Source: an uncultured bacterium (GTDB lineage: Bacteria > Babelota > Babeliae > Babelales > RVW-14). From it: 64,000 nt of DNA. Positions 1-64,000 of the stretch are shown one piece after another. The DNA is taken from NCBI GenBank assembly GCA_963759805.1, contig CAVXAT010000004.1, forward strand, positions 59,483-123,482. Reading direction: 5' to 3'. Numbering within the stretch: the first letter of the stretch is position 1; each line of letters begins with the position of its first letter. The position numbers and the translations under genes are program-made. The notes beneath the pieces were generated by a model. It was given only the letters and a program-made list of their open reading frames with translations. It had not been told where the DNA came from and ran no database searches.

Positions 1-625
1 TTGGAATACCTGTTGTTCCCGATGTGTAAAGTAGTAAGCAAAGCTCGTCGGTTTCAAGTCGTTCTACTTTAAAGTTTGCAAGTTGTTCAGGTACAGACGA
101 GTCATGTATAGATGAGCTAAAATCAATATCTTGATCAGTAAATATTGGTGGTAGCTTGTCTATGTAATTTTGTGTAACCAGATCTTCCATGGTGCTTTTC
201 AATAAACTTGAGCAAATTATGGCTATTGGTTCAGAGTCCTTAATTATGTAAGAAAGTTCCTTGGCATGAAGAAATATGTTAACCGGAACGGCAATTGCAC
301 CTGTCTGCCAAACTGCAAAATATGTGATATAAAAAGCAATTGAATTTTCGGAAAAAATCAGGACTCTATCTCGGGGTTTAATTCCCGATGCTTTAAGTTT
401 TTGGCTAAAAAGAATAGATCTGAAATAAAATTCTGTATAAGTAATAGATTGATTTTGGTGTATGAATGCAATGTTATCCGGATATTTTTCATAGGCAATT
501 TTTAATAACTCGCCGGCATAGGCCAGGTCACCATTTTTAGTAAAATCACTTAGTATTTTATAAAAAATTGAGTTTTCAATATCGCTATGATTTAAATTAC
601 TTTCCCCAAAAAAACTGTTACTCAT
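1..625 (-). CDS. AMP-dependent synthetase/ligase (acyl-CoA-synthetase-like), N-terminal part; continues beyond window edge
   Basis: Own minus-strand translation from ATG 625..623: MSNSFFGESN...ITYTEFYFRS...AVWQTGAIAVPVN...LLYTSGTTGIP. The YTSGTTGxPK AMP-binding signature is reached at position 1. Absent from the ORF track because it is open-ended. Confidence 0.75.
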   Translation of the reverse strand, partial: MSNSFFGESNLNHSDIENSIFYKILSDFTKNGDLAYAGELLKIAYEKYPDNIAFIHQNQSITYTEFYFRSILFSQKLKASGIKPRDRVLIFSENSIAFYITYFAVWQTGAIAVPVNIFLHAKELSYIIKDSEPIAIICSSLLKSTMEDLVTQNYIDKLPPIFTDQDIDFSSSIHDSSVPEQLANFKVERLETDELCLLLYTSGTTGIP

Positions 626-657
626 AAAAATTCCCATTACTTGCCGCGCCATAGTCC

Positions 658-858
658 TTAAGGGACGGCGGCGGGTTCTACCTTAATTGCCTGAACAGGA
701 CAGATATCCGCAGCTTCCCTTATCAAATCTTCGTATTTTTTTATATCTGCATCAGCTTTTACATGTGCCGTTGCATTGACCTCAAATACTTCCGGACAAA
801 TTGATTCACATGTGCCGCAGGATATACATCCCGGGCTGACATAAACTTTTTTTATCAT
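658..858 (-). CDS. fdx: small single-cluster ferredoxin
   Basis: 66 aa. Contains CISCGTCESICP plus a distal CPVQAI, the pattern of short [3Fe-4S]/[4Fe-4S] ferredoxins. Lies 22 nt downstream of the preceding ORF. Confidence 0.8.
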   Translation of the reverse strand: MIKKVYVSPGCISCGTCESICPEVFEVNATAHVKADADIKKYEDLIREAADICPVQAIKVEPAAVP

Positions 859-879
859 TATTTGGTATCCCTGTGAAAC

Positions 880-1506
880 TTACTTGCAACAGTCGTCGTC
901 ACAATCATCATTACATGAATCTTTGAATATATCTACACCGGAAGAGCAGCTCTTTTTTGGGGACTTGCATTTTGACTCGCAACATCCGCAATCCGATTCT
1001 TCTTCTGACTCTTCGTCTTCTTCTGCACAAAGAGCCTCTAAGAAAAGTTCGACATCGCGAAATTTACCTTCGTTTAATGCAGCTTTTAGATCGTCGATAA
1101 TTGATATTAAGTTTTGTTTTGAAGAGATGCTTTCCTGTGTGACGTTTGCCTTAAAATCTTCTGTCTCCAAGATCTCTTCGTCTTCATCAATCATCATATT
1201 TAAAAGTTCGTTTGCCTTTTTCTGATCAGGAATAGCAGCGATATGTTTTAATGCTGTAAGTTGTTCAGTTAAAAACTCTATATCTTCTTGCATCTGTTCC
1301 GCAACCTTTTCAAGATGGGCTTGAATCATTGCACGAATACTTGTTAAGCTTTTTAGATCTTGGGCTTGAATATTTTTGCTTTTTAATTTCTCTTCAACGT
1401 CATTGGCCATTCCGCCAAATATTTTTTCAGATTCTACCAAAGCTTCATTTTGTTTTTCAAGTAAAAAATCGGTTTGTTCAATTAAAGCTTCTAATCTTTT
1501 TAACAC
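880..1506 (-). CDS. hypothetical acidic coiled-coil protein with Cys-rich C-terminal tail
   Basis: 208-aa ORF rich in E/D/K/L. The last ~50 residues contain 10 Cys (..SDCGCCESKCKSPKKSCSS..DSCNDDCDDDCCK). I recognise no family. Confidence 0.5.
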   Translation of the reverse strand: MLKRLEALIEQTDFLLEKQNEALVESEKIFGGMANDVEEKLKSKNIQAQDLKSLTSIRAMIQAHLEKVAEQMQEDIEFLTEQLTALKHIAAIPDQKKANELLNMMIDEDEEILETEDFKANVTQESISSKQNLISIIDDLKAALNEGKFRDVELFLEALCAEEDEESEEESDCGCCESKCKSPKKSCSSGVDIFKDSCNDDCDDDCCK

Positions 1507-1732
1507 AAAATTACCTTTCAGGTGTTAGTTAGGTGTTAGATTTATTATAAATTTACGTGACATAAAACAGTATACTATATTTTCAGTATTACACAAATAA
1601 TAATCCAGTCTGAAAATATTTTTTATTAATACTTACAAATATTTTCATGAGGAATTTGTTACTTGATATTTCCACCCAATCCAGTTTTTTAGCTAAGATA
1701 TTTTGTATTTGTAGTAGGCCTAAATTTATTAA

Positions 1733-2038
1733 CTAGGCATCGTTATAAACATCTTTGCGATGCTTAATGGCTAAAATAATTACTCGCTTATCTTTAATTT
1801 GATAAATAATTCGGTAATCACCAACTCGTAATCGCCTTAACCCTTTTAAGCTGTATCTCAGCGGCTTTCCAAATCCTATTGGATCAGTAGTTAAACGTTC
1901 TTCAATTGCTTGTTTAATTTGCACGCACGCAGATTTTGGGAGATCTGAAATGTCATCTGACACTACCTTTTGAATATATTCTACGCTGTATGAATATAAA
2001 ACATGATTGCTTTTATCTTTATTTCCAGGCTTTTTCAT
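1733..2038 (-). CDS. relE: RelE/ParE-family toxin
   Basis: C-terminal LRRLRVGDYRIIYQIKDKRVIILAIKHRKDVY is the RelE/StbE signature. I chose the ATG at 2038, which overlaps the upstream antitoxin stop by 20 nt; the ORF track extends to 2080. Confidence 0.75.
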   Translation of the reverse strand: MKKPGNKDKSNHVLYSYSVEYIQKVVSDDISDLPKSACVQIKQAIEERLTTDPIGFGKPLRYSLKGLRRLRVGDYRIIYQIKDKRVIILAIKHRKDVYNDA

Positions 2039-2252
2039 GAGAAACAGTTTTTTGAGATTTTTTTTCAAATTCATTTGCACGTTGATCTGCTATAGCAGAC
2101 AGGGCTACATCCTCATGTCGTGCAAGAGCATCTAAAATTAGTTCTTTTGCTAGGCCTGATATGGATTTGTGTTTTTTCTTTGCAAGCTGTGTAAGCATGT
2201 TTACCTCAAGCGGCTCAAAGGTAATATTGAAACGTGGTTTTTTTGTTGGCAT
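2019..2252 (-). CDS. ribbon-helix-helix antitoxin (RelB/StbD-like)
   Basis: 77 aa. N-terminal KPRFNITFEPLEVNMLTQLAKKKHKSISGLAKELI looks like an RHH fold. Sits immediately upstream of, and overlaps, the RelE-like ORF. Confidence 0.7.
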   Translation of the reverse strand: MPTKKPRFNITFEPLEVNMLTQLAKKKHKSISGLAKELILDALARHEDVALSAIADQRANEFEKKSQKTVSHEKAWK

Positions 2253-2324
2253 GCAATGCTCCTAAATTTATCTTAATTATTACACCGTTCAAAGTGTATC
2301 ACTTTTACATCTCCGATGCAATAA

Positions 2325-3497
2325 CTATAGACCTATGTGTCTTTTTTCAAGCATCAAAGCATAGGCTTTGCACATAGCCTTTGTCATCTCTTTTTTTACC
2401 AGTTCAAAATCTTGGGGTGTAACCATTGCAGAACTTTTCCTATCTTTGTTAATATTTGATTTGTGCATTTTTGTTAATCCTCCATACTCTTCAAGCGGCA
2501 TGGAAGGAAGTTTCCAGTATGCACCTAAAAAATCAATATTGATGTTATTCATGTCATGACTCAATACAAATATTACACGCATGGTTGCATCATAATGTTT
2601 ATTATCCATGAGAATAATTTTTGATGAAATAAATTCCTCAACCAAAAAATTTTTATTTTTAGTTGAGATCCAGTATTGATATGCCGGATCATCAGGATCT
2701 AGGGTGCTTTTATCGACTAAAATTTTTTTTAACTCCCTGTCAAGCTTGATTCTTTCGACAATTATTATTCCATTGCCGCAGGATGCGTTTAATGGTTTTA
2801 TTACGTATTTATCGCAATTAAGTTTTTTTGCAATATTTCTAGCCAATTTTTTATCATAAATGCATCTGCAGATAATACTTTTGGGACGATATTTTTGGAG
2901 TTCCGGATGCTTAAACAATTCATTCGTTTCGTATTTACTATTTACAAAAACAGCCGTTGCTTGGTCTGCAATTAAAATATTAGGATGCCGTAAATTGAAT
3001 TGCGTAAGAAAACTTTTACTAAATGATGCCTGGTTTGTGATTACAATTCCGTCATAACTTGAAATTGCACATGTGTTTATAGATGAACTGCTGCCCTTTA
3101 CATATTTTTTTAAATATTGGGGATTATCTAATGCTCCAAGTGAGGTGATTAGTTGCCCACCAAATTTTTCTAGATCGTTGAGATTAAAATTGATATTTTT
3201 TTTGGCGATGGCGTAATTTCCCGGAGTTACAATCCAGAATGGTTTTTGAAATTTTGCCAAATATTCCCAAAGGGCTGTCCACGCTTTGCCTTTTCCGTAT
3301 AATGCATTGTAGCCCTTAAAGCTTGACCTGGATCCTTGTCCGAATTCGCAAATTTTTATATTTTGGCCATCAAATTTTAGGTCTGCAATGCAAAAAGAGA
3401 TATCTGCTTGATAATTGCACTGGTAAGCACATTGTGCATGACATGAAAAATATGTTCCGGCATAAAGAAATAATAATATTATTACTCGAACAGTCAT
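2325..3497 (-). CDS. secreted hypothetical protein, possible ATP-grasp (TTL-like) fold
   Basis: Hydrophobic N-terminus. Motifs KYVIKPLNASCGNGIIIV, FLVEEFI and HYDATMRVIFVL resemble ATP-grasp/tubulin-tyrosine-ligase-like signatures. Assigned from memory only. Confidence 0.4.
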   Translation of the reverse strand: MTVRVIILLFLYAGTYFSCHAQCAYQCNYQADISFCIADLKFDGQNIKICEFGQGSRSSFKGYNALYGKGKAWTALWEYLAKFQKPFWIVTPGNYAIAKKNINFNLNDLEKFGGQLITSLGALDNPQYLKKYVKGSSSSINTCAISSYDGIVITNQASFSKSFLTQFNLRHPNILIADQATAVFVNSKYETNELFKHPELQKYRPKSIICRCIYDKKLARNIAKKLNCDKYVIKPLNASCGNGIIIVERIKLDRELKKILVDKSTLDPDDPAYQYWISTKNKNFLVEEFISSKIILMDNKHYDATMRVIFVLSHDMNNINIDFLGAYWKLPSMPLEEYGGLTKMHKSNINKDRKSSAMVTPQDFELVKKEMTKAMCKAYALMLEKRHIGL

Positions 3498-3509
3498 TTT
3501 CCATCCTTT

Positions 3510-4595
3510 TTATGGGTTTACGCATTCACCAAACTTGAGAGTTTTAATTTTTTTGTTTTGCAAATCTTTTGAAAATTTTTTCTCTGCTTTTTCTAAAGAA
3601 TTTAGCGCGGTAGCAAATAAATCTGTTCCAAGTCCAAACGTTCCCCAGTGCATCGGAATAAATAGGTCGGCATTTAAATCGATAAATGCCTGAACGGCTT
3701 CTTCTGCGCTCATGTGAGCCTTTTTTACAATCGCTCTTGGCTCAATCGGGCCGATTGGCATTAGCGCGATGTCTATTTTTTTAAATTGTGATGCAATTTG
3801 TTTATAATGCTCGGCATAAGCAGAATCTCCTGCAAAATAAATATTTGAATGGTCTGTCTGTATCATCCAACTTCCCCAAAGATATTTATTTATGTCGAAC
3901 AATCCTCTATTTGACCAATGAATAGCGGGTAAAAAATGTAACTTAATTTGCTTATGTTCAAATTTTTCCCACCATGTAAATTCTTGAACTACATTAAAAC
4001 CCTGTTTAGTGAAAAAATGCTTACTTCCCTTCGGGGCAAGTAATATGGTGTTGCTGTTTCTCTTTTGAAGAAAAGCCAAACTTGGTTCATCGACATGGTC
4101 TCTGTGCATGTGTGAAATAATTATAAGATCGATTTGAGGTAAATCTGCAAGCGGAATCCCAAGTTGCATTTTACGTGGATATGATGGAAATCCCATGTAT
4201 GTGATATCAAAGAAAACCGGATCTGTGATAATATTTATATTTTCAACTTGAATTAGAAAAGTTGAGTGTCCTAACCATGTGATCAATGGGGTTTTGCTCG
4301 TAGCTACGATTTTTGTTGTTGTAGTCCAATCTTGGATCTGAAAATTTTCAGGAAAAAAGCTTGACGGAGAATCTACTTTTTGTTTAAAAAATATATTAAT
4401 ACTGTCACTAAAGTGATGAGGGTCTTCATTTTTATAGTTAAAAAACTGCTTAGAAACTGGATTAAAGTAAGGCATCATAAGATTTGGATTGGGGTTTGAT
4501 ATGGAGCTTGTGATAGGCGACACCACTGAAAGAGATAAAGTACAACATAATAAAATTGTTAGTAAACAAATTTTTTTAAAAAAATCAAAATTCAT
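3510..4595 (-). CDS. metallo-beta-lactamase-fold hydrolase (NAPE-PLD-like), signal peptide
   Basis: ITWLGHSTFLIQ..NIITDPVF, IISHMHRDHVD (HxHxDH), FAGDSAY and PMHWGTF follow the Lactamase_B_2/NAPE-PLD-like pattern. Confidence 0.8.
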   Translation of the reverse strand: MNFDFFKKICLLTILLCCTLSLSVVSPITSSISNPNPNLMMPYFNPVSKQFFNYKNEDPHHFSDSINIFFKQKVDSPSSFFPENFQIQDWTTTTKIVATSKTPLITWLGHSTFLIQVENINIITDPVFFDITYMGFPSYPRKMQLGIPLADLPQIDLIIISHMHRDHVDEPSLAFLQKRNSNTILLAPKGSKHFFTKQGFNVVQEFTWWEKFEHKQIKLHFLPAIHWSNRGLFDINKYLWGSWMIQTDHSNIYFAGDSAYAEHYKQIASQFKKIDIALMPIGPIEPRAIVKKAHMSAEEAVQAFIDLNADLFIPMHWGTFGLGTDLFATALNSLEKAEKKFSKDLQNKKIKTLKFGECVNP

Positions 4596-4807
4596 CTTGA
4601 AGACCTCCTGTAGTTAAAAATGGGTTGAAAACGTTTTATTGTAAATATATTGTTAGACTAACAAAAATCTAGATTGCTGTAAAAGGCACAGTGTTTGCAG
4701 GCATTTTTCCAAATCATCTTGACGCCCTAACTGTAATAATGTTATAACACAATTTAGTTTTATTTTTGATTAGTATTTTAAGACTAAAATTGATGGAAGG
4801 GAGATTA

Positions 4808-6213
4808 ATGAGGCATTTAAATAATTTTCAAAATTTGTTACATATTACTCTCTGTATAATTGTAACAGTTTTAGCTTTTGATAGATGTTCTGCAACGCCA
4901 CAATTAAGCCAGCAAGATCCTTATGTCATTTATTCGGTAAAGTGTTCGGATAAATTTTATGAAAAACGAGATAAGACGTGGTTTAAATTTGATCTTGCTC
5001 CTTTTTATGAGCAGACGCACTATGCCAGAAATGGAAATGGTCGCAAAGTTCCACTTAATAATATGAATGGTCAATGGAATATGTTGGCTCCGTTTTTTAG
5101 TATTGCCTCAATGACACCGAATACATTTAATGCGACAAACTACCCGAATTTATGGACCTCAAAACAGAACTTACTTATAACTGGTATAGACTATTCGCTG
5201 ATTACAAATTACATGCCGGATAATACCATCTACAATGGTGTGCCTGGCAGTCCAATGCAGTCGCTGGTTTCCTTTGGGTCAGGGAAATGTGATTACGAAA
5301 AAGTGGGTTTGCGTGGAAAAATTGGCTTTGAATTTGGATGTGGGGTTGGTATTAATGTAAAAACGGGGGTTGTCGATTATAAGTACACGGGAAGCGTTGG
5401 AGCAGCACAACCTCTGCCGCAGGGACTCAGCCGGCCTCCGACCTTTGGACTGCTCTTTTATCAGATTCTGCAAGTGCGGGTATATTTAATGATCTTGACC
5501 TTAATATAAAAAGGGATAGCAAAACGACATTTGAAGATACGCATGTTGAGCTTTATGCTCAAGTTCCATTTGATTTGAAGGATGCCGGAGAAACGGTTGT
5601 AACATTTGCTCCATATTTTTCGATTGGGGGATGGCTGCCAACCGGTGAGAAAAAGGATTATGAAAAATTCCATTCTCTGCCAACCGGTAACAACGGTCAC
5701 TACTGTTTAACTCTTGAAGCTTCTTTGAATTTTGATTTCCCTGGAACCATTCAGCTTAGCGTTGGCGGTGGGGCACTGATTGCCGATACACACGAATATT
5801 CCGTTTTCAGATTTCCTACAAACCAGTATCAAGAAGGTTTTTATCCTTGGACGACAAGCGTTAAGGAAGAGCCCGGAACTGTTTGGTATTTTAATGCGTC
5901 ATTTAAGGCAGAAAAGTTTATGTATGATTTATCCTTTTATTTTGATTACGTTTACACATATCACGACAAAGATGAGATTACAATTCAAGAGCCTTCAGAC
6001 GGTGTGAATTCTATAACAAGAAGGAATGCGTTTGAACAAATGAAGCCAAGTTATCTTGATCGAACCATCTGGAAGGATCAACAGTTTAATGCCGGATTGG
6101 GCTATAGAATAACTGACAATCTTACATTAGGGTGCGCACTTCAAACACACATTAGTGGTATAAGGGTGTTTAAGAATACCACCGCAATGGCATCCATTGA
6201 TTTGACGTTCTAG
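4808..6213 (+). pseudogene. outer-membrane beta-barrel protein (MOMP-like) interrupted by a frameshift
   Basis: ORFs 4766..5509 (frame 2) and 5575..6213 (frame 1). Frame 1 is already open from 5383, so one shift within 5383..5509 joins them. Signal peptide after the ATG at 4808 (RBS aagggag). The C-terminus ..ASIDLTF has the aromatic residue typical of an OMP beta-signal. Confidence 0.55.
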
Positions 6214-6262
6214 CTGTTAAAAGAGAAGTTTGTTTATGAGAGCACCCAAAAGGAGTTTTGAT

Positions 6263-7618
6263 ATGAGAATAAGTAAAATTTTACTTAACTTGCTTGTTAC
6301 TTTTTGTCTGTTTGCTAAAGCATCGTCACATAATGTTGAAGTAGTAAAATCTACTTCGACTAAAACCCCAAAAACTACGGCAGCATGGACAGTTTTGGTG
6401 TACATGGATGCCGATAATAGTCTTGCTTCATATGCTTCTTACAACATGAATGATATGTCTGCAGGGCTTGCTTCATTGGATGGAATCAATCTTCTTGTTC
6501 AATGGGATAAACCAAATAGCAAAGAGACCTAGCGTTGTGAAATAACCCCGGGGGGTAAGGTTGATGTCGGATCTTTTCCAATAGAAATGGGGGCTAACCC
6601 TTCAAATGAGATAGTTAAATCAATGCAATGGATTGTTAGTAATTATCCTGCGAATAATTATGCTCTTATACTTTGGAACCATGGGAGTGGGGTAGAGGAT
6701 TTTTATCCGGATGTTCGAAATATAGCCAGAAATGTAAGCAATAGTTCCGGGTGGTTACATTTGCTGCCATCTCTTCCAACGCGTGGGGTGTTGTACGATG
6801 ATGAAGAACAGACATGTTTAACAAATCCGGGATTGGTTAGCGCACTGAGCAAAATAAAACAGATGCTTGGAAAAAATCTTGATTTAATAGCAATGGACGC
6901 ATGTTTAATGTCAATGGTAGAAGTTGTTTATCAAATGAAAGGGTTGGTAAATTTATTTGTTGGTTCACAACAAACCATTCCCGGCAATGGATATCCATAT
7001 TCAAAATTCATAAAACCTTTATCGCTCAATCCTGCGGGCACAAGTCCATTGCAATTGGCGCAAAGTATGGTATCGGCATACAAGAGTTTTTATACCACAC
7101 AGCTGCCGGTATCGGATTTCACGCTATCTGCAATTGATGTGACGTCAATTGATTTAATAAAACAGAACATTGATCAGTTTATTACAGCGGTTGCGGCTTG
7201 TGCTAAAATTGATGCCGCTAGTACGAAAAATATGATTCTTTCTGCCCGAAAGGCATCAATCTCTTTTGAAATGCCGGAATATATTGATATTCATTCGTTT
7301 TATGCCAATATTTTGAATCAAACTAAAAAAACAACTTCAAAGTCGTTACTAATTTTGGCAAAACAGGATAAGAAAGCAAAACCAACTCCAACCAAAGAGT
7401 ATCAAGCTGCTTTAGATACTCTGGATGCCGTTATACAGGATGGTTTGACCAAAATTTCTAAGGTGGTTTTACAAGAAGTTGTCGGCCCTGTTTATGCCGG
7501 GGCAAAAGGTATTTCGATTTATTATCCTAGTTCCGGACAGATTGATCTGTCTTATAAGCAGACAATTTTCGCACAAAGCACATCTTGGATGCAATTTGTG
7601 CAGCATTATCATCAGTAA
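6263..7618 (+). pseudogene. peptidase C11 (clostripain-like) with an in-frame TAG
   Basis: ORFs 6230..6532 and 6587..7618 share one frame and are separated only by TAG 6530..6532. Motifs: WTVLVYMDADNSL, ALILWNHGSG (catalytic His) and LIAMDACLMSMVEV (catalytic Cys). The ATG at 6263 follows the RBS aaggag. Confidence 0.7.
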
Positions 7619-7644
7619 ATATTAAATATTTTAGATAACAAAAA

Positions 7645-7672
7645 ACGGGTAGGGTTTTTATAGCCTACCCGT
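7645..7672. terminator. bidirectional rho-independent terminator between convergent genes
   Basis: acgggtagg (7645-7653) is complementary to cctacccgt (7664-7672). Flanked by an A-run upstream and tttgtt downstream. Confidence 0.6.
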
Positions 7673-7701
7673 TTTGTTATTCGATAATTTTAGCGATATT
7701 C

Positions 7702-8157
7702 TTATTTAGTTTCTGTTGCTTCTGGAGTTTCTGCATGTTTGTGCGTTTTGTGCTCTTTGTGAGTCTTGTGTTCTGTTTTCTTTTTTCCATGATGGCATTT
7801 AACTTTATGTTCTTTGCACTCTGGACATACACATTCTTTGTCTTTGCATTTGGCGCAGGTTACCCCTTCATGATGTTTGCATTTAGCCATGTGATGTTTG
7901 CATTTGGCTTTATGAGGACATTTAGCTTTATGCTCTATGCATTTTGGACATTCACATGCTTTATCTTTGCATTTTGCACAGGTCCCTTCATGATGCTCGC
8001 ATTTAGCCTTGTGATGGACGCATTTTTCATGATGCGTGCCTTTTACCTCTTTGGCATGACGACGGTGGTGGCTCTCCTTTTCTGTTTTTTCAGCCGACGC
8101 ATACAAGCCGGCAAATGCTAACGAACAAATGGCCGCTGCCATAAGTAATTTTTTCAT
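7702..8157 (-). CDS. secreted His/Cys/Lys-rich repeat protein (putative metal-binding)
   Basis: Signal peptide MKKLLMAAAICSLAFAGLYASA from the ATG at 8157 (RBS aaggga). Two repeats of about 33 aa: HHKAKCEHHEGTCAKCKDKACECPKCIEHKAKC and HHMAKCKHHEGVTCAKCKDKECVCPECKEHKVKC. Confidence 0.55.
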   Translation of the reverse strand: MKKLLMAAAICSLAFAGLYASAEKTEKESHHRRHAKEVKGTHHEKCVHHKAKCEHHEGTCAKCKDKACECPKCIEHKAKCPHKAKCKHHMAKCKHHEGVTCAKCKDKECVCPECKEHKVKCHHGKKKTEHKTHKEHKTHKHAETPEATETK

Positions 8158-8375
8158 AACATATCCCTTTCTACGAAACCAACAATCAGGAAACACTCCT
8201 GTCCAAAAATAGCAATATTTTGGTGCAAAAAGCAAATATTTACTTATAAAGATAAAAACATATGTATTTGTGATATAAAATTGGCATGGAGATTCTTTTG
8301 CTTTTCAAGTATTTTTTGTTACTCTTTGATTTTGGGTTTATTGAATAAATTGCATAATTCCTGGAAGAATATCTT

Positions 8376-9824
8376 ATGAAGTTTTTGTTCAAGCGTCGTA
8401 ATTATTTACCAATTATATCTATTTTCTTATGTTCGTTTGCACTGAATTACGGTGCTGATATTGATGAATCCAAAAAATCTGACTTAGGCCTGCCAAAGCT
8501 TATGGGTGTTGCAATTGCCGAATTTCAAAATTCCGGTGCTGCAACGGTAAAAAATAGCAACTGGGCTAGGTGGGAAGAGTTATATAGTCCGGACCATCAT
8601 ACGATTCACGATGGTCAAAAATCTGGGCTTTCTTGTGATCTGTGGAATAATTACAAAAATGATATTGCGTTGATAAAAAAACTTGGAATGAATGCGTGTC
8701 GCTTTTCGCTTGACTGGAGCATGATCGAACCAAATCAAGGACAAATTGATCAAGCTGCAGTGCAACATTATCACGATATGATTGATGAAATGCTCAGGCA
8801 GGGAATTACCCCAATGGTTACCCTGCATCATTTTGTTCACCCGCAATGGTTTGAGGATATGGGTGCATTTGAAAAAGTTGCCAACTTGGGTTTTTTTGTA
8901 AATTTTTGTACAGAGATGTTTAGACAGTTTTCGAGCAAGGTAAAATTGTGGTGCACAATTAATGAGCCTGCGCCATATGTTTTTCAAGGTTATATCAGCA
9001 AAGCTTTTCCTCCAGGGATTTGTGACTTGCAACGTGCAGGAACCGTGTTGCGCAACATGTTGCTTGTCCATGTACTTGTATATCGAGTGCTCAAATCTAT
9101 GCCAGGAGGGCAAAGTGCTCAAATTGGACTTGTACACCAATACCTAACCTTTGAGCCTTATAATAAATGGAATTTGATTGAAAAAATACCGACAATCTTT
9201 CTTAACTATATTTTTAACGATGTTATATTGAATTTTTTGAAAACGGGAAATTTTTCGTTCTCAATTCCATTAGTTGCTAGCGTTACAACAAATAGCGAAG
9301 CCAAAGTTTTTAAAGGCCTTGAATCATTGCCCGGGTTTAATCTTAAAGATCGTCCCTATTTTGATTTTATTGGTTTAAATTTTTATTCACGCGTTGTTAT
9401 CCAGCAGCATTACTGGAACATTTTCAGTGATGGAGCTATTACACCATCCTGCAGGCAGGGGGAGATTATGACTGATGCACAGTATCCAATATATGCCGAA
9501 GGACTTTACAATGCGATCTGCGATGTAGCGCAATTTAATGTGCCAATTTATATCACAGAAAATGGAATCGCAGATGCAAAAGATGATCGCAGGGAAACAT
9601 TCTTTAAAGAGTATTTAAGCGCAATGTCACGAGCAATCAAGGACGGATACGATGTTCGTGGATGGTTCTACTGGACGCTAATGGATAATTTTGAATGGGA
9701 TAATGGCTTCAGTCAAAAATTTGGTTTATATGAGGTTGATTTTCAAACAAAGGAACGTACACTGCGCAAAAGTGCTTTGTGGCTACAGTCGCTGCTTAAA
9801 CCAAACTCGTTGCAGATTTCTTGA
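8376..9824 (+). CDS. glycoside hydrolase family 1 (beta-glucosidase-like)
   Basis: WCTINEP (acid/base Glu) and IYITENG (nucleophile Glu), plus FYWTLMDNFEW. Hydrophobic N-terminal segment. Confidence 0.85.
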   Translation: MKFLFKRRNYLPIISIFLCSFALNYGADIDESKKSDLGLPKLMGVAIAEFQNSGAATVKNSNWARWEELYSPDHHTIHDGQKSGLSCDLWNNYKNDIALIKKLGMNACRFSLDWSMIEPNQGQIDQAAVQHYHDMIDEMLRQGITPMVTLHHFVHPQWFEDMGAFEKVANLGFFVNFCTEMFRQFSSKVKLWCTINEPAPYVFQGYISKAFPPGICDLQRAGTVLRNMLLVHVLVYRVLKSMPGGQSAQIGLVHQYLTFEPYNKWNLIEKIPTIFLNYIFNDVILNFLKTGNFSFSIPLVASVTTNSEAKVFKGLESLPGFNLKDRPYFDFIGLNFYSRVVIQQHYWNIFSDGAITPSCRQGEIMTDAQYPIYAEGLYNAICDVAQFNVPIYITENGIADAKDDRRETFFKEYLSAMSRAIKDGYDVRGWFYWTLMDNFEWDNGFSQKFGLYEVDFQTKERTLRKSALWLQSLLKPNSLQIS

Positions 9825-9894
9825 TTAAAAATGTTTTATGCGATTAAAATAAACGCGAATAAATTTGCACGCATCAAAACAGAGGGATTTTTAA

Positions 9895-10503
9895 ATGATA
9901 AGTTATTTATCCGGTAAAATAAAAGATGTTTCGGAAAAAACCGTTACATTGTTGGTTAATGACATTGGTTTTTTGTTATATGTCCCTCAGGCCGGATCAT
10001 TGCATAAAGATAGTGCTGCAGAATTTTTTACGTACCTGCATTGGAATCCGGAGAACGGTCCCAGTTTTTATGGATTTCAAACAGATCTTGATCGTAAAGT
10101 TTTTTTAATGATAATAGACTGTCCCAAAATTGGTCCTTCAATTGCGTTAAGCGTTTTATCCCAAATGAGTGCTAGCGAATTTTTGAATATTGTTAGTTCA
10201 CAAAACGAAAAAATGCTGAGCAGCGTCAATGGAATTGGTGCAAAAAAAGCTGAACAGATCATTGTTACATTAAAACACAAGGTTACAAAAATGTTGGCCT
10301 CAGGTCAGATTTCGGCTAGTGAGAGCCAACAGGAATTTGTGCATTGGCAAAATGTTTCAGAGGTTTTGGCATCCCTTGGGTATTCTAAGCAAGAGACGTC
10401 CCAGGCGTTGCAACATCTGACCCAAAAATATACCGGTGAAAATATTTCGCTGGACCATCTTATTCGATCTGCTCTTACGTATCTTACTTCAAATAAAGTA
10501 TAA
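9895..10503 (+). CDS. ruvA: Holliday junction DNA helicase subunit RuvA
   Basis: MISYLSGKIKD.. N-terminus and the helix-hairpin-helix motif VNGIGAKKAEQII. About 200 aa. Confidence 0.85.
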   Translation: MISYLSGKIKDVSEKTVTLLVNDIGFLLYVPQAGSLHKDSAAEFFTYLHWNPENGPSFYGFQTDLDRKVFLMIIDCPKIGPSIALSVLSQMSASEFLNIVSSQNEKMLSSVNGIGAKKAEQIIVTLKHKVTKMLASGQISASESQQEFVHWQNVSEVLASLGYSKQETSQALQHLTQKYTGENISLDHLIRSALTYLTSNKV

Positions 10504-10547
10504 AAATCATGTTACTGATACCATTCTGCAAAATTAATGAACCATGC

Positions 10548-10651
10548 TTGCCCGCTCGTGGTGAGTGTTTTTTGCAGGCCGCACCCTTCGATACGCCTCG
10601 CGGCGCTCGGCACTCAGGGCGAGCGGCCAAAAAAAATGTATCGAACCATGC
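10548..10651. repeat. GC-rich modular repeat, copy C (intergenic or 5' of the pseudopilin gene)
   Basis: A GC-rich island in AT-rich DNA. ctcgTGGTgagtg (10555-10567) and tgtatcgaACCAt (10637-10649) enclose T6, a reversed copy of the 37051-37104 module, and A8. Flanked by the 9-nt direct repeat gaaccatgc (10539-10547 and 10643-10651). Confidence 0.7.
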
Positions 10652-10667
10652 GGGCATAAAATTTACT

Positions 10668-11246
10668 TTGAATCGGATCCAGAAATCATTTAGTTTAATT
10701 GAGATTCTGATTTTCTTAAGCCTGATTTTAGTTCTTGCTGCAGTTGCCGTGCCTAGGCTTGATTTTTTTAATAAATATCTCTTATCGCATGAGATGGATA
10801 AGCTTTTTGTAACATTTTCTTACTTGCAACAAAAAGCGATTGCCGGTAATAAAAAATACTCTATTATTTTTGATCAGATAAATAATCGCTACACTTATCA
10901 GGTTGAGAATTCACAGGCTGAAAGCTCAAATATTACAGTACAGTTGTCTGATGGCGTTAGATTCGGATTTATTGATGGGGTTATGGGGCCCCCAAGCAGC
11001 CCAACTAAAAAGATCGAAAAAGCCATAAATCTAGAAAAGATTATTAATAATTCAGATAGAAAACAAGAGGGAGAGCCTGTGGATAGAGTGAGCTTCTGGC
11101 CGGACGGCCGTATTTCACACGGTACCATTTATTTAGTAGATAAATCTTATAAATATATGGGCGCTTTAACTTGTTCCGTATCTCAGGTATCATATATACG
11201 TAGATACAGATACGAAAATTTACAATGGAAAATCTTGAGCAAATAA
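10668..11246 (+). CDS. type IV pilin-like pseudopilin (GspH/FimT-like)
   Basis: A TTG start at 10668 gives MNRIQKS|FSLIEILIFLSLILVLAAVAVP, a prepilin leader plus N-methylation-type helix. The ORF track starts at ATG 10509, which would translate the GC-rich repeat. The start is uncertain. Confidence 0.6.
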   Translation: MNRIQKSFSLIEILIFLSLILVLAAVAVPRLDFFNKYLLSHEMDKLFVTFSYLQQKAIAGNKKYSIIFDQINNRYTYQVENSQAESSNITVQLSDGVRFGFIDGVMGPPSSPTKKIEKAINLEKIINNSDRKQEGEPVDRVSFWPDGRISHGTIYLVDKSYKYMGALTCSVSQVSYIRRYRYENLQWKILSK

Positions 11247-11249
11247 GAT

Positions 11250-14213
11250 TTGCATGGACTTTTAATGATTAAACAGTTTTTTAGATTGCTAAGTGCAATT
11301 TTTGTGGGATTAATCCTTTCGATTTGGATTATCCAAAATAATACAGAAGTTGAGACAGCAATTGCAAAAAAAATAATAGCCATATTAGAAAAAGAATGGA
11401 GTGTGAAGATTGATACGAAGTCTTCACGAGTTAATCTTTTCACTTGTTCGTTATATCTGAATAATGGTCATGTAAAGTACCTAAAAAAAGATAATTGTCA
11501 TTGGGCATTTGATCAGTGCAAAATTCATGTTCAGCCTCTAGCCTTTTTTCGTAAGAAGAAAGTCAATCTGGATCTTAAATTTGATAATGTTATTATAAAC
11601 TCCGGATTGACCGGTAGTACCCCTGATATTACTGAGCATATATCAAAGATGTTTTCTGGGGAGTCTTACGATTTAAATATTGCCGTAAAATCCGTTTGTA
11701 TAAATAATTTAGATTTAACAATTTTAAATCTGCCGCACACCTATCGTGCCCAGGTTGAAGGTTCTTTTTTAATACAAAAAATTAGACATGCGAAAAAAGA
11801 TAATTTGCCAAATTCTTGGCAGGGTGATCTTTTAATCAAGAATGCACAGTTTAGTATTGACGATAAAGTTTTTATTAAGCAGTTTTCAACGTCCGGAAAT
11901 ATTTATTATAGTAGAGTGGCCTCAGCATGGTTATCCAAAGTCGATAGTGTCATAAAGTCTTTAATCCCAACACCGGCTCAAAGTTACAGTATAAATTGCG
12001 TTTGGAATAACGATAAAAAATATTTAACAGTTAAAAACCCCGCCCTGGACCTTAATTTGGACGTATCATATCTTGGGGATAAGATTCTTGGTGATAAAAT
12101 AAAAGTTTGTGGGATTTTTCCGGCAGAGCTTGCATTGCAAGTGGCTGGATTTTTTGGCCTAGGAGTTACGGACTCTGGCGCGTCACCCAAGGGTGATGGT
12201 TCGACAAGCTCACCACGAGCGCGCCAACCTAATGGCGCTCGTCCTGCTGTGCCCGGCGTAGCCACGAAGGGCGAAGCCTGGGAGCCTGTCGAAGGATGCG
12301 AATTTCAGGAGGGAGCAGGAGTCACAGGTAAGTGTCAGCTAGATTGTGAGTGGTTATTAAATGATTCAAGACTTGATCCAAAGAGCAGTATAATTATTGA
12401 CGACTTAAAGATAAGAGATCTTAAATTGGGTAAAGTTATTTTAAAACTCAGAGAAAGCAGCAATGAAAAATTAGCAGCAACAATTGATTTTTTATATGAT
12501 CAGGATTTGCAAGCGTTGGGATTATTGAAGTGGGATTGGGCCAAATCAATGGGTAAAATAAAAGTGATGAATAAGTTACCCATTAAATTTCTCAAAGAAA
12601 CATCAAAGCGGTTGGGATTTGGTGGATATGAGATAGGCCCCAAAAATTTCTTTGTTAGCTCAGAGTTTGATAAATATTTTAATTTAAACGGGGATTACAG
12701 CCTTAATATTGCCGATCATTCTGCCAGCAAAACTTTTAAGTATGATGGAAAATTCAAGATCGAGAATAATGAACTAAAAATTAATGGGGCAACACAAAAA
12801 GGTGAGTACGAGATTAATTCTAAATTTTTCCCAAGGCCATCTATTTTAAAATGGGTTTATACCGTTAATGATAAAAAATTAATTGATTTGCAGTGTTGTG
12901 ATACACAAACTAACATTTTACATGGCAATATTAACTTTGCATTAATAAGATCCTTTTTAACGCAAAGCGCAAAGCATCTGGTTTTGGGTCGTGATTGTAT
13001 ATTTAATTTGGCTGTTGATCAGAACGATTTTTTCCATCTTCATGGTAATGCCAAGCTTGCAAGTGGTAAATTTTACATTCCGGAAAGTAGAAATCTAATT
13101 GAAAAATTTCAAACGGATTTTGAAATTAATATTCCATTGCGCAGGATTATTCTTAACAATTCACAGATTGGATTTTTTAAGGGCGAAATCTCAAGCCCTA
13201 AAATTATTGTGCAGTTGGATGAGAATAATTTACTTAGCAATCTACACATACCCCTAAAGATTAAAGATTTACTGCTTAATTGGAAAAATGATCTGCTCGC
13301 AATAGTTTACGGAAACGTTCTTATCAAGAAAAATTTGCAAGGAAATTACAAGGCATTGGCCAATTTGATTGTAAAAAAATCGATTCTGCGGGAAAATATT
13401 CTGTCGTTACCTGAAAATAAATCATTTTCTAGTCCCCTGGGCATATCTTTCTTGCAAAGCAATGATTTTGATTTTGATATCAGGCTTTCAAGTGAGCAAC
13501 CGATAAAGGCCAAAACCCCTTCACTTGAAACAAGCGCATCTATAAATTTGCGAATTTTATATCAAAAAAATAAAAATGTTATGAGAATTCCTCAACTAAC
13601 CGGATCTATTAAGCTTGATAGCGGTCATATTAAATTTTTGCAGACAAAATTATATTTTGAGTATGGTAAAATTCAATTCATATCAAACCAGATGAATGAT
13701 CCGATTATTGACTTGATAGCTCGTAATAGAATTAACAAGTATCAGATTACCCTGCAGGCTACAGGATCGTTACAAAAGCCAATAATTCTGCTTGAGTCAA
13801 ATCCCGAATTGACAGAAGAGCAGATATTGGGGCTTCTCTTATCAGGGTCTGAAGCCGCAAAACTTCAAACCGATCTGTTTGCGATGCTGGAGCAGAATTT
13901 GCACGATATGATTCTTGGTAATAAGACAATCTCTCCCGGTGCGACGAGTTTTTTCCAAAAGCTTGCCAAGCCATTTAAATATATTCAAATTACTCCGGAT
14001 TTCACAAATCAATCTGCAAGAGGTGGAATAAAGGGGACGGTGTCTGCTAATCTTACTGATCAGGTAAAAGCTCAAATTCAGAAAAACTTTAATTTACCAG
14101 GTGATTTTAGTGCTCAGATCGAATATCAGGTCGCTGATGATGTAAGTCTTAAGGGGAGCGTTGATCAGCGAGGGGAGCTTGGGGCAGAGGTAGAACTAAG
14201 GCTTAAACTTTGA
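11250..14213 (+). CDS. tamB: TamB/AsmA-like translocation and assembly module protein
   Basis: N-terminal TM helix in a 987-aa protein. The C-terminus has a DUF490-like pattern (ITLQATGSLQKPIILLESNPELTEEQILGLLLSGS...VELRLKL). Carries an in-frame GC-rich insert at about 12165-12325. Confidence 0.65.
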   Translation: MHGLLMIKQFFRLLSAIFVGLILSIWIIQNNTEVETAIAKKIIAILEKEWSVKIDTKSSRVNLFTCSLYLNNGHVKYLKKDNCHWAFDQCKIHVQPLAFFRKKKVNLDLKFDNVIINSGLTGSTPDITEHISKMFSGESYDLNIAVKSVCINNLDLTILNLPHTYRAQVEGSFLIQKIRHAKKDNLPNSWQGDLLIKNAQFSIDDKVFIKQFSTSGNIYYSRVASAWLSKVDSVIKSLIPTPAQSYSINCVWNNDKKYLTVKNPALDLNLDVSYLGDKILGDKIKVCGIFPAELALQVAGFFGLGVTDSGASPKGDGSTSSPRARQPNGARPAVPGVATKGEAWEPVEGCEFQEGAGVTGKCQLDCEWLLNDSRLDPKSSIIIDDLKIRDLKLGKVILKLRESSNEKLAATIDFLYDQDLQALGLLKWDWAKSMGKIKVMNKLPIKFLKETSKRLGFGGYEIGPKNFFVSSEFDKYFNLNGDYSLNIADHSASKTFKYDGKFKIENNELKINGATQKGEYEINSKFFPRPSILKWVYTVNDKKLIDLQCCDTQTNILHGNINFALIRSFLTQSAKHLVLGRDCIFNLAVDQNDFFHLHGNAKLASGKFYIPESRNLIEKFQTDFEINIPLRRIILNNSQIGFFKGEISSPKIIVQLDENNLLSNLHIPLKIKDLLLNWKNDLLAIVYGNVLIKKNLQGNYKALANLIVKKSILRENILSLPENKSFSSPLGISFLQSNDFDFDIRLSSEQPIKAKTPSLETSASINLRILYQKNKNVMRIPQLTGSIKLDSGHIKFLQTKLYFEYGKIQFISNQMNDPIIDLIARNRINKYQITLQATGSLQKPIILLESNPELTEEQILGLLLSGSEAAKLQTDLFAMLEQNLHDMILGNKTISPGATSFFQKLAKPFKYIQITPDFTNQSARGGIKGTVSANLTDQVKAQIQKNFNLPGDFSAQIEYQVADDVSLKGSVDQRGELGAEVELRLKL
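12165..12325. repeat. GC-rich modular repeat, copy A (in-frame inside tamB)
   Basis: 12195-12225 is identical over 31 nt to 42578-42608. gcccggcgtagc, agcctggg and ctggcgcg are shared with the other copies. Outer boundaries are approximate. Confidence 0.75.
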
Positions 14214-14803
14214 GCCTGTTTTAAAAGATTTTGCTCTTCCTCAGACAAGCCATTTAAATTTCTTATCTCGTGCATAAGATCTCTTGATTCCGACCTTTTT
14301 TTATCTGTCTCCGTATCTGTTTTGATTTTATTTAAATTAGCTTGTTGCTTTGATATATTTGCTTTTTCTTGCGAGAATTGCTCGGCTTGAACTCTTTCTT
14401 TTTCAAGCGCGTTCTTGGTGAGCTCAAGCTTTTTATGCGCATTTGCAAGATCCTCTTCATGCACTGCGATTTTTGATTTTAATGTGTTAATTTCATCATA
14501 AAGTTTTTTTGTTTCGGATGATTGATTTTTAAGCTGAACACTTAAATTATGCTTTTTTTCGGCAGTGACTTTTGCAAGATTATACATTTTGTCGACCCGA
14601 TCAAGAATTGAGTAAACTTTTGGCTGTGCTGCCGTAAACTCCTTTCTTATGCTCATTAAATCATTGCCTATATTTCTGTAAAGCTCCTGCATTTGTTGAA
14701 GAGTTTTTGCATTGAGTGCATACATGCTGGTAAGAACTAGATATATTAGAAAGAGTCTCAGAGTTGTTACTCCATTCATAGCTGTTACCCCATAATATTT
14801 CAT
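14165..14803 (-). CDS. secreted coiled-coil hypothetical protein
   Basis: 212-aa ORF with a hydrophobic N-terminus and heptad-like, K/E/Q-rich sequence. Its 3' end overlaps the tamB 3' end (14165-14213, convergent). Confidence 0.45.
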   Translation of the reverse strand: MKYYGVTAMNGVTTLRLFLIYLVLTSMYALNAKTLQQMQELYRNIGNDLMSIRKEFTAAQPKVYSILDRVDKMYNLAKVTAEKKHNLSVQLKNQSSETKKLYDEINTLKSKIAVHEEDLANAHKKLELTKNALEKERVQAEQFSQEKANISKQQANLNKIKTDTETDKKRSESRDLMHEIRNLNGLSEEEQNLLKQAQSLSLSSTSAPSSPR

Positions 14804-14917
14804 AAACTTCTCCTTTTTAAAAAATCAGTTATAGTCAAACTATGACATTTTTCTGAATAATTTAAAATTAAATATAATATATTAAAATTTCAACTGCTAA
14901 AAAAATGAAGGCCTTTA

Positions 14918-15595
14918 ATGCGTGAACAATTTATTAAAAGACTTTTAACTTTAATCTTAGTAAGTTTGGTCTTTGGGATGTCCTTATACGCTCACTCTGA
15001 GGCCTATTTTTCTCCTGATGATCATCCGGCAGACAGATTAATTAGTCTTATAAACAGTACAAAACATAAGATTTATGGGGCTGTTTATATGTTTACGGAC
15101 AATCTAATTGCCCAGGCTTTGATTAATGCCAAAAAGCGTGGAGTTGATGTTAAAATTATTGTTGATAATGCAACTATGGATTATGAATATGGTAAGGGGA
15201 CATTACTCAAAGAGAATGGAATAGATGTTTATGTTTTTTCTACTGAAGGCAAAAAGGCTAAATTTGGAACTCCGTTAATGCATAATAAGTTTGCGCTTCT
15301 TGATAGCCAAGTTTGGACGGGGTCTTTTAACTGGACAAAAAGTGCCAACCAAAGAAATCAGGAAAATGTAATTGTAACAACCAATAAAAAAGTTTACGCA
15401 AAATATGAGAAACAATTTGGGATTTTAAAGGGTCGCGCTACATCTGCGCATTCATATCGTTCGAATCCAAAACAGAATGATAGATCAACAAATGATAGAC
15501 AAATAAATAGGCAACTGGAGAAGCAGTTAGACAAAGAGATAAACAGCTTTTGGAGTAGGATTAAAGACCTTTTTTCATTTCCGCCAAGATATTAA
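14918..15595 (+). CDS. phospholipase D-family protein (Nuc-like single HKD domain), signal peptide
   Basis: HKD motif HNKFALLDSQVWTGSFNWTKSANQRNQEN. Size and signal peptide resemble the Nuc/PLD-like endonuclease family. Confidence 0.8.
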   Translation: MREQFIKRLLTLILVSLVFGMSLYAHSEAYFSPDDHPADRLISLINSTKHKIYGAVYMFTDNLIAQALINAKKRGVDVKIIVDNATMDYEYGKGTLLKENGIDVYVFSTEGKKAKFGTPLMHNKFALLDSQVWTGSFNWTKSANQRNQENVIVTTNKKVYAKYEKQFGILKGRATSAHSYRSNPKQNDRSTNDRQINRQLEKQLDKEINSFWSRIKDLFSFPPRY

Positions 15596-15888
15596 ATTTA
15601 TAGCTTTGCTGTAAATTATCTTCGCGCTTGTTGCAAAATTATCTTAAATTTATAATTCAAAAAATCTTAGGCAATACACTAAATACAGGTGCTGTTATTG
15701 CTTTTATAGCGATTAAAATATGCTTTAAGTAAATATTCCCACACTGGAAGAATCCTACAACAATAAAACGCAACTTGGTTGTGCACGGACTATCCCCAAT
15801 TTGGGCTGCGAATATAAGTGGCTTAAGCAAGGGAAGACGGAGGCTAGACGCCTCCTCTTACCCGATTAAACAATGCCAAAGAAATTTT

Positions 15889-15933
15889 GCAGTGCCCGAC
15901 ATAGCCTTGCCTGAAGGCTATGTCGGGCACTGC
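15889..15933. terminator. perfect 18-bp stem hairpin between convergent genes
   Basis: gcagtgcccgacatagcc (15889-15906), a 9-nt loop, then ggctatgtcgggcactgc (15916-15933). Lies between the PLD-like gene end and the giant gene stop. Confidence 0.6.
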
Positions 15934-15958
15934 TTGTAATTGTTATACCATAATGGTA

Positions 15959-18900
15959 TTAATTCACGTTTTGGTAATCAAGTATTCCATTGGTTATATC
16001 CAATTGCCCGCCTGGGAGTATGTTTATTGCCAAGTCATCAGCTGAAGTTGCATCACCAAAGCAGATACTCTGCGCAAGACTTGTTGGTGTTCCAAATAAA
16101 ACATCGATTAATTGGTTGTCACTGTCAACGGTCAATGTTCCTTTTATTAAACACATTCCGACTGATGATGTTGCCAGTGCACATCCATTCAAATATAACT
16201 CTGAAGAAACATCTTGCATCGCAATTAGATTTCTACTCACAACACTTGGTGCATAATAGAAGAACACGCCATAATCCAATTTTAATCTTGAGTAACTGTT
16301 TATTGTCGATATTTGATCAGATGCGTAAATAAATTCATTTGAAAGCGAAAGCTCATTATTAGACTTGATTTCAACTTCGTCTTGGAATATCAGAGACCCA
16401 GCCGTAAAGCTGTAATCGCCCGTAATTTGTAATGTATCATTCTTGAATGTAATATTTGCGTTTGGACCTAAGCATCGTACATTGTTGTCTACAAGGCCAC
16501 TCAGGAGAAGGTTTTCTATCGTCAAGGTTCCACTTTGCATGATTTGGATGCTTTGCGTACCAAGATCAAGAGGGTTGCCATAACCATTGATTGCAGAATT
16601 CCCGCTGAATATCCATGGCATGGACATTGCCTGCTCATCTGCAAGATCAATTCTGCATCCATCGCCAAATGTTAATGTGGCACCGGCGCCCAGATGCACT
16701 GATGAGTCATCAAAGTTCTTCAGAACAACATTGTTAAGAATGACGTTACTATTTATCCCTGTTGTGAAAATATTGGGACTATCTTTTGCAAAATTTATCA
16801 TGTGTCCGTTACCATCAAGCACACAGCTGTTTGCAATATTTAGTGTATGGTCTGTACTCAAATAAATATCATATGGCATAGTATATGCAGGGGTGCTAAT
16901 TTGAGTAACACCCGGTCCATTTATGGTTATCATCTCTGCATTAATTTTTACAATAGCATTACTATTATTAACAGATAGAGTGCCTCCCGCCTGACCCAGT
17001 TTGATAATAGCGTTGCTGTTATCATAAACAAGCTCGGCAGGAGCTGCTGCATAAGTCACAATATTATTATTTAGAGAAGGTGCATATGAGACCAGGTTGT
17101 AATCTCCAAGCCCGCCGCCAACTGTATTCTTGATAATGGATCTGTCATTCCACCCAACCACAGTGTTTGCCTTCATGCGAATCTCAGAGTTGCTATTTTT
17201 TAGAACAAATCTTGCATCATCGTTGCTAAACATTGTGTAGCCAAGAGTGTTGTCGTAGTTAACAATTCCGTCGATTGAAACGTTTGCACCGGAAAGTAAC
17301 TTGACATTAAGATCACTTGTTTGACCTGCTGCCGAGTTGCCAAACACGATTGAGTTGGATATGGCTTGGGTCGATCTATTTACAACATAATTAGTACCAA
17401 ATATTTGTAGGCTATTGCTAGCATTAGCAGCAACAGCAAGATAGCGACCATCTGGTGACCAGGACACTGAATATGGACTATGTCCTATAGTTACACTACC
17501 AACTAATGTTGGGTTGCCGGACCCACTAAAACTACATATTAGCAGTGTGTTGCCATTATAACCAGTAACAGCAAGATAGCGACCATCCGGTGACCATGAT
17601 ACTGACAATGGTTGAGTTCCAGGATTTACACTGCCCACCAAGGCTGGACTAAGACCATAAAAGCTAAATATTTGCAACGTAATACTTGTCACATTAACAA
17701 CAGCAATAAAACGACCATCTGGTGACCAGGACACTGAATATGGCGCAGATCCTGTACTTACACTGCCAACCAATGTTGGATTACCGAGTCCACTGAAGCT
17801 AAACATTTGCAGCGTATTACTTGTCTTATTAACAACAGCAATAAAACGACCGTCTGGTGACCAGGACACTGAATATGGCGCAGATCCTGTACTTACACTA
17901 CCAACCAATGTTGGATTACCGAATCCACTGAAGCTAAACATTTGCAGCGTATTACTTGTCTCATTAACAACAGCAATAAAACGACCATCTGGTGACCAGG
18001 ACACTGAATATGGCGCAGACCCTGTACTTACACTACCAACCAATGTTGGATTACCGAATCCACTGAAGCTAAACATTTGCAGCGTATTACTTGTCTTATT
18101 AACAACAGCAATAAAACGACCATCCGGTGACCATGATACCGATATTGGACTATTTCCAGTACTTACGCTACCAACCAATGTTAGATACTCCGAACCACTG
18201 AAATTAAATATTTGTAGTGAATTACCGCCAGTACCATTATAGAAATTAACAACAGCAATAAAGCGCCCATCTGGTGACCAGGACACTGAATATGGATTAA
18301 TTCCAGTTACTGCGCCATGAATAAAGGCTATCGGTGAAGTATTTGTCGTGGCCAGATCTGATGTCGCATTACTTTTCATTGTAACCTTGTTGTCCAAGAG
18401 TATAGTTCCTTGGGTAAGCCTCAATCCAGTCAACGTTGTAAAGAACGAACATCCGTTTAGATAAAGTTGTGATGTTTGATCTGCCATTCTTATAAAATTA
18501 TTTGTAGTTGTCGTTGGCACGGTTGAATATGGGCAATCGGTAAATGTTGCAGGCGCAAGTGAAAAGGTTGTATTAACATCAAAAAATAGTCTGCCTCCTG
18601 ATGTTATCATCAACGGCTTTGGAGATCTGTAAACAAGTGCTGATGTGCCAGTAAATTTAACATCGTTATTAACAAACAACTTGCCGCGATCAAAATAAAA
18701 ATCATTTGCCGGAATCAAAGTTGCGTTGTCCAGCACAAGCTGACTGCGGTTTGAGGCCAACTTTATTGCAGGATTACCAGGGCCATTCAAAGTACTATCA
18801 ACAACAACGTTACGCAATGTCAACGTTATTGTGTCATCTACAAAGATTTCAGAATTAGCACCAATATTTACTGTGTTTCCGTTACCATCAAGCACTGCAT

Positions 18901-21900
18901 TGTTGCTGACGTGAACGATTGTGTTTGCAGGTATGTTCCAGTTCGAACCAACCAAAGTGTTTGGCACACCGGAATAATTTATTAGGTTAGTTGGAATTTG
19001 GGCATTTTTTGCACTTACATCGGAGATTAAATTGTAATCACCCAAACCGGCGTTTGAGACGTTAGAAATTATAGAGCTGTCTTGCCAACCAACCACGGTG
19101 TTTGGGGTCATGTGAATTTCAGAGTTGCTGTTTTTTAATACAAAGCTTGCATTGTTATTACTGAACATTGTGTAGCCCATGGTGTTGTCATAATTTAGAA
19201 TCCCGTCGACTGAGACATTTGCACCTGAAAGTAACTGAACGCCTAAGTCTGATGCTGATCCAGAGGCAGAGTTACCAAACACGATTGAATTGGTCAGAGC
19301 TTGGGTCAACCTATTTACAATGTAATTAACACCAAATACTTTTAACGTATTGGATGAATTATTAACAAGAGCAATAAAACGACCGTCTGGTGACCAGGCG
19401 ACTGAATATGGGTGAGTTCCGGTAGCAGCTACACCGTTGCCAGTAGTAACTTGAGTTGGGTTACCCGAACCACTGAATGTAAATATTTGCAATGTGGAAG
19501 AGTCACGATTAACAACAGCAAGAAAACGCCCATCCGATGACCAGGCTACTGCAAATGGAGAAGATCCGGTACTAGCTTGGCCAACCAATGTTGGGTTGCT
19601 GGTACCATTGAAGCCAAATATTTGCAATGTGGAGGAACCCAAATTAACAAGAGCAATAAAACGACCATCCGGTGACCAGACGACTGAATATGTGGTAGTT
19701 CCCGTAGTTACACCAGTGCCGGTAGTAATTTGGGTTGGGTTGCCAACCCCATTGAAGCTAAATATTTGCAATGTACCGACATCCCAATTAGAAACAGCAA
19801 TAAAACGTCCATCCGGTGACCATGCAACTGAAGCTGGTTTAGATCCGGTAGTTATACTGCCAACAAATGTTAGACTGCCACCCCCACTGAAGCTAAATAT
19901 TCGCAATGAATTTGGGGGACTACCAACAACAGCAATAAAACGCCCATCCGGTGACCAGGATGCTGCCCATGGGCCAGCTCCGGTAGCTACACCTGTGCCG
20001 GTAGTAACTTGAGTTGGGTTACCCGAACCACTGAATGTAAATATTTGCAATGTGTTAGTCGCCTGATTAGCAACAGCAATAAAACGCCCATCTGGCGACC
20101 ATAAAGCTGAAGTTGTGCTCCCTGCCACAGCTGCACTGCCAACCAATGTTAGGGTCCCAGCACCACTTACTCTAAATATTTGCAGAGAGCCCGGGGTAGT
20201 ATTATTAACAGTAGCAATAAATCTTCCATCCGGAGACCATGATCCCCAATTTGGTGTAGATCCGGTGGTTATGCCATGAAGACAAGCCACCGGGGTGGTA
20301 CTCGTCGTAGCCAAATCCGATGACGCATTGCTTCTCATCGTCACACGATTATCAAAAAACAATGACCCCGTTCTAAGTCTGCATCCGGTCAGTGTTGTTA
20401 AAAAACTGCATCCATTAAGATAAAGTTTCGATGTCTTATCTGCCATCCAAATAAAATTATTTGTTGTGTAAGTTGATTTTACCGAATAAGGACAATCGGT
20501 AAATGTTGCCGGTGCAACTGAGAATGTTGTTCCTGTATCAAAAAATAGTCGGCCACCCGATGTAATAAAGCTTGGCATTGGTGAAGTGTAAATAAATGCT
20601 GACGTTCCTGTAAATTTAACATCGTTATTAACAAACAGTTGACCATGGCTGAAATTAAAATCACCGATCATGTTTAGAGTTGAATTATCAAGCACAAGTT
20701 TACTTCTATTCGATGATAGATAAATTGCAGGATTACCCACAAAGTTTTCAGTGTTACTAATTACAACGTTTCTTAAAGTCAAAGTTACATTGTCATCAAC
20801 AAAGATTTCGGAATTAGCACCCAGATTTATAGTTCCACCATATCCATCCATTAAAATATTATTTTGAATGTGAACAATTGTATTTGCGGGAATATTCCAA
20901 TTAATGTACTGCATGCTGTTGTTAACTTCAGCGTAAGTTATGATGTTATTCGTACTGTAATCATACTGTTTTAAATTGTAATCTCCCAATCCTATACCAC
21001 TCACATTATTTACAATAGAACTATCTCGCCAGCCAAGCATTGTCGCTGGATTTATGCGAATCTCTGAGTTGCTGTTTTTTAACACAAAACTTGCATTGTT
21101 ATTACTGAATATTGATGTTGAATTCACATTATCGTAATTAACTATTCCGTCGACTGAGACATTTGCACCTGAAAGTAACTGAAGATTTAAGTCTGATGCA
21201 GAACCGACAGCCGAATTACCAAACACGATTGAATTAGACACAGCTTGTCCAGTTGTCTCTTGCCCATAAGCAAGAGCTCCTATCGACAGTGACTGGTAAC
21301 TTGCTGGGGTTGGTGTATAGCCACCGGCTGCCAGATAAAGGCCACTTGGATGTACATCAGTGCTATAAATGTAGGTACCAAAAGATACTGTTTGTATAAA
21401 AGTTAATGACGGAAATTCTATATAGAGTATCAGGTCTCTTGAGGCAGTATCATTTCCACCCACAAGTAAAAATCTTCCATCCGAGCTCCATTTTACCGTT
21501 CTTGCACTTGTCCCAAACGGTAACGCTGAGACTTGCACCGATGAGGTCGCTGCCGAATTCACTGAGTAAACATACATCGTGCCGGTGCCGGAAACCAACC
21601 CTGTTGTTGCCAAGTAGTTTCCATCAGGACTCCAGGAAACACTTGTTCCATACCCCGATGCATAATTTCTTGATAACAATGGAGATCCACCAAGGACTCC
21701 ATTAGTAACAGAGTAAACGGCTATACTTGCCGTTGCAGAGTTTGAAGCAATCGCAATATATTTTCCACTTGAATGCCAAGCAATTCCTAGAACCTCTGCC
21801 GTTGTTGCAGTTGAAACTTGATTTAAAGCACTTCCGGTGAACTGGTATATCGTCAAGTTTCGCATGTTACCGCCAACTGCCAGATAGTGCCCATCAGGGC

Positions 21901-22728
21901 TCCAACTTACCGGACCTGTGTATGAGGCACCCGTTGTACCAAGATTTGTCTGCACTACCGGTGAAGAAAAGTTATTAGCAGCTGAGTAAATTTGTAAGTT
22001 CGATGTTGATACCGTTAAAGATAAAGGTATATTTACTTTTCCACCCGCCGCCAAATACTGCCCATCAGGACTCCATGAAACACCAGATGCCGTCACCGAA
22101 AAGCCGACTGTTGCTAACGTTGACGTCGTCGTTCCAGAGAATAGATACACTGCCAAGTTATTTGCCTGTGGGCTCGTTCTTGTCTGACCCGCCACCGCCA
22201 ACTTTCTTCCGTCAGGACTCCAATGCAACTTATCAATTTCCCTGAATGCATTTGCAATACCGGTTCCAAGTGTAAGAATTGCGCTTGTACCTGTTGCCCT
22301 GAATGATGTCGCACTTGTCATTGTAACGTTATTACCAAGCAGCAACTGCCCTTTGGTCAGACGCATTCCTGTCAGCGTTGTTTTCAACGCCGTTCCGTCC
22401 AGTGTCAGCTTTGACGTGGCATCGCCCATTATCAACAGATCTTTTGCCAAAAGTCCGGTCGTACCGCTTGTAGAAGGTTCAAAGTAAAAGGTTGTCTTTG
22501 GGTTAAATTTAAGATTTGCTCCTGACATGATATAACTTGGAACAGTTGAGCGGTAAATAAATGAGCTTGTTCCGGTGAAAGTAACATCGTTGTAAGCAAA
22601 CAACTCTCCCTGATTAAAGTAAAAATCATTCACGAAATTCATTCTTGCATTATCAAGAACAAGTTTGCTTCTGCTTGTCGCAAGTTGTATCGGTGGATTA
22701 TTTGCAAAATTCTTACTGTTACTAATCA
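15959..22728 (-). CDS. giant modular surface protein, C-terminal about 2254 codons (severed from its N-terminus by an IS)
   Basis: Three 7-bladed propellers built from a 45-aa (V)SWSPDGRFIAV.. repeat (PD40/YVTN-like). They alternate with beta-helix-like segments (NWNIPANTIVHV.NN..LDGNGNT..IGANSEIFVDD..TLTLRNVV...NPAI.L.SNRS.LVLDN). The GTG start at 22729 in the ORF track is created at the IS junction. Confidence 0.8.
17698..18102. repeat. three near-identical tandem 135-bp units (45-aa propeller blades) inside the giant gene
   Basis: caacagcaataaaacgacc recurs at 17698, 17833, 17968 and 18103 (period 135). The units differ at only a few positions, and more diverged units flank them. Confidence 0.85.
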
Positions 22729-23894
22729 CAGGACTTCCTCAAAATAACAAACTGCCTGATCTAGTCTGATCTACAAAAAAAATGTACTCTCTCAGAAGGG
22801 TTTGATCGTACAAATCAAAATCTGAGGAGAGTACAATGCTTTATTCAAGCACAGTTCTAAAATATCCAGTCTTAACATTGTTGTCTAGAGGCAAGAGAAG
22901 CTTCGAAAATATGGGATTACTAATTCAGCGAAGTGGTGACACTGTAAAAAGGTTGCTACATCCAGCAGCGCACAGCTTCAATGTATCAAGAAGCATTTGC
23001 CAATCTATGTTTGCAAAAAATGAAATTTTATGTGTAGGCATTGATGATACCTTGTTGCGAAAAATTTATTCGAGATTTATGCAGGGTGCTGGAATGTTCT
23101 TTGATACGAAAATTGGTCGCAGTATCATGGCTTACAAGTTGGTGATTGGCATAATCACAGATGGTAAATTTGCAATCCCAATCGATTGTGCGTACATTTT
23201 TGCAAAAGAAATTCTCGATTCAATCGACGAAAAATTTCCAACAAAAGATGAAATTGCAAAATCATTTGTAAAAACAGCCATAAAACTTTTCCCAGACAAG
23301 AAAATAATTGTGGTTGTTGATGGACTTTACACATCAGTCGAGTTTGTACGATGGTGCAAGCTCGAAAACATCAAACTGGAGGCTCGAATGCATAGCAATC
23401 GCGTTGTTGAATACGATGGCGAGCGAATTAAAATCAAAGATCTTTTGAAGAAAAATGGATTGCGGCCCTTGGGCCGCCAGATGGCTCGTACAATATCTGT
23501 CGCTTGGCATTCAATTGATCTAGAGCTTACAATCGTGCGTCGTTTTGACAAAAAAGGCAGAGAATCGATTGTCTTTCAAGTGGCAACATATAAAGCTTTG
23601 CCTCGTGAACATGTTGCAAACTATAAAAAACGATGGAAAGTTGAAGAGCTGAACAGAACCACAAAACAAGAAATCGGGTTGCAAGAATGTTTTTCTAGAT
23701 CGCTTGAAACACAGCACAATCATGTAGCGTCTGTGCTTTTGGCTTATGCGTTTGCCCAGCTGGAGCGCAAATTTTCTAGACTTGATAACGTAGAACAAGC
23801 GCTCAGACGGTTTGAGACGAAAACTGTGAACTTTTTAATTGATAGATTTTCTAGATTTTCAAAGGGCTTTCAGCACTTTGATGCGTGAGTCCTG
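22729..23894 (+). mobile_element. IS element (IS4/IS5-superfamily DDE transposase), 1166 bp, 6-bp target duplication
   Basis: Ends caggacttcctc.. (22729) and ..gagtcctg (23894) form imperfect inverted repeats; the first 7 nt are identical. TAATCA is duplicated at 22723-22728 and 23895-23900. Confidence 0.8.
22836..23888 (+). CDS. DDE transposase (IS4/IS5 superfamily)
   Basis: GIDDT and VVVDGLY acidic motifs, plus YKKRWKVEELNRTTK, which fits the Y-2-R-3-E-6-K signature. RBS gaggag lies upstream. Confidence 0.8.
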   Translation: MLYSSTVLKYPVLTLLSRGKRSFENMGLLIQRSGDTVKRLLHPAAHSFNVSRSICQSMFAKNEILCVGIDDTLLRKIYSRFMQGAGMFFDTKIGRSIMAYKLVIGIITDGKFAIPIDCAYIFAKEILDSIDEKFPTKDEIAKSFVKTAIKLFPDKKIIVVVDGLYTSVEFVRWCKLENIKLEARMHSNRVVEYDGERIKIKDLLKKNGLRPLGRQMARTISVAWHSIDLELTIVRRFDKKGRESIVFQVATYKALPREHVANYKKRWKVEELNRTTKQEIGLQECFSRSLETQHNHVASVLLAYAFAQLERKFSRLDNVEQALRRFETKTVNFLIDRFSRFSKGFQHFDA

Positions 23895-24345
23895 TAATCA
23901 TAACGTTGCGCAATGTAAGCGTTACTGTGTCATCGATAAAGAGTTGTGAGTTTGCACCAAGGACAATTGTATTGCCATTGCCATCCAACACTGCGTTGTT
24001 ACTCACGTGAACAACTGTGTTTGCAGGGATGTTCCAGTTCGAACCTACCAACGTGTTTGGAACGCCAGGATAGTTTATTATTTTATTTGAACCTTGAGCA
24101 ATTGGATTTTGAGCATCTAAGATCAGGTTATAATCGCCCAAGCCTGCGTTTGCAGCGTTGGCAATTATCGAGTCGATTTGCCAACCTGAAATCGTAGCCG
24201 GCTTAAATCTGATTTGCGAATTGCTGTTCTTCAAAATAAATCGTGCGTTGTCGTTGTTAAAAGTCAAAGTTGCGTTAATTATATCTACACAGCACAAAGT
24301 CGTGAGCACCAAAATATATCTTAATTTAACCAAAGCAATCTTCAT
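23895..24345 (-). CDS. N-terminal fragment (signal peptide plus start of module 1) of the IS-disrupted giant surface protein
   Basis: MKIALVKLRYILVLTTLCCVDIINA signal peptide, then FNNDNARFILKNSNSQIR..NWNIPANTVVHVSNNAVLDGNGNT..TLTLRNVMI. The tracked ORF (23851..24345) reads on into the IS. Confidence 0.8.
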
Positions 24346-24395
24346 CTACCACTTCCTTTCCTGCTTTTTTTAGTTCCTAATTCTATATTTTATAA

Positions 24396-26517
24396 TTAAC
24401 TTACATTGTCGTAATTTATAATTCCATCAACTACTGCATTTGTTCCTGCGTACATACCAATATTCAAATCATAATTTGATCCTAACGCCGAGTTGCCAAA
24501 AACAATTGAGTTGGTCAGGGCTTGGATTTGCGTTTCATAGCTCCAGTGCAATGCCTGTACCTGCAACTCCTCAAATGATGGTGAATTGGCAACATTACCG
24601 GCAATAGCCAAAAAATTGTTATCTGGACTGAATGCAATACCACGAGCATAAGTTGAAGTAAAGTAAAATGTGCCAATTGAGGAAAGTGTATTCCTCACAA
24701 GTTGACAAACAGTAGCGTTATATGTCGGCGTTGTTTGATCTTGTCCGCAAAATGTCACGTAACGACCGGTTTTATCCCAGGCACAAGCATATCCCTGCGC
24801 ACCGGATGCAGCTGTTGTAAGGGTAGCAACACTGTACTAATGCACTACCGGTAAAATAATGCACCCAACCCATAGTTTGTGTCCCCGCAGTTGTTCCAGT
24901 TGCCAAAAATCTTCCATCCGGACTCCAAACAGTATCAGAAGCACTGGTAATAGTGTAACTATTAAGCAGAGGCAAAGACTTTCCCGTAAATTTGTATATC
25001 GAAAGATTATTCGCAGGGTTAGAACATGCAGCAATAGTTTGCCCATCAGGATTCCAAGATGCACCATAGCCATCGCCTCCCAAAGATGCTGATATAACAA
25101 AATTAAGAGAAATTCCTGTAAATGCATAAATAGCTAATTGATTTGAGCTCCAATTAGAAGCAACAGCAAGATAGCGTCCATCAGGACTCCAACGAGCAGT
25201 CCAGGCTGTGATACCAGAACCCGATACAAAAGCTATCTGTGCAAGAGTTGTTCCGTTAAAAGAATAAACTCTTACATAGGTATTCGATGAATCCAGTCCG
25301 GCACATGCTAAATATCTTCCATCCGGGCTCCAACTAACTCCAAGGCAAGAGTTTGCCCATATCGCAGTTTGAGTAATAGGGGTAAATGATGTTCCATTAA
25401 ACCCTAGAACTACAAATCTGACAGAGCCGGCAGGCCCACTATCAACACCAAAGGCTATGTATCTTCCCGAAGGATGCCAATCAACACAAGCGGCTCTTGA
25501 TGATGCCTGCCAGTTAGTAACGGTAGTAGAAAAGTCAGCAAGTCGAAATGCTGCGGCACTTGTCATTGAAACTTTGTTGTCAAATAACAACTGCCCCTTG
25601 GTTAAACGAAATCCGGTATATGTTGATTTAAGGGTGCAACTGTTTAAATAAAGCTGACTTGTCGGATCGGACATAAACAATAAATCTTTTGCCAAAAGTG
25701 AAGGGGTCCCGGTTGTGCTAGGATAAAAATCAAGTGTTGTTCCAACATCAAAGTACAATTTTGCCCCTGATGTTATAAAACTTGGTTGGCATGAGCGATA
25801 AAAGAATGCTGACGTACCGGTTACAGCAACATCATTATGAACAAACATGCTGCCTTGATTAAAATAAAAATCGTTGGGAAGATCAAGCTCAGCATTATCA
25901 AGACAAAGTTGGCTTTTAGAAGATGCACACTGGATGGCAGGACTCCCCGGACTGTTCAATGTCCCTTGCACTATCAGATTTTTCAGCGTCAGCGTAGCAC
26001 CGGTATCAACAAAAAGCTGTGCTCTGTTACCCAGTAATAATTTATGTCCATTCCCATCAATAACAATTCTGTCGCCTATGTGAATAACCTGTCCGGCAGG
26101 AATCGTTAAGTCTCCTTTTAAAATAAGCGCTCTGTCGTAACCATAAATGTTTCCGCCGGAAGAAAATGTAGCTCCATTATCCAGGGTTAAATCTGATTGA
26201 AGAAAAATCGTATTTGTTTGACGCAAATCAATGGCACCGGAGACGGAAAGACATGTGTCCATAAAAACACAGGAGCCATGAGTACGGCCAGGTCCTGTGC
26301 TTACAACAGTAACCGTAAATCCATTATCCATTCTGACCACACCAGAAGCAAATTGCTGATCATAAAAAACGTTATTAAAAGGTTGAAATGCGTAATAAGG
26401 CGGCGTAGTACCCGAACCGCCCAGACTTCCGGCAGATAAACTAAAAAAATACATTGCTGTAAAAATCACGACTCTTGTTAAAAAAAATAGCATCATTTTT
26501 TTAGATACAAACTTCAT
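24396..26517 (-). pseudogene. single-module paralog of the giant protein (signal peptide, beta-helix, 7-blade propeller), one frameshift
   Basis: ORFs 24772..26517 and 24396..24758. The downstream frame is open back to the TAG at about 24838-24840 and encodes ..SVATLTTAASGAQGYACAWDKTGRYVTFCG, a continuation of the blade repeat. The shift is at about 24830-24840. It ends ..DGIINYDNVS, like the module ends of the giant protein. Confidence 0.7.
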
Positions 26518-27065
26518 TTCAACTTCCTTCTCTCTCTCTTTTTGAAAAATATTATCCAGCGACTTATAGAAAAAATATAGTCGCAGTTGTTTTTATGCAA
26601 GTTTTTTGTAAATCAGTATTATAAATCAGTAATAGAAGCGCCTTATCAGGACTTTGTCTACACATTTAAAACATTGAATTCTACAGCATTGGTGTAAAAA
26701 ATTTGAATATGATTTTGAGCAAAATCATCAATGGTGCATACCAAATTTTTGCTTTGACGTTCGTTTTATTTTTTCCTGTGGTCAACGTAAATTGTATGCT
26801 TCGACTTGTTCTTTTGCAGACAAATTCATATTGCTTACTAAAAAAACAGTCTCCCATCCACCAAAACGCTTTTTTCGTTTATATGCGGTAAAAAAATAAG
26901 TCTTGACATAAAGTTTTGCTTTGATTGTTTTTTCTCTGGAATTGCGCGTTAACTTTAATATTTTTTATGTATGTACCCCATATCGCGGAGATGGTGTGAG
27001 AATATGGAAAGAACATGTGGGTGTTACAGGTGCATATCTTAAAATGGTCCATGGCTTATCGAGTC

Positions 27066-27725
27066 TTACTCAAACAAGCTTTTTTTGTTCAACTTTTTCC
27101 AATCTTTATCAAACGTTTCCAATCCTTGGGTTGATAGTGGATGTTTAATTGCTTTTTCAATTACCTCAGCTGGAACTGTGATAATGTCTACGCCTGCATA
27201 AGCCAGCCTTTGCCATTGATATACATTGCGAATTGACGCGGCCAAAATTTCTGATTTGAATCCATAGTTTTGTTTTATTGTCACAATATTTTCGACAAAA
27301 TCTACTCCGTCTTTGCCTATATCATCCCAACGCCCTACGAAGGGAGAGATAAATGTTACGCCTAATTTTGCAACCAACAGCGCCTGAATCTCTGTAAAAA
27401 CAAGTGTGACGTTAATTTTTACTCCGTCGGAAACAAGTTTGTGAATTACAGAAAAATATTCCGGCATGCATGGGATTTTTACGACAACGTTTTTAGCCAA
27501 ATTTGAAATCTCTTTTGCTTGTTTGTAAACTGCATCCGGGTTATTTTCTACGACTTCTATGCTTACCGGACCCTTAACCATGCTGCAAATGTCGAGTAAA
27601 ACCTTTTTGGTGTTTGAATCCTCTTTGCTTAAAAGTGTTGGATTTGTTGTTACTCCGTCAATAAGCCCGGTTTCAGTCCATTTTTTAATTTGTTCGCGAT
27701 TGGCAGTATCAAGAAATATTTTCAT
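27066..27725 (-). CDS. tal: short-type transaldolase / fructose-6-phosphate aldolase
   Basis: MKIFLDTANREQIKKW..GLIDGVTTNPTLL, 219 aa, with the Schiff-base Lys context VVVKIP. Confidence 0.85.
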   Translation of the reverse strand: MKIFLDTANREQIKKWTETGLIDGVTTNPTLLSKEDSNTKKVLLDICSMVKGPVSIEVVENNPDAVYKQAKEISNLAKNVVVKIPCMPEYFSVIHKLVSDGVKINVTLVFTEIQALLVAKLGVTFISPFVGRWDDIGKDGVDFVENIVTIKQNYGFKSEILAASIRNVYQWQRLAYAGVDIITVPAEVIEKAIKHPLSTQGLETFDKDWKKLNKKSLFE

Positions 27726-27872
27726 TTAAGGATCCCTTCCGATTTTATCAAAATTTTTTACATGTTTGATTTTCTTTGATTCGACAATATTCTATCACTA
27801 TTAATTTATTATTAAAGTTTTTGGCTTTAAGGAAATTCAGTAATATTTTTTTAGAATATTAATCTAAATTCA

Positions 27873-29696
27873 CTAGAAAGTTGCCTCCAGGCCGAGTTTA
27901 ATAAATTGCGCAATAAAGTTTCCGCGAACCTCGGTGTCGTAATGCGCAGAAAGTGACCATGTTTTTTGGAACAAAACGTTGAAGCCAACACCCCAAGTCC
28001 CATAACTGCCTTCTTTGTTCATTCCCGTGGCATAAAAACTGCCTGTAGGACCGGCAAGTTGAGCGCGTATGATCCCGTTATTTAGCGATATATCATTGAT
28101 CCAGGCGACAGACATGAGTGGAATAACTCTGACGGATTGATTAATATCAAATACTGGGTTAACATCGATGCCAAGATATGTACGCAATGTGTGAGTATTA
28201 AATCCTTTAACATGTAAATCCAAGCTTTGAGCGCCAAATTCTTTAAAATGATTTTGTCGATTGAATAAATATGAGCAGCGAAAAACTGGAGCGACGGTAT
28301 CCCAAAATGTTTTGCCTGCCTGCAGATGTATTTCGACATCTTCTCCGTTTGGATGGCTGCTTGCCTTACGATTAATATCATAAAAATTTATACTGCGGGA
28401 AACTGAATTCCAATCAGCGCCTCCACAAATTGCACCATCTATGAAAAATGAAGCTGGGTAGTAAGATGCGTAAAAACCAATTTTTGCATTTTCTCCATGA
28501 GCTTTACCCGGAAAACCCCTCCATGAGATATCATCCCATGTGCCAGCGGCACCGATTCCGAAAAAAAGATGTGGTTGCGCTTCTATATCAACGCATGCAA
28601 ATATTCCTCCAAACTTGGCGTCAAATTTGTTGTAAATGCTTTCATTTGTTTTACTGTCAAATTCTCCTATACCTTGTATCCAAAGATTTATTTTTGAATT
28701 GGATTTACTGTTTCCGGGCTCTGATGGATCAAGTCCTAATCGCCTTCCCCTTCTGTGAGGGTTTGCGTCAAGAAGGGTGTTGCCAAAAAGTAGAGCATTG
28801 CGAAAACTCAGAAATGAAATAGCTCCAAATTTCTCAGGGCTGATTTGATTAAGGGCATTGCGAAGTGGATGTGGACCAAAATCTACATAGTTTAAATAAT
28901 CAAGTGAATTATATACGTTTTCAAGATCAGAATATGCCTGAGGAATAAAAGTATCCAGATACGCTGCAACTCTTCCCGCATTACCACCTCCGGCTAACGG
29001 TCTATAGGAAAGAGCGATCTGTCCAATTGGTTGTCGGTGGATGCGTGTGTCTGGTCTTGTAAACATGTAAGTAGGAAAGTAGTTGGTTGGTACAGTTACA
29101 AAAGGTTTAGGGACATCAGCAACTAGTCGATTTTGTACCCCACCCCCATCACCCCAGTTGTGGAGTGGGTCTCTGATGGGGCCGGCAATTCCGGTCCAAA
29201 GAACGTAGCTATTTCCAGTGCTAGGGTCCGGTGAGGCGGGCATTTGCACATTAACAATAGCTATTGGCTCTTCAGGTAATGCAAAGATGTCTCTGATTTG
29301 AGCGGGTGTTTTCCCGCGAATATATTCAGAACGCATGATCCATGCACCATTATTACCACTTTTTGGCGTGCCGATCATTCGTACAAAATGTTGGGGTTGG
29401 GTTAATATAATTTCGGTGGCAGGATAACGAATATCGTAAGGAGCTGTCTCAGGGATTTCTTCTGAGTCCCATTGCGCACAGATATAATTGAGCTCTCCTA
29501 TTGGAGTTGTTGGTATGGGAAAATGGTCCGGATGTGGTGGTTGTATCTGGAATGGGAGATCCCCCGTTATGTTCCATGTTCTGACAAGTGTGCCGATTGG
29601 TTGTGTGACATTTTGTGTTACTGCCCAGATTTGCTTTGCCTCAAAGCTGATTGCTATAAAAATGCCTAAAAAGCATAAAATTTTTTTGTTACTCAT
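27873..29696 (-). CDS. autotransporter-type outer membrane protein
   Basis: The C-terminal ~270 aa follow an autotransporter beta-domain pattern and end ..KLGLEATF. Signal peptide MSNKKILCFLGIFIAISFEA. I chose the ATG at 29696 (RBS aggaaa); the track start at 29717 lies inside the palindromic repeat. Confidence 0.7.
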   Translation of the reverse strand: MSNKKILCFLGIFIAISFEAKQIWAVTQNVTQPIGTLVRTWNITGDLPFQIQPPHPDHFPIPTTPIGELNYICAQWDSEEIPETAPYDIRYPATEIILTQPQHFVRMIGTPKSGNNGAWIMRSEYIRGKTPAQIRDIFALPEEPIAIVNVQMPASPDPSTGNSYVLWTGIAGPIRDPLHNWGDGGGVQNRLVADVPKPFVTVPTNYFPTYMFTRPDTRIHRQPIGQIALSYRPLAGGGNAGRVAAYLDTFIPQAYSDLENVYNSLDYLNYVDFGPHPLRNALNQISPEKFGAISFLSFRNALLFGNTLLDANPHRRGRRLGLDPSEPGNSKSNSKINLWIQGIGEFDSKTNESIYNKFDAKFGGIFACVDIEAQPHLFFGIGAAGTWDDISWRGFPGKAHGENAKIGFYASYYPASFFIDGAICGGADWNSVSRSINFYDINRKASSHPNGEDVEIHLQAGKTFWDTVAPVFRCSYLFNRQNHFKEFGAQSLDLHVKGFNTHTLRTYLGIDVNPVFDINQSVRVIPLMSVAWINDISLNNGIIRAQLAGPTGSFYATGMNKEGSYGTWGVGFNVLFQKTWSLSAHYDTEVRGNFIAQFIKLGLEATF

Positions 29697-29712
29697 GTTT
29701 CCTGCCATTTTT

Positions 29713-29819
29713 GTCATGCTGAACTAGTTTCAGCATCCATGGATGAATTTATTCCAAATTTCTGCAATGGGGCAATAGGAACAACTAATCCATGGATCCT
29801 GAAATAAATTCAGGATGAC
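29713..29819. repeat. AT-rich palindromic element, copy 1 (107 bp)
   Basis: gtcatgctgaactagtttcagcatccatgga ... tccatggatcctgaaataaattcaggatgac. About 31-nt inverted arms, each itself a hairpin, around a 45-nt loop. Near-identical to 37250-37349. Confidence 0.85.
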
Positions 29820-30076
29820 AAATCTGTGATCGTAAGATATTTTTGACACGCGTGGCCCCTTTTATAAATTATCGAGTTCACGTTAATTAAATAAAGTTTG
29901 CAAAAATTTTGAAGTCCAAGACAAGTATTTAGCAAAAAATTGCGCAAATTGCGATCTGGAGCGAATTTTACTATTCCGTTTTATGGGCATTCCCATAACT
30001 AAAATATTTCGTGTTAATTTTTTTCCAAACAGTTAAAATGTTTTATGAAAACTTGTGATAAGTTGAAAGGAGTCAA

Positions 30077-31138
30077 ATGTTTTTGAAGAAAATTATAACA
30101 GTAGCATTGTTGATGTTTACGTCTTATTTACAATCGGAAACAGACAAAAATTCATCTGTTTTCGATTGTGAGAAATATAAAGCCAACACTTTGCGTCTTC
30201 TTGCATCCGGTAAAAGTGCCGTAGGTCATGATATGAGTGGGGGAAGGTTTGGTGATAGCCTAATATGCTACTTACATGCCAAATGGATCTCATATAAATA
30301 TAATATTCCATTACTTTATTATCCATTCGAGTATTCAGAAAAATTGGTTTTGTCTGATGCTGAGTTGTTAGTAACTGTTGGTAATTCAATTACCCTAAAA
30401 AGAGAAAAACCAACTGATATAGAGCCAATTACTAAAGTAGTGCTAGTCGATACTATAACAATCCGTCCGGATGATGGAATTTTATACATAGTGCCCTGGT
30501 TTCCCGAATCGATACAGGAGTATGAGCGAATAGAAGATGGACGTTTTTATTTTTATGTTAATTGGAGCGATGAGAAGTTTCTTGCAGAAGCCCGTAAATT
30601 TATAAGTCCAAAAGGTAAGTTAGACTTATTATCGCTTCCGTCGGACAAAATTACCGTTGCCGTTCATGTTAGAAGAAATAGTAATGGCTTTGATTTAGCG
30701 CTATCTTTTGATGAAAATTTGAAAGTGAAAGAGGGACGCCAGTTTCTTGATGATTACTATCCATTCAAATGTGTTGATGACAATTTTTATATATCAAGTA
30801 TAAAAAAACTATCCGAATTATTCCCAAATAAATCGATCTATATTTATATTTTTACGGATGACAAAGATCCTGAAAAGATTGCAGAAAAATATAAAAAAGC
30901 GCTTAACAATCCTTTAATTACATTTGATTATCGCCATGATAAGCATGATCACACAGTGCATGTCTTGGAAGACTTTTTTTCTATGTTGCAGTTTGATTGT
31001 TTAATTCGTTCTGATTCCAACTTTTCTCTGGTTGCTTCAAAGTTGGGTAATTATAAATTTGACATATCCCCGGCAGGTTATCAGCTAAAAAACAATCATC
31101 CGGTTATTGTCCGTGTGAATATTTCTACAAAACTTTAA
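30077..31138 (+). CDS. membrane-anchored glycosyltransferase, fucosyltransferase-like (GT11/GT23-like motifs)
   Basis: N-terminal anchor. VAVHVRRNSNGFD (HxRR motif), IYIFTDDKDPE and LIRSDSNFSLVASKL resemble the GT11-type motifs. Family call is tentative. Confidence 0.4.
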   Translation: MFLKKIITVALLMFTSYLQSETDKNSSVFDCEKYKANTLRLLASGKSAVGHDMSGGRFGDSLICYLHAKWISYKYNIPLLYYPFEYSEKLVLSDAELLVTVGNSITLKREKPTDIEPITKVVLVDTITIRPDDGILYIVPWFPESIQEYERIEDGRFYFYVNWSDEKFLAEARKFISPKGKLDLLSLPSDKITVAVHVRRNSNGFDLALSFDENLKVKEGRQFLDDYYPFKCVDDNFYISSIKKLSELFPNKSIYIYIFTDDKDPEKIAEKYKKALNNPLITFDYRHDKHDHTVHVLEDFFSMLQFDCLIRSDSNFSLVASKLGNYKFDISPAGYQLKNNHPVIVRVNISTKL

Positions 31139-31155
31139 ACAAAGAAGAAGCAGAG

Positions 31156-32112
31156 ATGAAATTTTTTAGAAATATAAACATTTTATGTTTGTGTTTATGT
31201 TTAATGTTTTTGGCAGAATGCCTTGGCATCAAAAGTAATAGCAACTTTCTCTCCACATTAAATAAAACCAGTAGTAATGCCTTGCCTGTTGTCGCCAGGA
31301 GCGACAGTAATTTTTTACCTGCTTTAAATAAAAACAATTCAAATCAGTCGATAGCGATTGTGACTATTTCTACTCCAAATCGCATTTCATTTTCTCAGTA
31401 CACGCTTAGTTCTTTAATAAAATATGCGTCAAAATGGGGTTATTATTTACATTTTTATCCCAATCCACCGGATACATCTCGAAGTATATACTGGGGCAAG
31501 ATAAAAGTAGTTTTGGATTTATTGAAAGAGGGTAAATATGATTGGTATGTATGGTTTGATGATGACATATTTATTACAAACCCAGAGATTTCTATAGGTC
31601 AGATTATTAAAGATTGTGGTCCACAGGTTCATTTTATTATTGCAGCACATAAAACTTTTCCTATACTTGAAAATGATGTGAATTCCGGAGTTTTTATGGT
31701 AAGAAATTCTGAGTGGTCTAGAAATTTTTTACAACAAGTTTGGGAAAGAGGAGATGGGCAGCCTGGCTCTTACATGGAGCAAGGCGCAATATCCGAGCTT
31801 ATTGTAACAGAAAAATACAAAAATTCACCGTATATAGTCAGACTACCAGGAAGAAAAATTCAATCCATTTTGACGCTGCTTTACAAAGGTGATTGTGGTG
31901 ACTATGGACAGTGGCAGCCTGGTGATTTTGCAGCGCATCTTGCAGGTGCTTATGAGCGTGCGCGATGTATTATTTGTGAACAATTTGCAACAAATCCGAG
32001 TATTTATCCTGTACTTCCTCCAGCGGCAGAAGCTCTTACTATTAAACAAGAGCCGATAGTGGTAACTGATTGGGAGAGCTTTGCGGCAGCTTGTTCTTTG
32101 TCTAACCAATAA
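31156..32112 (+). CDS. membrane-anchored GT34-like (GMA12/MNN10-type) glycosyltransferase
   Basis: IAIVTISTPNR..YASKWGYY, YWGKIKVVLDLL..YDWYVWFDDDIFITN (DxD), NSGVFMVRNSEWS, MEQGAISELI and GDFAAHLAG follow the GT34 motif order. Confidence 0.6.
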   Translation: MKFFRNINILCLCLCLMFLAECLGIKSNSNFLSTLNKTSSNALPVVARSDSNFLPALNKNNSNQSIAIVTISTPNRISFSQYTLSSLIKYASKWGYYLHFYPNPPDTSRSIYWGKIKVVLDLLKEGKYDWYVWFDDDIFITNPEISIGQIIKDCGPQVHFIIAAHKTFPILENDVNSGVFMVRNSEWSRNFLQQVWERGDGQPGSYMEQGAISELIVTEKYKNSPYIVRLPGRKIQSILTLLYKGDCGDYGQWQPGDFAAHLAGAYERARCIICEQFATNPSIYPVLPPAAEALTIKQEPIVVTDWESFAAACSLSNQ

Positions 32113-32123
32113 AAGGAGTTTTA

Positions 32124-33983
32124 ATGAGATTTTTTAGAAAAATAAGTAAAATTTTTAGGGGAATTAGTATTTTGGGTTGCTGTTTTATGTTTTTTTCTTT
32201 GGCTCAAGCACACGTTCTTGTTTTTGTACATCTTGGGCCATCATTGCCGCCATATCTGCAAGATGCAGTTTTTCAGGCCAGTTTATTTAATCCAGTTGAT
32301 GAAATTTGTGTTATTGTCAATGAGAAGGCATTAGAAAAATCAAATAATCTTGGAAGATTTACAACCATTTTTACAGCTGAAAATCTGCAATTAACCGAAA
32401 GGCATTCTGCCTTTCGAGAGAAATCAACGCTTGATAAAAGTTTTCGCGATTCATTTTGGTTTTATGCCTCTGAGCGGTTTTTATATTTAGATGATTTTAT
32501 GCAGCAGTATAACGTCAAAAATCTGTTTCATATAGAAAGCGACGTTGCTCTTTTTGTTGATCTCCAAGAATTACTGCCTATTTTTCAACAAGAATATCAT
32601 GACCAAATTGCTGCCGTATTTGATAATGATGATAGGTGTATTCCAAGCTTTATTTATGCAGCTAATAAAGATGCAATGGCGCATCTTGCGGCTTTTATGG
32701 TTGAAAATGCAGGGTCGGGTAAAAATGACATGGAAGTGTTAGGGCTCTACAAAAAACAGTACCCTACGAAAATAAAAAATTTACCAATTATTCCATCTTC
32801 TTACTCTGAAAGTTATCCACTTGTAAGTGCCAGTGGATGTAAAACTCAAAATGCTGCTGCATATTCAACAAATATAGATAAATTTCACTCTGTTTTTGAT
32901 GCCGCTGCCATTGGTCAATATCTGGGCGGAACTGATCCGCGCAATGGGCCATCATCTCCCGGATTTATCAATGAAAGATGTCTTTTTAATCCGGCAAATT
33001 TTAGTTACGATTTACAGACTGATGTTTATGGGCGATTAATTCCATATTTATTGTTCAATGGTACAAAGTACCGTATTAATAATTTGCATATCCATTCCAA
33101 GCACGTAAATCAGTTTTTATCAAAAGGTTTTTTTGATGCTAATTATAAATTTACCAACGATCCAATAGATGTTGTAATTCCATGCATAAAAAAAGATCAA
33201 CGTACATTGGATCTTGTCATAGCAGGAATTAAAGAGAATGGGGCTAACATCAGGAATATATATATTGTTGCCCCCGAGAATCTTTTATCGAATCTTTCGT
33301 CAAATGCAACTTGGATAGATGAAAAAAGTTTCCCATTTACTCAAAAAGATATTGCAATGCAGATATTTGATAATAACGAGGGTAAAGCAGATGAATATAG
33401 GAGAAGCAAAGATTCAAGGACGGGGTGGATATATCAGCAGTTGTTGAAGTTTTATGCTCCGTTTGTTATTCCCGGTATATCCAGTAATGTTTTGATTCTG
33501 GATGCTGATACAGTCTTTTTAAAGCCCGTAAAATTTCAAGCGCAGTCCGGTGCTGCACTCTTTAATCCCTCGCCCGAGTATTATCCCCCATATTTTGAAC
33601 ATGCATGCAGAGTGCTTCCCGGATTTAGGAAAGTTTTTGCACAATATTCCGGCGTCTCCCATCATATGTTGTTTCAGCGATGTGTGCTGGAGGACTTATT
33701 TCAAATTATTAAAGGCATTCACAGGGTTGAACCTTGGATTGCTCTTGTTAAAAATATCAACAAAAACCACCTTGCGGGATCAGGACTTTCTGAGTATGAG
33801 ATATATTTCAACTTTCTTTTCGCTCATGATGGGCAAGTTCAAATTAGGCTTTTAAAGTGGGTAGAAAGTGGTAACTTGAAAAAATTGCAGGAGTATAAAG
33901 ACCAGGGATATGATTATGTCTCTTTTCATTCAAACTATCCCGTAAGCGCAGAATTTAGACATTTCGGTGCTGATGATTTGTAG
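32124..33983 (+). CDS. membrane-anchored two-domain putative glycosyltransferase
   Basis: 619 aa with an N-terminal anchor. The N-domain has FLYLDDF..HIESDVALF. The C-domain has TGWIYQQLLKFYAP..VLILDADTVFLKP (DxD context). Family unresolved. Confidence 0.4.
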   Translation: MRFFRKISKIFRGISILGCCFMFFSLAQAHVLVFVHLGPSLPPYLQDAVFQASLFNPVDEICVIVNEKALEKSNNLGRFTTIFTAENLQLTERHSAFREKSTLDKSFRDSFWFYASERFLYLDDFMQQYNVKNLFHIESDVALFVDLQELLPIFQQEYHDQIAAVFDNDDRCIPSFIYAANKDAMAHLAAFMVENAGSGKNDMEVLGLYKKQYPTKIKNLPIIPSSYSESYPLVSASGCKTQNAAAYSTNIDKFHSVFDAAAIGQYLGGTDPRNGPSSPGFINERCLFNPANFSYDLQTDVYGRLIPYLLFNGTKYRINNLHIHSKHVNQFLSKGFFDANYKFTNDPIDVVIPCIKKDQRTLDLVIAGIKENGANIRNIYIVAPENLLSNLSSNATWIDEKSFPFTQKDIAMQIFDNNEGKADEYRRSKDSRTGWIYQQLLKFYAPFVIPGISSNVLILDADTVFLKPVKFQAQSGAALFNPSPEYYPPYFEHACRVLPGFRKVFAQYSGVSHHMLFQRCVLEDLFQIIKGIHRVEPWIALVKNINKNHLAGSGLSEYEIYFNFLFAHDGQVQIRLLKWVESGNLKKLQEYKDQGYDYVSFHSNYPVSAEFRHFGADDL

Positions 33984-33988
33984 TGTGA

Positions 33989-34408
33989 TTACCTTTGTCG
34001 AAACCGACAAAAGCGCAAATCTACAAATTCAAATGTTTCCTGTACATAAGGGTCATTTGCATACCATTCACCAACCTTCTCATAAGTTACATAAAATTCA
34101 TCAAACTGATCCCCAACCTGATCCTCTACTGTGTAAACAGGAATGTAAATATATCTTTGAATTCTTATTTTGTTCTCGTTGTTATCATCCAGAAAAAAGA
34201 AGTATTGCATGATAACTGAATACCCTGCAGCTTTGGTTCTAGGTGAGCATAGCATGCAAGAATCTTGATTAATAAACGGATCTTGCTCAGATCTGACTGC
34301 ATATTCCGGTAATGGATTTTTTGCAGCAGCGGCTGATTGGGTTCGAATAAATATACATAAAAATAAAATTAAAATCTTAAGTGATATTTTCATATTACTT
34401 TTCTTCAA
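33989..34408 (-). CDS. secreted hypothetical protein
   Basis: 139-aa ORF with a signal peptide (ILILFLCIFIRTQSAAA). Sits 12 nt downstream of leuS on the same strand. Confidence 0.45.
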   Translation of the reverse strand: MKKSNMKISLKILILFLCIFIRTQSAAAAKNPLPEYAVRSEQDPFINQDSCMLCSPRTKAAGYSVIMQYFFFLDDNNENKIRIQRYIYIPVYTVEDQVGDQFDEFYVTYEKVGEWYANDPYVQETFEFVDLRFCRFRQR

Positions 34409-34420
34409 ATTATTTCTCCC

Positions 34421-36898
34421 TTATTTAACAACAAAACTAATTAAGCGATTGGGGACAAAGACAATTTTTACAATTTGTTTGTCCTGCAGCCAGCTTGCAA
34501 TAATATTTTTTGCCTGAGCTTCTACAACGGTTTGTGTTGAATCTTTTGGTAAAACAATTGAGCCACGTAATTTCCCATTAACCTGAATAGCAAATTCAAC
34601 ATCATTTTCTGCTGCAAGTGCGGCATCAAACGTTGGCCATTTGCAGTTTTCAAGTTGCTTGTCCAGTAACCGTTCAATTAACTCGCTAGAAAAGTGTGGC
34701 GTAATAATCGAGATTGCGACGAGTAACTGTTCTAGTATATCACGATCAAGTTTGTACTTGTTTTCTGTCAATTCGTTTAGATATTCCATTATCGCAGAAA
34801 CGGCGGTGTTTACTTTGAAATCATCAATTCGTTCCTGGTATTTTTTCAAGAAACGGTGAAATGCGCGCTTCGATTTTTCATCGGCATCGCCATGCGTTGC
34901 GTCTTTGCCTGCAGGCAGAATATTTTCAGAATTGGTCAGATATGCCCAAAGGCGATTCAGAAATGAACGTACCCCTTTGATTGAGTCGGACTGCCATTCG
35001 CAATCAAGCTCAGGAGGGCCCATGAACAGTTCATACATTCGCAGTGTATCTGCACCCATATTATCAATAATTTCGTCCGGTGTGACAACATTGCCTTTTG
35101 ATTTTGACATTTTTTCAACGCGACCAGTTATTGAAGACTTCATGCAAACCATTCCCTGGTTGAAAAGTTTTGCAAATGGTTCATCAAAATCAAGATATCC
35201 GGCATCGTGTAAAACTTTAATGTAAAAACGAGAATAGAGAAGATGTAGTACGGCGTGTTCAATTCCGCCAACATAAAGATCAACAGGCATCCAGTATTTT
35301 ACATCTTTGGGATTGAAAGCATGTTCATTGTCATGCGGGCTTGTGTAGCGAAGGAAGTACCAGCATGAGCCTGCCCATTGAGGCATTGTGTTTGTTTCAC
35401 GTTTTGCAGGGCCACCGCACTCAGGACAACTGGTATTTACCCATTCTTCAATGCCGGCCAGTGGAGATTCCCCTGTTCCTGTCGGTTCATATTTTTCAAC
35501 TTCAGGGAGTAGTATGGGGAGTTGATCTTCCGGAACGGCAACGATCCCACATTTTTTACAATGAACAAGCGGAATTGGTTCGCCCCAGTAACGTTGACGA
35601 GAGAATGTCCAGTCTCGTAATTTATATGTTATGTGTTGTTCAGCAGCCCCTTTTTTGGCAAGAAAGGCGACTATTTTTTTTGCGCCTTCGGTTTTGGCAT
35701 CCAGTCCGTCAAATTGGTCACTATTGATCATTGTGCCATCAGCTTCAAATGCTTGAGTTAATTTTCCGTTGGCATCCCTGAGTTCATCGAATGGATTTCT
35801 TGATTTGATAACTTCCCTGATTTGAAGATTAAATTTTTTGGCAAATTCAAAATCGCGCTGATCATGTGCAGGTACGGCCATGATTATACCGGTTCCATAA
35901 TGTTTAAGAACATAGCTTGAAAGATAGATAGGAAGCTTTTCGCCATTGACGGGATTGATGGCATATCGGCCTGTAAAAACTCCAGTTTTATCTTTTGTGT
36001 CTGTTGTTCTTTCAAGATCGCTAAGCTTGGCAACTTCAGTTTGATATGATTTTACTTGTGAGAGCTTATCCGGTGTAGTAATTTTGTCGACTAAATCATG
36101 ATCCGGGGCCATAACTATAAACGACGCACCAAAGAGCGTGTCGGGGCGTGTTGTGAAAACAATTAAATCTATAGTATTATCTGTTTTAAACGTATCTGTT
36201 TTAAAAGTAATTTTTGCTCCAACGCTTTTGCCTATCCAGTTGATTTGCATCAATTTTACTTTTTCAGACCAGTCTAATTTCTCAAGTCCCGAAATCAATT
36301 TTTCAGCATATTTAGTAATTCTTAAAACCCATTGTCTGATTGGTTTTTGAAATGTTTGTGTTCCGCACCTATCACACGCTCCGCCTACAACCTCTTCATT
36401 GGCCAGTCCCGTTAAGCATTTTGGACACCAGTTAATGGGCATGTTCTCTTCATATGCAAGCCCCATTTTAAACATTTGCAAAAATATCCACTGTGTCCAT
36501 CTATAATAATGTGGATCGGTAGTATTTACCTCTCTGTCCCAATCATATATTGCGCCAATTTTTTCAAGCTGCTTTTTAAAGCTTTCAATATTCTGTTTTG
36601 TACAAATTGCCGGATGAATTCCTTGTTTAATTGCGTAATTTTCAGCCGGAAGTCCAAATGCATCCCATCCCATTGGATGTAAAACATTGTATCCCATAAA
36701 CCACTTCATGCGGGCATAAACATCGGAAAAAACGTACCCCTTCCAATGGCCAACGTGTAGTCCTGCTCCGGACGGGTATGGAAACATATCAAGACAGTAA
36801 AACTTTTTATCAGAATAACTATTTCTTGTTTTAAAATATGGATTCTTGCGCCAGTTCGAGCGCCATTTTCCTTCAATAGACTTAAAATCATAACTCAT
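34421..36898 (-). CDS. leuS: leucine--tRNA ligase
   Basis: PYPSGAGLHVGH (HIGH) and KMSKSKGNVV (KMSKS). 825 aa with Zn-finger Cys pairs. Confidence 0.95.
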   Translation of the reverse strand: MSYDFKSIEGKWRSNWRKNPYFKTRNSYSDKKFYCLDMFPYPSGAGLHVGHWKGYVFSDVYARMKWFMGYNVLHPMGWDAFGLPAENYAIKQGIHPAICTKQNIESFKKQLEKIGAIYDWDREVNTTDPHYYRWTQWIFLQMFKMGLAYEENMPINWCPKCLTGLANEEVVGGACDRCGTQTFQKPIRQWVLRITKYAEKLISGLEKLDWSEKVKLMQINWIGKSVGAKITFKTDTFKTDNTIDLIVFTTRPDTLFGASFIVMAPDHDLVDKITTPDKLSQVKSYQTEVAKLSDLERTTDTKDKTGVFTGRYAINPVNGEKLPIYLSSYVLKHYGTGIIMAVPAHDQRDFEFAKKFNLQIREVIKSRNPFDELRDANGKLTQAFEADGTMINSDQFDGLDAKTEGAKKIVAFLAKKGAAEQHITYKLRDWTFSRQRYWGEPIPLVHCKKCGIVAVPEDQLPILLPEVEKYEPTGTGESPLAGIEEWVNTSCPECGGPAKRETNTMPQWAGSCWYFLRYTSPHDNEHAFNPKDVKYWMPVDLYVGGIEHAVLHLLYSRFYIKVLHDAGYLDFDEPFAKLFNQGMVCMKSSITGRVEKMSKSKGNVVTPDEIIDNMGADTLRMYELFMGPPELDCEWQSDSIKGVRSFLNRLWAYLTNSENILPAGKDATHGDADEKSKRAFHRFLKKYQERIDDFKVNTAVSAIMEYLNELTENKYKLDRDILEQLLVAISIITPHFSSELIERLLDKQLENCKWPTFDAALAAENDVEFAIQVNGKLRGSIVLPKDSTQTVVEAQAKNIIASWLQDKQIVKIVFVPNRLISFVVK

Positions 36899-36978
36899 GA
36901 GGCATCCTTTGTTAACATCAGTTCGATAATTATAAAAAACAGCTGTGAATGCTAAAAGTGGCTTCCGACCAGAGATGT

Positions 36979-37349
36979 GTCATCCTGAATTTATTTCACA
37001 ACTGTCCGAAGTGCTTTTAAAGCCATCTGAACGCTTGTTGCGCTCACTCAAGGGCGCTCGCCCTGAGTGCCGAGCCTTGCGAGGCGTATCGAAGGGTACG
37101 CCCTAAAAACTTATTCTATCCGCCGTTGCGCTCTATCCTTCGATACGATTTGCTAAGCAACAAGTTGCTTGCAAATCACTCAGGACGAGTGCGATGAAAA
37201 CCATACGCATCCGACGATTCAAAGCTACGTTTAACACTTCGGACAGTTATGAATTTATTTCAGGATCCATGGATAGATTTATTCCAAATTTCTGCAATTG
37301 AGCAATAGGAGCAACTAATCCATGGATCCTGAAATAAATTCAGGATGAC
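36979..37349. repeat. AT-rich palindromic element, copy 2, interrupted by a nested GC-rich element
   Basis: The left-arm start gtcatcctgaatttatttca (36979-36998) and the remainder tgaatttatttcaggatccatgga...tccatggatcctgaaataaattcaggatgac (37250-37349) reconstitute a copy of 29713-29819. Confidence 0.85.
36999..37249. mobile_element. GC-rich modular repeat, copy D (251 bp, MITE-like: 14-bp terminal inverted repeats, 13-bp flanking direct repeat)
   Basis: aactgtccgaagtg (37000-37013) is the reverse complement of cacttcggacagtt (37235-37248). Flanked by tgaatttatttca at 36986-36998 and 37250-37262. The interior holds two modules shared with copies B and C. Confidence 0.75.
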
Positions 37350-37661
37350 AAATATGCAATTCAAAGGCTTCTCACTGTAAGCATTTTAAACTTTGCTGGG
37401 TTATCGAATTGGTGCTTTGTTATTAACAGTTCAAAATTAACTTGTAGATTAACATAATTTCTGCGGGTTTGAAAACATGGACAGAAGATCTCTTTCTAAA
37501 TTTTTGGAGCCTGGCCTTTACCGCTTACAATCTAGCCGATTATTTACAAATGATAAATTTATTGACTTAAGAGTATTCAACTTTGTAGCATGATACTAGA
37601 GGCGATAAGTTTAGTTTTATGCATTGGACCTAGTAACTCAATTTTACAGGGGGGAGGGTTT

Positions 37662-39113
37662 ATGAAGCCTAAGGTAACAAGGGAATGTTTTTTTTGTTTG
37701 TCGAAATATTTTCTATTAATATTTTTATTGTTTTTTGCGCATACTGTTTTTGCCTCAACTGCCGAATGGACTGTACTTGTTTATGTACAGGCAAACAATA
37801 ATCTCAAAAAGTTTGCTCAACGTAATTTTGCTGATATGGCTTCGATTGGATCGAGCGAAAATTTAAATATTCTTATGCAAAGCTACTTCCCTCAAGTCAA
37901 CGGAACTTCGCGTTATAAAATTGAAAAGGACAAGATGGTTTTGGACTCACATATACAAATAAATAGCGATGGAACAACATCCAATGATTTAGTAGATGCT
38001 ATGCGTTGGGCTGTTACAAAATATCCGGCAAAAAAATATGCACTTATTTTATGGAATCACGGAGTTGGAATATTAGATCCGATTTGGGGAAATAAAAGTC
38101 CATACCAAACAACACAAAAATTTTATATCGAGCCGGCACTGCTTGATGCATCTCCAAGAATTCAAATTGATGGGTTGACGGTTAATGATATGTATGTGGA
38201 TACAAGACAGACGTTAACATGTTGTCAGGCGGATGTTGATCTAAGTTCTGCCCAGGAAATTGAAAAGATTTTAAAAGAGACTGAGATTCAGGCGGCGAGT
38301 GATGCAAAGCTTGAGACGTATCTTATTCGTGGAATTCTTTTCAATGAGCAGTCTCGAAATTATATGACAAATCAGGCTCTAACCAGTGCTTTGCAGGAGA
38401 TAAAAACAAGTATTCTGAAAAATAATAAAATTGATGTTTTGGGTATGGATGCATGTTTGATGGCGATGATAGAGGTTGGGTATCAGGCAAAAAATTTTGC
38501 GCATTATCTCATTGCATCTGAAGAGGCGGAGTTGGCACATGGATGGGATTATGCGGCTTTGTGCGGTGCTTTAAACAGTAAAGATTGTACCCCGGCACAG
38601 GTAGCGCAGGGGGTTGTTCTTGCCTATGAAATGTTATACAAGAATAAAATTCAATTTTATACCCAGTCGGCCATTGATTTGAAATGTATGGATGATCTTA
38701 AAAAATCTGTGGATGAGTTCGTTTATAATATAAAATCATGCAAAAACATAGATAAAACTTTGACTGAACAACTAATCAGAAGGGCGAGAAATTTATGTTT
38801 ACAATTTAGCGCTACAAACTATGTTGATTTGCATTCTTACTGTTCAGAGTTTTTGAATCAAATTGATGTTTTTAAAAATAATCAGATTATAAGTAAGCGA
38901 GAATTTGTAAATTTAAAAAACTCACTGATAAAAACAAATAAAATTATTGAGCAGTCTGTTATTGCAAATGTTTCAGGTAAGCAGTTTGCAAATGCCAAAG
39001 GCCTTTCTATCTATTTTCCAAAATCGCATGTTGAACAGTCTTATTTACAATCAGATTTTGGCAAAAGCTCTGCTTGGGCAAATTTTATTTCAGAGAATAT
39101 AAAGAATTATTGA
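37662..39113 (+). CDS. peptidase C11 (clostripain-like), intact paralog
   Basis: The ATG at 37662 follows ggggggaggg. Signal peptide, then WTVLVYVQANNNL, ALILWNHGVG and VLGMDACLMAMIEV. Confidence 0.8.
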   Translation: MKPKVTRECFFCLSKYFLLIFLLFFAHTVFASTAEWTVLVYVQANNNLKKFAQRNFADMASIGSSENLNILMQSYFPQVNGTSRYKIEKDKMVLDSHIQINSDGTTSNDLVDAMRWAVTKYPAKKYALILWNHGVGILDPIWGNKSPYQTTQKFYIEPALLDASPRIQIDGLTVNDMYVDTRQTLTCCQADVDLSSAQEIEKILKETEIQAASDAKLETYLIRGILFNEQSRNYMTNQALTSALQEIKTSILKNNKIDVLGMDACLMAMIEVGYQAKNFAHYLIASEEAELAHGWDYAALCGALNSKDCTPAQVAQGVVLAYEMLYKNKIQFYTQSAIDLKCMDDLKKSVDEFVYNIKSCKNIDKTLTEQLIRRARNLCLQFSATNYVDLHSYCSEFLNQIDVFKNNQIISKREFVNLKNSLIKTNKIIEQSVIANVSGKQFANAKGLSIYFPKSHVEQSYLQSDFGKSSAWANFISENIKNY

Positions 39114-39175
39114 TGTTTTAGGGATAATACAATCTATTATTCGACATATTTATCTAAAAAGATCTTGTATGCATA

Positions 39176-40057
39176 TTATTCTACAGCACCTTTGTCTTTA
39201 AGATATTTAACGACCTCGTGATAATGGTTAGCCAGAGACAATGCAGTTTCACCAAACTTAGTTTTTAGATTAACATCTGCACCATTATCAACAAGGCACT
39301 TCACTGCATCTAAGTCGTTATTTATCGCTGCATAAAACAATGCTGTCCTTTCTAATAATCCTCTTTCGTTGGGGTTGCAGCCAGCCTTTATCAGATAAGT
39401 AATAATTTTTGGATCATGTGCATAAAAAAGTGCACTTGAACATGCACGACAATCATGAAGGAAGTAAATAGCACTACCGCGCTTAGCATTAACGGCAGCA
39501 CCATGTTTTACTAAATATTCAACAAGTTCAAAATTGTTTGCATCTGCTGCTAAATGAAGAGGCGTAAACTTTTTCGCCATACACCAAGCATTTACATTTG
39601 CACCATTATCAACCAAATATTTTGCCATATCGGTTAAATTTTCTAAAATTGCGCAATGCAGTGGTTCTATTTTGCAGGTAATAAGACCAGCGTCGCTATC
39701 GCATTTTACCTGCTTTTGAAAATTTACACTTGCCTTGTCTTTTTTTATAAATTGTTTTACTGCTATAAGATCATTCGCTTTTACAGCATCATGAATCGAA
39801 GTATAACTAGATGTCGTCTCAGATACCGCATCACGAGCCAACATAAACTGGTATTCCTCTTTGCTCTCATTTAGCGACTCACATGAATCCGTTGAGACTG
39901 AATCATGAGCCTTAATAATATTACATGAGCCCGCAGTTGTTGAATCTTTAGCCATAACTTGACTATATAAAAATACCCCCATAAAAAGTAAAACAAAATA
40001 TTTTGAAAAGTTATTCATAAAATTCCCAAATAAAAAAATAATAGAATTACAACTCAC
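39176..40057 (-). CDS. ankyrin-repeat protein with N-terminal signal/anchor
   Basis: Repeats such as TPLHLAADANNFELVEYLVKHGAAVNAK and TALFYAAINNDLDAVKCLVDNGADVNLK. An alternative start is the M at 40018. Confidence 0.8.
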   Translation of the reverse strand: MSCNSIIFLFGNFMNNFSKYFVLLFMGVFLYSQVMAKDSTTAGSCNIIKAHDSVSTDSCESLNESKEEYQFMLARDAVSETTSSYTSIHDAVKANDLIAVKQFIKKDKASVNFQKQVKCDSDAGLITCKIEPLHCAILENLTDMAKYLVDNGANVNAWCMAKKFTPLHLAADANNFELVEYLVKHGAAVNAKRGSAIYFLHDCRACSSALFYAHDPKIITYLIKAGCNPNERGLLERTALFYAAINNDLDAVKCLVDNGADVNLKTKFGETALSLANHYHEVVKYLKDKGAVE

Positions 40058-40152
40058 AGCTCAAGGATATCAATGATTTTGGTAATACGCTATGGGGCGA
40101 GGTATTTTTATGTCCGAAAAAATTCAAGAAATAATCACACTATCGACGGTAT

Positions 40153-40177
40153 GAAAAAGGGCTACAAATGCAGCCCT
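40153..40177 (-). terminator. rho-independent terminator of the 40207..40818 gene
   Basis: On the minus strand: agggct, loop gcatttgt, agccct, then ttttt. Confidence 0.55.
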
Positions 40178-40206
40178 CATCATGTGGACTAACAAAAAGC
40201 GTAACT

Positions 40207-40818
40207 TTAAGGCAACTGCTTTGCGCGGGCTTCGCCCTCTGGAATAAATCTCCAATAAACGTAGTCTATTCCGCGCGTATTGACTTTTTGGAACAATATC
40301 ACATCGATTACATCAGGTAATCCGAATTTTTGCAAAAACATTGGCTGCTGGAAAAGTGGCCAAAAAAAGTACTGATTGAGCTGTATACAGTGGAAAATTA
40401 GCCAAGTATAGGACGAGTAATCAGGTCTTAGAATTTTTGTTACTGTACTCAGGCTTTTTTTATCAACATCATATATCAAATACTTACTATCCGGAGTTAT
40501 TATGTTTCCGACATAGTACTCCCCGTTATTGCCAAACAACTCCTGCTGGATGCTCTCACCTGTTGCGCAGAGTATCTTTGTGTACTCAATTGTAAATGTG
40601 CTTGAATCCCTTAAGTATCTATTCACGGTTAACGTGAAACCACGAGGATCTTGACTATCCAACGTATATCTTAAAAACTTATCACTCTCAGCCCCAACGT
40701 TCTGGAGTCTACCTCTAAAAATTGTTACACCAGGCCGTGGAACCGGTTTAGCAGCCTTTAATGGAAGATTACTGAAAAGAACCCCTATTATTACTAAAAA
40801 TTTAAAAAATTTGTTCAT
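40207..40818 (-). CDS. secreted hypothetical protein
   Basis: 203-aa ORF with signal peptide MNKFFKFLVIIGVLFSNLPLKA. I recognise no family. Confidence 0.45.
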   Translation of the reverse strand: MNKFFKFLVIIGVLFSNLPLKAAKPVPRPGVTIFRGRLQNVGAESDKFLRYTLDSQDPRGFTLTVNRYLRDSSTFTIEYTKILCATGESIQQELFGNNGEYYVGNIITPDSKYLIYDVDKKSLSTVTKILRPDYSSYTWLIFHCIQLNQYFFWPLFQQPMFLQKFGLPDVIDVILFQKVNTRGIDYVYWRFIPEGEARAKQLP

Positions 40819-41040
40819 GACCTTATCCCCCTCGTTAAATTACTAGAAATACCAGGAACCCTGATATTTCCGGGTTCAAGAGTACTTCTTGCTTTTCTAA
40901 TTTGATTCTATCACACTTAATATATTAATTTCAATTATTTAATTTATTATTTTACTGCATTTTCCTATGAAAAAGTGGGGAGTTTTGATAGTTTATGGCA
41001 TAGTTTGGTCTAAAAACATTCAAAAATAGGAGAAATTTCG

Positions 41041-41676
41041 ATGGAAATGCAAAAAAATCCGACACCTGTTCCCCAAAATACAGTAAAAGCTGAAAAAATA
41101 TTGGTAGTTAAGCGCGCCAAAATACTTGAAGAAGATGCATTTTCTGGTTTTTTACCGATAGCAAATTTTGCAGAATACCTTGGAATTATAAATACCCATA
41201 AAGAATTTTTATGGCGTGCAGACATGGAGTTGGATGTTAATTATAAACAAATTATCCCATACTTAATTTTTAACTTCCAAGATAAGTTTTTTTTGATGCA
41301 GCGCAAAAGTACTGCAAGTGAAAGTAGATTGAAAAATAAATACTCGCTTGGAATCGGCGGACATATTAGACAAGAAGATATGCAGAATAATGATATTTTT
41401 GACTGGGCAAAGAGGGAGTTCTCCGAAGAGGTATATTATAAAGGCAATATTACAATTAAACCGATTGGTGTAATTAATGATGATAGTGATCCCGTTGGGC
41501 AAGTCCATATGGGATTTGTTTTTTTACTCACAGGTGATTCAGATAATATAAAAGTTAAATCAGAATTAAAAGATGGAACACTCTTGACTCTTGAAGAATG
41601 TGAGCATTTTTACTCATCGATGGAGAATTGGAGTCAGCTTGCGGTAAGTTATTTAAATACTTTAAAATTTAGTTAA
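41041..41676 (+). CDS. NUDIX-like hydrolase
   Basis: GIGGHIRQEDM..IFDWAKREFSEEV approximates the Nudix box GX5EX7REUXEEXGU. Confidence 0.55.
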   Translation: MEMQKNPTPVPQNTVKAEKILVVKRAKILEEDAFSGFLPIANFAEYLGIINTHKEFLWRADMELDVNYKQIIPYLIFNFQDKFFLMQRKSTASESRLKNKYSLGIGGHIRQEDMQNNDIFDWAKREFSEEVYYKGNITIKPIGVINDDSDPVGQVHMGFVFLLTGDSDNIKVKSELKDGTLLTLEECEHFYSSMENWSQLAVSYLNTLKFS

Positions 41677-41686
41677 AGGCCAGAGC

Positions 41687-43687
41687 ATGCTAAGTAAAGA
41701 ACAGATTGATGCGAAACATCTTTTATACCTAAAACACCAGGCTCTTAATTTAAGAATAGATTCTATTCGGGCAACCACGCAAAGTAAATCAGGACATCCG
41801 ACCTCCTGCCTTTCTATAGCTGATATTGTTGCAACAATTTTTTTTAATTTTTTGCGTTACGATTTAAAAAATCCAAAACATCCAAATAACGATCGGGTAA
41901 TTCTTTCCAAGGGGCATGCAATTCCGGTGATATATGCTGCATGGAAGCAGTTTGGAGTTATCAGCGACGAAGAGCTGATGTCCCTGCGTAAGTTTACTTC
42001 CCCTCTTGAGGGACATCCAACGCCGACATTTGCATACAATGAAGCTGCAACAGGGTCGTTGGGCCAAGGCCTATCTATTGGCCTGGGAATGGCGCTGGCT
42101 GCGCGCCTAGATAAATTGGATTTCACAACCTATGTTTTGATGGGTGATGGAGAAATAGCAGAGGGTTCGATCTGGGAAGCCGCAGAACTGGCTGCTTTTT
42201 ATAAAGTTGATAATTTAATTGGATTTGTTGATTGTAATCGATTAGGGCAGTCTGGACCAACATTGCATGAGCATCAAGTTCAAAATTATGTGAATAAATT
42301 CCAAGCTTTTGGCTGGAAAACATTATCTATCGACGGACATGATATTTCGCAGATAGTTGATGCAATAAATGTTGCAAAAAGTACTAAGAATCAGCCAACG
42401 ATGATTATTGCAAAAACAGTTAAGGGGTATGGCCTTGAGGGAATTGAGAATGAGGCAAATTGGCACGGCAAGCCTCTTACTCAAGAAGCTGCAGAAAAAG
42501 CAATTTCACAGCTTAAAATGACATTTAATAGACTTCTTCCGAAGCCTGGCGCGTCCGTCTACGCCAAGGCTACGACGGATGGTTCGACAAGCTCACCACG
42601 AGCGCGCCTACTTAATCCCGCTCATCCTGAGTGTTTTGCGAAGCTTGCTGAGCAAAATGTATCGAAGGATTGTCCTGCCTGCCCGCCCGGCGTAGCTACC
42701 TCGAGCGGAGCCTGGGTGCCTGCCGACCTGCTTCAAGATCCAAACAAAAAATATTTTGAAAAGAATGCGTTACTCTCAACCCGCAAAGCCTATGGATACG
42801 CCTTGCAATCACTCGGGCAAGACAATCCTGACATTGTTGCCCTTGATGCTGATGTTAGCAATTCGACTTTTTCAGATATTTTTGCCAAAACCTTTCCTGA
42901 AAGATTTATTCAGTGTTTTATTGCTGAACAGAACATGATTGGGGTTTGCGCCGGGTTGCAATCTCGTGGCAAAATTCCTTTCGCTGCCACATTTGCAGCA
43001 TTTTTAACGCGTGCTTTTGATCAGTTGCGTATGGCAGGAATTGGGCGCAATGCCTTGAGGGTCTGCGGTTCGCATTGTGGCGTTTCAATCGGGCAAGACG
43101 GGCCATCGCAGATGGGGCTTGAAGATATAGCAATGTTCAATACGATCCCAAATTCCATAATCTTGTATCCATCGGATGCTGTTTGCACTTATAAACTTAT
43201 GAATTTGTGTGCTACTTACAACGATGGCATTTCTTACTTGCGTACGACTCGTGCAGACACGCCTGTCATTTACGATCTGGACGAGAAGTTTGAAATTGGC
43301 AAATGTAAAGTCCTGCGACAGAGCGAGAAAGACGTTTGTTGCCTTGTTGCTGCAGGGATAACTTTGCACGAAGCTCTTAAAGCATACGAGCAACTAAAAT
43401 CCCAAGGCATTTCAGTTGCTGTAATTGATCTTTACTCCGTCAAGCCCATGGATATCCAAACTATACTTAAAGTTGCCCAAAAATCTGGCAATAAAATTAT
43501 TTCAGTCGAGGATCATTATATTAACGGTGGAATTGGGCAGATGCTTGCAGCCCAAATTATTAATTCTGGAATTAAACAGAAAATGCTTGGAGTTACAAAA
43601 ATTTCCAGGTCCGGAACGCCTCAAGAACTTATGCATGACGCTGGAATAGACGCTGACAGTATTATCAGAGCTGTAAAAGAATTTTAG
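41687..43687 (+). CDS. tkt: transketolase (fused N- and C-terminal halves) carrying an in-frame GC-rich repeat at the inter-domain linker
   Basis: SGHPTSCLS, GSLGQGLSIGLGMA and MGDGEIAEGSIWEA (TPP-binding) in the N-half. STRKAYGYAL...FIAEQNM..GQDGPSQMGLEDIA in the C-half. Confidence 0.9.
   Translation: MLSKEQIDAKHLLYLKHQALNLRIDSIRATTQSKSGHPTSCLSIADIVATIFFNFLRYDLKNPKHPNNDRVILSKGHAIPVIYAAWKQFGVISDEELMSLRKFTSPLEGHPTPTFAYNEAATGSLGQGLSIGLGMALAARLDKLDFTTYVLMGDGEIAEGSIWEAAELAAFYKVDNLIGFVDCNRLGQSGPTLHEHQVQNYVNKFQAFGWKTLSIDGHDISQIVDAINVAKSTKNQPTMIIAKTVKGYGLEGIENEANWHGKPLTQEAAEKAISQLKMTFNRLLPKPGASVYAKATTDGSTSSPRARLLNPAHPECFAKLAEQNVSKDCPACPPGVATSSGAWVPADLLQDPNKKYFEKNALLSTRKAYGYALQSLGQDNPDIVALDADVSNSTFSDIFAKTFPERFIQCFIAEQNMIGVCAGLQSRGKIPFAATFAAFLTRAFDQLRMAGIGRNALRVCGSHCGVSIGQDGPSQMGLEDIAMFNTIPNSIILYPSDAVCTYKLMNLCATYNDGISYLRTTRADTPVIYDLDEKFEIGKCKVLRQSEKDVCCLVAAGITLHEALKAYEQLKSQGISVAVIDLYSVKPMDIQTILKVAQKSGNKIISVEDHYINGGIGQMLAAQIINSGIKQKMLGVTKISRSGTPQELMHDAGIDADSIIRAVKEF
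42536..42730. repeat. GC-rich modular repeat, copy B (in-frame inside tkt)
   Basis: About 63% G+C by hand count over 42541-42600, against AT-rich flanks. Shares a 31-nt identity with 12195-12225. Contains the module ctcaTCCTgagtg..gtatcgaAGGAt (42621-42670). Confidence 0.8.
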
Positions 43688-44273
43688 TTGAAATTTTGCT
43701 CAAGTCCAGAGGAAAGCGTTTGTCGACTGGAAGGTTAGATCCATCAAGCGGGTACCAATTAGCCTCCCCCCTATCCCCTGAAGGGATAAACACTATTATA
43801 TGCCTTCCTGTAGGGTATGGCAGCGCTTCTTGTCTTGGTGTACAGCATGGATAACTTTTTATTTGATTGCCATTTTTATCATAAAAAGAGATAAAACATG
43901 CAGCGGGCATTTTCTCCATACAACACATCCAATAGTAGTCCAACTTTTCGCCAGGTCTATATTTAATCAAACATGAAGTAGGCTGAGGCTTTGGTGCGCT
44001 TGGATCCAACATTATTTCCATGTATTCCTGGGAATGAGAGTTGCGATCCACTTTTCTGATTTCGGTTCCGTCAAATGTATAAAAAGTTACGTACTTAGAT
44101 GTTTCTGGAATTTTTGCTGTACAATCGCCTGCGTCCATACCTTCGAAACCATCAAAGACGTAGTAAGACGAATTAGGAATTAAAGGAACTTCTTCCATAG
44201 ATAAAACATAGTTATTTGCAACGAATGCTGTTGCTAGCAGTCCGATTAATAAAAATTTTTTCTTAATATTCAT
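43665..44273 (-). CDS. secreted hypothetical protein
   Basis: 202-aa ORF with a signal peptide (LLIGLLATAFVANNYVLS), Cys-rich. Its 3' end overlaps the tkt 3' end by 23 nt. Confidence 0.45.
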   Translation of the reverse strand: MNIKKKFLLIGLLATAFVANNYVLSMEEVPLIPNSSYYVFDGFEGMDAGDCTAKIPETSKYVTFYTFDGTEIRKVDRNSHSQEYMEIMLDPSAPKPQPTSCLIKYRPGEKLDYYWMCCMEKMPAACFISFYDKNGNQIKSYPCCTPRQEALPYPTGRHIIVFIPSGDRGEANWYPLDGSNLPVDKRFPLDLSKISTKILLQL

Positions 44274-44464
44274 GAATTATCCTTTGCCATCAGCTAATTT
44301 TAAAATATCATCTTGTCGAAAGATCTTTGGTTGCGGATGAATATAATACGACTTAGATATTTTTTCAACGTCTAAAATTCGGATTTTGTTGGATTTGAGG
44401 CGATATTTTTGGCCAAAAAACATTTTTATTTACAATAATACTTATCAAAAAATACTTTTAATTT

Positions 44465-44719
44465 ATGTTGGTAATTATGGATTGTTGGTGTTTTGTAGAA
44501 AGGATTTGGATATGTGTTGCAAATTTCTTTGCTGGATTGCGGCTTTTATTGCATCAGATTGGTGCAATAAATTGGGGATTAGTTACATTTTTGAACTTTA
44601 ATCTTGTGGAGTATGTTCATAAAATGGTAGGAGTTGAGGGTTTAGATAAAATTCTCTATGGAATAATCGCAGTTGCAGGTATTTATAAATTAATTGCACT
44701 GTTCTTCTTTAGACATTAA
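44465..44719 (+). CDS. DUF378-family small membrane protein
   Basis: IGAINWGLVTFLNFNLVEYV...LYGIIAVAGIYKL matches the DUF378 GALNWGLVG..FNLV pattern. The start codon is uncertain. Confidence 0.6.
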   Translation: MLVIMDCWCFVERIWICVANFFAGLRLLLHQIGAINWGLVTFLNFNLVEYVHKMVGVEGLDKILYGIIAVAGIYKLIALFFFRH

Positions 44720-44744
44720 AACTTTAGCTATTAAGAACAAAAAA

Positions 44745-44774
44745 AGCCAGGCTGGTTTTAACATCGGCCCGGCT
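44745..44774. terminator. bidirectional terminator hairpin between DUF378 gene and murA
   Basis: agccaggc (44745-44752) pairs with gcccggct (44767-44774) with one mismatch. A-run upstream and T-run downstream. Confidence 0.55.
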
Positions 44775-44799
44775 TTTTTATTTTTAAATATTTTGATTA

Positions 44800-46095
44800 T
44801 TATTCGTTGATTTCTAGCTGTCCACCTAGTGCCCGAATCTTTATTTCTAGTTGGTCGTATCCGCGCCTCCAATGATGTAGTCCGGAGACATAGGTCTGCC
44901 CGTCTGCTGCAAGTCCGGCAAGGACAAGAGCACATGACGCACGAATATCTGTAGCGATTAATTTGCTGCCATAGAGATTTTCAACGCCACGAATGAGAGC
45001 CTGATTTCCAGCCAATGAAATTTGAGCCCCCATTTTTTGCAGCTCCTGAACATGCATAAATCTATTTTCAAAAACTGTTTCTTCAACCAAGCTTGTGCCG
45101 TTTGCAAGACATAAGGCAGCCATTGTTGGAGCTTGCAGATCGGTTGGGAAAGCCGGATATGGTCCGGTTTTTATTTTAATGCCCTGCGGTAGACTTGTTC
45201 CGGTAAGCCTGATGCCTCTAGTTGGATTATTTTCATCCGCACAGACTCCTGTTTCGACTTTGTGTCCCATCTCACGCATTTTTTCGATAAACATATCCAT
45301 GTGATCGGCTATTGCGTTAGTGACAGTTACGCAGCCTGCTGTAATTGCGGCTGTGAGTAAAAATGTTCCGGCTTCTAGTCTGTCAGGAATGATAGTATGT
45401 TGGACGGGCTTTAGTTCTTTTACCCCATTAATGTACAAAAATGCACCTTGACCGCATTTTATATCCGCACCCATTTTATTTAAAATATTGATCAGATCAA
45501 GAACTTCAGGTTCAAGTGCTGCGTTTACAATTGTTGTTTGTCCTTCAGTTAGTGTAGCAAGCATCATTAAATTTTCAGTCGCGCCAACACTTGGGTATTC
45601 AAAAATGATTCGACTGTTTAAAGGCTCTTTGCCGTTGATTTTCTCAGCATTGATGTAACAACCATCTTCTTCGATTTTAATTCCCATTTTTTTAAACCCA
45701 TTTAAATGGTAATCGATTGGACGAGCTCCTAAAACACATCCTCCGGGAAAAGCAACCCTTGCTTTTCCGAATTTGGCAAGAAGTGGTCCCATGACCAAAA
45801 TTGAGGCTCTCATTTTGTTCATTATTTCAGGCTTAACTTCAAATTGATTTAAATTTGATGTGTCAACTTTCAACTGTTTTTTTTCAATGTCAAATTCAAC
45901 TTCGGCTCCCAAGTCCTGCAGTAGCCTTATCATATGGTTGACGTCTGAAGAATTGGGAACATTATCTAATACAGACGTGCCTTTGGCCAAGATTAGCGAA
46001 CTGATAATTACTAAGACGGCATTTTTTGCTCCTGAGACTTCAACTGAACCGTGAATTTCAAGAGACTTTTTTACCAAAATGTGAGCACCCAACAT
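44800..46095 (-). CDS. murA: UDP-N-acetylglucosamine 1-carboxyvinyltransferase
   Basis: VSGAKNAVLVI near the N-terminus. 431 aa with typical MurA length and conservation (PGGCVLGARPID with the active-site Cys). Confidence 0.9.
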   Translation of the reverse strand: MLGAHILVKKSLEIHGSVEVSGAKNAVLVIISSLILAKGTSVLDNVPNSSDVNHMIRLLQDLGAEVEFDIEKKQLKVDTSNLNQFEVKPEIMNKMRASILVMGPLLAKFGKARVAFPGGCVLGARPIDYHLNGFKKMGIKIEEDGCYINAEKINGKEPLNSRIIFEYPSVGATENLMMLATLTEGQTTIVNAALEPEVLDLINILNKMGADIKCGQGAFLYINGVKELKPVQHTIIPDRLEAGTFLLTAAITAGCVTVTNAIADHMDMFIEKMREMGHKVETGVCADENNPTRGIRLTGTSLPQGIKIKTGPYPAFPTDLQAPTMAALCLANGTSLVEETVFENRFMHVQELQKMGAQISLAGNQALIRGVENLYGSKLIATDIRASCALVLAGLAADGQTYVSGLHHWRRGYDQLEIKIRALGGQLEINE

Positions 46096-46394
46096 AAATA
46101 TTCCATAAAAAAAGAGTAAAAAAATATTAACACCAATAATCCAAAGAACAAGACTAGCAGCAATTGTAATTAAATGAATAGCAAATTTTATTAAGTTTTT
46201 TAGTTTAGTCCCTTAAATTTCATTAAATCAAATATTTTGATTATTAAAATATATTATTGACTATGAGTGAGTAAAAGCTTGTAGAAGTCTATTTATATTG
46301 AAAAAAACGTATAACTTGTTACCATACTTGAACGAACTTGAACCAAAATCTTAATAAATAAAGCGAATTCGATAACTAAAGAAAAATAAAAAAA

Positions 46395-46460
46395 CCTGGA
46401 TCCCGGCCTTCCGACTTCGCTCTGCGAGCTACGACGGACAGGTCGCCGGGACGACGCCAG
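46395..46460. repeat. GC-rich repeat fragment, copy E
   Basis: cttccga...gctacgacgga is shared with 42536-42579. The internal stem is tcccggc/gccggga. Confidence 0.55.
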
Positions 46461-46560
46461 TAGAAGATCATGGCTTATTTTGGTTTACAACGAATTGTTT
46501 TTAGGCCTTAAAGTAAGCAATTAATTATCGAACTCGCGTTAAATAAATAAAGGATTTAAC

Positions 46561-47733
46561 GTGAATGCAATATTCAAGAAAATTTTTAGCAAAAAATTGT
46601 TCAGTAATTTTCTAGTATTTACACTTTTGAGTTTTGGTCTAAGTGCCTACTCTGATGATCTGTTTATCCCCTTGCTTGATAAGGTGGATAGAGCCAAGCT
46701 GGAGTTTAACGATTTATACAAATATTTTTTGGATCAGAATCCGGAAGAATTCAAAGCTTCCAATGAAAATTTTAAATTAAAGTCAAATATTACAGGACAC
46801 ATTCTAGAAAATGGTCCGGTCTTGCTGAATCTTATTAGCTTGCTTAATAAAAATAAAAAAAATGATTCTATAGGACTTTTGCTTTTGCGTAAGTTGAACA
46901 GATATCTTTATTTAGAGTTTAGGCATTTTGTGGGCCTCTTAAATGTTAATAAAAAATATGAAGGACGTCTGATTGGCCTTTTGCATGATTTTTATAAATT
47001 TAAAGTGCCTGCACAAGTTGGTTCTATTGAGGAGAGTTTAAAATACGAATACCCATTTCAGGCAACAATTTCAAAAGCAATGATTTTTATACTGATTATT
47101 AATGCATCAAGTCTTAATTATGACGAAAAGGTTGAAAATGTAGCATATTTTCTTGATAAGATACGTAGGGAGTTGCTTGAAATTAAAAAATGTTATGATA
47201 ATTGTAATTTGAGAATAGCAGATGTTAATGATTTTGTTGAATTACTACAGACGTATGCCGCAAAGGAGCCAATTTTGGGTCCAAATTATTTGAAACGAAT
47301 TTTTATTGCTGTTATTATTGTTGCTGCAATTATATTGGTTGTGTGGCTTGCCTGGAACAAGGTTTTGCGGGGGCAAATTGAAAATAAAATTGGAGAAGGA
47401 TGGGAAGTTGTTTCGGATAAGTTGAAAAAATTAATAAAATCATTTGGTGGCCTTTTCGTAGAAGGTGCGCTTGAGCATGTAGATTCAGATAAAGTCCAAG
47501 CTGGAATTAGAAAAAGCGTGGGAACTGCTTTAAACACAGTGTATGAATCTGGGGCTAGAGTTGTGCCAGGGTGCCCAATTGTTCCGATGCGAATTGACAT
47601 TTCTGACAAAGTGTCTGATGATCGTGCCCACACCAGCGCTCCAGAACCTAGAACTGATCCTGATGCTGCTGTAGGACCCGGGGAAGCAGAAGCCCCCGTG
47701 GGAAGAAATTGGTTGAGTTGGTTTGGGTGGTGA
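46561..47733 (+). CDS. hypothetical membrane protein, tandem paralog 1
   Basis: Signal peptide, helical N-domain, central TM helix (IFIAVIIVAAIILVVWLAW) and a Pro/Gly/Trp-containing tail ending WLSWFGW. Clearly similar to the next ORF. Confidence 0.6.
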   Translation: MNAIFKKIFSKKLFSNFLVFTLLSFGLSAYSDDLFIPLLDKVDRAKLEFNDLYKYFLDQNPEEFKASNENFKLKSNITGHILENGPVLLNLISLLNKNKKNDSIGLLLLRKLNRYLYLEFRHFVGLLNVNKKYEGRLIGLLHDFYKFKVPAQVGSIEESLKYEYPFQATISKAMIFILIINASSLNYDEKVENVAYFLDKIRRELLEIKKCYDNCNLRIADVNDFVELLQTYAAKEPILGPNYLKRIFIAVIIVAAIILVVWLAWNKVLRGQIENKIGEGWEVVSDKLKKLIKSFGGLFVEGALEHVDSDKVQAGIRKSVGTALNTVYESGARVVPGCPIVPMRIDISDKVSDDRAHTSAPEPRTDPDAAVGPGEAEAPVGRNWLSWFGW

Positions 47734-47754
47734 GTAAAAAAGGAATAGGTAGCA

Positions 47755-48969
47755 ATGAAGTTTAAAAAAATAATTATATTTTTATTTTTGAGTGGATCAT
47801 TTTTGAGTTTAATGGCTGGTAGCTCTGCATTGCAGGGATATTCTGATGACTTGTTTACTAATCTGGACGATAAGCTTTTAATTGCCCAAGGAGAGTTTGA
47901 GGAGATGTACAAGGATCTTTTAGAGAAAAGTTTTTTTTCAGAGGACGAAAAAAAACTTATTTTAGAAGAGACTATCGATACCAATGTTCTTAAAGCAGGT
48001 CCTGTTTTGCTAAATCTTATTGAATGGTTGCAGCGAAATAGGCAGGAAGCCCCTGAAGCGCAGATATTGCTCCATAAACTCGGTCGATATTTTTACTTTG
48101 TGTTTAGAAACTTTGTTAATGAAATAGACGTTGATAAAAAAATTAAGGTGCAATTTTACGACCTTTTGCATGATCTTTACAAGTTTAAGATTCCTAACGA
48201 TACAAGTTCAAATTTTGTATTCCAGCAGTTTAGTTACCCGTTTCGTGCAACGCTTTCAAAGGCTATGCTTTTTATTTTGATTGTGAATTCTACAGATTTA
48301 TCATATAAAGAAAAGGTTAAGCACATTGTGTATTATCTTGATAAAATAAAAAGGGAATTATTTGAGATTAAAAAAGCTTTGTCAGTCTGTTCTTTGAAAG
48401 ATGAAGATATCGATAAATTTATCGAATTTTTGCAGGTATACTCTGTTGCAGAGCCATTATTTAAACCATCATTTTTGAAAACCTTTTTTAAAATAATGGT
48501 TGTTCTTTTTATTATTTTTGTAGTAATTTGTGTTGTAATTTATTTTGTTGTAAAACAGTCAGGGAAACGTGTAGAGGCTTATGCAGAAGACTGGCTTGAA
48601 AAATTAATAGATAGGCTTAATAAAAAGACTGATCAGTCTCGAGCTATAAGATTGTTAGTTAGTTTAGCACAATATGCACTTGACAGTTTGAGATCTAAAG
48701 AACAGGCACAACCCCAAAACGCTGATTTGGCGTCTAACCCTAGTTGGTGGAGTAGATTTACTGGGTGGTTTCGGTCTTCAAGCGCCAAACCGCAAGAGCA
48801 ACCAAAACCGGCAGGTGGTAGCGTGCAGGGAGTTGATTTGGCGCCTAACCCTATATCAAAAAACGTGGATAGTGGGCAGGTAGCTGATCCGGTGTCTAAC
48901 CCTGGAATTTGGAGTAAAATTTCCAGGTGGTTTAGTTGGGACGAGTGGGCTGATGATCCACTAGCGTAA
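47755..48969 (+). CDS. hypothetical membrane protein, tandem paralog 2
   Basis: Shares SDDLF, GPVLLNLI, L..KL.RY.Y..FR.FV, LLHD.YKFK.P and YP F.AT.SKAM.FILI.N with 46561..47733. The tail has Trp motifs (NPSWWSRFTGWF, IWSKISRWFSW). Confidence 0.6.
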   Translation: MKFKKIIIFLFLSGSFLSLMAGSSALQGYSDDLFTNLDDKLLIAQGEFEEMYKDLLEKSFFSEDEKKLILEETIDTNVLKAGPVLLNLIEWLQRNRQEAPEAQILLHKLGRYFYFVFRNFVNEIDVDKKIKVQFYDLLHDLYKFKIPNDTSSNFVFQQFSYPFRATLSKAMLFILIVNSTDLSYKEKVKHIVYYLDKIKRELFEIKKALSVCSLKDEDIDKFIEFLQVYSVAEPLFKPSFLKTFFKIMVVLFIIFVVICVVIYFVVKQSGKRVEAYAEDWLEKLIDRLNKKTDQSRAIRLLVSLAQYALDSLRSKEQAQPQNADLASNPSWWSRFTGWFRSSSAKPQEQPKPAGGSVQGVDLAPNPISKNVDSGQVADPVSNPGIWSKISRWFSWDEWADDPLA

Positions 48970-48992
48970 TTATAAAAAGTTGAAAGGTAAAA

Positions 48993-49655
48993 ATGGAAAG
49001 CAAGAAATTTAAAGGTCGGTTGGAGGTTATTTGTGGGTCAATGTTTTCAGGAAAAACAGAAGAATTACTTCGTCGCTTAAAACGTGCAGAATTTGCAAAA
49101 CAGAATGTTTTAACGATTAAGCACAGTATAGATAAACGAAAAAAGATGACTGATGCGTCAAATATTTATTCTCATGTTGGACGAGAGCGAACCGCATTTG
49201 TTGTTAGTGGTTCCCCAGAAGGGCTGGATAAAATTTTAGAATTTGCCGATAAAGATGTAGATGTAGTTGGCATTGATGAACTACACTTTTTCTCAGAGAA
49301 AATAGTAGAGGTTATCATTAAGCTGATCGACAATGGAAAAAGAGTGATAACTGCTGGGTTGGAACTTAATTTTAGAGGGGAGCCTTTTCCGCTTGTTGCA
49401 ACGTTGATGGCTGTTGCCGATGAAGTTGTAAAATTTAAAGCTATTTGTGTTGTTTGCGGAAAAGAGGCTCATTATACCCAGCGAATTATCAACGGTCAAC
49501 CTGCCAAATACTCTGATCCTATAATTTTGGTTGGCGCTGAAGAATGTTATGAGGCCAGATGTAGAGATTGTTTTAAAATAGATAAAAAGCCATGCATTTT
49601 GCCCGGTGCACTTTCCTCAGACAGTCAGAGTAAAGTTGGCGGACAAAGTGTGTAA
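48993..49655 (+). CDS. tdk: thymidine kinase
   Basis: GSMFSGKTEELLRR P-loop, VVGIDELHFF and C-terminal Zn-binding Cys pairs (CVVCGKEA..CYEARCRDC). Confidence 0.9.
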   Translation: MESKKFKGRLEVICGSMFSGKTEELLRRLKRAEFAKQNVLTIKHSIDKRKKMTDASNIYSHVGRERTAFVVSGSPEGLDKILEFADKDVDVVGIDELHFFSEKIVEVIIKLIDNGKRVITAGLELNFRGEPFPLVATLMAVADEVVKFKAICVVCGKEAHYTQRIINGQPAKYSDPIILVGAEECYEARCRDCFKIDKKPCILPGALSSDSQSKVGGQSV

Positions 49656-49660
49656 AATTT

Positions 49661-51016
49661 ATGCCCAAAACAAAAACTAGTTACCGTTGCACGAACTGTT
49701 CTTATCAAAGTGTAAAGTGGATCGGGTGTTGTCCTTCGTGCAACGAATGGAACAGCTTTTCTGAATCCGTGGATGAACCCAGCGGAATTGGGTTTTTAAA
49801 AAAAAGTAGTAATGCTGTACCTCTTAAAATGGTTCGTCTTGAAGAGATAAAAATTGATTTGCAAACCAGGATGGTTTCGGGAGTTAAAGAGTGGGACAAT
49901 GTTCTTGGCGGAGGTGTGCTTCCCGGTTCGTTTATAATTTTGACAGGAGATCCTGGAATTGGTAAATCAACACTACTACTCCAAATTGCAGATAAAATTT
50001 CGCAACAGAAAAAAGTTGCGTATTTTTCGTCTGAAGAGTCTCTTGAACAGGTTAAAGGCCGTTCTCTTCGACTTGGAATAACAAGCACTAACTTGTTGTT
50101 TTCAGATCAATCAACTCTGGAAGATATAATATTTACTTGCGAGCAGCTAAAGCCGGATTTAGTGATTCTTGACTCAATTCAAAACTGTCATATCTCTTCG
50201 CAATCTCATTCTTATCCCGGAACAGTTGCCCAGATGCGTGAGGCCGCATTTTTTTTGATGCGTTTTGCCAAAGAGAACAACATTGCGGTTTTGATTACCG
50301 GGCATATAACTAAAGATGGACAGATGGCTGGGCCTAAGGTTTTGGAACACATGGTTGATTCAGTTTTTTATCTGCAGGGGGAAGATCGTTGGCAGGTCCG
50401 TGTTTTGCGTTCAGTGAAAAATCGCTTTGGGAATATTAACGAAGTCGGTTTTTTTGAGATGCATGAAAAAGGCCTTGTTGAGATTGGAAACATTAATCAG
50501 TATGTTTTGTCTGAAGCTTCTTACAACCCCGGGTCAGCGCTGGTATGTTGTATCGAAGGGTCTAGGCCAATTTTGCTTGAGTTGCAAGCGTTATGTGTTG
50601 ACTCAAAATTTGGAATGCCTCAGCGTGTCGTTACAGGCCTTGATCCAAAACAGGTGGTTTTGATTGCTGCAATTTTAGAAAAATATCTTCATATTAAATT
50701 TAGTACGCAGGATATATTTTTCAAAGTTAGCGGTGGATTTAAAATTAAAGAGAGCTCTGCTGACTTGGGAATAGCTCTGGCTTTACTTTCAAGTTATTTT
50801 CAGGTTACACTGCCCCAAAAATCGGTTGCAGTGGCCGAAATTAGTCTGACCGGACAGATAAAGCCTATAAACCAAATTGGAGCTGTTATAAAAGAAACAG
50901 AGCGATTTGGGCTTGAAAGTATTCTGCTTTCCAAGAGTCAAAATGTTAAGACTTCATGTAAACGGCTTGGCTTTCAAAATGTTTATGAGTTGTTGGGATT
51001 ATTTCCCGAGAAATAA
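49661..51016 (+). CDS. radA: DNA repair protein RadA/Sms
   Basis: N-terminal zinc finger YRCTNCSYQSVKWIGCCPSCNEWNSF, Walker A GDPGIGKSTLLLQ, KNRFG motif and a Lon-like C-domain. Confidence 0.9.
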   Translation: MPKTKTSYRCTNCSYQSVKWIGCCPSCNEWNSFSESVDEPSGIGFLKKSSNAVPLKMVRLEEIKIDLQTRMVSGVKEWDNVLGGGVLPGSFIILTGDPGIGKSTLLLQIADKISQQKKVAYFSSEESLEQVKGRSLRLGITSTNLLFSDQSTLEDIIFTCEQLKPDLVILDSIQNCHISSQSHSYPGTVAQMREAAFFLMRFAKENNIAVLITGHITKDGQMAGPKVLEHMVDSVFYLQGEDRWQVRVLRSVKNRFGNINEVGFFEMHEKGLVEIGNINQYVLSEASYNPGSALVCCIEGSRPILLELQALCVDSKFGMPQRVVTGLDPKQVVLIAAILEKYLHIKFSTQDIFFKVSGGFKIKESSADLGIALALLSSYFQVTLPQKSVAVAEISLTGQIKPINQIGAVIKETERFGLESILLSKSQNVKTSCKRLGFQNVYELLGLFPEK

Positions 51017-51026
51017 TGAAGCACAA

Positions 51027-52913
51027 TTATTCGACTGTTACAGATTTGGCCAAATTTCTTGGTTTATCAATTGGTAAATTTAATTCACGAGAAATTTGAT
51101 AGACCAAGAACTGCATAAGTCCTGTCATTGCAAGAGGAGCAAGCAAAGGTTTGACTTTTGGAATTATGAAAACTATGTCGGCAAGTTGAATCAGCTCTTT
51201 TTGCCCTTCGAATGCAAATGCAAGCAGATGTCCTTGGCGTGCTTTGACTTCCTGTGCATTGGAAATAAGTTTACGATAAATTAATTCATCAAGTGATGAG
51301 AATATTACGATGGGTGTATGTTCATCCACAAGTGCTATCGGCCCGTGTTTTAGCTCTCCTGCAGGGTAGCATTGCGCAAAAATATAAGAGACCTCTTTTA
51401 ATTTAAGTGCAGCTTCCATTGCAAATGGGTAACTAACATGTCGTCCCAAAAATATGAAGCGATCGTATTTTGAATATTTTGGTGCAAGTTCGGTTATTAT
51501 CTTCATCTTGTAGACATCGATAGCTGACTCAAGAATTTCAGCGGCAACGAACAGATCTTCTTCGGCCTTGGCCATATCATCCCATGCAAGTGTATTGCGT
51601 TCTACTGCCATCCGATGGGCAAGCCAGTAAAGAGAAGCTAGCTGAGTAGAAAAGGCCTTTGTTGAAGCTACTGAAATTTCCGGGCCGGCTTGCATTGGCA
51701 AAAATCCTGTTGACTCGCGTACCATTGAGCTTGTTGAGACATTTGTAAGAGTAATGGTTGGCAATTCAAATGAATTTATTAAGCGTAGACACTCAAGAGT
51801 ATCTGCCGTTTCTCCCGATTGGGAGATAAACAAGAACGCGCAATTTTGTTCCGCAAAAAATGGCATATACCTGAACTCAGAAGCAAGATATATTTTTGTA
51901 GGAATTTTTACGATAACTTCAAAAAAGAACTGAGCAATTCTAGCCGCGTGCCACGACGTTCCAGCGGCAACTATGTGAAGTGTTCTTAGATTTTTTACGA
52001 TATCCGGATTTAGTCCAATCTGTCGCCATAAACATGTGCTGTTGATCGGATGATCCTTGCAATCTGTATCCTTGCTACAGCCGATGGTTTTAAAGAATGA
52101 GATAGTGCGGCTGATTGCCTTTTTTTGTTCATAAATTTCTTTGAGCATGAAGTGCTCGAATTCCTTTTTATCAACAGCCAGATATTTGCTGTCTATCTCT
52201 TGAATTTGAACTTGTAACGGTTGATTATTGAAATCAAATAATTCGATGGAATCCTTTTTTACTATTCCAAAGCATTCATCCGGTAAAAATACCACTTTGT
52301 TTGTTTTATCTGAAAATGCAAGGAGATCTGATGCGACGAAAGACTCGTTTTCACCAACCCCTAAAACCATTGGGGACCTGTGTCGGAAAACTAAAATTTG
52401 ATCTGGATAATCTTCTAAAATAAAAACTAATCCAAATGCACCCTTAATTGAGTTGGCAAGGTGTGTTGCTGCAAGACGTATGTCTTTATATTTATCAATA
52501 TATTTGCTAAAAAGGTGAGCGGCGAGTTCCGAATCTGTTGTTGATAAAAAACTATGTCCCTCGCTCATTAATTTTTGTCGTAACTCATCATGATCCTCAA
52601 TTATTCCATTGTGAACGACGGCAATGTTTTCTTTGCAATTTAAATGAGGGTGTGCATTTTTTTTATCAACTACTCCATGAGTTGCCCAACGAGTGTGCCC
52701 CATTCCTGTAAAACCGTTTAGGCCGGCGCTCTCAGATGCCTTCTTAAGGATGGATACTCCACCGACCTCTTTGCAGACCTGTATATGATTTGTTGAACTA
52801 TCAATGCAAGTAATTCCTGCAGAATCATAACCCCTATATTCAAGTCGAGATAGTCCCTCGATAATAAATTCCCGACAAGGTTTATTCCCTACGTATGCAA
52901 CAATTCCACACAT
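51027..52913 (-). CDS. glmS: glutamine--fructose-6-phosphate aminotransferase
   Basis: MCGIVAYVG N-terminal nucleophile, two SIS domains and a C-terminal ..LAKSVTVE. Confidence 0.95.
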   Translation of the reverse strand: MCGIVAYVGNKPCREFIIEGLSRLEYRGYDSAGITCIDSSTNHIQVCKEVGGVSILKKASESAGLNGFTGMGHTRWATHGVVDKKNAHPHLNCKENIAVVHNGIIEDHDELRQKLMSEGHSFLSTTDSELAAHLFSKYIDKYKDIRLAATHLANSIKGAFGLVFILEDYPDQILVFRHRSPMVLGVGENESFVASDLLAFSDKTNKVVFLPDECFGIVKKDSIELFDFNNQPLQVQIQEIDSKYLAVDKKEFEHFMLKEIYEQKKAISRTISFFKTIGCSKDTDCKDHPINSTCLWRQIGLNPDIVKNLRTLHIVAAGTSWHAARIAQFFFEVIVKIPTKIYLASEFRYMPFFAEQNCAFLFISQSGETADTLECLRLINSFELPTITLTNVSTSSMVRESTGFLPMQAGPEISVASTKAFSTQLASLYWLAHRMAVERNTLAWDDMAKAEEDLFVAAEILESAIDVYKMKIITELAPKYSKYDRFIFLGRHVSYPFAMEAALKLKEVSYIFAQCYPAGELKHGPIALVDEHTPIVIFSSLDELIYRKLISNAQEVKARQGHLLAFAFEGQKELIQLADIVFIIPKVKPLLAPLAMTGLMQFLVYQISRELNLPIDKPRNLAKSVTVE

Positions 52914-52947
52914 TACATTTGTACTCTCGATATTTGAACCAAAAAGA

Positions 52948-53379
52948 TTAACGTTTTACGAATTGGAAGCGCCTACGGGCTGCTTTTTGTCCGTATTTTT
53001 TACGTTCTTTGAGCCTTGAATCAACAGTAAGGAGTCCATGCTTTTTCAAGGAAGGTTTTAAAGCCTCATTCATTTTAAGAATAGCCCTTGAAATTCCGAG
53101 TCTTACTGCCTCTGATTGACTTTTGAGTCCGCCGCCAAAAACATTGACGTTGACATCGAAACTTCTCTCAAGATTGGTTACTTTGAAAGGAAATGTAATC
53201 TTTCCTCTTGAAAGGTCTGTATCGAAATATTTGGTGTAATCTTTGCCATTGATTTCAATAGTTCCTTTGCCTGGTTTCAACCAAACACGGGCGACAGAAG
53301 ATTTACGCCTACCAACACCATGTAATAAGCCCCTTGGTGCAGAAAATGTACGAGTTTCTCTCTGAGATTTAATAACCAT
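52948..53379 (-). CDS. rpsI: 30S ribosomal protein S9
   Basis: GRRKSSVARVWLKPGKGTIEINGK... and C-terminal KKYGQKAARRRFQFVKR. Confidence 0.9.
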   Translation of the reverse strand: MVIKSQRETRTFSAPRGLLHGVGRRKSSVARVWLKPGKGTIEINGKDYTKYFDTDLSRGKITFPFKVTNLERSFDVNVNVFGGGLKSQSEAVRLGISRAILKMNEALKPSLKKHGLLTVDSRLKERKKYGQKAARRRFQFVKR

Positions 53380-53714
53380 TTTTTTTATCTACCCTTAAGT
53401 TTTAACAGTTTTAACGGTTTTTAAAGTACTACTTTTTACTTGCTAAAATACAGTTACAAGCTTAAATATTATCGAATCTTAACGAGTTTGTCAAAATCCA
53501 AAAAAGCGAGTTGTTTTTCGTTTAATATTACATGTTGTAACAGTTGATGGATTTGTTTGATTATGACGCTTGCATTCGGGTATTATGCGAAGTGCTTTTT
53601 TGATTCTTTTAAAAAAATCAAAAAAAGATTGAAAACTTTGTCAAAGTCACTATCATATTTATAAATTTTACTTTAAACTATTTCAGTTAAGTACGGCCTT
53701 TTATATAAGCATAT

Positions 53715-53799
53715 GGGGAGATTCCCGAGTGGTTAAAGGGGACGGACTGTAAATCCGTTGGCTATGCCTTCGTAGGTTCGAATCCTACTCTCCCCACCA
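53715..53799 (+). tRNA. tRNA-Tyr (GTA), CCA encoded
   Basis: Hand-folded. Acceptor ggggaga/tctcccc, anticodon stem acgga/tccgt with loop ctGTAaa, long variable arm, T-arm gtagg-ttcgaat-cctac, then A-CCA. Confidence 0.9.
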
Positions 53800-53925
53800 T
53801 CCTTCGCCCTCGTTTTGCTCGTGGCTACGGATGGCAAGCCAGTCTTCGATGCTATGCAGCTTTCGCCGTCGCATAAAGCTATGGCGGGCACGGCGTCTGG
53901 CGCCCTACATGACTTCCGCGATAGT
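53800..53925. repeat. GC-rich repeat, copy F, abutting the tRNA-Tyr 3' end (possibly the outer left end of the adjacent IS200-like element)
   Basis: A GC-rich island starts at the base after the CCA. ggctacggatgg resembles ggctacgacggatgg of copy B, and ctggcgcc is related to the shared ctggcgcg. Confidence 0.55.
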
Positions 53926-53929
53926 TTTT

Positions 53930-54490
53930 TAGTAAAAGAGCTGAAACCCCCAGGTCTTTCAAGCCTGGGGATGAAAGCTCACCGCTGGCGCGAAGCAAAA
54001 TTAGTTTACTAAATTTTGCGAAGAGCCACTGGAAATGGCATACTATGATACATGGAAAAGTATTGGACAGGTGCGCATACGAAACACAGGCTAATGTATC
54101 ATATAGTATGGATTCCCAAGTATAGAAAAAGAGTATTGAAGGGAAAGGTCGCGGAGCGACTGAAGGAGTTGTTTTTACAGTGCGCAGACGTTAATAAATG
54201 GGAAGTTAAAGAGCTAAGCATTCAAGAAGATCACGTGCATATGCTAATTCAGTTAAAACAAAATATAAGTGTAAGCTATGCAGTTCAGTTGTTAAAGGGT
54301 GGAAGCAGCAAAGTAATTAGGGAAGAGTTTCCGGAGCTTGAAGAGTTCTTATGGGGTGACAGCTTCTGGTCAGATGGATATTTTGCTGAGACGGTTGGTG
54401 AGGTAAATGTGAATAAAGTTAGAGAGTACATAAAAAATCAATAAGGTAGAAGCACCGCGCTTTTAAGCCGGTGCGATTCACTTAATAAAT
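53930..54490 (+). mobile_element. IS200/IS605-family element (tnpA only); boundaries approximate, may extend left to 53800
   Basis: Y1 transposase ORF flanked by subterminal hairpins: ccccagg..cctgggg (53948-53970) upstream and gcaccg..cggtgc (about 54452-54478) downstream. No tnpB. Confidence 0.6.
54052..54444 (+). CDS. tnpA: IS200-type Y1 (HUH) transposase TnpA
   Basis: YHIVWIPKYRKRVL, HVHMLI (HUH), LKGGSSKVIREEFPEL, FWSDGYFAETVG (catalytic Tyr) and REYIKNQ. Confidence 0.9.
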   Translation: MEKYWTGAHTKHRLMYHIVWIPKYRKRVLKGKVAERLKELFLQCADVNKWEVKELSIQEDHVHMLIQLKQNISVSYAVQLLKGGSSKVIREEFPELEEFLWGDSFWSDGYFAETVGEVNVNKVREYIKNQ

Positions 54491-54570
54491 TAATAATTGA
54501 TATGCTATGAAATTCGGATATACTGTTTTTTACCGTACTTTAATAGTAAAATGTTATTGAAATTTAGTGT

Positions 54571-54647
54571 GCGGGAGTAGCTCAATTGGCTAGAGCGACA
54601 GCCTTCCAAGCTGTAGGTTGCGGGTTCGAGACCCGTTTCCCGCTCCA
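54571..54647 (+). tRNA. tRNA-Gly (TCC), CCA encoded
   Basis: Hand-folded. Acceptor gcgggag/ttcccgc, anticodon stem acagc/gctgt with loop ctTCCaa, T-arm gcggg-ttcgaga-cccgt. Confidence 0.85.
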
Positions 54648-54655
54648 GAAGCAGT

Positions 54656-54731
54656 GCTGGCATAGCTCAGTTGGTAGAGCAGCTGATTTGTAATCAGCAG
54701 GTCGCTGGTTCAAGTCCAGTTGCCAGCTCCA
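54656..54731 (+). tRNA. tRNA-Thr (TGT), CCA encoded
   Basis: Hand-folded. Acceptor gctggca/tgccagc, anticodon stem gctga/tcagc with loop ttTGTaa, T-loop ttcaagt. Confidence 0.85.
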
Positions 54732-54749
54732 ATTCAAGCGAGTGTGTTA

Positions 54750-54824
<75 letters not shown>

Positions 54825-54895
54825 TCCAGGACTTACAAAATAATGTAGTAGAGTTTTGAATTTTTTGGGGTTTATAAATTTAGGATTTTGCAGCC

Positions 54896-55054
54896 ATGGC
54901 AAAAGCTAGAACGATCATTCACTTAGAGTGTAAAGATTGCAAAATGAAAAATTACAGCAAGCATGTTTCAAAAAAAAGAGCATTTGCGAAGCTGGAGTTG
55001 AATAAGTATTGTGAGAAATGCCGAAAGCATTGCGCACATAAGGAAACGAAGTAG
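54896..55054 (+). CDS. rpmG: 50S ribosomal protein L33 (Zn-ribbon type)
   Basis: Own translation (below the ORF-track size cutoff): MAKARTIIHLECKDCKMKNYSKHVSKKRAFAKLELNKYCEKCRKHCAHKETK, 52 aa. Confidence 0.85.
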   Translation: MAKARTIIHLECKDCKMKNYSKHVSKKRAFAKLELNKYCEKCRKHCAHKETK

Positions 55055-55062
55055 AAAGAGTT

Positions 55063-55139
55063 AGGCCAGTAGCTCTAATTGGTAGAGCGGCAGACTCCAA
55101 ATCTGCGGGTTGGGGGTTCGAATCCCTCCTGGCCTGCCA
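55063..55139 (+). tRNA. tRNA-Trp (CCA), CCA end encoded
   Basis: Hand-folded. Acceptor aggccag/ctggcct, anticodon stem gcaga/tctgc with loop ctCCAaa, T-loop ttcgaat. Confidence 0.85.
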
Positions 55140-55166
55140 ATATGGACTGGTACTGAAAGGCGGTTT

Positions 55167-55352
55167 ATGAGCAAAGTTATGGCTTTCGTAAACGAAGTTA
55201 GAGCAGAAATTAGAAAAGTTACTTGGCCAACCAAGGATGAACTTATTGGAACAACCATAGTTGTCTGTATCTTGGTTGTTGTTTTTGCTTTTATTTTGGG
55301 GGCCATGGATGGGCTTTCCAGCTTTTTGATTAGAAAAATTATTGGTGGATAA
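55167..55352 (+). CDS. secE: preprotein translocase subunit SecE
   Basis: MSKVMAFVNEVRAEIRKVTWPTKDELIGTTIVVCILVVVFAFILGAMD, a single-TM SecE. The track ORF start (55110) overlaps tRNA-Trp, so I chose the ATG at 55167. Confidence 0.85.
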   Translation: MSKVMAFVNEVRAEIRKVTWPTKDELIGTTIVVCILVVVFAFILGAMDGLSSFLIRKIIGG

Positions 55353-55392
55353 TATTATTAGCATAGTCTTGTTGTGGAGTTTCTGATTTACA

Positions 55393-55911
55393 ATGAAGCG
55401 CTGGTATGTAGTTCAAGTTTTCACGGGATATGAAGATATAGTCAAAGTTGACCTGGAAAAGAGAATCAAAGAGGAATCTTTAGAAGAACTTTTTGGGCAG
55501 GTTCTAGTGCCAACTGGTGAGGTTCTTAGTTTCTTTGCTGATGATAAGACCAAAAAAGAGAAGATTTTCCCTGGGTATCTTTTGATCCAGATGGAAATGG
55601 TTGGCGAGTCATTTAGGCTGGTTTCTTCGAATCCACGAGTTACTCGCTTTTTAGGTGGAGAAAGTCCGGTATCACTTACCGACAAGGAAGTGGATAGAAT
55701 TTTTGCTCAGATGTCCGGCAAACTCACCGTATCTAGCGAAAAGAAGCCATTTGCCGTGGGAGATGAGGTTCACATAAGTAGTGGTCCATTTTCTGGTTTT
55801 GTGGGGAGAATTGATAAGACTGATGAGGAACGTGAAAAGCTTACGGTAATGGTAAGTATTTTTGGAAGACTTACTCCAGTTGAATTGGGTTTTGATCAGG
55901 TTAAAAAATAA
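55393..55911 (+). CDS. nusG: transcription termination/antitermination factor NusG
   Basis: MKRWYVVQVFTGYE.. NGN domain and a C-terminal KOW (GDEVHISSGPFSGFVGRI). Confidence 0.9.
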   Translation: MKRWYVVQVFTGYEDIVKVDLEKRIKEESLEELFGQVLVPTGEVLSFFADDKTKKEKIFPGYLLIQMEMVGESFRLVSSNPRVTRFLGGESPVSLTDKEVDRIFAQMSGKLTVSSEKKPFAVGDEVHISSGPFSGFVGRIDKTDEEREKLTVMVSIFGRLTPVELGFDQVKK

Positions 55912-55950
55912 ATTAAACTAAACATAAACAAACTATAAAGGTTAGTTCAA

Positions 55951-56376
55951 ATGGCAAAAGAAATTAAAGCGAATGTAAAGCTTCAAATTCCTGCTGGAGC
56001 TGCAACTCCAGCCCCACCAGTTGGTTCATCATTGGGACAGCATGGTGTTAATATTATGGATTTTTGTAAAAAATTTAATGCTGCAACAATGAAACGCAAG
56101 GGTGAGACTGTTCCGGTTGTGATTACAATTTACAAAGATAAAACGTTTGATTTTATTCTGAAAACTCCGCCGGTGTCCGAGTTGCTCAAAAAAAGATCGA
56201 ATATTACAAAAGGGGCATCCAATCCAGGAAAAGATACCTCCGGAACAATCAAGTGGTCTTCAATAGAAGAAATTGCCAAAATTAAATTACCGGATTTGAA
56301 CGCTGTTGATATAGAAGCTGCAAAAAAAATCGTTGCAGGCAGCGCTCGAAGCATGGGCCTTAAAGTTATTGATTAG
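55951..56376 (+). CDS. rplK: 50S ribosomal protein L11
   Basis: [35 protein letters not shown]. Confidence 0.95.
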
Positions 56377-56473
56377 TAGTTGTTAAATGTTAGAGTCGAA
56401 TAGCGGTTGAACTGCTTTAGATTTGTGCTTTTGAAATCATCACTTAATTACTTAATAGAAGTGGATTTGAATT

Positions 56474-57166
56474 ATGAGTAATACAGGTAAAAAACATTTG
56501 AAAGCCAGAGAAAAGTTAGCAGGAGCTAATGTCAACTCTTGGAAGTCGGCACTCGATTTTGTCGTCAAAAATGCTCACGCAAAGTTTGACGAGACGGTTG
56601 ATGTTGATTTGGTTCTTGGAATCGATGCATCCAAGGGAGAGCAGACAGTCAGAGGCTCTGTCCTTTTGCCAAATGGTACTGGTAAAAAGGTTAGAGTTTT
56701 AGCTTTTGCAAAGGGAGAGCACGAGGATGCTGCTCGTAAGTCTGGCGCTGATTATATTGGTACAGAAGATCTGGTGCAAAAAATTGAATCAGGTTGGATG
56801 GATTTTGATGTAGCAGTGGCAACACCCGATTTGATGGGTTTAGTCGGAAGGGTTGCAAAAATTCTTGGTCCTCGTGGATTGCTGCCAAACAATAAGATTG
56901 GAACGGTCACTTTTAATCTGACTGGTATTATAACAGATCTTAAAAAGGGTAGACTTTCCTATAGAAACGATAAGTGTGGAATTGTTCATGCCCCGTTTGG
57001 GAAGGTTTCTTTTGGGGTTGACAAATTGCATGATAATCTGGTTGCTTTAATCAGATCTATCCAGGGTTCTAAGCCCGCAACATCAAAGGGAAAATTCCTC
57101 AAAAAACTCACGATCTCTTCAACGATGGGTGTTGGCGTAAGTATCAATCCAGACGAAGTTTCATAA
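56474..57166 (+). CDS. rplA: 50S ribosomal protein L1
   Basis: KFDETVDVDLVLGID...GTGK.VRVLAF...LGPRGLLPN. Confidence 0.95.
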   Translation: MSNTGKKHLKAREKLAGANVNSWKSALDFVVKNAHAKFDETVDVDLVLGIDASKGEQTVRGSVLLPNGTGKKVRVLAFAKGEHEDAARKSGADYIGTEDLVQKIESGWMDFDVAVATPDLMGLVGRVAKILGPRGLLPNNKIGTVTFNLTGIITDLKKGRLSYRNDKCGIVHAPFGKVSFGVDKLHDNLVALIRSIQGSKPATSKGKFLKKLTISSTMGVGVSINPDEVS

Positions 57167-57190
57167 CAGAGTTTATAGAGGGATCAAACA

Positions 57191-57718
57191 ATGAATCGAC
57201 AAGAAAAAGAAAAGGTTATATCTTCGACCAAGGAACTTGTATCCAAATCGCAGGCTGTGTTTGTCGTTAACTATAAAGGCCTGAGTGTCGCTAAGATGCA
57301 AAATTTAAGAAATTGTATTCGTCAAAATGGTGGCCAGCTCAAGGTTATAAAATCATCATTGATGGATATAGCATCTAAGGATATAGATGGAGCTGAAGAG
57401 TTTAAGTCTAGTTTCAAAGATCAAATTGGCTTTGTTTTTGCAAAAGGTGATGTTTCTGCTGTAGCAAAGCAATTGATAGGCTTTTCAAAAGAAAATGACG
57501 CTTTAAAGGTTGTTACCGGTATTTTTGAGTCAAAAGTGTTGAATCCTTCTCAGATAGATATGATTGCATCATTGCCATCTAGAGAGGTTTTAATTGCTCA
57601 GGTACTGGGTACAATGCAGGCTCCAATTGCGTCATTTGTTAGAGTGCTTAACCAGGTTGTTGCTAGTTTGCCTCAAGTTCTCAAGCAAATTGAAGAAAAG
57701 AAGGCTAGCGGCAATTAA
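57191..57718 (+). CDS. rplJ: 50S ribosomal protein L10
   Basis: Position between rplA and rplL; AVFVVNYKGLSVAKMQNLR. Confidence 0.9.
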   Translation: MNRQEKEKVISSTKELVSKSQAVFVVNYKGLSVAKMQNLRNCIRQNGGQLKVIKSSLMDIASKDIDGAEEFKSSFKDQIGFVFAKGDVSAVAKQLIGFSKENDALKVVTGIFESKVLNPSQIDMIASLPSREVLIAQVLGTMQAPIASFVRVLNQVVASLPQVLKQIEEKKASGN

Positions 57719-57843
57719 GATTGTTTGATATGATAGTTGTATTAGTTATTAGGTTGGGGGTTGAATATCTGGTTTAAATTTGGGATTCACCTGAACATAA
57801 TAATTGTGATTTAAGTGTTTAATCTTGTAAGGGAGTTTTTCAC

Positions 57844-58221
57844 ATGTCATCTAAGATTGTAGAAGAAATAAGCAAAATGTCGGTTATGGAGTTGGCAGAA
57901 CTTGTTAAAACATTAGAAACAAAGTTTGGAGTATCTGCAGCAGCTCCTGTGGCAGCAGCATCCCCTGCAGCAGCCGCAGCGCCCGTAGCAGCAGCCGCTC
58001 AGGAAGAAAAGAGCGAGTTCAAAGTTACATTGAAAGATGCTGGCGCAGATAAAATTAAAGTTATTAAGGCTTTAAGATCTGTTACAACACTTGCCTTGGG
58101 CGCAGCAAAAGAAGCAGTTGAAAGCGCTCCATTTGTTGTGTCAGAGGCTGCTCCAAAAGAAGATGCTCAAAAAATTAAAAAAGCATTGGAAGAGGCTGGA
58201 GCCAAGGTAGAATTGGCCTAA
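57844..58221 (+). CDS. rplL: 50S ribosomal protein L7/L12
   Basis: Ala-rich hinge ([24 protein letters not shown]) and the C-domain [24 protein letters not shown]. Confidence 0.95.
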
Positions 58222-58269
58222 TAATTGGGTTTAAATTCTTGGTTATTTTATTGGGTGAAATTTTTAAGT

Positions 58270-58309
58270 TAGATTCCGTCTGAAACCTAGTGTTTTGAGA
58301 CGGAGTCTA
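58270..58309 (+). promoter_or_regulatory. rplL-rpoB intergenic hairpin (attenuator/partial terminator candidate)
   Basis: tagattccgtct (58270-58281) pairs with agacggagtcta (58298-58309): 12 bp including one G-U, followed by atttcgttcttt. Confidence 0.5.
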
Positions 58310-58412
58310 ATTTCGTTCTTTATGGATTATAATGAGTTGGGCTTTAGCTAGCTTGTTAAGCGTTGGTGTATTGTTCGGTTGATTTGAACTTTTTACGAGT
58401 GGGAGCAAATTG

Positions 58413-64000
<5,588 letters not shown>

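What the first reader, a model, noticed from the sequence alone, without database searches (positions are those of the whole stretch)
12165..12325. GC-rich repeat element inserted in-frame inside tamB
An otherwise AT-rich 987-codon TamB-like ORF contains a GC-rich block of about 160 nt. The block stays open and encodes ..GVTDSGASPKGDGSTSSPRARQPNGARPAVPGVATKGEAWEPVEGCEFQEGAG... Positions 12195-12225 are identical over 31 nt to 42578-42608 inside tkt. By my alignment the similarity continues to 52 nt with 5 mismatches. gcccggcgtagc and agcctggg also recur in both. Both host genes read the element in the same element frame (DGSTSSPRAR .. PGVAT .. AW.P). Rickettsia palindromic elements are known to insert in-frame in this way. 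As far as I can tell from memory, this sequence family is different.
Basis: partly seen in the sequence, partly recalled or inferred. Interest (0 to 1): 0.7.

Follow-up and report, generated by a model that had tools for sequence, protein, structure and literature searches.

The report
In-frame palindromic repeat inside tamB
A 135-base GC-rich palindromic repeat sits in frame inside the tamB gene of an AT-rich Babeliales (Dependentiae/TM6) bacterium, with a sister copy in tkt, adding a floppy 45-residue loop much as Rickettsia palindromic elements do, but from a different repeat family that I could not find described.

Summary
The tamB ORF (11250-14213) carries a 135-nt block (12177-12311) with 64% GC; the rest of the gene has 35%. 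All seven TamB orthologues that cover the site lack it, including ones about 80% identical. DNA comparison shows a clean 45-codon insertion. AlphaFold2 models it as a disordered loop.

The 31-mer shared with tkt is exact, against zero matches expected by chance. The tkt copy (42527-42721) replaces the linker between the two thiamine-diphosphate-binding domains.

The same element occurs in 14 AT-rich metagenome contigs. There it lies inside AspRS, iPGM, a PriA-like helicase, glycosyltransferase and other genes. Every full-length coding copy uses the only one of six frames that has no stop codon.

Full-length copies are about 135-140-nt palindromes. They have AT-rich terminal inverted repeats around a GC-rich double hairpin, sometimes with nested modules. 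The tamB copy has a nested module and lacks the terminal repeats.

It therefore behaves like an RPE, but in another phylum and with unrelated architecture. Its hairpin arms match a repeat motif found in more than ten bacterial phyla, in viral contigs and on plasmids. The 13-nt loop of that motif is conserved and its stem covaries.

The transposition mechanism, any target duplication and translation remain unproven.

The parts
11250..14213 (+). tamB host gene (987 codons). The C-terminal TamB/DUF490 domain is intact.
12177..12311 (+). Inserted element in tamB: 135 nt, 45 codons (GASPKGDGSTSSPRARQPNGARPAVPGVATKGEAWEPVEGCEFQE), 63.7% GC. It is absent from orthologues.
12181..12198 (+). Small stem-loop SL1 (CGTCACC-CAAG-GGTGATG). 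The loop varies between copies. Some copies show an A-T to G-C compensatory change.
12198..12225 (+). Arm A of the core hairpin (GGTTCGACAAGCTCACCACGAGCGCGCC). It contains the loop motif TTCGACAAGCTCA found across bacterial phyla and lies within the 31-mer shared with tkt.
12234..12246 (+). Arm B, 5' part (GGCGCTCGTCCTG). It pairs with the inner part of arm A.
12247..12281 (+). Nested GC-rich module (CTGTGCCCGGCGTAGCCACGAAGGGCGAAGCCTGG; peptide AVPGVATKGEAW) that splits arm B. The same composite occurs in L129 and in iPGM P0011. Short-form copies lack it.
12282..12308 (+). Arm B, 3' part (GAGCCTGTCGAAGG), followed by the tail ATGCGAATTTCAG. The AT-rich terminal inverted repeats seen in full-length copies are missing here.
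41687..43687 (+). tkt host gene (666 codons). It is a human-type transketolase.
42527..42721 (+). Sister copy in tkt: 195 nt, 65 codons. Its parts are the left terminal repeat (42527-42546), a second GC module (42553-42580), arm A (42581-42608), arm B split by a nested AT-rich hairpin (42617-42670), and another nested module (42674-42716). It replaces about 29 aa of the PP/Pyr interdomain linker.

Best explanation
The block is a copy of a small, non-coding, palindromic mobile repeat (MITE-like) that spreads within a clade of Babeliales (Dependentiae/TM6) genomes.

Intact copies are about 135-140 nt. They have AT-rich terminal inverted repeats (AGACTTCTTCTGAAAC ... GTTTCAGAAGAGATCT). Inside these lie a small stem-loop and a long GC-rich hairpin built from two inverted REP-like units. 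Further short GC-rich modules can nest inside the hairpin.

The element has stop codons in five of its six frames. Where it lands inside a gene, only insertions in the one open frame, with a length divisible by three and at a structurally permissive site, survive selection.

The tamB copy is such a survivor. It is a composite copy (core plus one nested module) that has lost, or never had, the terminal repeats. It is inserted between two Gly/Ser-rich codons of a loop.

Shown here: the insertion, its family, the palindromic fold, the single open frame, and the permissive location. Inferred: that it is translated as a disordered 45-residue Pro/Gly/Ala/Ser-rich loop, that the host merely tolerates it, and that a transposase acting in trans moves it.
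For: Absent from all 7 orthologues that cover the site, as a clean 135-nt insertion.

GC is 64% against 35% for the rest of the gene.

The 31-mer is shared exactly with tkt, with 0 matches expected by chance.

Fourteen more contigs carry the exact 23-mer, all at 33-41% GC.

Nine of 16 copies lie in long ORFs in the same sense frame, in unrelated genes (TamB, Tkt, AspRS, a PriA-like helicase, a glycosyltransferase, a membrane protein and others). Left-arm variants lie in antisense frames in TilS, Xaa-Pro aminopeptidase and a YfiH-like gene. iPGM P0011 carries the same composite. The host proteins share nothing except the element.

Full-length copies fold as long hairpins, z = -5.0 and -6.3, with 0 of 200 shuffles as stable. 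Across copies the stems are invariant and the loops vary.

The terminal repeats always occur attached to the core.

The TamB model has pLDDT 25-43 and no secondary structure for residues 304-356, between well-modelled beta regions.

The tkt copy sits in the interdomain linker, exactly where split-chain transketolases are cut. Other Babeliales tkt orthologues carry other palindromic-element peptides at that same linker.
Against: No empty/filled site pair was available for an intact copy, so a target-site duplication is not shown. The flanking AAT or TA could instead belong to the inverted repeat.

No autonomous element with matching ends was found. The two transposase genes in the window have unrelated ends: an IS200-type Y1 transposase at 54052-54444 and a DDE transposase at 22836-23888.

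The tamB copy lacks the terminal repeats, so its mode of arrival is unclear.

Translation of the insert is untested.

Only 2 strong copies occur in 64 kb. The census rests on exact-match scans, which favour well-conserved copies.

One coding copy (L001) sits in a frameshifted gene.
Confidence: 0.8

Rival explanations
1. The element moves as single-stranded hairpin DNA, through a Y1 (HUH) transposase of the IS200/RAYT type, and not through its terminal inverted repeats. The mobile unit would then be the GC-rich hairpin core, and the AT-rich ends would be an accessory.
For: The core consists of two REP-like hairpin units. In the wider motif family the closing stems of these units covary strongly, and the units occur as inverted doublets like REPINs. 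The tamB copy was inserted precisely, yet it has no terminal repeats. The window encodes an IS200-type Y1 transposase at 54052-54444 (Pfam Y1_Tnp E 2e-42), with GC-rich repeat modules directly upstream.
Against: NCBIfam places that transposase in IS200 (142.8 bits). It scores well below the RAYT cut-off (34.7 against 80). Its own end hairpins differ from the element's hairpins. Intact copies do have 16-19-nt terminal inverted repeats that never occur apart from the core. The units have no conserved GTAG-type tetranucleotide. No Y1 gene was found next to 148 ORFs flanking the motif in other phyla.
Confidence: 0.2
2. The inserted peptide is a selected functional module, for example a flexible linker or an interaction loop, and has been recruited repeatedly by host proteins. 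It would not be merely tolerated selfish DNA.
For: The same peptide frame is used in all full-length coding copies. It lies at linkers or loops of proteins that look intact.
Against: The frame is forced: the other five frames contain stops (read directly from the consensus). Conservation follows the DNA stems, while the loops vary, rather than following codon positions. The host proteins are functionally unrelated. Close orthologues do without the segment. The insert is modelled as disordered.
Confidence: 0.08
3. The block is not part of the mature protein. It would be removed from the mRNA, or skipped by the ribosome, as with the translational bypass elements of some yeast mitochondria.
For: The element forms a strong hairpin that could be a processing or bypass signal.
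Against: Every full-length coding copy keeps an open frame and a length divisible by three. Neither would be needed if the element were skipped. There is no Rfam intron or ribozyme match. The element is far too short for an intein.
Confidence: 0.04
4. The block is an artefact. Either it is an assembly chimera with GC-rich DNA, or tamB and tkt share it through a private gene-conversion event.
For: None beyond the sharp compositional contrast.
Against: The same element, with its AT-rich ends, appears in independent assemblies from several projects and in many different genes. In tamB the junctions are exact at codon level.
Confidence: 0.01

Closest known systems
Rickettsia palindromic elements (RPE-1 to RPE-10; also protein-coding palindromic repeats of Wolbachia)
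   Same: Both are 100-150-bp palindromic interspersed repeats of an obligate intracellular bacterium with a reduced, AT-rich genome. Both occur in intergenic and coding DNA. Both insert in frame into unrelated housekeeping genes, encode a conserved peptide, and sit at structurally compatible sites (PMC10969869, PMC1779305).
   Different: The phylum differs (Dependentiae, not Alphaproteobacteria). The core is strongly GC-rich in an AT-rich host. The architecture is modular and nested. The core is made of two REP-like units that match a motif found across bacterial phyla, and AT-rich terminal inverted repeats are present. No sequence comparison with RPE consensus sequences was possible here.
Coxiella burnetii QMITE1 and QMITE2 (PMC5896051)
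   Same: Both are small palindromic MITEs of an intracellular bacterium. QMITE1 overlaps annotated ORFs and encodes peptides. QMITE2 has full-size and truncated REP-like versions, and relatives in distant bacteria. This parallels the full-length, trimmed and half copies here, and the cross-phylum motif.
   Different: QMITE2 is mainly in 3' UTRs and intergenic DNA. It carries a GTAG REP targeted by IS1111. QMITE1 is 300-400 bp. The paper's text gives no sequences, so homology could not be tested.
REP/REPIN elements mobilised by RAYT transposases
   Same: Both have units of about 25-27 nt that are themselves hairpins. The units are usually arranged as inverted doublets, are dispersed through genomes, and show covariation that preserves the stem.
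   Different: There is no GTAG-type 5' tetranucleotide and no RAYT gene nearby. The motif is shared across many phyla rather than being species-specific. In Babeliales it is intragenic, not extragenic.
Rfam RF02901 AaHKsRNA41 (Aggregatibacter sRNA 41)
   Same: The Rfam consensus contains the same kind of doublet (…GCUGAgCUUGcCGAAGC … gUUCGgCAAGcUCAgC…). It aligns to a Methylumidiphilus copy of the motif.
   Different: The score is only 31 bits against a gathering score of 97. It does not match in the window at all. This is a resemblance, not membership.
Mobile GC clusters of yeast mitochondrial DNA (from my own knowledge, not checked here)
   Same: Both are GC-rich palindromic mobile elements in a very AT-rich genome. 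Some of the yeast clusters are inserted in frame in a protein gene (VAR1).
   Different: The yeast elements are organellar and far shorter, and the sequences are unrelated.

Membership tests
Rickettsia palindromic elements (RPE) | Interspersed repeat of 100-150 bp able to form a long hairpin | tested here: met
   Intact copies are about 135-140 nt and fold with z = -5.0 and -6.3. The tamB copy keeps the core hairpin only (z = -1.85).
Rickettsia palindromic elements (RPE) | In-frame insertion in unrelated protein-coding genes that leaves the ORF intact | tested here: met
Rickettsia palindromic elements (RPE) | Sequence homology to an RPE family consensus, or occurrence in Rickettsiales | not testable with these tools
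   No RPE sequences were on hand. The host is Babeliales/Dependentiae according to the names given to its orthologues, so taxonomic membership is not met.
MITE (miniature inverted-repeat transposable element) | Small, multi-copy, with no transposase gene of its own | tested here: met
MITE (miniature inverted-repeat transposable element) | Terminal inverted repeats | tested here: met
   Present in intact copies L127-L130 and at the left end of the tkt copy. Absent from the tamB copy.
MITE (miniature inverted-repeat transposable element) | Target-site duplication | tested here: inconclusive
   AAT or TA flanks both ends of several copies, but this could be part of the inverted repeat. No empty site was available for an intact copy.
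MITE (miniature inverted-repeat transposable element) | A related autonomous IS with the same ends | tested here: not met
   None found in the window or in about 170 kb of Babeliales loci. Whole genomes were not searched.
REP/REPIN-RAYT system | Short imperfect-palindrome units, commonly as inverted doublets | tested here: met
REP/REPIN-RAYT system | Conserved GTAG-like tetranucleotide at the unit's 5' end | tested here: not met
   The unit consensus is (G)YSS-TTCGACARGCTCA-SSR(C)GAACGG.
REP/REPIN-RAYT system | An associated RAYT gene | tested here: not met
   The window's Y1 transposase is IS200-type; it scores 34.7 bits on the RAYT model against a cut-off of 80. No Y1 transposase was found among 148 flanking ORFs in other phyla.
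Intein or self-splicing intron | Splicing domains, or a catalytic RNA structure | tested here: not met
   45 aa is too short for an intein. There is no Rfam match at E <= 1.

The most novel reading that the evidence does not exclude
The GC-rich core of this Babeliales element may be a captured doublet of an undescribed structured repeat found across bacterial phyla. The repeat has a 13-nt invariant loop, TTCGACARGCTCA, closed by a 3-4-bp stem that covaries, followed by CGAACGG. It occurs in Alpha-, Beta-, Gamma-, Delta- and Epsilonproteobacteria, Chloroflexota, Bacteroidota, Cyanobacteria, Acidobacteriota, Nitrospirales and others, and also in viral contigs and on plasmids. On this reading a REP-like hairpin has spread horizontally across phyla. 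In Dependentiae it gained AT-rich terminal repeats and became a coloniser of coding sequences. With other palindromic families it makes permissive linkers, such as the Tkt interdomain linker, recurrent insertion hot spots.
Probability: 0.3. Interest if true: 0.7.

Novelty: new member of a known kind. Interest (0 to 1): 0.55.

Why it matters
In-frame colonisation of housekeeping genes by palindromic repeats has been treated largely as a peculiarity of Rickettsia and Wolbachia. A recent MITE review only speculates that it may happen elsewhere (PMC10969869).

An independent, sequence-unrelated system in Dependentiae, another lineage of obligate intracellular bacteria with small AT-rich genomes, suggests the phenomenon goes with that lifestyle. 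Weak selection, compact genomes and few intergenic landing sites may all favour it.

The finding has practical consequences:
- These elements inflate and distort protein alignments.
- They create spurious small ORFs and spurious 'homology' between unrelated proteins.
- They can split gene calls in MAG annotation, as in L001.

They also mark structurally permissive sites in essential proteins.

The link to a hairpin motif conserved across phyla, which has no Rfam family and no hit in the searchable literature, is a separate lead worth pursuing.

Tried and rejected
1. Rfam at E <= 1 found no family at either copy in the window. In other phyla it found only a sub-threshold resemblance to AaHKsRNA41.

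2. Full-text searches returned nothing. I tried characteristic peptides (SLSNHE, FDKLRANG, LRQAQGER, VRQAHHE, PSTSSGRT and others) and DNA strings of the arms. Searches for Dependentiae/TM6 together with MITE or palindromic elements also found nothing. The TM6 comparative-genomics paper does not mention repeats or transposons.

3. Contig look-ups for P0011, P0012 and P0013 failed, so there is no DNA for the iPGM copy.

4. I looked for a gene family consistently next to the cross-phylum motif, using 148 flanking ORFs. None was found, and no transposase.

5. I looked for terminal repeats around the DDE transposase (22836-23888) that would match the element. None matched. The IS200 end hairpins do not match either.

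6. I looked for empty-site orthologues of the other host genes among the loci held, in order to define a target duplication. All cross-hits were the element itself.

7. An exhaustive HMMER search with the insert peptide found only 5 cluster representatives, one of them a spurious tandem-repeat protein. It undercounts, because large host proteins are represented by insert-free cluster members.

8. I rejected the idea that the shared frame shows adaptation. It follows from the stops in the other five frames.

9. I first folded the tamB and tkt blocks as RNA. Neither was more stable than GC-matched shuffles (z = -0.5 and -0.3). Only intact copies from other contigs show a significant palindrome.
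Full report

Yes. The window averages 38% GC. The tamB ORF (11250-14213, 987 codons; Pfam TamB E 9e-29) contains a block where a 200-nt window reaches 58% GC. The flanks are at about 31-35%.

Positions 12195-12225 are identical to 42578-42608, which lie inside a transketolase ORF (41687-43687). With up to three mismatches this 31-mer has two matches in the window and none in 100 dinucleotide-preserving shuffles. The match extends to 52 nt at 90% identity. A second shared block follows, containing GCCCGGCGTAGC and AGCCTGGG. Both genes read the shared part as DGSTSSPRAR.

**2. Is it an insertion?**

The closest proteins are TamB of Candidatus Babeliales (Dependentiae/TM6) MAGs. The tkt orthologues carry the same taxon names.

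Seven TamB orthologues of 926-958 aa cover the site, at 30-81% identity. All of them lack the segment. DNA of two syntenic loci (L136, L137: ruvA, a pilin-like gene, tamB) shows the difference exactly. The window has 135 extra nucleotides, 12177-12311, between codons that otherwise align one to one (GFFG-LGVTDS | insert | GAGVTGK against GFFG-SGISSV | GSGVSGR). The insert is 45 codons, 63.7% GC, against 34.6% for the rest of the gene.

An AlphaFold2 model built on the eight-sequence alignment is only moderate overall (mean pLDDT 62.7). It models residues 1-300 and 357-700 as confident beta structure, with blocks mostly at 70-88. Residues 304-356 have pLDDT 25-43 and no secondary structure. The insert is therefore modelled as a disordered excursion from a Gly/Ser-rich loop.

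**3. The tkt copy.**

Babeliales transketolases are typically 625-632 aa, and the window's is 666 aa. In the closest insert-free orthologues the segment between the two domains reads KEESEFKPSMKY…KTIFVQ. In the window, about 29 of these residues are replaced by 65 element-derived residues (42527-42721).

Against solved structures the protein matches human-type transketolase in two stretches, 6-276 and 352-664. The gap corresponds to human residues 275-303, the linker between the PP and Pyr domains. This is also the exact point where the two chains of the split transketolase of Carboxydothermus end and begin.

Other Babeliales tkt orthologues carry different palindromic-element peptides at this same linker, such as CHPELVSGS…, VRPEPVEG… and FDKVQDKL…SPELVEG. 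The linker is a recurrent landing site.

**4. The family.**

A profile of the insert peptides found seven more proteins with the motif GASP.GDGSTSSPRAR.L.GARP[optional module]EPVEGCE[FC]Q. The TamB search had already pulled out a phosphoglycerate mutase (P0011) with the same composite peptide.

An exact 23-mer from arm A occurs in 14 metagenome contigs, all at 33-41% GC, and in no viral contig.

Aligning these copies shows what the intact element looks like: (AAT)AGACTTCTTCTGAAACC-GGCGCGTCACC-NNNN-GGTGATGG-TTCGACAAGCTCACCACGAGCGCGCC-loop-GGCGCTCGTCCTGAGCCTGTCGAAGG-ATGCGAGTTTCAGAAGAGATCT(AAT). The parts are:
- AT-rich terminal inverted repeats.
- A small stem-loop.
- A long GC-rich hairpin.

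Intact copies fold far better than shuffles, with z = -5.0 and -6.3 and 0 of 200 shuffles as stable. Across copies the stems are invariant and the two loops vary. The terminal repeats never occur without the core.

The copies fall into these variants:
- A short form.
- A composite with a nested 35-nt module: tamB, L129 and iPGM.
- A form with a different right arm (…PLILSLSKD…): L126, P0016 and tkt.
- Left-arm-only half elements.

The composite occurs in three unrelated genes, so it moved as a unit. The tamB copy is a composite without the terminal repeats. The tkt copy keeps the left repeat and carries three extra nested pieces.

**5. Coding context.**

Of 16 copies, nine lie in long ORFs in one and the same sense frame:
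- TamB and Tkt.
- A PriA-like helicase.
- A glycosyltransferase.
- The N-terminus of a mevalonate-kinase-like gene.
- Proteins of 395, 796 and 622 aa.
- AspRS.

Half elements lie in antisense frames inside a YfiH-like gene, TilS and an Xaa-Pro aminopeptidase. tblastn shows that the host proteins share only the element.

Reading the consensus directly shows why one frame dominates. The terminal repeats contain TAG and TGA in the other two sense frames, and every antisense frame of the full-length form has a stop. The common frame is therefore a survival filter, not evidence of design.

One copy (L001) has a 2-nt deletion in the first loop, and the gene there is called in two pieces.

nhmmer finds only the two strong copies in this 64-kb window. 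An exhaustive peptide search finds only a handful of cluster representatives. The family is narrow.

**6. Mechanism.**

What is shown: a multi-copy palindromic element, a precise in-frame insertion, absence from orthologues, and location in a loop or linker.

What is inferred: movement by a transposase acting in trans, and translation into a tolerated disordered loop. No target duplication could be established and no autonomous partner was found.

The window holds two transposase genes:
- An IS200-type Y1 transposase, 54052-54444, lies between tRNA-Tyr and tRNA-Gly, with GC-rich repeat modules just upstream.
- An IS4/IS5-type DDE transposase lies at 22836-23888.

Neither has ends resembling the element. 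A hairpin-based (Y1) mechanism stays open as a rival. The tamB copy lacks terminal repeats, and the core is built from REP-like units.

**7. An unexpected wider link.**

Working from memory, I thought peptides of this type recur in hypothetical proteins of many bacteria. I therefore scanned one genome per species with TTCGACARGCTCASSRCGARCG, a pattern for which roughly 2 matches are expected by chance by my own estimate.

The hits include Sphingomonadales, Burkholderiales, Methylococcales, Nitrosomonadales, Desulfobulbaceae, Sulfuricurvum, Dehalococcoidia/Chloroflexota, Bacteroidota, cyanobacteria, Acidobacteriota, Nitrospirales and others. It occurs on plasmids of Moraxella, Sphingobium and Comamonas, in unannotated DNA.

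The unit is (G)YSS-TTCGACARGCTCA-SSR(C)GAACGG. The three pairs that close the 13-nt loop covary:

| Pair (counted outward from the loop) | Watson-Crick pairs observed (of 155) | Expected if independent |
|---|---|---|
| 1 | 151 | about 100 |
| 2 | 148 | about 78 |
| 3 | 142 | about 75 |

The swaps seen are CG/GC and CG/TA. The viral set behaves the same way.

Units mostly form inverted doublets. No gene family is consistently adjacent.

Both arms of the Babeliales core align with doublets from four proteobacterial classes, with 38 invariant columns. This includes a right arm that the search pattern could not have selected.

Rfam has no family for the motif. The nearest is AaHKsRNA41, at 31 bits against a gathering score of 97, whose consensus contains a similar doublet.

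I found no paper describing the motif. The searchable library is open-access only, so this is not proof of novelty.

**8. Comparison with what is known.**

In behaviour this is an RPE-like system. RPEs are palindromic repeats of 100-150 bp that are abundant in the coding and intergenic DNA of Rickettsia. They insert in frame into unrelated genes and are compatible with the protein fold (PMC10969869, PMC1779305).

It is not an RPE by taxon or architecture, and sequence homology could not be tested. It meets the size, copy-number and terminal-repeat criteria of a MITE. The target duplication and the autonomous partner remain open. Its core resembles REP/REPIN doublets but fails the GTAG and RAYT criteria.

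Coxiella QMITE2 is the nearest described analogue of the wider motif. It is a REP-containing MITE with truncated versions and with relatives in alphaproteobacteria (PMC5896051). No sequence was available for comparison.

**9. Verdict.**

It is a new member of a known kind: selfish palindromic repeats living in frame inside protein genes. It occurs in a phylum where I found no report of this. The possible cross-phylum origin of its hairpin core adds further interest.

Noticed in passing
window 10509-11246, element about 10538-10659; inverted partial copy at 37052-37109: The pseudopilin-like gene after ruvA has about 49 extra N-terminal residues (…PFDTPRGARHSGRA…) before its N-methylation motif. 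They are encoded by another GC-rich palindromic element that is absent from the orthologues in L136 and L137. This is either a third in-frame insertion, inside the cleaved leader peptide, or an insertion just upstream of the true start.
   Followed up: partly
window 29720-29826, 36912-37013, 37235-37356: A second, AT-rich palindromic repeat family has perfect 25-nt inverted repeats, TGAATTTATTTCAGGATCCATGGAT. Its translation (HPEFISGSM) appears in frame in the tkt linker of other Babeliales orthologues (P0030, P0032, P0033).
   Followed up: partly
tkt orthologues P0020-P0138 (linker between WHG and TRKAYG): The interdomain linker of Babeliales transketolase is normally 67-68 aa. In several lineages it is expanded by 8-36 aa with different palindromic-element peptides, which suggests an insertion hot spot.
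   Followed up: partly
loci L002-L121, L139-L258; plasmid hits H1-H25: A hairpin repeat, (G)YSS-TTCGACARGCTCA-SSR(C)GAACGG, has a covarying closing stem and usually forms inverted doublets. It occurs in more than ten phyla, in viral contigs and on plasmids. No Rfam family or literature hit was found. The nearest Rfam family is AaHKsRNA41, below threshold.
   Followed up: partly
window 54052-54444 (+), flanks 53800-54050 and 54445-54570: An IS200-type Y1 transposase gene with typical end hairpins lies between tRNA-Tyr and tRNA-Gly. Directly upstream, at 53800-53920, are GC-rich repeat modules related to those in tkt (42553-42580), at 46387-46483 and in L001/L123/L132.
   Followed up: partly
window 22836-23888 (+): A DDE (IS4/IS5-type, Pfam DDE_Tnp_1) transposase gene lies between two paralogous beta-propeller repeat genes. 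It has no recognisable terminal repeats.
   Followed up: partly
window 58410-61637 and 61591-62727: rpoB is split into two overlapping ORFs, and both match Rpb2 domain 6. The break is near an A-run (…TCTAAAAAAGATAG…). It could be a frameshift, a homopolymer assembly error or something programmed.
   Followed up: no
window 15959-22729 (-), 24772-26517 (-), 27873-29717 (-): A 2,256-aa protein built of WD40/PD40-like beta-propeller repeats, with 135-nt tandem units, has a 581-aa paralogue. An autotransporter beta-domain protein lies nearby. GC-rich islands at 29123-29242 and 5364-5471 were not examined.
   Followed up: no
window 7702-8235 (-): A small secreted-looking protein has His/Cys/Lys-rich tandem repeats (…KCKHHMAKCKHHEG…) and no Pfam match. 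It may bind metal.
   Followed up: no
window 12072-12101: A tandem duplication of five codons (LGDKI LGDKI) lies in tamB, 75 nt upstream of the insert. All orthologues lack it.
   Followed up: no
L001 3486-5377 and 9935-10112: A related Babeliales contig has a group II intron (Rfam D1-D4 and D5 matches, with an RT ORF). It also has a PriA-like gene carrying two adjacent GC-rich modules. A 2-nt deletion in the element splits the gene call.
   Followed up: partly
L122 390-467 and protein P0016: Two YfiH-like orthologues carry family members at about the same position, after QVHGT.G.YI, but in opposite orientation and of different subtype. This points to independent hits at one permissive site.
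   Followed up: no

Follow-up and report, generated by a model that had tools for sequence, protein, structure and literature searches.

The 64-kb window (the whole stretch of DNA analysed here) contains the leucyl-tRNA synthetase gene leuS and, divergently transcribed, a gene for a clostripain-like C11 peptidase whose start is probably the ATG near 37663 (Table 1). The spacer between the two genes measures 763 nt here versus 254-255 nt in eight relatives (L133-L137, L141-L143), and alignment to these relatives places the extra DNA at ~36910-37421. This DNA is a palindromic element of 499 bp as found, or 235 bp without a smaller block nested in it, with outer termini that are complementary at 12 of 14 positions; the same terminus, YRCCARTTCGATAA, adjoins related palindromic elements in three other loci (L132, L118, L087). 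In all eight relatives the spacer lacks both the palindromic element and the block and reads CTTCATAAT or CTTTATAAT once at the unoccupied position; the host palindromic element is therefore itself an insertion, with a 9-bp duplication. The first-pass annotation had proposed looking for an empty palindromic element at the orthologous site. The eight relatives lack the composite as a whole, and in none of them does a palindromic element without the nested insert occupy the leuS locus. From the nesting, we infer that the host element arrived first and the block afterwards. Besides, the composite starts 17 nt upstream of the leuS start codon (36899-36915), just past a likely AAGGA ribosome-binding site, and at this spot its 499 bp displace, by ~0.5 kb, any promoter that the relatives use for leuS. 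A promoter and terminator scan of the spacer performed no better than on shuffled sequences. Elsewhere in the window, on the minus strand at 17100-26000, lies a cluster of large paralogous genes with internal tandem repeats of ~135 nt (45 aa; families D1-D15), possibly of beta-propeller type.

Table 1. Features of the leuS locus, flanks of elements with the same ends, and GIY-YIG genes between GC-rich modules. Positions are those of the window unless another locus is named.
Feature	Position	Strand	Remarks
leuS (leucyl-tRNA synthetase)	34421-36898	-	ORF; best matches are Babeliales/Dependentiae LeuS proteins (MAGs), 90-92% identical
Peptidase C11 (clostripain-like) gene, divergent neighbour	37590-39113	+	ORF; PF03415 in syntenic gene of relatives
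9-bp duplication, left copy CTTTGTTAA	36907-36915	+	8/9 positions match right copy
9-bp duplication, right copy CTTTGTTAT	37415-37423	+	
Outer palindromic element (copy 2 and outer arms)	36916-37414		Termini CATCAGTTCGATAA and TTATCGAATTGGTG
Start of left arm, GTCATCC	36979-36985		Sequence read directly
Split left arm, first half: GTCATCC and hairpin 13-mer TGAATTTATTTCA (36986-36998)	36979-36998	+	
Nested 251-bp block, limits of the first-pass annotation	36999-37249		Very probably an IS4-type MITE
Inner GC-rich unit	37054-37192		Module M 37054-37095, 41-nt spacer, inverted module 37137-37192
13-mer TGAATTTATTTCA, right copy	37250-37262	+	GGATCCATGGAT follows; right flank also read as ggatccatggat
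Rest of palindromic core: GGATCCATGGAT, 43-nt centre, right arm	37263-37349		
Intact right arm ATCCATGGATCC-TGAAATAAATTCA-GGATGAC	37318-37349		
Palindromic copy 1	29707-29826		Uninterrupted, paralogous empty target; 91% identical to copy 2 over 107 nt
Flanking 11-mers, window: GAATTTATTTC	36987-36997, 37251-37261		11/11
Flanking 11-mers, L036 (same locus as L125): GAAACGAGTTC			11/11
Flanking 11-mers, L123: GAATCAAGTTC			11/11
Flanking 11-mers, L138: GGGCTTGACCC			11/11, in a different palindrome
Flanking 11-mers, L130			10/11
Flanking 11-mers, L128			9/11; full IS on a 1.5-kb contig, possibly chimeric
Flanking 11-mers, L121			10/11 as reverse complement (inverted, not direct)
GIY-YIG ORF	L036 4106-4396		PF01541, E 2.9e-16, 60 bits (cutoff 22.6)
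GIY-YIG ORFs, two copies	L063 2282-2569 and 7185-7460		
GIY-YIG ORF	L119 ~50-343	-	Adjoins an IS end
GIY-YIG pseudogene	L031 6663-6944		
GIY-YIG remnant, 21 codons	L008 745-807		

The left arm of palindromic copy 2 had been described at first pass as split by a 251-bp block, and we find it interrupted at exactly these coordinates. When 36999-37262 is excised in silico, the left arm becomes the reverse complement of the right arm at 32 of 32 positions, and the shortened copy 2 aligns without gaps with the uninterrupted copy 1. Intact copies of the 32-nt arm, GTCATCCTGAATTTATTTCAGGATCCATGGAT, are limited to the right arms of copy 1 (29788-29819) and copy 2, and a repeat finder pairs each half of the split arm with the intact right arm. 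The block itself reads C, AACTGTCCGAAGTG (37000-37013), the interior, CACTTCGGACAGTT (37235-37248) and A; the same repeat finder recovered its perfect 14-bp inverted termini, in agreement with the earlier description. The direct repeat around the block is exactly 13 nt long, the adjoining bases mismatching on either side. The G+C content of the block is 49.8% compared with 37.9% for the window, and it is touched by a single ORF, a mechanical one of 53 aa. The nested insertion is real and, with both its ends and its duplication perfect, looks recent.

By our estimate, chance would yield ~0.2 perfect 14-bp inverted repeats within 1 kb in 64 kb. Only two cases of a TGAA-N5-TTCA 13-mer recurring within 1.6 kb exist in ~0.93 Mb (the window and the fetched loci), and since both bracket elements with the termini of the block, a chance origin is excluded. 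The region folds into nested cruciforms with a z-score of -10.8, as expected given the nested palindromes. Rfam at gathering thresholds returned tRNAs only for the window, with no covariance-model match for the block or its modules, and at E values up to 10 it gave just spurious miRNA and snoRNA matches to the palindrome in 36850-37650. A hammerhead-like reading of CUGAGUG...CGAAGG, made by eye, failed on the core and found no Rfam match, and was dropped.

The ends of the block led to a larger element. We scanned metagenomes with TTCAYAACTGTCCGARGTGYT, which returned 12 AT-rich contigs; the GC-rich metagenome matches L120, L126 and L127 represent one conserved gene sequence that fits the pattern by accident, and they are not elements. 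The ends of the block, (A)YAACTGTCCGAAGTG, are identical to those of transposase-bearing L128, L119, L138 and L139, and in the metagenomic Dependentiae contigs L128, L119 and L138 they bound 1253-bp transposase-encoding elements. L128 has ~1.25 kb between its ends and a single 388-aa ORF, L119 holds a second transposase copy with 81% amino-acid identity, and L138 is an intact 1253-bp copy on a 17.7-kb contig with perfect ends and a perfect 11-bp duplication. The 388-aa ORF matches the NCBIfam model for IS4 family transposases (NF033592) with 170 bits (cutoff 115, E 5.8e-50) and Pfam DDE_Tnp_1 (PF01609) with an E value of 1.4e-15, and its translation shows the YREK motif Y(2)R(3)E(6)K as YKARWDIEVFFKFIK. 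A search with the protein returned 930 relatives, mostly on ~1.3-kb contigs, as a collapsed repeat would give. In L140, a 5'-truncated IS (no left terminus visible; transposase ORF of 380 rather than 388 aa) apparently occupies the L121 locus, and the downstream flanks of the two are identical.

Members of the IS4 family have short terminal inverted repeats, a single ORF with the YREK motif and a target duplication of about one helical turn (PMC2266710). The duplication is ~10 bp (8-13 bp) in this family as against 4-6 bp in IS701, ISH3 and IS1634 (PMC2266710, Table 1), and amounts to 10-13 bp in the IS4 subgroup and 10-12 bp in IS231 (PMC2266710). The parent element represented by L128 and L138 has a single-ORF DDE transposase with YREK and an 11-bp duplication. 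As for subgroup features, its ends, (A)YAACT, are only loosely like the -AATR of subgroup IS4, and its size fits IS4Sa. The IS4 subgroup shows a relaxed first end nucleotide, some IS4-family members are strikingly target-specific, and IS231 is known to carry passenger genes (PMC2266710).

The same ends also enclose other small cassettes of 177-627 bp (L121, L130, L123 and L036). In L036, AACTGTCCGAGGTG and TACTTCGGACAGTT stand at the two sides of a cassette of ~625-627 nt that is flanked on both sides by TGAAACGAGTTCA, and the first ~40 nt of its left end are common to the IS copy in L128, which shows that the cassettes derive from this IS. GC-rich modules are found in each of the three small cassette types (window, L036, L121/L130). 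The MITEs in L121 (574-746) and L130 (1805-2046) are near-identical save for one clean 69-nt GC-rich indel inside a module, which independently points to the gain and loss of GC-rich modules on their own. As to the window, it holds only one copy with these ends, and tblastn with the IS transposase found no homolog in its 64 kb. In ~1 Mb of related loci, BLAST with the whole block returned GC-rich modules only and no second copy of the same MITE interior; none of the 117 loci of our genome scan (described below) overlaps the window. Beyond the terminal ~16 nt, the similarity of the subterminal regions of the window element to the IS ends was not significant when tested against shuffles, and we limit the claim of sharedness to these terminal ~16 nt.

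Taken by itself, the block has IS-identical ends, a length of 251-253 bp, no transposase ORF and a duplication of the same length as that of the parent. Its presence is polymorphic both among paralogous sites, where neither copy 1 nor the right arm of copy 2 is interrupted, and at the orthologous site, where the eight relatives lack the composite. We therefore consider it very probable that the block derives from a Dependentiae IS4-family IS as a miniature, non-autonomous form (a MITE, or mobile insertion cassette). Nested transposition of this sort is a known kind of event.

Comparison across insertions sets the length of the duplication. Because A-Y precedes the ends in every AT-rich contig, we defined the ends as A-Y-AACTG...CAGTT-R-T, and compared the 11 nt outside them; across insertions these ends read A-Y-AACTGTCCGARGTG. 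Among the other copies with such termini, L036, L123 and L138 carry a direct repeat matching at 11 of 11 positions (Table 1), and L138 and L123 separate 11 from 13 bp, as the bases immediately outside the 11-mer differ there. Judged from this comparison of sequences, the true duplication in the window is most likely the 11-bp GAATTTATTTC, and the element would then most likely span 253 bp (36998-37250) with 16-nt ends A-Y-AACTGTCCGAAGTG. The 13-mer is seen because the target T-GAATTTATTTC-A coincides with the element ends A...T at one base on each side. The earlier reading of the repeat as a target-site duplication hence stands as regards its origin in the target, yet its length is more likely 11 than 13 bp. 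Two departures from the pattern may be mentioned: L130 shows an extra partial tandem copy, GGATCCTGAAATAAATT, just upstream, and for the inverted flanks of L121 (574-746) we conjecture that copies in opposite arms of a single palindrome recombined.

The duplicated target is always dyad-symmetric, of the form N3-N5-N3, and lies at the tip of a longer palindrome, e.g. ATCCTGAA-N5-TTCAGGAT or TTCCGGG-N5-CCCGGAA. Its class is GAA-N5-TTC, in L138 GGG-N5-CCC, and nearly all ends in AT-rich contigs adjoin (G)ATCC-TGAA-N5-TTC. The loop sequences (TTTAT, ACGAG, TCAAG, ATAAA, CTTGA) vary among sites and are identical within each, which shows that the repeat derives from the target and is not borne by the element.

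Some palindromic elements adjoin an IS-type terminus themselves. In L132 (350-420), and also in L118, L122, L124 and L131, such a terminus, ~22 nt (ctgaattgctttcgctagagcc) and ATTT precede the palindromic element, and this terminus in turn adjoins another hairpin target. The hairpin-bearing repeats thus look like cassettes belonging to this IS family, which permits self-nesting, and positions 36934-36978 of the window look like a degenerate version of terminus, ctgaattgctttcgctagagcc and ATTT.

The interior of the block tells a different part of the story. Its two GC-rich modules, which had been noted as common to tkt and the region upstream of the pilin gene, were recovered by pattern match: the module core, CTCRYCCTGAGTG-hairpin-GTATCGAAGG, is present as two inverted copies in the block (37057-37095 and 37137-37189), and the same module lies in tkt (42621-42668) and upstream of the pilin-like ORF (10585-10623), with four pattern matches observed against zero expected. 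The whole unit reads GCGCTCGCCCTGAGTG-hairpin-GTATCGAAGG, 41 nt, CCTTCGATAC-hairpin-CACTCAGGACGAGTGC, and the GC-rich pair has conserved ends of its own, CCGCTCGYCCTGAGTG and CACTCAGGGCGAGCGG. Units of this M-spacer-rcM architecture recur in many genomes; in nine other loci (including L004, L023, L060, L101, L112, L098, L024 and L102) they have neither IS-type termini nor a flanking duplication, and the modules in tkt, at 10585 and at 12195 likewise lack IS-type termini. Since it has its own ends and occurs without those of the IS, we class the GC-rich pair as a passenger or as an insertion at a third level. Full-length L128 and L138 contain no GC-rich modules.

A genome scan with the module pattern against species-representative genomes gave 117 loci (L001-L117), mostly from Dependentiae, and the family now comprises 144 module instances. 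Beyond Dependentiae, the core was found in 38 instances in 37 GC-rich loci, from MAGs of Sphingomonadales and other Alphaproteobacteria, Myxococcota, Dehalococcoidia, Acidobacteria and Nitrospinota; we estimate ~2 chance matches for the whole collection. Across those loci the core is identical and the hairpin inserts (10-40 nt) are variable, often GAAG-capped. Further, several loci contain GIY-YIG ORFs (~96 aa, PF01541), each directly between inverted GC-rich modules (Table 1), while the window contains no GIY-YIG ORF. The unit in the block is a miniature form of the repeat that flanks a GIY-YIG nuclease gene elsewhere. The arms of the second copy in L063 lack a hairpin (CGTTCGTCCTGAGCTTGTCGAAGGATACG), which suggests that the module hairpins are secondary insertions at the module centre.

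Several further observations concern GC-rich sequences in the window. Modules stand in frame in two genes that remain unbroken, namely at 42529-42745 in tkt (ORF 41687-43687) and at 12156-12319 in a 987-aa ORF (11250-14213); both in-frame insertions encode the peptide DGSTSSPRAR, which recalls Rickettsia palindromic elements. Upstream of the prepilin-like ORF lies a 95-nt GC-rich block (10548-10642) bracketed by the 9-nt direct repeat GAACCATGC (10539-10547, 10643-10651), the second copy of which overlaps the module motif GTATCGAA. Five tRNA genes are found at 53715-55136, with a GC-rich segment of ~200 nt (53790-53997) directly after the first, and this segment may likewise belong to the GC-rich repeat family.

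For the nested block, we propose that a DDE transposase supplied in trans recognises the ~16-nt ends and moves the element by cut and paste, as suggested by analogy with Tn5, Tn10 and IS231A. The ends would be joined to an 11-nt-staggered target cut, symmetric about the tip of a palindrome able to form a hairpin. Three stem bp, a 5-nt loop and three more stem bp would make up the duplicated target, here GAA-TTTAT-TTC within ATCCTGAA-N5-TTCAGGAT, and gap repair would yield the duplication. The hairpin would have been supplied by the palindromic element, inserted earlier next to leuS, and the GC-rich pair, a GIY-YIG-associated inverted-repeat module, would be a third selfish unit unrelated to the other two, present as cargo or as a secondary insertion. 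Selfish DNA is thus nested here in three layers, and no evidence points to a cellular function.

This differs from the first-pass annotation, in which the inverted repeats and the duplication counted as direct evidence for mobility of the GC-rich family; on that view both belong to this family, which transposes as a 251-bp unit. The G+C content of the block, above that of the genome, and the modules in all three small cassette types speak for such ownership. However, the full-length elements with the same ends encode an IS4 transposase and hold no modules, nine other M-spacer-rcM loci have their own ends and neither such termini nor a duplication, and the modules in tkt, at 10585 and at 12195 lack these termini as well; we thus regard ownership by the GC-rich family as improbable. 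What can be kept of one repeat inserting into another is that a transposon-type insertion sits inside another element, but the family credited with it is not the owner of the repeats. A slightly less probable explanation still is that a GIY-YIG nuclease, and not a DDE transposase, cuts the hairpin and drives a homing-like insertion. The 627-bp cassette in L036, with the same ends and target, has a GIY-YIG gene and no transposase, GIY-YIG genes are central in the palindromic-type elements of L118 and L131, and in L119 one adjoins an IS end. Yet L138, with its DDE transposase and the same ends, target type and 11-bp duplication, explains all of this without new chemistry, and the window element carries no ORF for such a nuclease. 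Besides, we know of no GIY-YIG homing that gives terminal inverted repeats together with 11-bp duplications, which counts against this explanation.

Strong site specificity, with insertions in the same hairpin type, could also be taken to mean that the 13-mer is the attachment-site core of a site-specific recombination system or, as had been considered at first pass, a tandem 13-mer intrinsic to a long variant of the palindromic element. The flanking repeat, however, changes by site and is not carried by the element, the variation of the loops between sites rules out an attachment core, L138 lies in an unrelated palindrome, and no recombinase is associated. Uninterrupted arms, moreover, always have a single hairpin 13-mer (window copy 1, copy 2 right arm, L132, L118, L122 and L131). 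We give these two readings next to no credence, and the IS4-type derivative described above remains our explanation of the block.

A more speculative extension concerns the GIY-YIG genes. In L118 (703-939) and, degraded, in L131 (~614-784), a second GIY-YIG type (...REKQLKRW...) is central in palindromic-type elements, placed between GTCATCC-hairpin-GGATCCATGGAT arms, and the palindromic copies in the window may be miniature forms of such units. It is conceivable, if on balance doubtful, that both the GC-rich modules and the AT-rich palindromic element are miniature relics of undescribed tiny selfish GIY-YIG units that an IS4-type hyper-parasite targets. Such a unit may comprise a nuclease gene of ~90-100 aa between structured inverted-repeat arms; one unit may insert into the arms of another or, in frame, into a gene such as tkt, and units may hitch-hike on IS4-type cassettes. 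Their 23-nt module core may have spread across phyla (Dependentiae, Alphaproteobacteria/Sphingomonadales, Myxococcota and Chloroflexi MAGs), its hairpin varying while the structure is preserved. If this were true, the IS4-type element would be a hyper-parasite aimed at the hairpin arms of GIY-YIG units. A literature search returned no GIY-YIG elements with inverted repeats and duplications, no GIY-YIG genes in Dependentiae and no MITEs in Dependentiae.

The Dependentiae (TM6) are a phylum of protist parasites that are uncultured or poorly cultured. They now gain a concrete and testable mobile-element system, with IS4-family ends, an 11-bp duplication, a hairpin-tip target and MITE or cassette derivatives, and the locus offers a clean three-layer nesting of selfish DNA directly upstream of an essential gene. 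In annotating such genomes, GC-rich and palindromic repeats should be kept apart as two families with different routes of mobilisation, and the GIY-YIG-associated module family may turn out to be the more interesting lead.

Among known systems, the closest are the IS4 and IS231 subgroups and their MITE or MIC231-type derivatives, which share a single-ORF YREK DDE transposase, short inverted repeats and target specificity with the elements described here. MIC231 cassettes consist of IS231-type ends around passenger DNA, and here, too, IS ends flank unrelated passenger DNA. The target of IS231A is GGG(N)5CCC, a pattern that the L138 duplication GGGCTTGACCC fits. The 11-bp duplication likewise compares with 10-13 and 10-12 bp in the two subgroups (PMC2266710). 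On the other hand, the Dependentiae end sequence AYAACTGTCCGAAGTG exactly matches no subgroup consensus, and the Dependentiae IS is, at 1253 bp, shorter than members of the IS4 subgroup (1400-1650 bp). Further differences from IS4 and IS231 are the host phylum, the hairpin tip of another mobile repeat as target and the GIY-YIG-associated modules as cargo.

Precedents also exist for insertion into repeated extragenic palindromes at their loop or tip, and hence for the nesting of one repeat in another. IS1397 and ISKpn1 target loops of REP/BIME units, and IS110/IS1111 elements target REP-like sequences; unlike the block, however, they belong to the IS3 or IS110 family, make duplications of 3-4 bp or none and employ other chemistry. 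In being small non-autonomous repeats in a reduced, AT-rich intracellular genome, the repeats at the leuS locus resemble Rickettsia palindromic elements, the QMITEs of Coxiella and the Cardinium MITE. MITEs and palindromic elements of intracellular bacteria are the subject of two reports (PMC5896051, PMC9769881). Some such elements lie in frame in genes, as do the GC-rich modules in tkt. This likeness is one of general character, and the present system differs from the Rickettsia, Coxiella and Cardinium repeats in that both the autonomous parent IS and the target duplication can be identified.

What the first reader, a model, noticed from the sequence alone, without database searches (positions are those of the whole stretch)
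37051..37189. Covarying 4-bp helix and conserved junction define the GC-rich repeat module (candidate structured RNA or ssDNA motif)
Every module has the form ctcR-N4-gag(tg)-[variable hairpin or nested module]-(gta)tcga-N4'-t, with N4' complementary to N4. Three different pairs occur.
- TGGT/ACCA: 10555-10649, and the 31-mers 12195-12225 and 42578-42608 on the opposite strand, where the interior is only the tetraloop cttg.
- TCCT/AGGA: 42621-42670, 12238-12297, and 37135-37189 on the minus strand.
- CCCT/AGGG: 37057-37097, and 10583-10623 on the minus strand.
The junction strings stay constant while the helix and the interior hairpins change. Those hairpins are ttttgc..gcaaaa, atttgc..gcaaat and gccgagc..gcgaggc. 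If N4 pairs with N4', the adjacent gag/tcga bases would form tandem G-A/A-G followed by G-C. The gccGAgc/gcGAggc hairpin offers a second tandem G-A. That geometry resembles k-turn or loop-E-like RNA motifs. This looks like selection on a fold, not only on sequence.
Basis: partly seen in the sequence, partly recalled or inferred. Interest (0 to 1): 0.8.

Follow-up and report, generated by a model that had tools for sequence, protein, structure and literature searches.

The report
REP-like GC-rich hairpin repeat family
The finding is real: a short GC-rich repeat whose two 4-base arms always change together. It behaves like a selfish, hairpin-forming DNA repeat scattered through the genomes of Dependentiae bacteria and some others, not like a dedicated RNA gene.

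Summary
All eight cited copies exist. In 116 loci from other genomes, anchoring only on GAGTG…GTATCGA gives 222 copies. About 190 have perfectly complementary N4/N4', at least 14 different Watson-Crick N4 types occur, and all four positions covary. The 25 chance matches in viral contigs show no complementarity.

The full element is CCGCTC-R-N4-GAG-U-G-[variable hairpin]-Y-GUAU-CGA-N4'-T, usually closed by an outer helix.

Its genomic behaviour is that of a REP/BIME/MITE-like repeat:
- About 250 covariance-model hits in 786 kb.
- Mostly intergenic, and depleted between divergent genes.
- Random orientation relative to genes and to GC skew.
- Neighbours within 150 nt are inverted 63:2.
- Copies nest in each other's apical loops.
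- Some copies sit in frame in protein linkers.
- Absent from syntenic DNA of close relatives.

One specific strand folds: G·T is frequent and A·C almost absent. The C-GNA-G triloops are typical of stable DNA mini-hairpins. That favours a single-stranded DNA fold recognised by an unidentified protein.

No Rfam match, no GTAG tag and no RAYT partner were found. The window's IS200 transposase shows no association with the repeat. A k-turn or loop-E RNA reading remains untested. Related mini-hairpins (N4-GAG-CYTG-TCGA-N4') are multicopy in proteobacterial plasmids.

The parts
37052..37103 (+). Full module, N4 CCCT/AGGG. Layout: outer helix GGGCG/CGCCC, CTCG, CCCT, GAGTG, hairpin GCC-GA-GC…GC-GA-GGC, GTATCGA, AGGG, T. 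Left member of a convergent doublet.
   Evidence: (58.2 bits, E 1.6e-13)
37133..37192 (-). Full module, N4 TCCT/AGGA, interior hairpin ATTTGC…GCAAAT with a further inner hairpin. Right member of the convergent doublet, 39 nt from its partner.
   Evidence: 42.8 bits; 51.5 bits
36982..37266 (.). 32-nt inverted repeat (36982-37013 / 37235-37266) that encloses the doublet. It belongs to a ~510-nt AT-rich TIR element (about 36899-37410) that is absent at the orthologous site of a related genome.
   Evidence: (I6)
10550..10655 (+). Outer module, N4 TGGT/ACCA, outer helix GCCCGC/GCGGGC. Its apical hairpin (TTTTTT…AAAAAAAA) carries a nested module. It lies between ruvA and the probable start of a pseudopilin gene.
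   Evidence: (45.4 bits)
10577..10628 (-). Nested full module, N4 CCCT/AGGG, outer helix GGCCGC/GCGGCC, in the opposite orientation to its host module.
   Evidence: (59.4 bits)
42618..42672 (+). Full module, N4 TCCT/AGGA, hairpin TTTTGC…GCAAAA. It is in frame in the inter-domain linker of the transketolase ORF 41687-43687.
   Evidence: (59.8 bits)
42547..42613 (-). Composite. The outer helix GGCGCG/CGCGCC encloses a mini module (42577-42605, TGGT/ACCA, GAG-CTTG-TCGA) plus a GTAG-containing hairpin (42553-42576). It is divergent to the module at 42618, with an 18-nt gap.
   Evidence: (21.9 bits)
12176..12230 (-). The same composite in the TamB-like ORF 11250-14213: outer helix GGCGCG/CGCGCC, mini module 12194-12222 (TGGT/ACCA) and hairpin CACCC-TTG-GGTG.
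   Evidence: (22.2 bits)
12235..12299 (+). Variant module, N4 TCCT/AGGA, with altered junctions (G-CTGTG … CCTG-TCGA). Its interior is a GTAG-type GC-rich hairpin. In frame in the TamB-like ORF.
   Evidence: (7.4 bits only)
42673..42730 (+). Degenerate continuation of the transketolase composite: TCCTG-CCTGCCCG-[CCCGGCGTAGC…GCCTGGG]-TGCCT. It is homologous to 12252-12290, and the host reading frame resumes at GCCGAC.

Best explanation
The module is one member of a family of small (about 30-60 nt, longer when nested), GC-rich, imperfect-palindrome repeats. These behave as non-autonomous selfish DNA, functionally like REP/BIME/REPIN and MITE elements.

One defined strand folds into a stacked hairpin. 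From the outside in:
- an outer helix using CCGC(TC) and (GA)GCGG;
- the covarying R-N4/N4'-T helix;
- an invariant GA-rich internal loop (GAG-U-G opposite Y-GUAU-CGA, that is tandem G·A/A·G, a G-C pair and a 1x4 loop);
- a free-to-vary apical hairpin, usually capped by a C-GNA-G triloop.

Shown:
- the fold is maintained by compensatory change;
- the junction and the 5' CCGCTCR string are sequence-constrained;
- copies are dispersed, orientation-neutral, paired in inverted doublets, nested in apical loops, tolerated in frame in protein linkers, and polymorphic between related genomes.

Inferred: the fold forms in single-stranded DNA. The invariant loop plus the terminal CCGCTCR tag would be the recognition and cleavage determinants of a trans-acting structure-specific enzyme. 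An HUH/Y1-type enzyme is the obvious analogy, but none was identified. This enzyme would copy or move single modules or doublets. N4 covaries because the enzyme needs a helix of fixed length there, not a particular sequence. Copies survive mainly where they do no harm: 3' intergenic regions, loops of other repeats, and flexible protein linkers.
For: - Covariation: with the negative control.
- Abundance: 246 covariance-model hits in 786 kb of module-bearing loci, and 8 copies in the 64-kb window.
- Orientation is random relative to flanking genes (23/24 and 19/19 between co-directional genes; 16/18 inside ORFs; singles 14/13). There is a deficit between divergent genes (15, against 44 between convergent genes).
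- There is no bias relative to local GC skew (105/99).
- Neighbours within 150 nt are inverted 56:0 (strict definition) or 63:2 (loose) and are often of different N4 types.
- In one Myxococcota MAG, the repeated unit is a convergent doublet that runs exactly from CGCTC to GAGCG.
- Nested copies occur in both orientations inside apical hairpins, and in a Comamonas mini copy.
- The same composite lies in frame in two unrelated genes.
- Transketolase relatives of 625-626 aa lack the insert, or carry different repeats in the same linker.
- About 47 kb from three close relatives (L118-L120), much of it syntenic with the window, contains no module. The ~510-nt block holding the 37-kb doublet is missing at the orthologous site.
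- Strand-specific fold: G·T 100 against A·C 1 in stems; G·U at two fixed positions in 57% and 82% of copies.
- C-GAA-G, C-GTA-G and C-GCA-G are the commonest loops. DNA GCGNAGC mini-hairpins melt at 76.5 °C, whereas r(GCGAAAGC) melts at 39 °C (PMC13037366).
Against: - No mobilising enzyme was found. No RAYT-like or other transposase lies among recurrent neighbours or among ORFs flanked by modules.
- The window's own IS200-type Y1 transposase (54052-54441) has unrelated flanking hairpins. Only 2 of 80 loci encoding its relatives contain a module.
- No target-site duplication or clean insertion boundary could be defined.
- IS200/IS605-like single-strand transposition usually shows a replication-strand bias, and none is seen here, though only a GC-skew proxy was used.
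- Conserved G·U wobbles and tandem G·A pairs are equally at home in RNA. DNA versus RNA therefore rests on loop statistics and orientation, not on an experiment.
- Thermodynamic folding alone is unimpressive and sometimes prefers alternative pairings (z-scores -0.5 to -3.8).
Confidence: 0.62

Rival explanations
1. The module is a functional structured RNA motif (k-turn-, loop-E- or tandem-GA-type protein-binding hairpin) that acts in transcripts. For example, it could be a 3'-end stabiliser, a processing site or a binding site for an L7Ae/YbxF-like protein. Inverted doublets would guarantee one sense copy whichever way the region is transcribed. This role could also have been acquired secondarily by a mobile repeat.
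For: - The invariant GA-rich internal loop is flanked by covarying helices.
- Conserved G·U wobbles occur at two positions, and the fold is strand-specific.
- Copies are enriched downstream of genes and between convergent genes.
- 54% of copies are in inverted doublets, so either transcript carries a sense copy.
- REPs are thought often to act as RNA elements (PMC3733652).
Against: - Single copies are as often antisense as sense to the surrounding transcription unit (14/13 between co-directional genes, 17/9 inside ORFs).
- No Rfam family matches, even at E up to 10.
- Apical loops are mostly GNA triloops, not the GNRA/UNCG tetraloops typical of RNA (PMC13037366).
- A canonical k-turn register would need a C-stem that opens with G·U and U·G pairs.
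- Nested copies in the opposite orientation and in-frame coding copies are hard to reconcile with one RNA function.
Confidence: 0.2
2. The complementarity of N4 and N4' is a by-product of how palindromic repeats are generated or homogenised, not of selection on a fold. Candidate processes are fold-back or template-switch synthesis, and intra-hairpin mismatch correction. A few master copies would then have been amplified.
For: - Three N4 types (CCCT, TCCT, TGGT) make up most copies, so much of the count reflects amplification of lineages.
- Layered structures such as (N4-GA)n…(TCGA-N4')n look like palindrome growth from the centre.
Against: - At least 14 different perfectly complementary N4 types exist, and non-complementary combinations are rare singletons.
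- The element is not a simple palindrome. Asymmetric invariant strings (GAGTG against GTATCGA; CCGCTCR against T) and strand-specific G·T pairs persist next to the covarying helix. Arm-copying mechanisms would erase these.
- Interior stems covary independently of N4.
Confidence: 0.08
3. The element is an RNA-mediated or catalytic mobile element: a very small ribozyme or retro-element that cleaves and ligates itself into hairpin loops.
For: - The core is invariant, purine-rich and flanked by three helices.
- Insertions recur into apical loops.
- It is distributed across phyla without a recognisable transposase partner.
Against: - It resembles no known self-cleaving ribozyme family in Rfam.
- No reverse transcriptase is associated with it in the sampled loci.
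- Nesting in loops is explained just as well by survivorship, because insertions elsewhere would destroy the host copy.
Confidence: 0.04

Closest known systems
REP / BIME / REPIN elements of Proteobacteria (GTAG- and CGTC-tagged palindromic repeats; PMC3733652, PMC3116915)
   Same: - Short imperfect palindromes in hundreds of copies.
- Mainly between co-directional and convergent genes.
- Neighbours in inverted orientation, often of two different types (like the Y/Z REPs of BIMEs).
- A conserved tag at one end next to the hairpin.
- Occasional in-frame copies inside genes.
- Presence/absence differences between relatives.
   Different: - No terminal GTAG or CGTC; the tag is CCGCTCR.
- A strongly conserved asymmetric internal loop (GAGTG/GTATCGA) splits the stem.
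- The apical hairpin is freely variable and can host nested copies.
- No RAYT gene was found next to copies, so no REPtron.
- Hosts are mainly Dependentiae/Babeliales.
Rickettsia palindromic elements (RPEs)
   Same: Palindromic repeats of an AT-rich intracellular bacterium. They are found in intergenic DNA and in frame inside functional protein genes, adding peptide segments in tolerant regions (background in PMC3733652).
   Different: From memory, RPEs are longer (about 100-150 bp) and confined to Rickettsia. They are CGTC-tagged according to PMC3733652. No sequence resemblance was tested or noticed.
MITEs (for example Correia/NEMIS, ERIC, RUP, Nezha)
   Same: Non-autonomous and multicopy. 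The convergent doublet has module-sized terminal inverted repeats that end in CGCTC…GAGCG. Some doublets lie inside larger TIR-bounded elements.
   Different: - Single modules also occur alone.
- No target-site duplication was seen.
- No cognate IS with matching ends was found.
- The unit is far smaller than most MITEs.
Very small nested dispersed repeats of cyanobacteria (SDRs) and GC clusters of yeast mitochondrial DNA (both cited from memory, not checked here)
   Same: Tiny GC-rich or hairpin-forming repeats in AT-rich genomes. They insert into one another and occasionally into coding or structural RNA genes without an identified transposase.
   Different: Different sequences and hosts. I did not retrieve the papers, so this resemblance is a lead only.
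Extraordinarily stable DNA mini-hairpins GCGNAGC / GCGNNAGC (PMC13037366)
   Same: The commonest apical caps of the modules are C-GAA-G, C-GTA-G and C-GCA-G, that is GNA triloops closed by C-G with a sheared G·A. Such hairpins are recognised in single-stranded DNA by primases and by phage N4 RNA polymerase.
   Different: Those are isolated functional hairpins at origins or promoters. Here the cap is the least conserved part of a repeated element.
Kink-turn and loop-E/sarcin-ricin RNA motifs
   Same: Tandem G·A/A·G next to a Watson-Crick helix, with extra unpaired nucleotides on the 3' strand (…GUAUC-GA-N4').
   Different: In the simplest register the G·A pairs are followed by a G-C pair and a 1x4 loop, not by a 3-nt bulge. 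The k-turn register needs G·U/U·G at the start of the C-stem. There is no AGUA/GAA loop-E signature in register. All the nucleotides involved are invariant, so the motif cannot be tested by covariation.
Mini-hairpin repeat CCGTTCG-N4-GAG-CYTG-TCGA-N4'-CGAACGG of proteobacterial replicons
   Same: Same core (N4-GAG…TCGA-N4' with complementary N4: CCCT, TCCT, TGGT). Multicopy and intergenic in Sphingobium, Comamonas, Moraxella, Novosphingobium and other plasmids (58 records, up to 20 places per record). It is hit by the module covariance model at about 25 bits, and a nested copy was seen.
   Different: It lacks the UG…YGUAU extension and the apical hairpin; the loop is CYTG. The 5' flank is CGTTCG, not CGCTCR. 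The full module was not found in plasmids or phages. I found no published name for it.

Membership tests
REP elements (GTAG/CGTC superfamilies) | Short imperfect palindrome, high copy number, dispersed | tested here: met
   There are 8 copies in 64 kb and 246 model hits in 786 kb of loci. The fold is supported by covariation.
REP elements (GTAG/CGTC superfamilies) | Conserved terminal GTAG or CGTC tetranucleotide | tested here: not met
   The conserved 5' string is CCGCTC[AG], and the 3' end is T plus a variable spacer. GTAG occurs only in neighbouring, different GC-rich hairpins.
REP elements (GTAG/CGTC superfamilies) | Location mainly between co-directional and convergent genes | tested here: met
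   Counts are 85 co-directional, 44 convergent and 15 divergent.
REPIN / BIME | Two units in inverted orientation separated by a short spacer, acting as the repeated unit | tested here: met
   Neighbours within 150 nt are inverted against tandem 56:0 (strict) and 63:2 (loose). The doublet with shared ends is repeated within one Myxococcota MAG. All 8 window copies form 4 inverted pairs.
REPIN / REPtron | Cognate RAYT (REP-associated tyrosine transposase) gene flanked by the repeats | tested here: inconclusive
   No HUH/RAYT motif ORF was found in about 845 kb of module loci, apart from an IS200-type gene in the window. That gene scores 143 bits for IS200 and 35 bits (cut-off 80) for RAYT. ORFs flanked by modules are not transposases. 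Whole genomes were not scanned.
IS200/IS605-derived palindrome-associated elements | Hairpins matching the LE/RE hairpins of a resident IS200/IS605 copy, and co-occurrence with it | tested here: not met
   The hairpins flanking tnpA at 53938-54028 and 54449-54472 are unrelated to the module. Modules occur in 2 of 80 loci that encode TnpA relatives.
MITE | Terminal inverted repeats plus target-site duplication | tested here: inconclusive
   Convergent doublets end in CGCTC…GAGCG, but no duplication is visible. The transketolase and TamB inserts have no clean boundaries.
Kink-turn RNA | Three-nucleotide bulge followed on its 3' side by tandem trans sugar-Hoogsteen G·A/A·G, with a canonical C-stem on the other side | tested here: inconclusive
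   The sequence allows the register Y-G-U | AUC | GA-N4' opposite N4-GA | GUG, but the C-stem would then start with U·G and G·U. The alternative register pairs the invariant G and C (145 of 146 copies). All positions are invariant, so covariation is silent.
Any Rfam family (including hammerhead, twister and other small ribozymes, and riboswitches) | Match to a curated covariance model | tested here: not met
   At gathering thresholds only tRNAs are found. At E up to 10, only spurious sub-threshold hits appear over the module regions.
Integron attC sites | Imperfect hairpin with conserved R''/R' (RYYYAAC/GTTRRRY) boxes at the ends of gene cassettes, next to an integron integrase | tested here: not met
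   There are no such boxes in the consensus. Copies are not at cassette boundaries.

The most novel reading that the evidence does not exclude
The invariant CCGCTCR tag plus the GA-rich internal loop is the recognition core of a previously unrecognised, cross-phylum class of ultra-small mobile hairpin elements. The class would comprise the full modules in Dependentiae, Myxococcota and Chloroflexota-labelled MAGs, and the mini GAG-CYTG-TCGA hairpins in Alpha-, Beta- and Gammaproteobacteria. These elements would spread without RAYT or IS200 partners. Either a new structure-specific enzyme acts on a kinked single-stranded DNA fold, or the spread goes through an RNA stage. They would preferentially integrate into the apical loops of other hairpins.
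Probability: 0.12. Interest if true: 0.8.

Novelty: new variant of a known kind. Interest (0 to 1): 0.5.

Why it matters
Dependentiae (TM6) are poorly studied obligate symbionts of protists. As far as my searches show, no repeat family has been described for them.

- This family marks lineage-specific genome invasion. It breaks short-read assemblies: a Logan contig ends inside a copy. It also adds peptide segments to essential enzymes such as transketolase.
- It offers hundreds of natural sequence variants of one small fold, with an invariant tandem-GA loop. That makes it a ready-made system for asking what protein reads such a structure, and whether REP-like elements can spread without a RAYT.
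- The link to a mini-hairpin that is multicopy in many Proteobacteria suggests a much wider, unnamed family. This hairpin translates into recurrent 'junk' peptide motifs in hypothetical proteins, so recognising the family would also help annotation.

Tried and rejected
- **Rfam.** Gathering thresholds on the whole window, and E up to 10 on three module regions, gave nothing relevant.
- **IS200-type transposase in the window as mobiliser.** Its end hairpins differ from the module. Only 2 of 80 metagenomic loci with relatives carry modules. I rejected it as the partner, though not rigorously excluded.
- **REPtron search.** Recurrent neighbouring ORFs are ankyrin proteins, tRNA synthetases, FtsK and the like. 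ORFs flanked by modules on both sides have no transposase domains.
- **Exact insertion boundaries from the transketolase gene.** The linker is restructured rather than simply interrupted. Comparing the two genic composites shows a 51-nt difference flanked by TCCTG repeats, which could be either an insertion or a deletion.
- **Outer helix at a fixed offset.** The signal was only weak (0.38 against 0.28) because the spacer after T varies. By eye the partner is (GA)GCGG.
- **Replication-strand bias by local GC skew.** None was found.
- **Thermodynamic folding.** z-scores were modest and alternative pairings appeared, so it is not decisive for DNA or RNA.
- **Viral contigs, phage genomes and plasmids for the full module.** There were only chance matches or none.
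- **Literature searches.** Searches for Dependentiae repeats, for the DNA strings and for the encoded peptide motifs found nothing relevant.
- **Protein-level explanation (a selected peptide module).** Rejected, because the same element occurs in both orientations and mostly outside genes.
Full report
**The observation.**
- Four full modules lie at + 37057-37096 (CCCT/AGGG), - 37136-37189 (TCCT/AGGA), + 42621-42669 (TCCT/AGGA) and - 10584-10623 (CCCT/AGGG).
- One outer module lies at + 10555-10648 (TGGT/ACCA). Its apical hairpin holds the 10584-10623 copy.
- Two 'mini' copies lie at - 12197-12219 and - 42580-42602 (TGGT/ACCA, interior GAG-CTTG-TCGA).
- One variant lies at + 12238-12297. It keeps CTCG-TCCT…TCGA-AGGA-T but has different junction strings.

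GAGTG-N(6-36)-GTATCGA occurs four times against 0.07 expected from shuffles. A covariance model built later recovers all of these copies. The variant at 12235 scores only weakly.

- Most loci come from Candidatus Babeliales/Dependentiae/TM6 MAGs.
- Several hits each come from megabase contigs of Myxococcota MAGs with 50-57% GC.
- Others come from low-GC MAGs labelled Pseudomonadota, and a few from contigs labelled Chloroflexota or Binatia.

I then re-anchored on GAGTG…GTATCGA alone in these loci, leaving all of N4, N4' and the flanks free.
- This gives 222 copies, and about 190 have four Watson-Crick pairs.
- At least 14 different complementary N4 types occur: CCCT, TCCT, TGGT, TCCC, TGCT, TACT, CCCC, TTCC, TATT, CACT, CGGT, TCTT, GCCT, TAGT and CCTT.
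- Each of the four positions shows two to four pair types.
- Non-complementary combinations are rare singletons.

Formal counts support this.

| Alignment | Cells paired | Paired in shuffles | Covariation score | Score in shuffles | Score with slid partners |
|---|---|---|---|---|---|
| Gap-free, 36 copies | 94% | 71% | 0.668 | 0.243 (0 of 500 reach it) | 0.09-0.14 |
| Model-fitted, 146 distinct copies | 97% | 75% | 0.641 | 0.225 | 0.04-0.14 |

The second alignment is fitted to the model and leans towards the structure. The same pattern scanned over IMG/VR gave 25 matches, all with 0-3 complementary positions. This shows what chance matches look like.

**Anatomy.**
- The conserved 5' string is CCGCTC[AG].
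- The R faces the conserved T after N4' (G·U 83, A-U 51, G-C 1).
- After N4 come the invariant bases G, A, G, U, G. Before N4' come Y, G, U, A, U, C, G, A.
- The third G and the C are an invariant potential pair. The last G faces the last interior base (G·U 120, G-C 21).
- The simplest reading is a helix, then tandem G·A/A·G, a G-C pair, a 1x4 loop (U opposite GUAU), a G·Y pair, and a variable hairpin.
- The variable hairpin covaries at every stem position.
- Downstream of T there is a spacer of 0-7 nt, followed in many copies by GCGG or GAGCGG. This can pair with CCGC(TC) to give an outer helix. In the window the outer helices are GGGCG/CGCCC, GCCCGC/GCGGGC, GGCCGC/GCGGCC and GGCGCG/CGCGCC.
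- Mini copies have CYTG(U) in place of UG-hairpin-YGUAU.

**Genomic behaviour.**
- *Orientation.* It is random relative to neighbouring genes: 23/24 and 19/19 between co-directional genes, and 16/18 inside ORFs. For copies outside doublets it is 14/13 and 17/9. Orientation is also random relative to local GC skew (105/99).
- *Context.* Copies are depleted between divergent genes (15) compared with convergent (44) and co-directional (85) pairs.
- *Doublets.* More than half of the copies have a neighbour within 150 nt, and these neighbours are almost always inverted: 56:0 with a strict definition and 63:2 with a loose one. Partners often have different N4 types. All eight window copies form four inverted pairs. 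In one Myxococcota MAG, six loci share a convergent doublet, and similarity starts at CGCTC and ends at GAGCG.
- *Nesting.* Copies nest in the apical hairpin of other copies in either orientation.
- *Inside larger elements.* Some doublets sit inside larger TIR-bounded AT-rich elements.
- *Inside genes.* A minority (7-20%, depending on the ORF criterion) lie inside long ORFs without breaking the frame.

In the window, two genes carry copies of one composite element in frame: the TamB-like ORF and the transketolase. The transketolase insert lies in the linker between domains. Relatives at about 80% identity are 625-626 aa and lack it. Other relatives carry unrelated repeats at the same place.

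About 47 kb from three such relatives (L118-L120), much of it syntenic with the window, contains no module. The ~510-nt block that holds the doublet at 37.05-37.19 kb is simply absent from the orthologous LeuRS/peptidase-C11 spacer. A short-read contig from the same organism ends inside the 10.55-kb copy.

**Which strand, and which nucleic acid.** The fold is strand-specific.
- In simple hairpins G·T outnumbers A·C by 100 to 1, mostly at the fixed G·Y position.
- The G·A candidates and the GNA loops exist only on the module strand.
- The commonest caps are C-GAA-G (30), C-GTA-G (17) and C-GCA-G (8).

According to a 2026 review, DNA GCGNAGC mini-hairpins melt at 76.5 °C. The RNA r(GCGAAAGC) melts at 39 °C. 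Such DNA hairpins are read in single-stranded DNA by primases and by phage N4 RNA polymerase (PMC13037366). Both strands of the tandem G·A step are in a Y-GA-R context. From my own knowledge, that context favours sheared pairs in DNA. Together with the orientation data, this makes a single-stranded DNA fold the more likely object of selection. It remains an inference. Nearest-neighbour folding is not decisive.

**Partners and known families.**
- Rfam has nothing, even at E up to 10.
- The module lacks the GTAG or CGTC tag of the REP superfamilies (PMC3733652). GTAG-containing GC-rich hairpins are its frequent neighbours in the window.
- A motif scan for HUH transposases found one ORF in all the sequence held: window 54052-54441. 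It is an IS200/IS605-type Y1 transposase (Pfam E 2e-42; NCBIfam IS200 143 bits, RAYT model 35 bits against a cut-off of 80).
- Its flanking hairpins are unrelated to the module. Of 80 metagenomic loci encoding relatives, only two contain modules, and not as flanks.
- Recurrent neighbours, and ORFs bracketed by modules, are ordinary genes.
- The mobilising activity is therefore unknown.

**Relatives of the core.** While reading the encoded peptides I recalled that strings such as VLSLSKHE, PFDKLR and VRQAHHER are common in hypothetical proteins. They are translations of N4-GAG-CYTG-TCGA-N4' hairpins. A BLAST of CCGTTCGCCCTGAGCCTGTCGAAGGGCGAACGG against PLSDB confirmed a multicopy repeat.
- It matched 58 records and 257 places, with up to 20 places per record.
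- Hosts include Sphingobium, Comamonas, Moraxella, Novosphingobium and others.
- No annotated feature lies under the matches.
- The repeat shows the same N4 types and lies between genes. In one case a copy is nested in the loop of another.
- The module model scores these copies at about 25 bits.
- The full module itself was not found in plasmids or phages.
- I found no paper that names either form.

**Interpretation.** The best-supported account is a REP/BIME/MITE-like selfish repeat.
- One strand must fold. Its helices need only be helices. Its terminal tag and GA-rich loop are read sequence-specifically by a trans-acting protein.
- The architecture, a conserved tag next to a hairpin foot with a structured hairpin, is the substrate logic of HUH/Y1 enzymes. 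That step is analogy, not evidence.
- The main rival is a functional RNA motif, possibly a role acquired secondarily as proposed for REPs. Inverted doublets would supply a sense copy in either transcript.
- The equal numbers of sense and antisense single copies, the GNA caps and the lack of any Rfam relative argue against the RNA motif as the primary explanation.

**Limits.**
- The loci were chosen because they contain a module, so densities there are inflated. The window gives 8 copies per 64 kb.
- Copy counts are not independent events.
- MAG labels and binning may be wrong for short contigs.
- GC skew over 8 kb is a crude proxy for replication direction.
- Whole genomes were not scanned for candidate enzymes.
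- Element ends and target duplications remain undefined.

Noticed in passing
window 54052-54441 (+), with 53938-54028 and 54449-54472: An IS200/IS605-type Y1 transposase gene (130 aa) is inserted between tRNA genes (53715-53796 and the cluster from 54571). It has two imperfect hairpins upstream and a GCACCG…CGGTGC hairpin downstream. It is apparently a complete small IS200-like element.
   Followed up: yes
window about 36899-37410, about 46362-46545, and 29706-29890: An AT-rich MITE-like family with terminal inverted repeats of the form TAAC-R-N3-5-TTCGATAAT. The first two copies are absent at the orthologous sites of related contigs L119/L118, and each carries GC-rich hairpin repeats inside.
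   Followed up: partly
window 29783-29822, 36975-36998, 37250-37274, 37318-37353: A palindromic repeat, TGTCATCCTGAA(tttat)TTCAGGATCCATGG. In related genomes the same sequence sits in frame in the transketolase linker, where it reads …CHPELVSGS… (alignment A1).
   Followed up: partly
window 12250-12285, 42553-42576, 42690-42720, 46393-46474, 53797-53920: A second class of GC-rich hairpins contains GTAG/CTAC and cGAAg/cGTAg mini-hairpins. It resembles GTAG-tagged REPs and is often fused to or nested in the modules.
   Followed up: no
window 12175-12299 and 42547-42730: The inserts in the TamB-like and transketolase ORFs are copies of one composite element. They differ by a 51-nt block (a whole TCCT module) bounded by direct TCCTG repeats. 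This could be an insertion with a 5-nt duplication or a deletion between the repeats.
   Followed up: partly
window 15889-15933: A perfect 20-bp-stem palindrome (GCAGTGCCCGACATAGCCTT…AAGGCTATGTCGGGCACTGC) lies between two convergent ORFs. A further GC-rich hairpin lies at 15826-15865.
   Followed up: no
window 15959-22729 (-) and 24772-26517 (-): A 2256-aa ORF is built from ~135-nt (45-aa) tandem repeats. Related repeat units occur in neighbouring ORFs.
   Followed up: no
L123 12126-12160 (Comamonas endophytica plasmid NZ_CP106882.1): A mini hairpin is nested exactly inside the loop of another: CCCT-GA[TCCT-GAG-CCTG-TCGA-AGGA]TCGA-AGGG. This gives stacked layers of N4-GA / TCGA-N4'.
   Followed up: no
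L018 3290-3500 and L112 1780-1990 (MAG OY969699.1): A ~210-nt repeated element with 13-bp terminal inverted repeats (CCTTATGCGTAAT…ATTACGCATAAGG) carries a convergent module doublet. A third locus (L116) shares only the left half with a single module.
   Followed up: partly
window 10509-10672: The ORF called from 10509 probably starts much later, at a TTG near 10672, just before the N-terminal methylation motif. The module at 10550-10655 is therefore likely in the ruvA-pseudopilin spacer and not in coding sequence.
   Followed up: partly

What the first reader, a model, noticed from the sequence alone, without database searches (positions are those of the whole stretch)
42536..42730. GC-rich repeat inserted in-frame exactly at the inter-domain linker of transketolase
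The tkt ORF stays open through a GC-rich block of about 190 nt (about 63% G+C by hand count over its first 60 nt). The block encodes ..PKPGASVYAKATTDGSTSSPRARLLNPAHPECFAKLAEQNVSKDCPACPPGVATSSGAWVPADLLQ... It lies between the end of the TPP/PP domain (..WHGKPLTQEAAEKAISQLK) and the start of the Pyr domain (..LSTRKAYGYAL). That is the junction where split-type transketolases are two polypeptides, so it is a structurally permissive site. An essential central-metabolism enzyme thus carries about 60 extra residues derived from a mobile repeat.
Basis: partly seen in the sequence, partly recalled or inferred. Interest (0 to 1): 0.7.

Follow-up and report, generated by a model that had tools for sequence, protein, structure and literature searches.

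The report
Mobile palindromic repeat within transketolase linker
In a Dependentiae (TM6) bacterium, the flexible linker between two transketolase domains has been overwritten in-frame by a decayed, nested copy of a small GC-rich palindromic mobile repeat, the same thing long known as "selfish DNA in genes" in Rickettsia, here in a new phylum and a new repeat family.

Summary
Window 42527-42721 (195 nt, 58.5% G+C against 41.5% for the rest of tkt) is the most GC-rich stretch of the 64-kb window and stays in frame in a human-type transketolase. The closest orthologs (625-626 aa) lack it. In the window, 65 repeat-derived codons replace 29 native linker codons, a net gain of 36 aa, not about 60.

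The block belongs to a repeat family I could define. The element is 129 nt (43 codons), folds end to end, has 15-17-nt inverted ends flanked by TA, and has one stop-free frame. I found 16 copies sharing an exact 31-mer, all in AT-rich Babeliales-like DNA. Nine lie in that one frame inside unrelated genes (tkt, TamB, TrmD-like, AspRS, a glycosyltransferase and others). The tkt copy keeps the left end, lacks the right end, and carries three further nested hairpin modules.

AlphaFold2 predicts an intact transketolase fold with a low-confidence loop at the insert. 21 of 24 internal rare inserts among 120 Dependentiae transketolases fall in this same linker.

This is a Rickettsia-RPE-like "protein-coding palindrome" in a new phylum. 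Translation of the insert and its mobilising enzyme are untested. The core hairpin (loop TTCGACARGCTCA) occurs with an identical 22-mer in at least seven phyla.

The parts
41687..43687 (+). Transketolase gene, human-type single chain, 666 aa; host of the insert
   Evidence: ORF. Pfam N, Pyr and C domains. Human TK E = 3e-184. AF2 mean pLDDT 90.8 and TM 0.95-0.96 to human TK. All columns invariant across 120 homologs are kept.
42527..42721 (+). Whole repeat-derived segment (195 nt, 65 codons, aa 281-345, 58.5% G+C) replacing 29 native linker codons
   Evidence: DNA and protein alignment with the insert-free orthologs L001, L002 and L003. Module map. nhmmer E = 2.5e-18.
42527..42545 (+). Left end of the host element: AA-TA-GACTTCTTCCGAAGC (terminal inverted repeat, 2 mismatches to consensus), read as NRLLPKP
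   Evidence: Consensus from other copies. TIR search hit at 42529-42545. TA-flanked TIR list.
42546..42582 (+). CTGGCGCGTC ... GATGG arm of the host element. The small hairpin GTCACCnnnnGGTGA is replaced by a nested palindromic module at 42556-42577 (CGTCTACGCCAAGGCTACGACG, read as VYAKATT).
   Evidence: Alignment of 16 copies; the tkt copy has 12 extra nt here. The module recurs in L120 (92% over 26 nt) and next to the 31-mer in L130.
42578..42608 (+). 31-mer GATGGTTCGACAAGCTCACCACGAGCGCGCC, identical in all 16 copies of the family. It contains the hairpin-unit loop TTCGACAAGCTCA (42583-42595) and the 22-mer found across phyla (42583-42604).
42617..42670 (+). Extra hairpin unit in opposite orientation (CCCGCTCATCCTGAG ... 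TCGAAGGAT). Its loop holds a nested palindrome at 42632-42661 (TGTTTTGC...GCAAAATGTA). Read as AHPECFAKLAEQNVSKD.
   Evidence: 94% identical copy over 53 nt in L130. Stand-alone intergenic relative at window 37135-37198. Same peptide motif in the tkt linker of P0091.
42671..42727 (+). Second arm of the host element (TGTCCTG ... TGCCTGCCGAC), with a nested GC-rich module at 42678-42716. The canonical right end (GGATGCGAGTTTCAGAAGAGATC-TA) is absent. The junction with native ADL codons is at about 42722.
   Evidence: 81% over 42 nt to 12251-12292. The same nested module sits at the same place in L136 and in the window's 12175-12312 copy. Module map.
12166..12312 (+). Second copy of the same composite element, in the same reading frame, inside the TamB-like gene 11250..14213 (45 extra aa, absent from all orthologs)
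   Evidence: DNA fold z = -2.26; E = 8.6e-29
37135..37198 (-). Intergenic stand-alone relative of the extra hairpin unit with nested palindrome, in the leuS-downstream spacer full of such modules (36980-37345)
10521..10660 (+). Intergenic composite of the same hairpin superfamily (CCCTTCGA[nested]CTCAGGGCGAGCGG), between ruvA-like 9895..10503 and a prepilin-like gene; 86% complementary to 37052-37109

Best explanation
The block is a decayed, 3'-truncated copy of a small non-autonomous palindromic mobile element that is dispersed in Babeliales/Dependentiae genomes.

The intact element is 129 nt (43 codons). It folds end to end into one long hairpin. It has 15-17-nt inverted ends (GAyyTCTTCTGAAAC) flanked by TA. 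It is built around two inverted copies of a hairpin unit whose 13-nt loop is TTCGACARGCTCA. It has exactly one stop-free reading frame, encoding (N)RLLLKPGASP.GDGSTSSPRAR.L.GARPEPVEGCEFQKRSN.

Shown: a copy lies in the tkt linker in that frame. Three more short palindromic modules are nested in it, each keeping the frame. The 29 native linker codons are gone. The result is a 65-residue segment that AlphaFold2 predicts as a mostly low-confidence surface loop between two intact domains.

Inferred: the segment is transcribed and translated as part of the enzyme. It has no function of its own. It persists because this linker, which is the place where split transketolases are two chains, tolerates length and sequence change. 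Selection only removes copies that break the frame.

Inferred with less confidence: the element is moved in trans by a transposase not present in the data. The TA flanks suggest an IS630/mariner-like enzyme. The nesting of modules into hairpin loops suggests a step that acts on single-stranded hairpins.
For: Absent from the closest orthologs: P0006, P0007, P0009 and P0010 are 625-626 aa, and syntenic loci L001-L003 have 29 linker codons where the window has 65.

Family membership: nhmmer with a model built from six other copies hits tkt 42528-42643 at E = 2.5e-18 and 12166-12312 at E = 8.6e-29. 16 copies share an exact 31-mer: window x2, L099, L129-L141. All lie in DNA of 33-41% G+C.

Element design: 129 nt; only frame +0 is free of stops; DNA hairpin of -31 to -33 kcal/mol pairing end to end. 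TIRs are TA-flanked at 9 of 11 ends.

In-frame spread: all 9 forward copies that lie in long ORFs use frame 0. Hosts include TamB, TrmD plus an RNA methyltransferase, AspRS, a GT1 glycosyltransferase and tkt. Reverse copies lie in TilS, aminopeptidase P and a PgeF-like gene.

Second lineage-specific insertion in the same genome: 45 aa in TamB, absent from P0122-P0128.

Nested modules recur elsewhere.

Decay: the tkt copy folds no better than shuffles (z = -0.13), against z = -2.26 for the TamB copy.

Tolerance: AF2 pLDDT 34-59 for aa 291-330 in a model of mean 90.8; TM 0.95-0.96 and rmsd 1.8-2.0 A to human TK. 21 of 24 internal rare inserts in 120 homologs fall at reference positions 287-304. 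Other lineages carry other repeat-derived peptides there, and one insert is shared by three diverged proteins, P0012, P0014 and P0015.

No intron family and no intein domain was detected.
Against: There is no direct evidence that the insert stays in the mRNA or the protein.

The frame is intrinsically open in the element, so an open frame alone is weak evidence of selection.

The tkt copy has no right inverted repeat and no recognisable target duplication, and the native linker is missing. So the event was not a simple cut-and-paste insertion, or it was followed by a deletion.

No autonomous partner with matching ends was found. The only transposase in the window (22836-23888, DDE_Tnp_1) has unrelated ends.

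No empty site is available for a full-length copy, so TA may belong to the inverted repeat rather than be a duplication.

There are only two family copies in this 64-kb window.

The sequence comes from one assembly, and the reads were not examined.

Residues 331-345 of the insert are predicted with high confidence (block mean 88), so part of it may have taken over the structural role of the lost native linker.
Confidence: 0.78

Rival explanations
1. The repeat-derived segment has been exapted. It is kept because it gives the enzyme something new, such as a flexible tether, a partner-binding or localisation peptide, or redox-sensitive cysteines (C316, C329, C332).
For: The whole native linker is gone, so the repeat now does the linker's job. 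Residues 331-345 are modelled with high confidence, and a short helix is predicted at 316-323. All three nested modules kept the frame. The linker insert of P0012, P0014 and P0015 has been retained across diverged lineages.
Against: No other transketolase shares this insert; P0001 is a cluster of one. Different lineages carry unrelated repeat peptides at the same place, which fits tolerance better than function. Most of the insert has pLDDT below 50. The same peptide occurs in unrelated enzymes.
Confidence: 0.1
2. The block is removed before the mature enzyme forms, as an intron, an intein or by translational bypass (as with the GC-rich byp elements of Magnusiomyces mitochondria, cited from my own knowledge), so the protein has a shorter linker.
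For: The block is GC-rich, structured DNA in an AT-rich gene. The element is a hairpin former, as byp elements and mitochondrial GC clusters are. Retention was not tested.
Against: No Rfam intron or other family matched, even at E <= 10 over 42300-42950. No Hint or intein domain was found, and 65 aa is too short for one. Removing exactly 42527-42721 would leave no linker at all between F280 and A346, whereas orthologs need 29 residues there. Frame and stop-freeness are kept through three nested additions. The same element is in frame in at least 9 other genes.
Confidence: 0.05
3. The block is an assembly artefact: a metagenomic contig wrongly joined through a dispersed GC-rich repeat, so the real tkt has a native linker.
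For: The sequence comes from a metagenome-type assembly, and repeats are classic misjoin points. Reads were not available.
Against: Both flanks are the same tkt gene, in frame, in the syntenic neighbourhood seen in L002, L003 and L007. A misjoin would have to enter and leave the repeat at frame-preserving points within one gene. Independent assemblies show analogous in-frame inserts in other genes and in other tkt lineages.
Confidence: 0.03
4. The block is a lineage-specific expansion of the native linker (slippage or compositional drift) that only resembles the repeats by chance.
For: The linker is variable in length in this protein family, 60-125 aa between the anchor motifs.
Against: There is an exact 31-mer shared with 15 other loci, and a profile E-value of 2.5e-18. 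The left inverted repeat is recognisable. A 53-nt module is 94% identical to L130.
Confidence: 0.01

Closest known systems
Rickettsia palindromic elements (RPE-1 to RPE-10; Ogata et al. 2000 Science 290:347; 2002 Genome Res 12:808, as summarised in PMC10969869, PMC3767692, PMC3733652, PMC6649704)
   Same: Palindromic repeats of 100-150 bp. Many copies sit in frame inside unrelated housekeeping genes without breaking them. The host is an AT-rich, host-dependent bacterium with a reduced genome. Orthologs show recurrent insertion at the same loci. Copies lose their palindromic identity with time.
   Different: Different phylum (Dependentiae, not Rickettsiales). No sequence relation to RPEs was tested or is apparent. 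The element is strongly GC-rich in an AT-rich genome. It has TA-flanked 15-17-nt inverted ends. It is built around a hairpin unit also found in many other phyla. Modules nest inside each other's loops. In tkt the native linker was replaced rather than interrupted.
REP sequences and REPIN doublets mobilised by RAYT transposases (Nunvar 2010 and Bertels & Rainey 2011 from my own knowledge; GTAG/CGTC-tagged REPs, PMC3733652)
   Same: The basic unit is a short GC-rich imperfect palindrome. Two units in inverted orientation form a larger hairpin: 80 of 121 units have an inverted partner within 160 nt. PMC3733652 reports intragenic REPs encoding 20-30 aa in several species.
   Different: No unpaired GTAG tag. 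The CGTC in the arms lies within stems, and the stems do not match the described 8-9-bp AT-first families. No RAYT gene was seen or searched for genome-wide. REP families are usually species-specific, whereas this 22-mer is identical across phyla. The Dependentiae element adds its own terminal inverted repeats.
Bacterial MITEs that make in-frame fusions (Coxiella QMITE1/2, PMC5896051; Correia, ERIC and BOX elements, PMC10969869)
   Same: Small, non-autonomous and TIR-bounded, with occasional in-frame intragenic copies.
   Different: In those families intragenic in-frame copies are the exception. Here 13 of 16 copies lie in ORFs, and the element length (43 codons) and single open frame look suited to coding regions.
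GC clusters and byp elements of yeast mitochondria; coding palindromes of Nematomorpha mitochondria (PMC6649704; the former from my own knowledge)
   Same: GC-rich hairpin elements that invade protein-coding genes of AT-rich genomes.
   Different: Those are organellar. byp elements are skipped by the ribosome. The Nematomorpha repeats are perfect and actively maintained. Here the copies decay and are presumably translated.

Membership tests
RPE-like protein-coding palindromic elements (functional kind) | Dispersed repeat of about 100-150 bp that can fold as one long palindrome | tested here: met
   129-nt consensus copies (L134, L135) pair end to end at -31 to -33 kcal/mol. The TamB copy has z = -2.26. 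The tkt copy itself no longer folds better than shuffles (z = -0.13).
RPE-like protein-coding palindromic elements (functional kind) | Multiple copies in frame inside unrelated, otherwise intact protein-coding genes, absent from orthologs | tested here: met
   9 forward copies in frame 0 and 4 reverse copies in ORFs of 16. Hosts identified by Pfam. Empty sites shown for tkt and TamB.
RPE-like protein-coding palindromic elements (functional kind) | The insert is kept in mRNA and protein, and the protein remains functional | not testable with these tools
   Only indirect evidence: the AF2 fold is intact and the invariant residues are kept.
Rickettsia RPE families proper (RPE-1..10) | Sequence similarity to the RPE consensus sequences; occurrence in Rickettsia or Wolbachia | not tested
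   No RPE sequences were at hand. The organism is a Babeliales/Dependentiae bacterium, so I do not file it as an RPE family member.
REP/REPIN-RAYT | Short imperfect palindrome units, frequently as inverted doublets | tested here: met
   Loop TTCGACARGCTCA, with closing pairs 1-3 at least 90% paired and GG/CC versus CC/GG covariation over 262 occurrences. 80 of 121 units have an inverted partner within 160 nt.
REP/REPIN-RAYT | Unpaired GTAG (or CGTC) tetranucleotide tag at one end of the stem-loop | tested here: not met
   No GTAG at the unit ends. The CGTC occurrences lie inside stems, and stem and loop sizes differ from the CGTC-1..4 descriptions.
REP/REPIN-RAYT | A RAYT (IS200/IS605-like Y1 transposase) gene in the genome, flanked by the repeats | not tested
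   Only 64 kb of this genome was available. 20 window ORFs scanned with Pfam showed no Y1 transposase.
IS630/Tc1-mariner-type MITE | Terminal inverted repeats and no transposase gene | tested here: met
   GAyyTCTTCTGAAAC / GTTTCAGAAGAGATC at both ends of L066, L135 and L136, and at one end of others including tkt. The element is 129 nt.
IS630/Tc1-mariner-type MITE | TA target-site duplication | tested here: inconclusive
   TA abuts 9 of 11 inverted-repeat ends. No empty site was available for a full-length copy, so TA may be part of the repeat.
IS630/Tc1-mariner-type MITE | An autonomous element with the same inverted repeats | tested here: not met
   No inverted-repeat pair at IS-like spacing in about 1.2 Mb of fetched loci. 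The window's DDE transposase has unrelated ends. The search space was small.
Intein | Hint domain of about 130 aa or more with splice-junction residues | tested here: not met
   The insert is 65 aa, and there is no Hint or intein Pfam hit on the full protein.
Group I / group II intron | Match to the intron covariance models | tested here: not met
   No hit at gathering threshold in the window, nor at E <= 10 in 42300-42950.
Transketolase, human-type single chain | N (TPP), Pyr and C domains in one chain; closest to mammalian TK | tested here: met

The most novel reading that the evidence does not exclude
The hairpin unit at the core of the insert has a 13-nt loop TTCGACARGCTCA closed by covarying GG/CC or CC/GG pairs and a variable stem. 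It may be an undescribed, very small mobile or selfish unit that has spread horizontally across at least seven bacterial phyla. These are Acidobacteriota, Chloroflexota/Dehalococcoidia, Dependentiae, Elusimicrobia, and Alpha-, Beta-, Gamma- and Deltaproteobacteria. It inserts preferentially into the loops of other hairpins, which would explain the nesting seen here. In Dependentiae it has been packaged into a TIR-bounded, 43-codon, single-open-frame element adapted to survive inside genes. If so, the tkt linker is one visible trace of a pan-bacterial element with an unknown enzyme behind it.
Probability: 0.3. Interest if true: 0.7.

Novelty: new member of a known kind. Interest (0 to 1): 0.55.

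Why it matters
In-frame palindromic "selfish DNA" in housekeeping genes has been treated as a Rickettsia (and Wolbachia) peculiarity. Here an unrelated, GC-rich family shows the same behaviour in Dependentiae, another reduced, host-dependent lineage. This suggests the behaviour recurs in small AT-rich genomes where intergenic space is scarce.

It gives a concrete sequence model for re-annotating Dependentiae proteins, whose odd GC-rich, low-complexity loops (…GDGSTSSPRAR…, …CHPELVSG…, …VRPEPVEG…) are repeat-derived rather than functional motifs.

It offers a natural experiment on which protein sites tolerate 30-65 extra residues.

The cross-phylum identity of the core hairpin raises a testable question about what moves or maintains it.

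Tried and rejected
(1) Word-indexed protein search with the 62-aa insert peptide found nothing: one candidate, none scored.

(2) Exhaustive phmmer of the TamB-copy peptide against 1.84 billion cluster representatives gave only 5 hits. In-frame copies are hidden inside clusters represented by insert-free proteins, so the census had to be done on DNA.

(3) Rfam gave no family for the window, for the insert region, or for five loci with canonical units. A mir-599 hit at 29.9 bits (gathering score 94) is a chance hairpin.

(4) Literature searches by peptide motifs, by DNA strings, and by Dependentiae plus palindromic/MITE terms gave no description of these repeats.

(5) I tested whether the IS4/IS5-like transposase at 22836-23888 is the parent of the element. 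Its ends are unrelated.

(6) I tested CGTC/GTAG-tagged REP membership. The described architecture is not matched.

(7) I considered that 'KP…Y…T' in the insert was surviving native linker. I rejected this once the family consensus showed that NRLLPKPGAS is the element's own left end.

(8) I considered that 'ttcaagatccaaac' after the insert was the element's right end. I rejected this because insert-free orthologs have the same DLSQD(P/Q)N codons.

(9) No target-site duplication could be read at the TamB or tkt junctions.

(10) Relatives' tkt neighbourhoods (about 100 kb, L001-L007) hold no copy of this family, only the CHPE-type hairpin.
Full report
**What is there.** The window (37.9% G+C) comes from a Babeliales/Dependentiae (TM6) bacterium. 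The best transketolase homologs are named Candidatus Babeliales or Dependentiae by their sources. ORF 41687..43687 (+) encodes a 666-aa transketolase of the mammalian single-chain type. Pfam finds Transketolase_N at aa 21-277, Transket_pyr at 363-525 and Transketolase_C at 538-659. Human transketolase matches at E = 3e-184, in two blocks that break between query residues 276 and 352. The two chains of the split transketolase of Carboxydothermus align to residues 11-279 and 363-664. The only other windows that reach 58.5% surround position 12100-12360. The frame is open throughout and the quoted peptide is exact.

**It is an addition relative to orthologs, and it replaced the native linker.** The closest homologs with 77-80% identity (P0006, P0007, P0009, P0010) are 625-626 aa. 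Their loci L001-L003 are syntenic with the window, with leuS, C11 peptidases, tkt, DUF378 and murA in the same order. Between the conserved F280 and the conserved ADL motif they have 29 codons (KEESEFKPSMKYSPAMPTDIKTKKTIFVQ). The window has 65 codons with no detectable similarity to them. The net gain in the linker is therefore 36 aa. The remaining length difference is a 5-aa N-terminal difference and one C-terminal residue.

**It belongs to a definable repeat family.**
- BLAST within the window found a second copy at about 12170-12300: 90% identity over 52 nt and 81% over 42 nt.
- A 31-mer shared by both copies (GATGGTTCGACAAGCTCACCACGAGCGCGCC) occurs in 13 metagenome contigs and in a Babeliales genome, L099. 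All are AT-rich, 33-41% G+C.
- Aligning these copies gives an intact element of 129 nt: AATA-GACTTCTTCTGAAAC-c-wGGCGCGTCACC-nnnn-GGTGATGG-TTCGACAAGCTCA-CCACGAGCGCGCC-spacer-GGCGCTCGTCC-TGAGCCTGTCGAA-GGATGCGA-GTTTCAGAAGAGATC-TAAT.
- It pairs end to end as a single long DNA hairpin (-31 to -33 kcal/mol). It is exactly 43 codons long. Five of its six frames contain stop codons.
- The open frame reads (N)RLLLKPGASP.GDGSTSSPRAR.L.GARPEPVEGCEFQKRSN.
- A profile built from six copies, none from the window, hits tkt 42528-42643 at E = 2.5e-18 and 12166-12312 at E = 8.6e-29.
- The inverted ends GAyyTCTTCTGAAAC are flanked by TA at 9 of 11 ends. An intergenic copy with both ends and both canonical hairpins is L066 524-652.

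**The family lives inside genes.**
- Of the 16 copies, nine lie in long ORFs in the forward orientation, and all nine use the one open frame.
- Four lie in ORFs in reverse orientation. Two or three are intergenic.
- Pfam identifies the hosts as unrelated housekeeping proteins: TamB (window), a TrmD/RNA-methyltransferase fusion (L099), aspartyl-tRNA synthetase (L140), a GT1 glycosyltransferase (L133), aminopeptidase P (L137), TilS (L141) and a PgeF-like protein (L129).
- The window's TamB copy adds 45 residues that are missing from all six full-length orthologs, with the native sequence intact on both sides.
- Different lineages carry the element in different genes. For example, the population that supplied L006 has it in AspRS and TilS but not in tkt. 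That is the signature of mobility.
- Coding density is probably about 90% (my estimate). On that basis 13 of 16 copies in ORFs is about what unselected insertion would give. This is unlike ordinary REPs and MITEs, which are purged from genes, and it is the hallmark of the Rickettsia palindromic elements (PMC10969869, PMC3767692, PMC3733652).

**Anatomy of the tkt copy.**
- 42527-42545: the element's left end. It gives NRLLPKP, which I first mistook for native linker.
- 42546-42582: the first arm. Its small hairpin is replaced by a nested palindrome at 42556-42577 (VYAKATT). This module also occurs in L120 and next to the 31-mer in L130.
- 42578-42608: the invariant 31-mer.
- 42617-42670: an additional hairpin unit carrying a nested palindrome at 42632-42661. 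It is 94% identical over 53 nt to L130 and related to the intergenic copy at 37135-37198.
- 42671-42727: the second arm, with a nested GC-rich module at 42678-42716. The same module sits at the same place in the TamB copy and in L136.
- The canonical right end is absent. The sequence runs straight into the native ADL codons at 42722.
- The tkt copy folds no better than shuffled sequence (z = -0.13), while the TamB copy still does (z = -2.26).

So this is an old, truncated and compound copy. Every added module kept the frame, as expected if only frame-preserving variants of this gene survive.

**Consequence for the protein.** AlphaFold2 with 120 homologs gives mean pLDDT 90.8 and pTM 0.91. The ten-residue blocks from 281 to 330 score 67, 41, 34, 46 and 59, and residues 290-325 are almost all below 50. 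Residues 331-345 are confident. Foldseek superposes the model on human transketolase with target-normalised TM 0.95-0.96 and rmsd 1.8-2.0 A. All columns invariant across the 120 homologs are kept in the window's protein. The enzyme therefore looks intact, with a mostly disordered loop between the PP and Pyr domains.

**The linker is a recurrent site.** Among the 120 homologs, 29 rare inserts of at least 7 aa were found. Five are N-terminal. Of the 24 internal ones, 21 lie at reference positions 287-304. Many carry hallmarks of the same hairpin superfamily, by my reading:
- CHPELVSG… in P0005 and P0008
- CHPEFISGSMN in P0012, P0014 and P0015
- VRPEPVEG and QGER in P0023 and P0024
- SPELVEGLAKAG in P0055
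- AHPEYFAKQNVSKE in P0091

The DNA of L005-L007 shows a different hairpin inserted near the 3' end of the linker, again with nested modules. Because the flanking sequences differ between lineages, I read this clustering as a selection filter (a tolerant site) rather than targeting. Targeting is not excluded.

**How it most likely works.**
- Shown: repeat family membership, absence from orthologs, in-frame state, compound structure, and a predicted disordered loop.
- Inferred: the segment is translated, serves as the linker, and has no function of its own.
- Inferred more weakly: the element is a non-autonomous transposon moved in trans. The TA-flanked inverted repeats suggest an IS630/mariner-type enzyme. 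The habit of modules to sit in the loops of other hairpins suggests a step on single-stranded hairpin DNA. No matching autonomous element was found in the data, and the only transposase in the window has unrelated ends.

**Rivals.**
- Removal as an intron, an intein or by bypass is unlikely. There is no covariance-model hit even at E <= 10 and no Hint domain. Removal would also leave no linker at all.
- Misassembly is unlikely, given in-frame continuity within a syntenic gene and analogous inserts in independent assemblies, but reads were not checked.
- Exaptation cannot be excluded for residues 331-345.

**Comparison with what is known.**
- Functionally this is the RPE phenomenon: 100-150-bp palindromes in frame in housekeeping genes, recurrent sites, and decay with time. 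I do not file it as an RPE family member. The organism is from a different phylum, the element is GC-rich, and no sequence comparison was possible.
- The basic unit behaves like a REP, and its inverted doublet like a REPIN. The loop TTCGACARGCTCA is conserved, and the closing pairs are at least 90% paired and switch between GG/CC and CC/GG (262 occurrences). 80 of 121 units have an inverted partner within 160 nt.
- However, it lacks the GTAG/CGTC tag architecture, and no RAYT was seen.
- The main Dependentiae genome papers do not mention such repeats. None of the motif strings occurs in the searchable literature.

**A finding beyond the brief.** The hosts include Acidobacteriota, Dehalococcoidia and other Chloroflexota, Dependentiae, Elusimicrobia, and Alpha-, Beta-, Gamma- and Deltaproteobacteria, among them cultured isolates. 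There are also two hits in IMG/VR contigs. No Rfam family covers it. What maintains or spreads an identical hairpin across phyla is unexplained.

**Verdict.** The element is a new family of a known kind. Interest is moderate (0.55). It would be higher if the cross-phylum hairpin proves to be an undescribed mobile unit.

Noticed in passing
It is usually part of a hairpin with a conserved 13-nt loop and covarying closing pairs, often as inverted doublets or short tandem arrays (e.g. L119, period 57 nt). No Rfam family and no literature match.
   Followed up: partly
window 12166-12312 (gene 11250..14213): Second in-frame copy of the same composite element in a TamB-like gene. It adds 45 aa that are absent from all orthologs, and its palindrome is still foldable (z = -2.26).
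   Followed up: yes
window 29788-29812, 36982-37013, 37250-37274, 37318-37342; L005-L007 tkt linkers: A different small hairpin (ATCCTGAAnnnnnTTCAGGATCCATG, read as CHPE[LF][VI]SGSM[ND]) is intergenic around leuS in the window. It is inserted in frame at the same linker position of tkt in two subclades (P0002/3/5/8 and P0012/14/15) but not in lineages between them. This means either repeated insertion at one target or precise loss.
   Followed up: partly
window 10521-10660 and 36997-37200: Intergenic GC-rich composites of the same hairpin superfamily with further nested modules. 10571-10628 and 37052-37109 are 86% complementary to each other.
   Followed up: partly
L066 524-652; inverted-repeat ends in L041, L120, L134, L135, L139 and the window: The element's inverted repeats are abutted by TA at 9 of 11 ends, often within A(T/A)TA...TA(T/A)T. 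This could be a TA target duplication as in IS630/mariner elements. No empty site was available to decide.
   Followed up: partly
window 15959-22729 (-), 24772-26517 (-), 22836-23888 (+): A 2256-aa ORF with 135-nt (45-aa) periodic repeats and a 581-aa paralog with WD40/beta-propeller hits flank an IS4/IS5-like DDE transposase gene.
   Followed up: no
window 29800-29886 and 36912-36998: 87-nt inverted repeat arms (72% complementary) bracket a 7-kb segment that includes leuS and glycosyltransferase-like genes.
   Followed up: no
window 53715-55136: Cluster of five tRNA genes, which accounts for other GC-rich peaks in the window.
   Followed up: no
window 8376-9824, 27066-27725, 41687-43687: A GH1 beta-glucosidase, a transaldolase and the transketolase are all in this window. 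This matches the cellobiose to pentose-phosphate/glycolysis ATP route proposed for TM6 in PMC4776705.
   Followed up: no
P0132 (864 aa): A protein that matches the repeat-encoded peptide in 12 separate stretches; it may be built largely of translated repeat units.
   Followed up: no
P0058 (ref. position 230), P0055 (ref. position 587), P0123 (TamB ortholog): Repeat-like peptides (FDRAQDQGERLEP; FFSCHPEFSSGSNP; KSCPAVNNCGVV) inserted at other surface positions of transketolase or TamB in other lineages.
   Followed up: no
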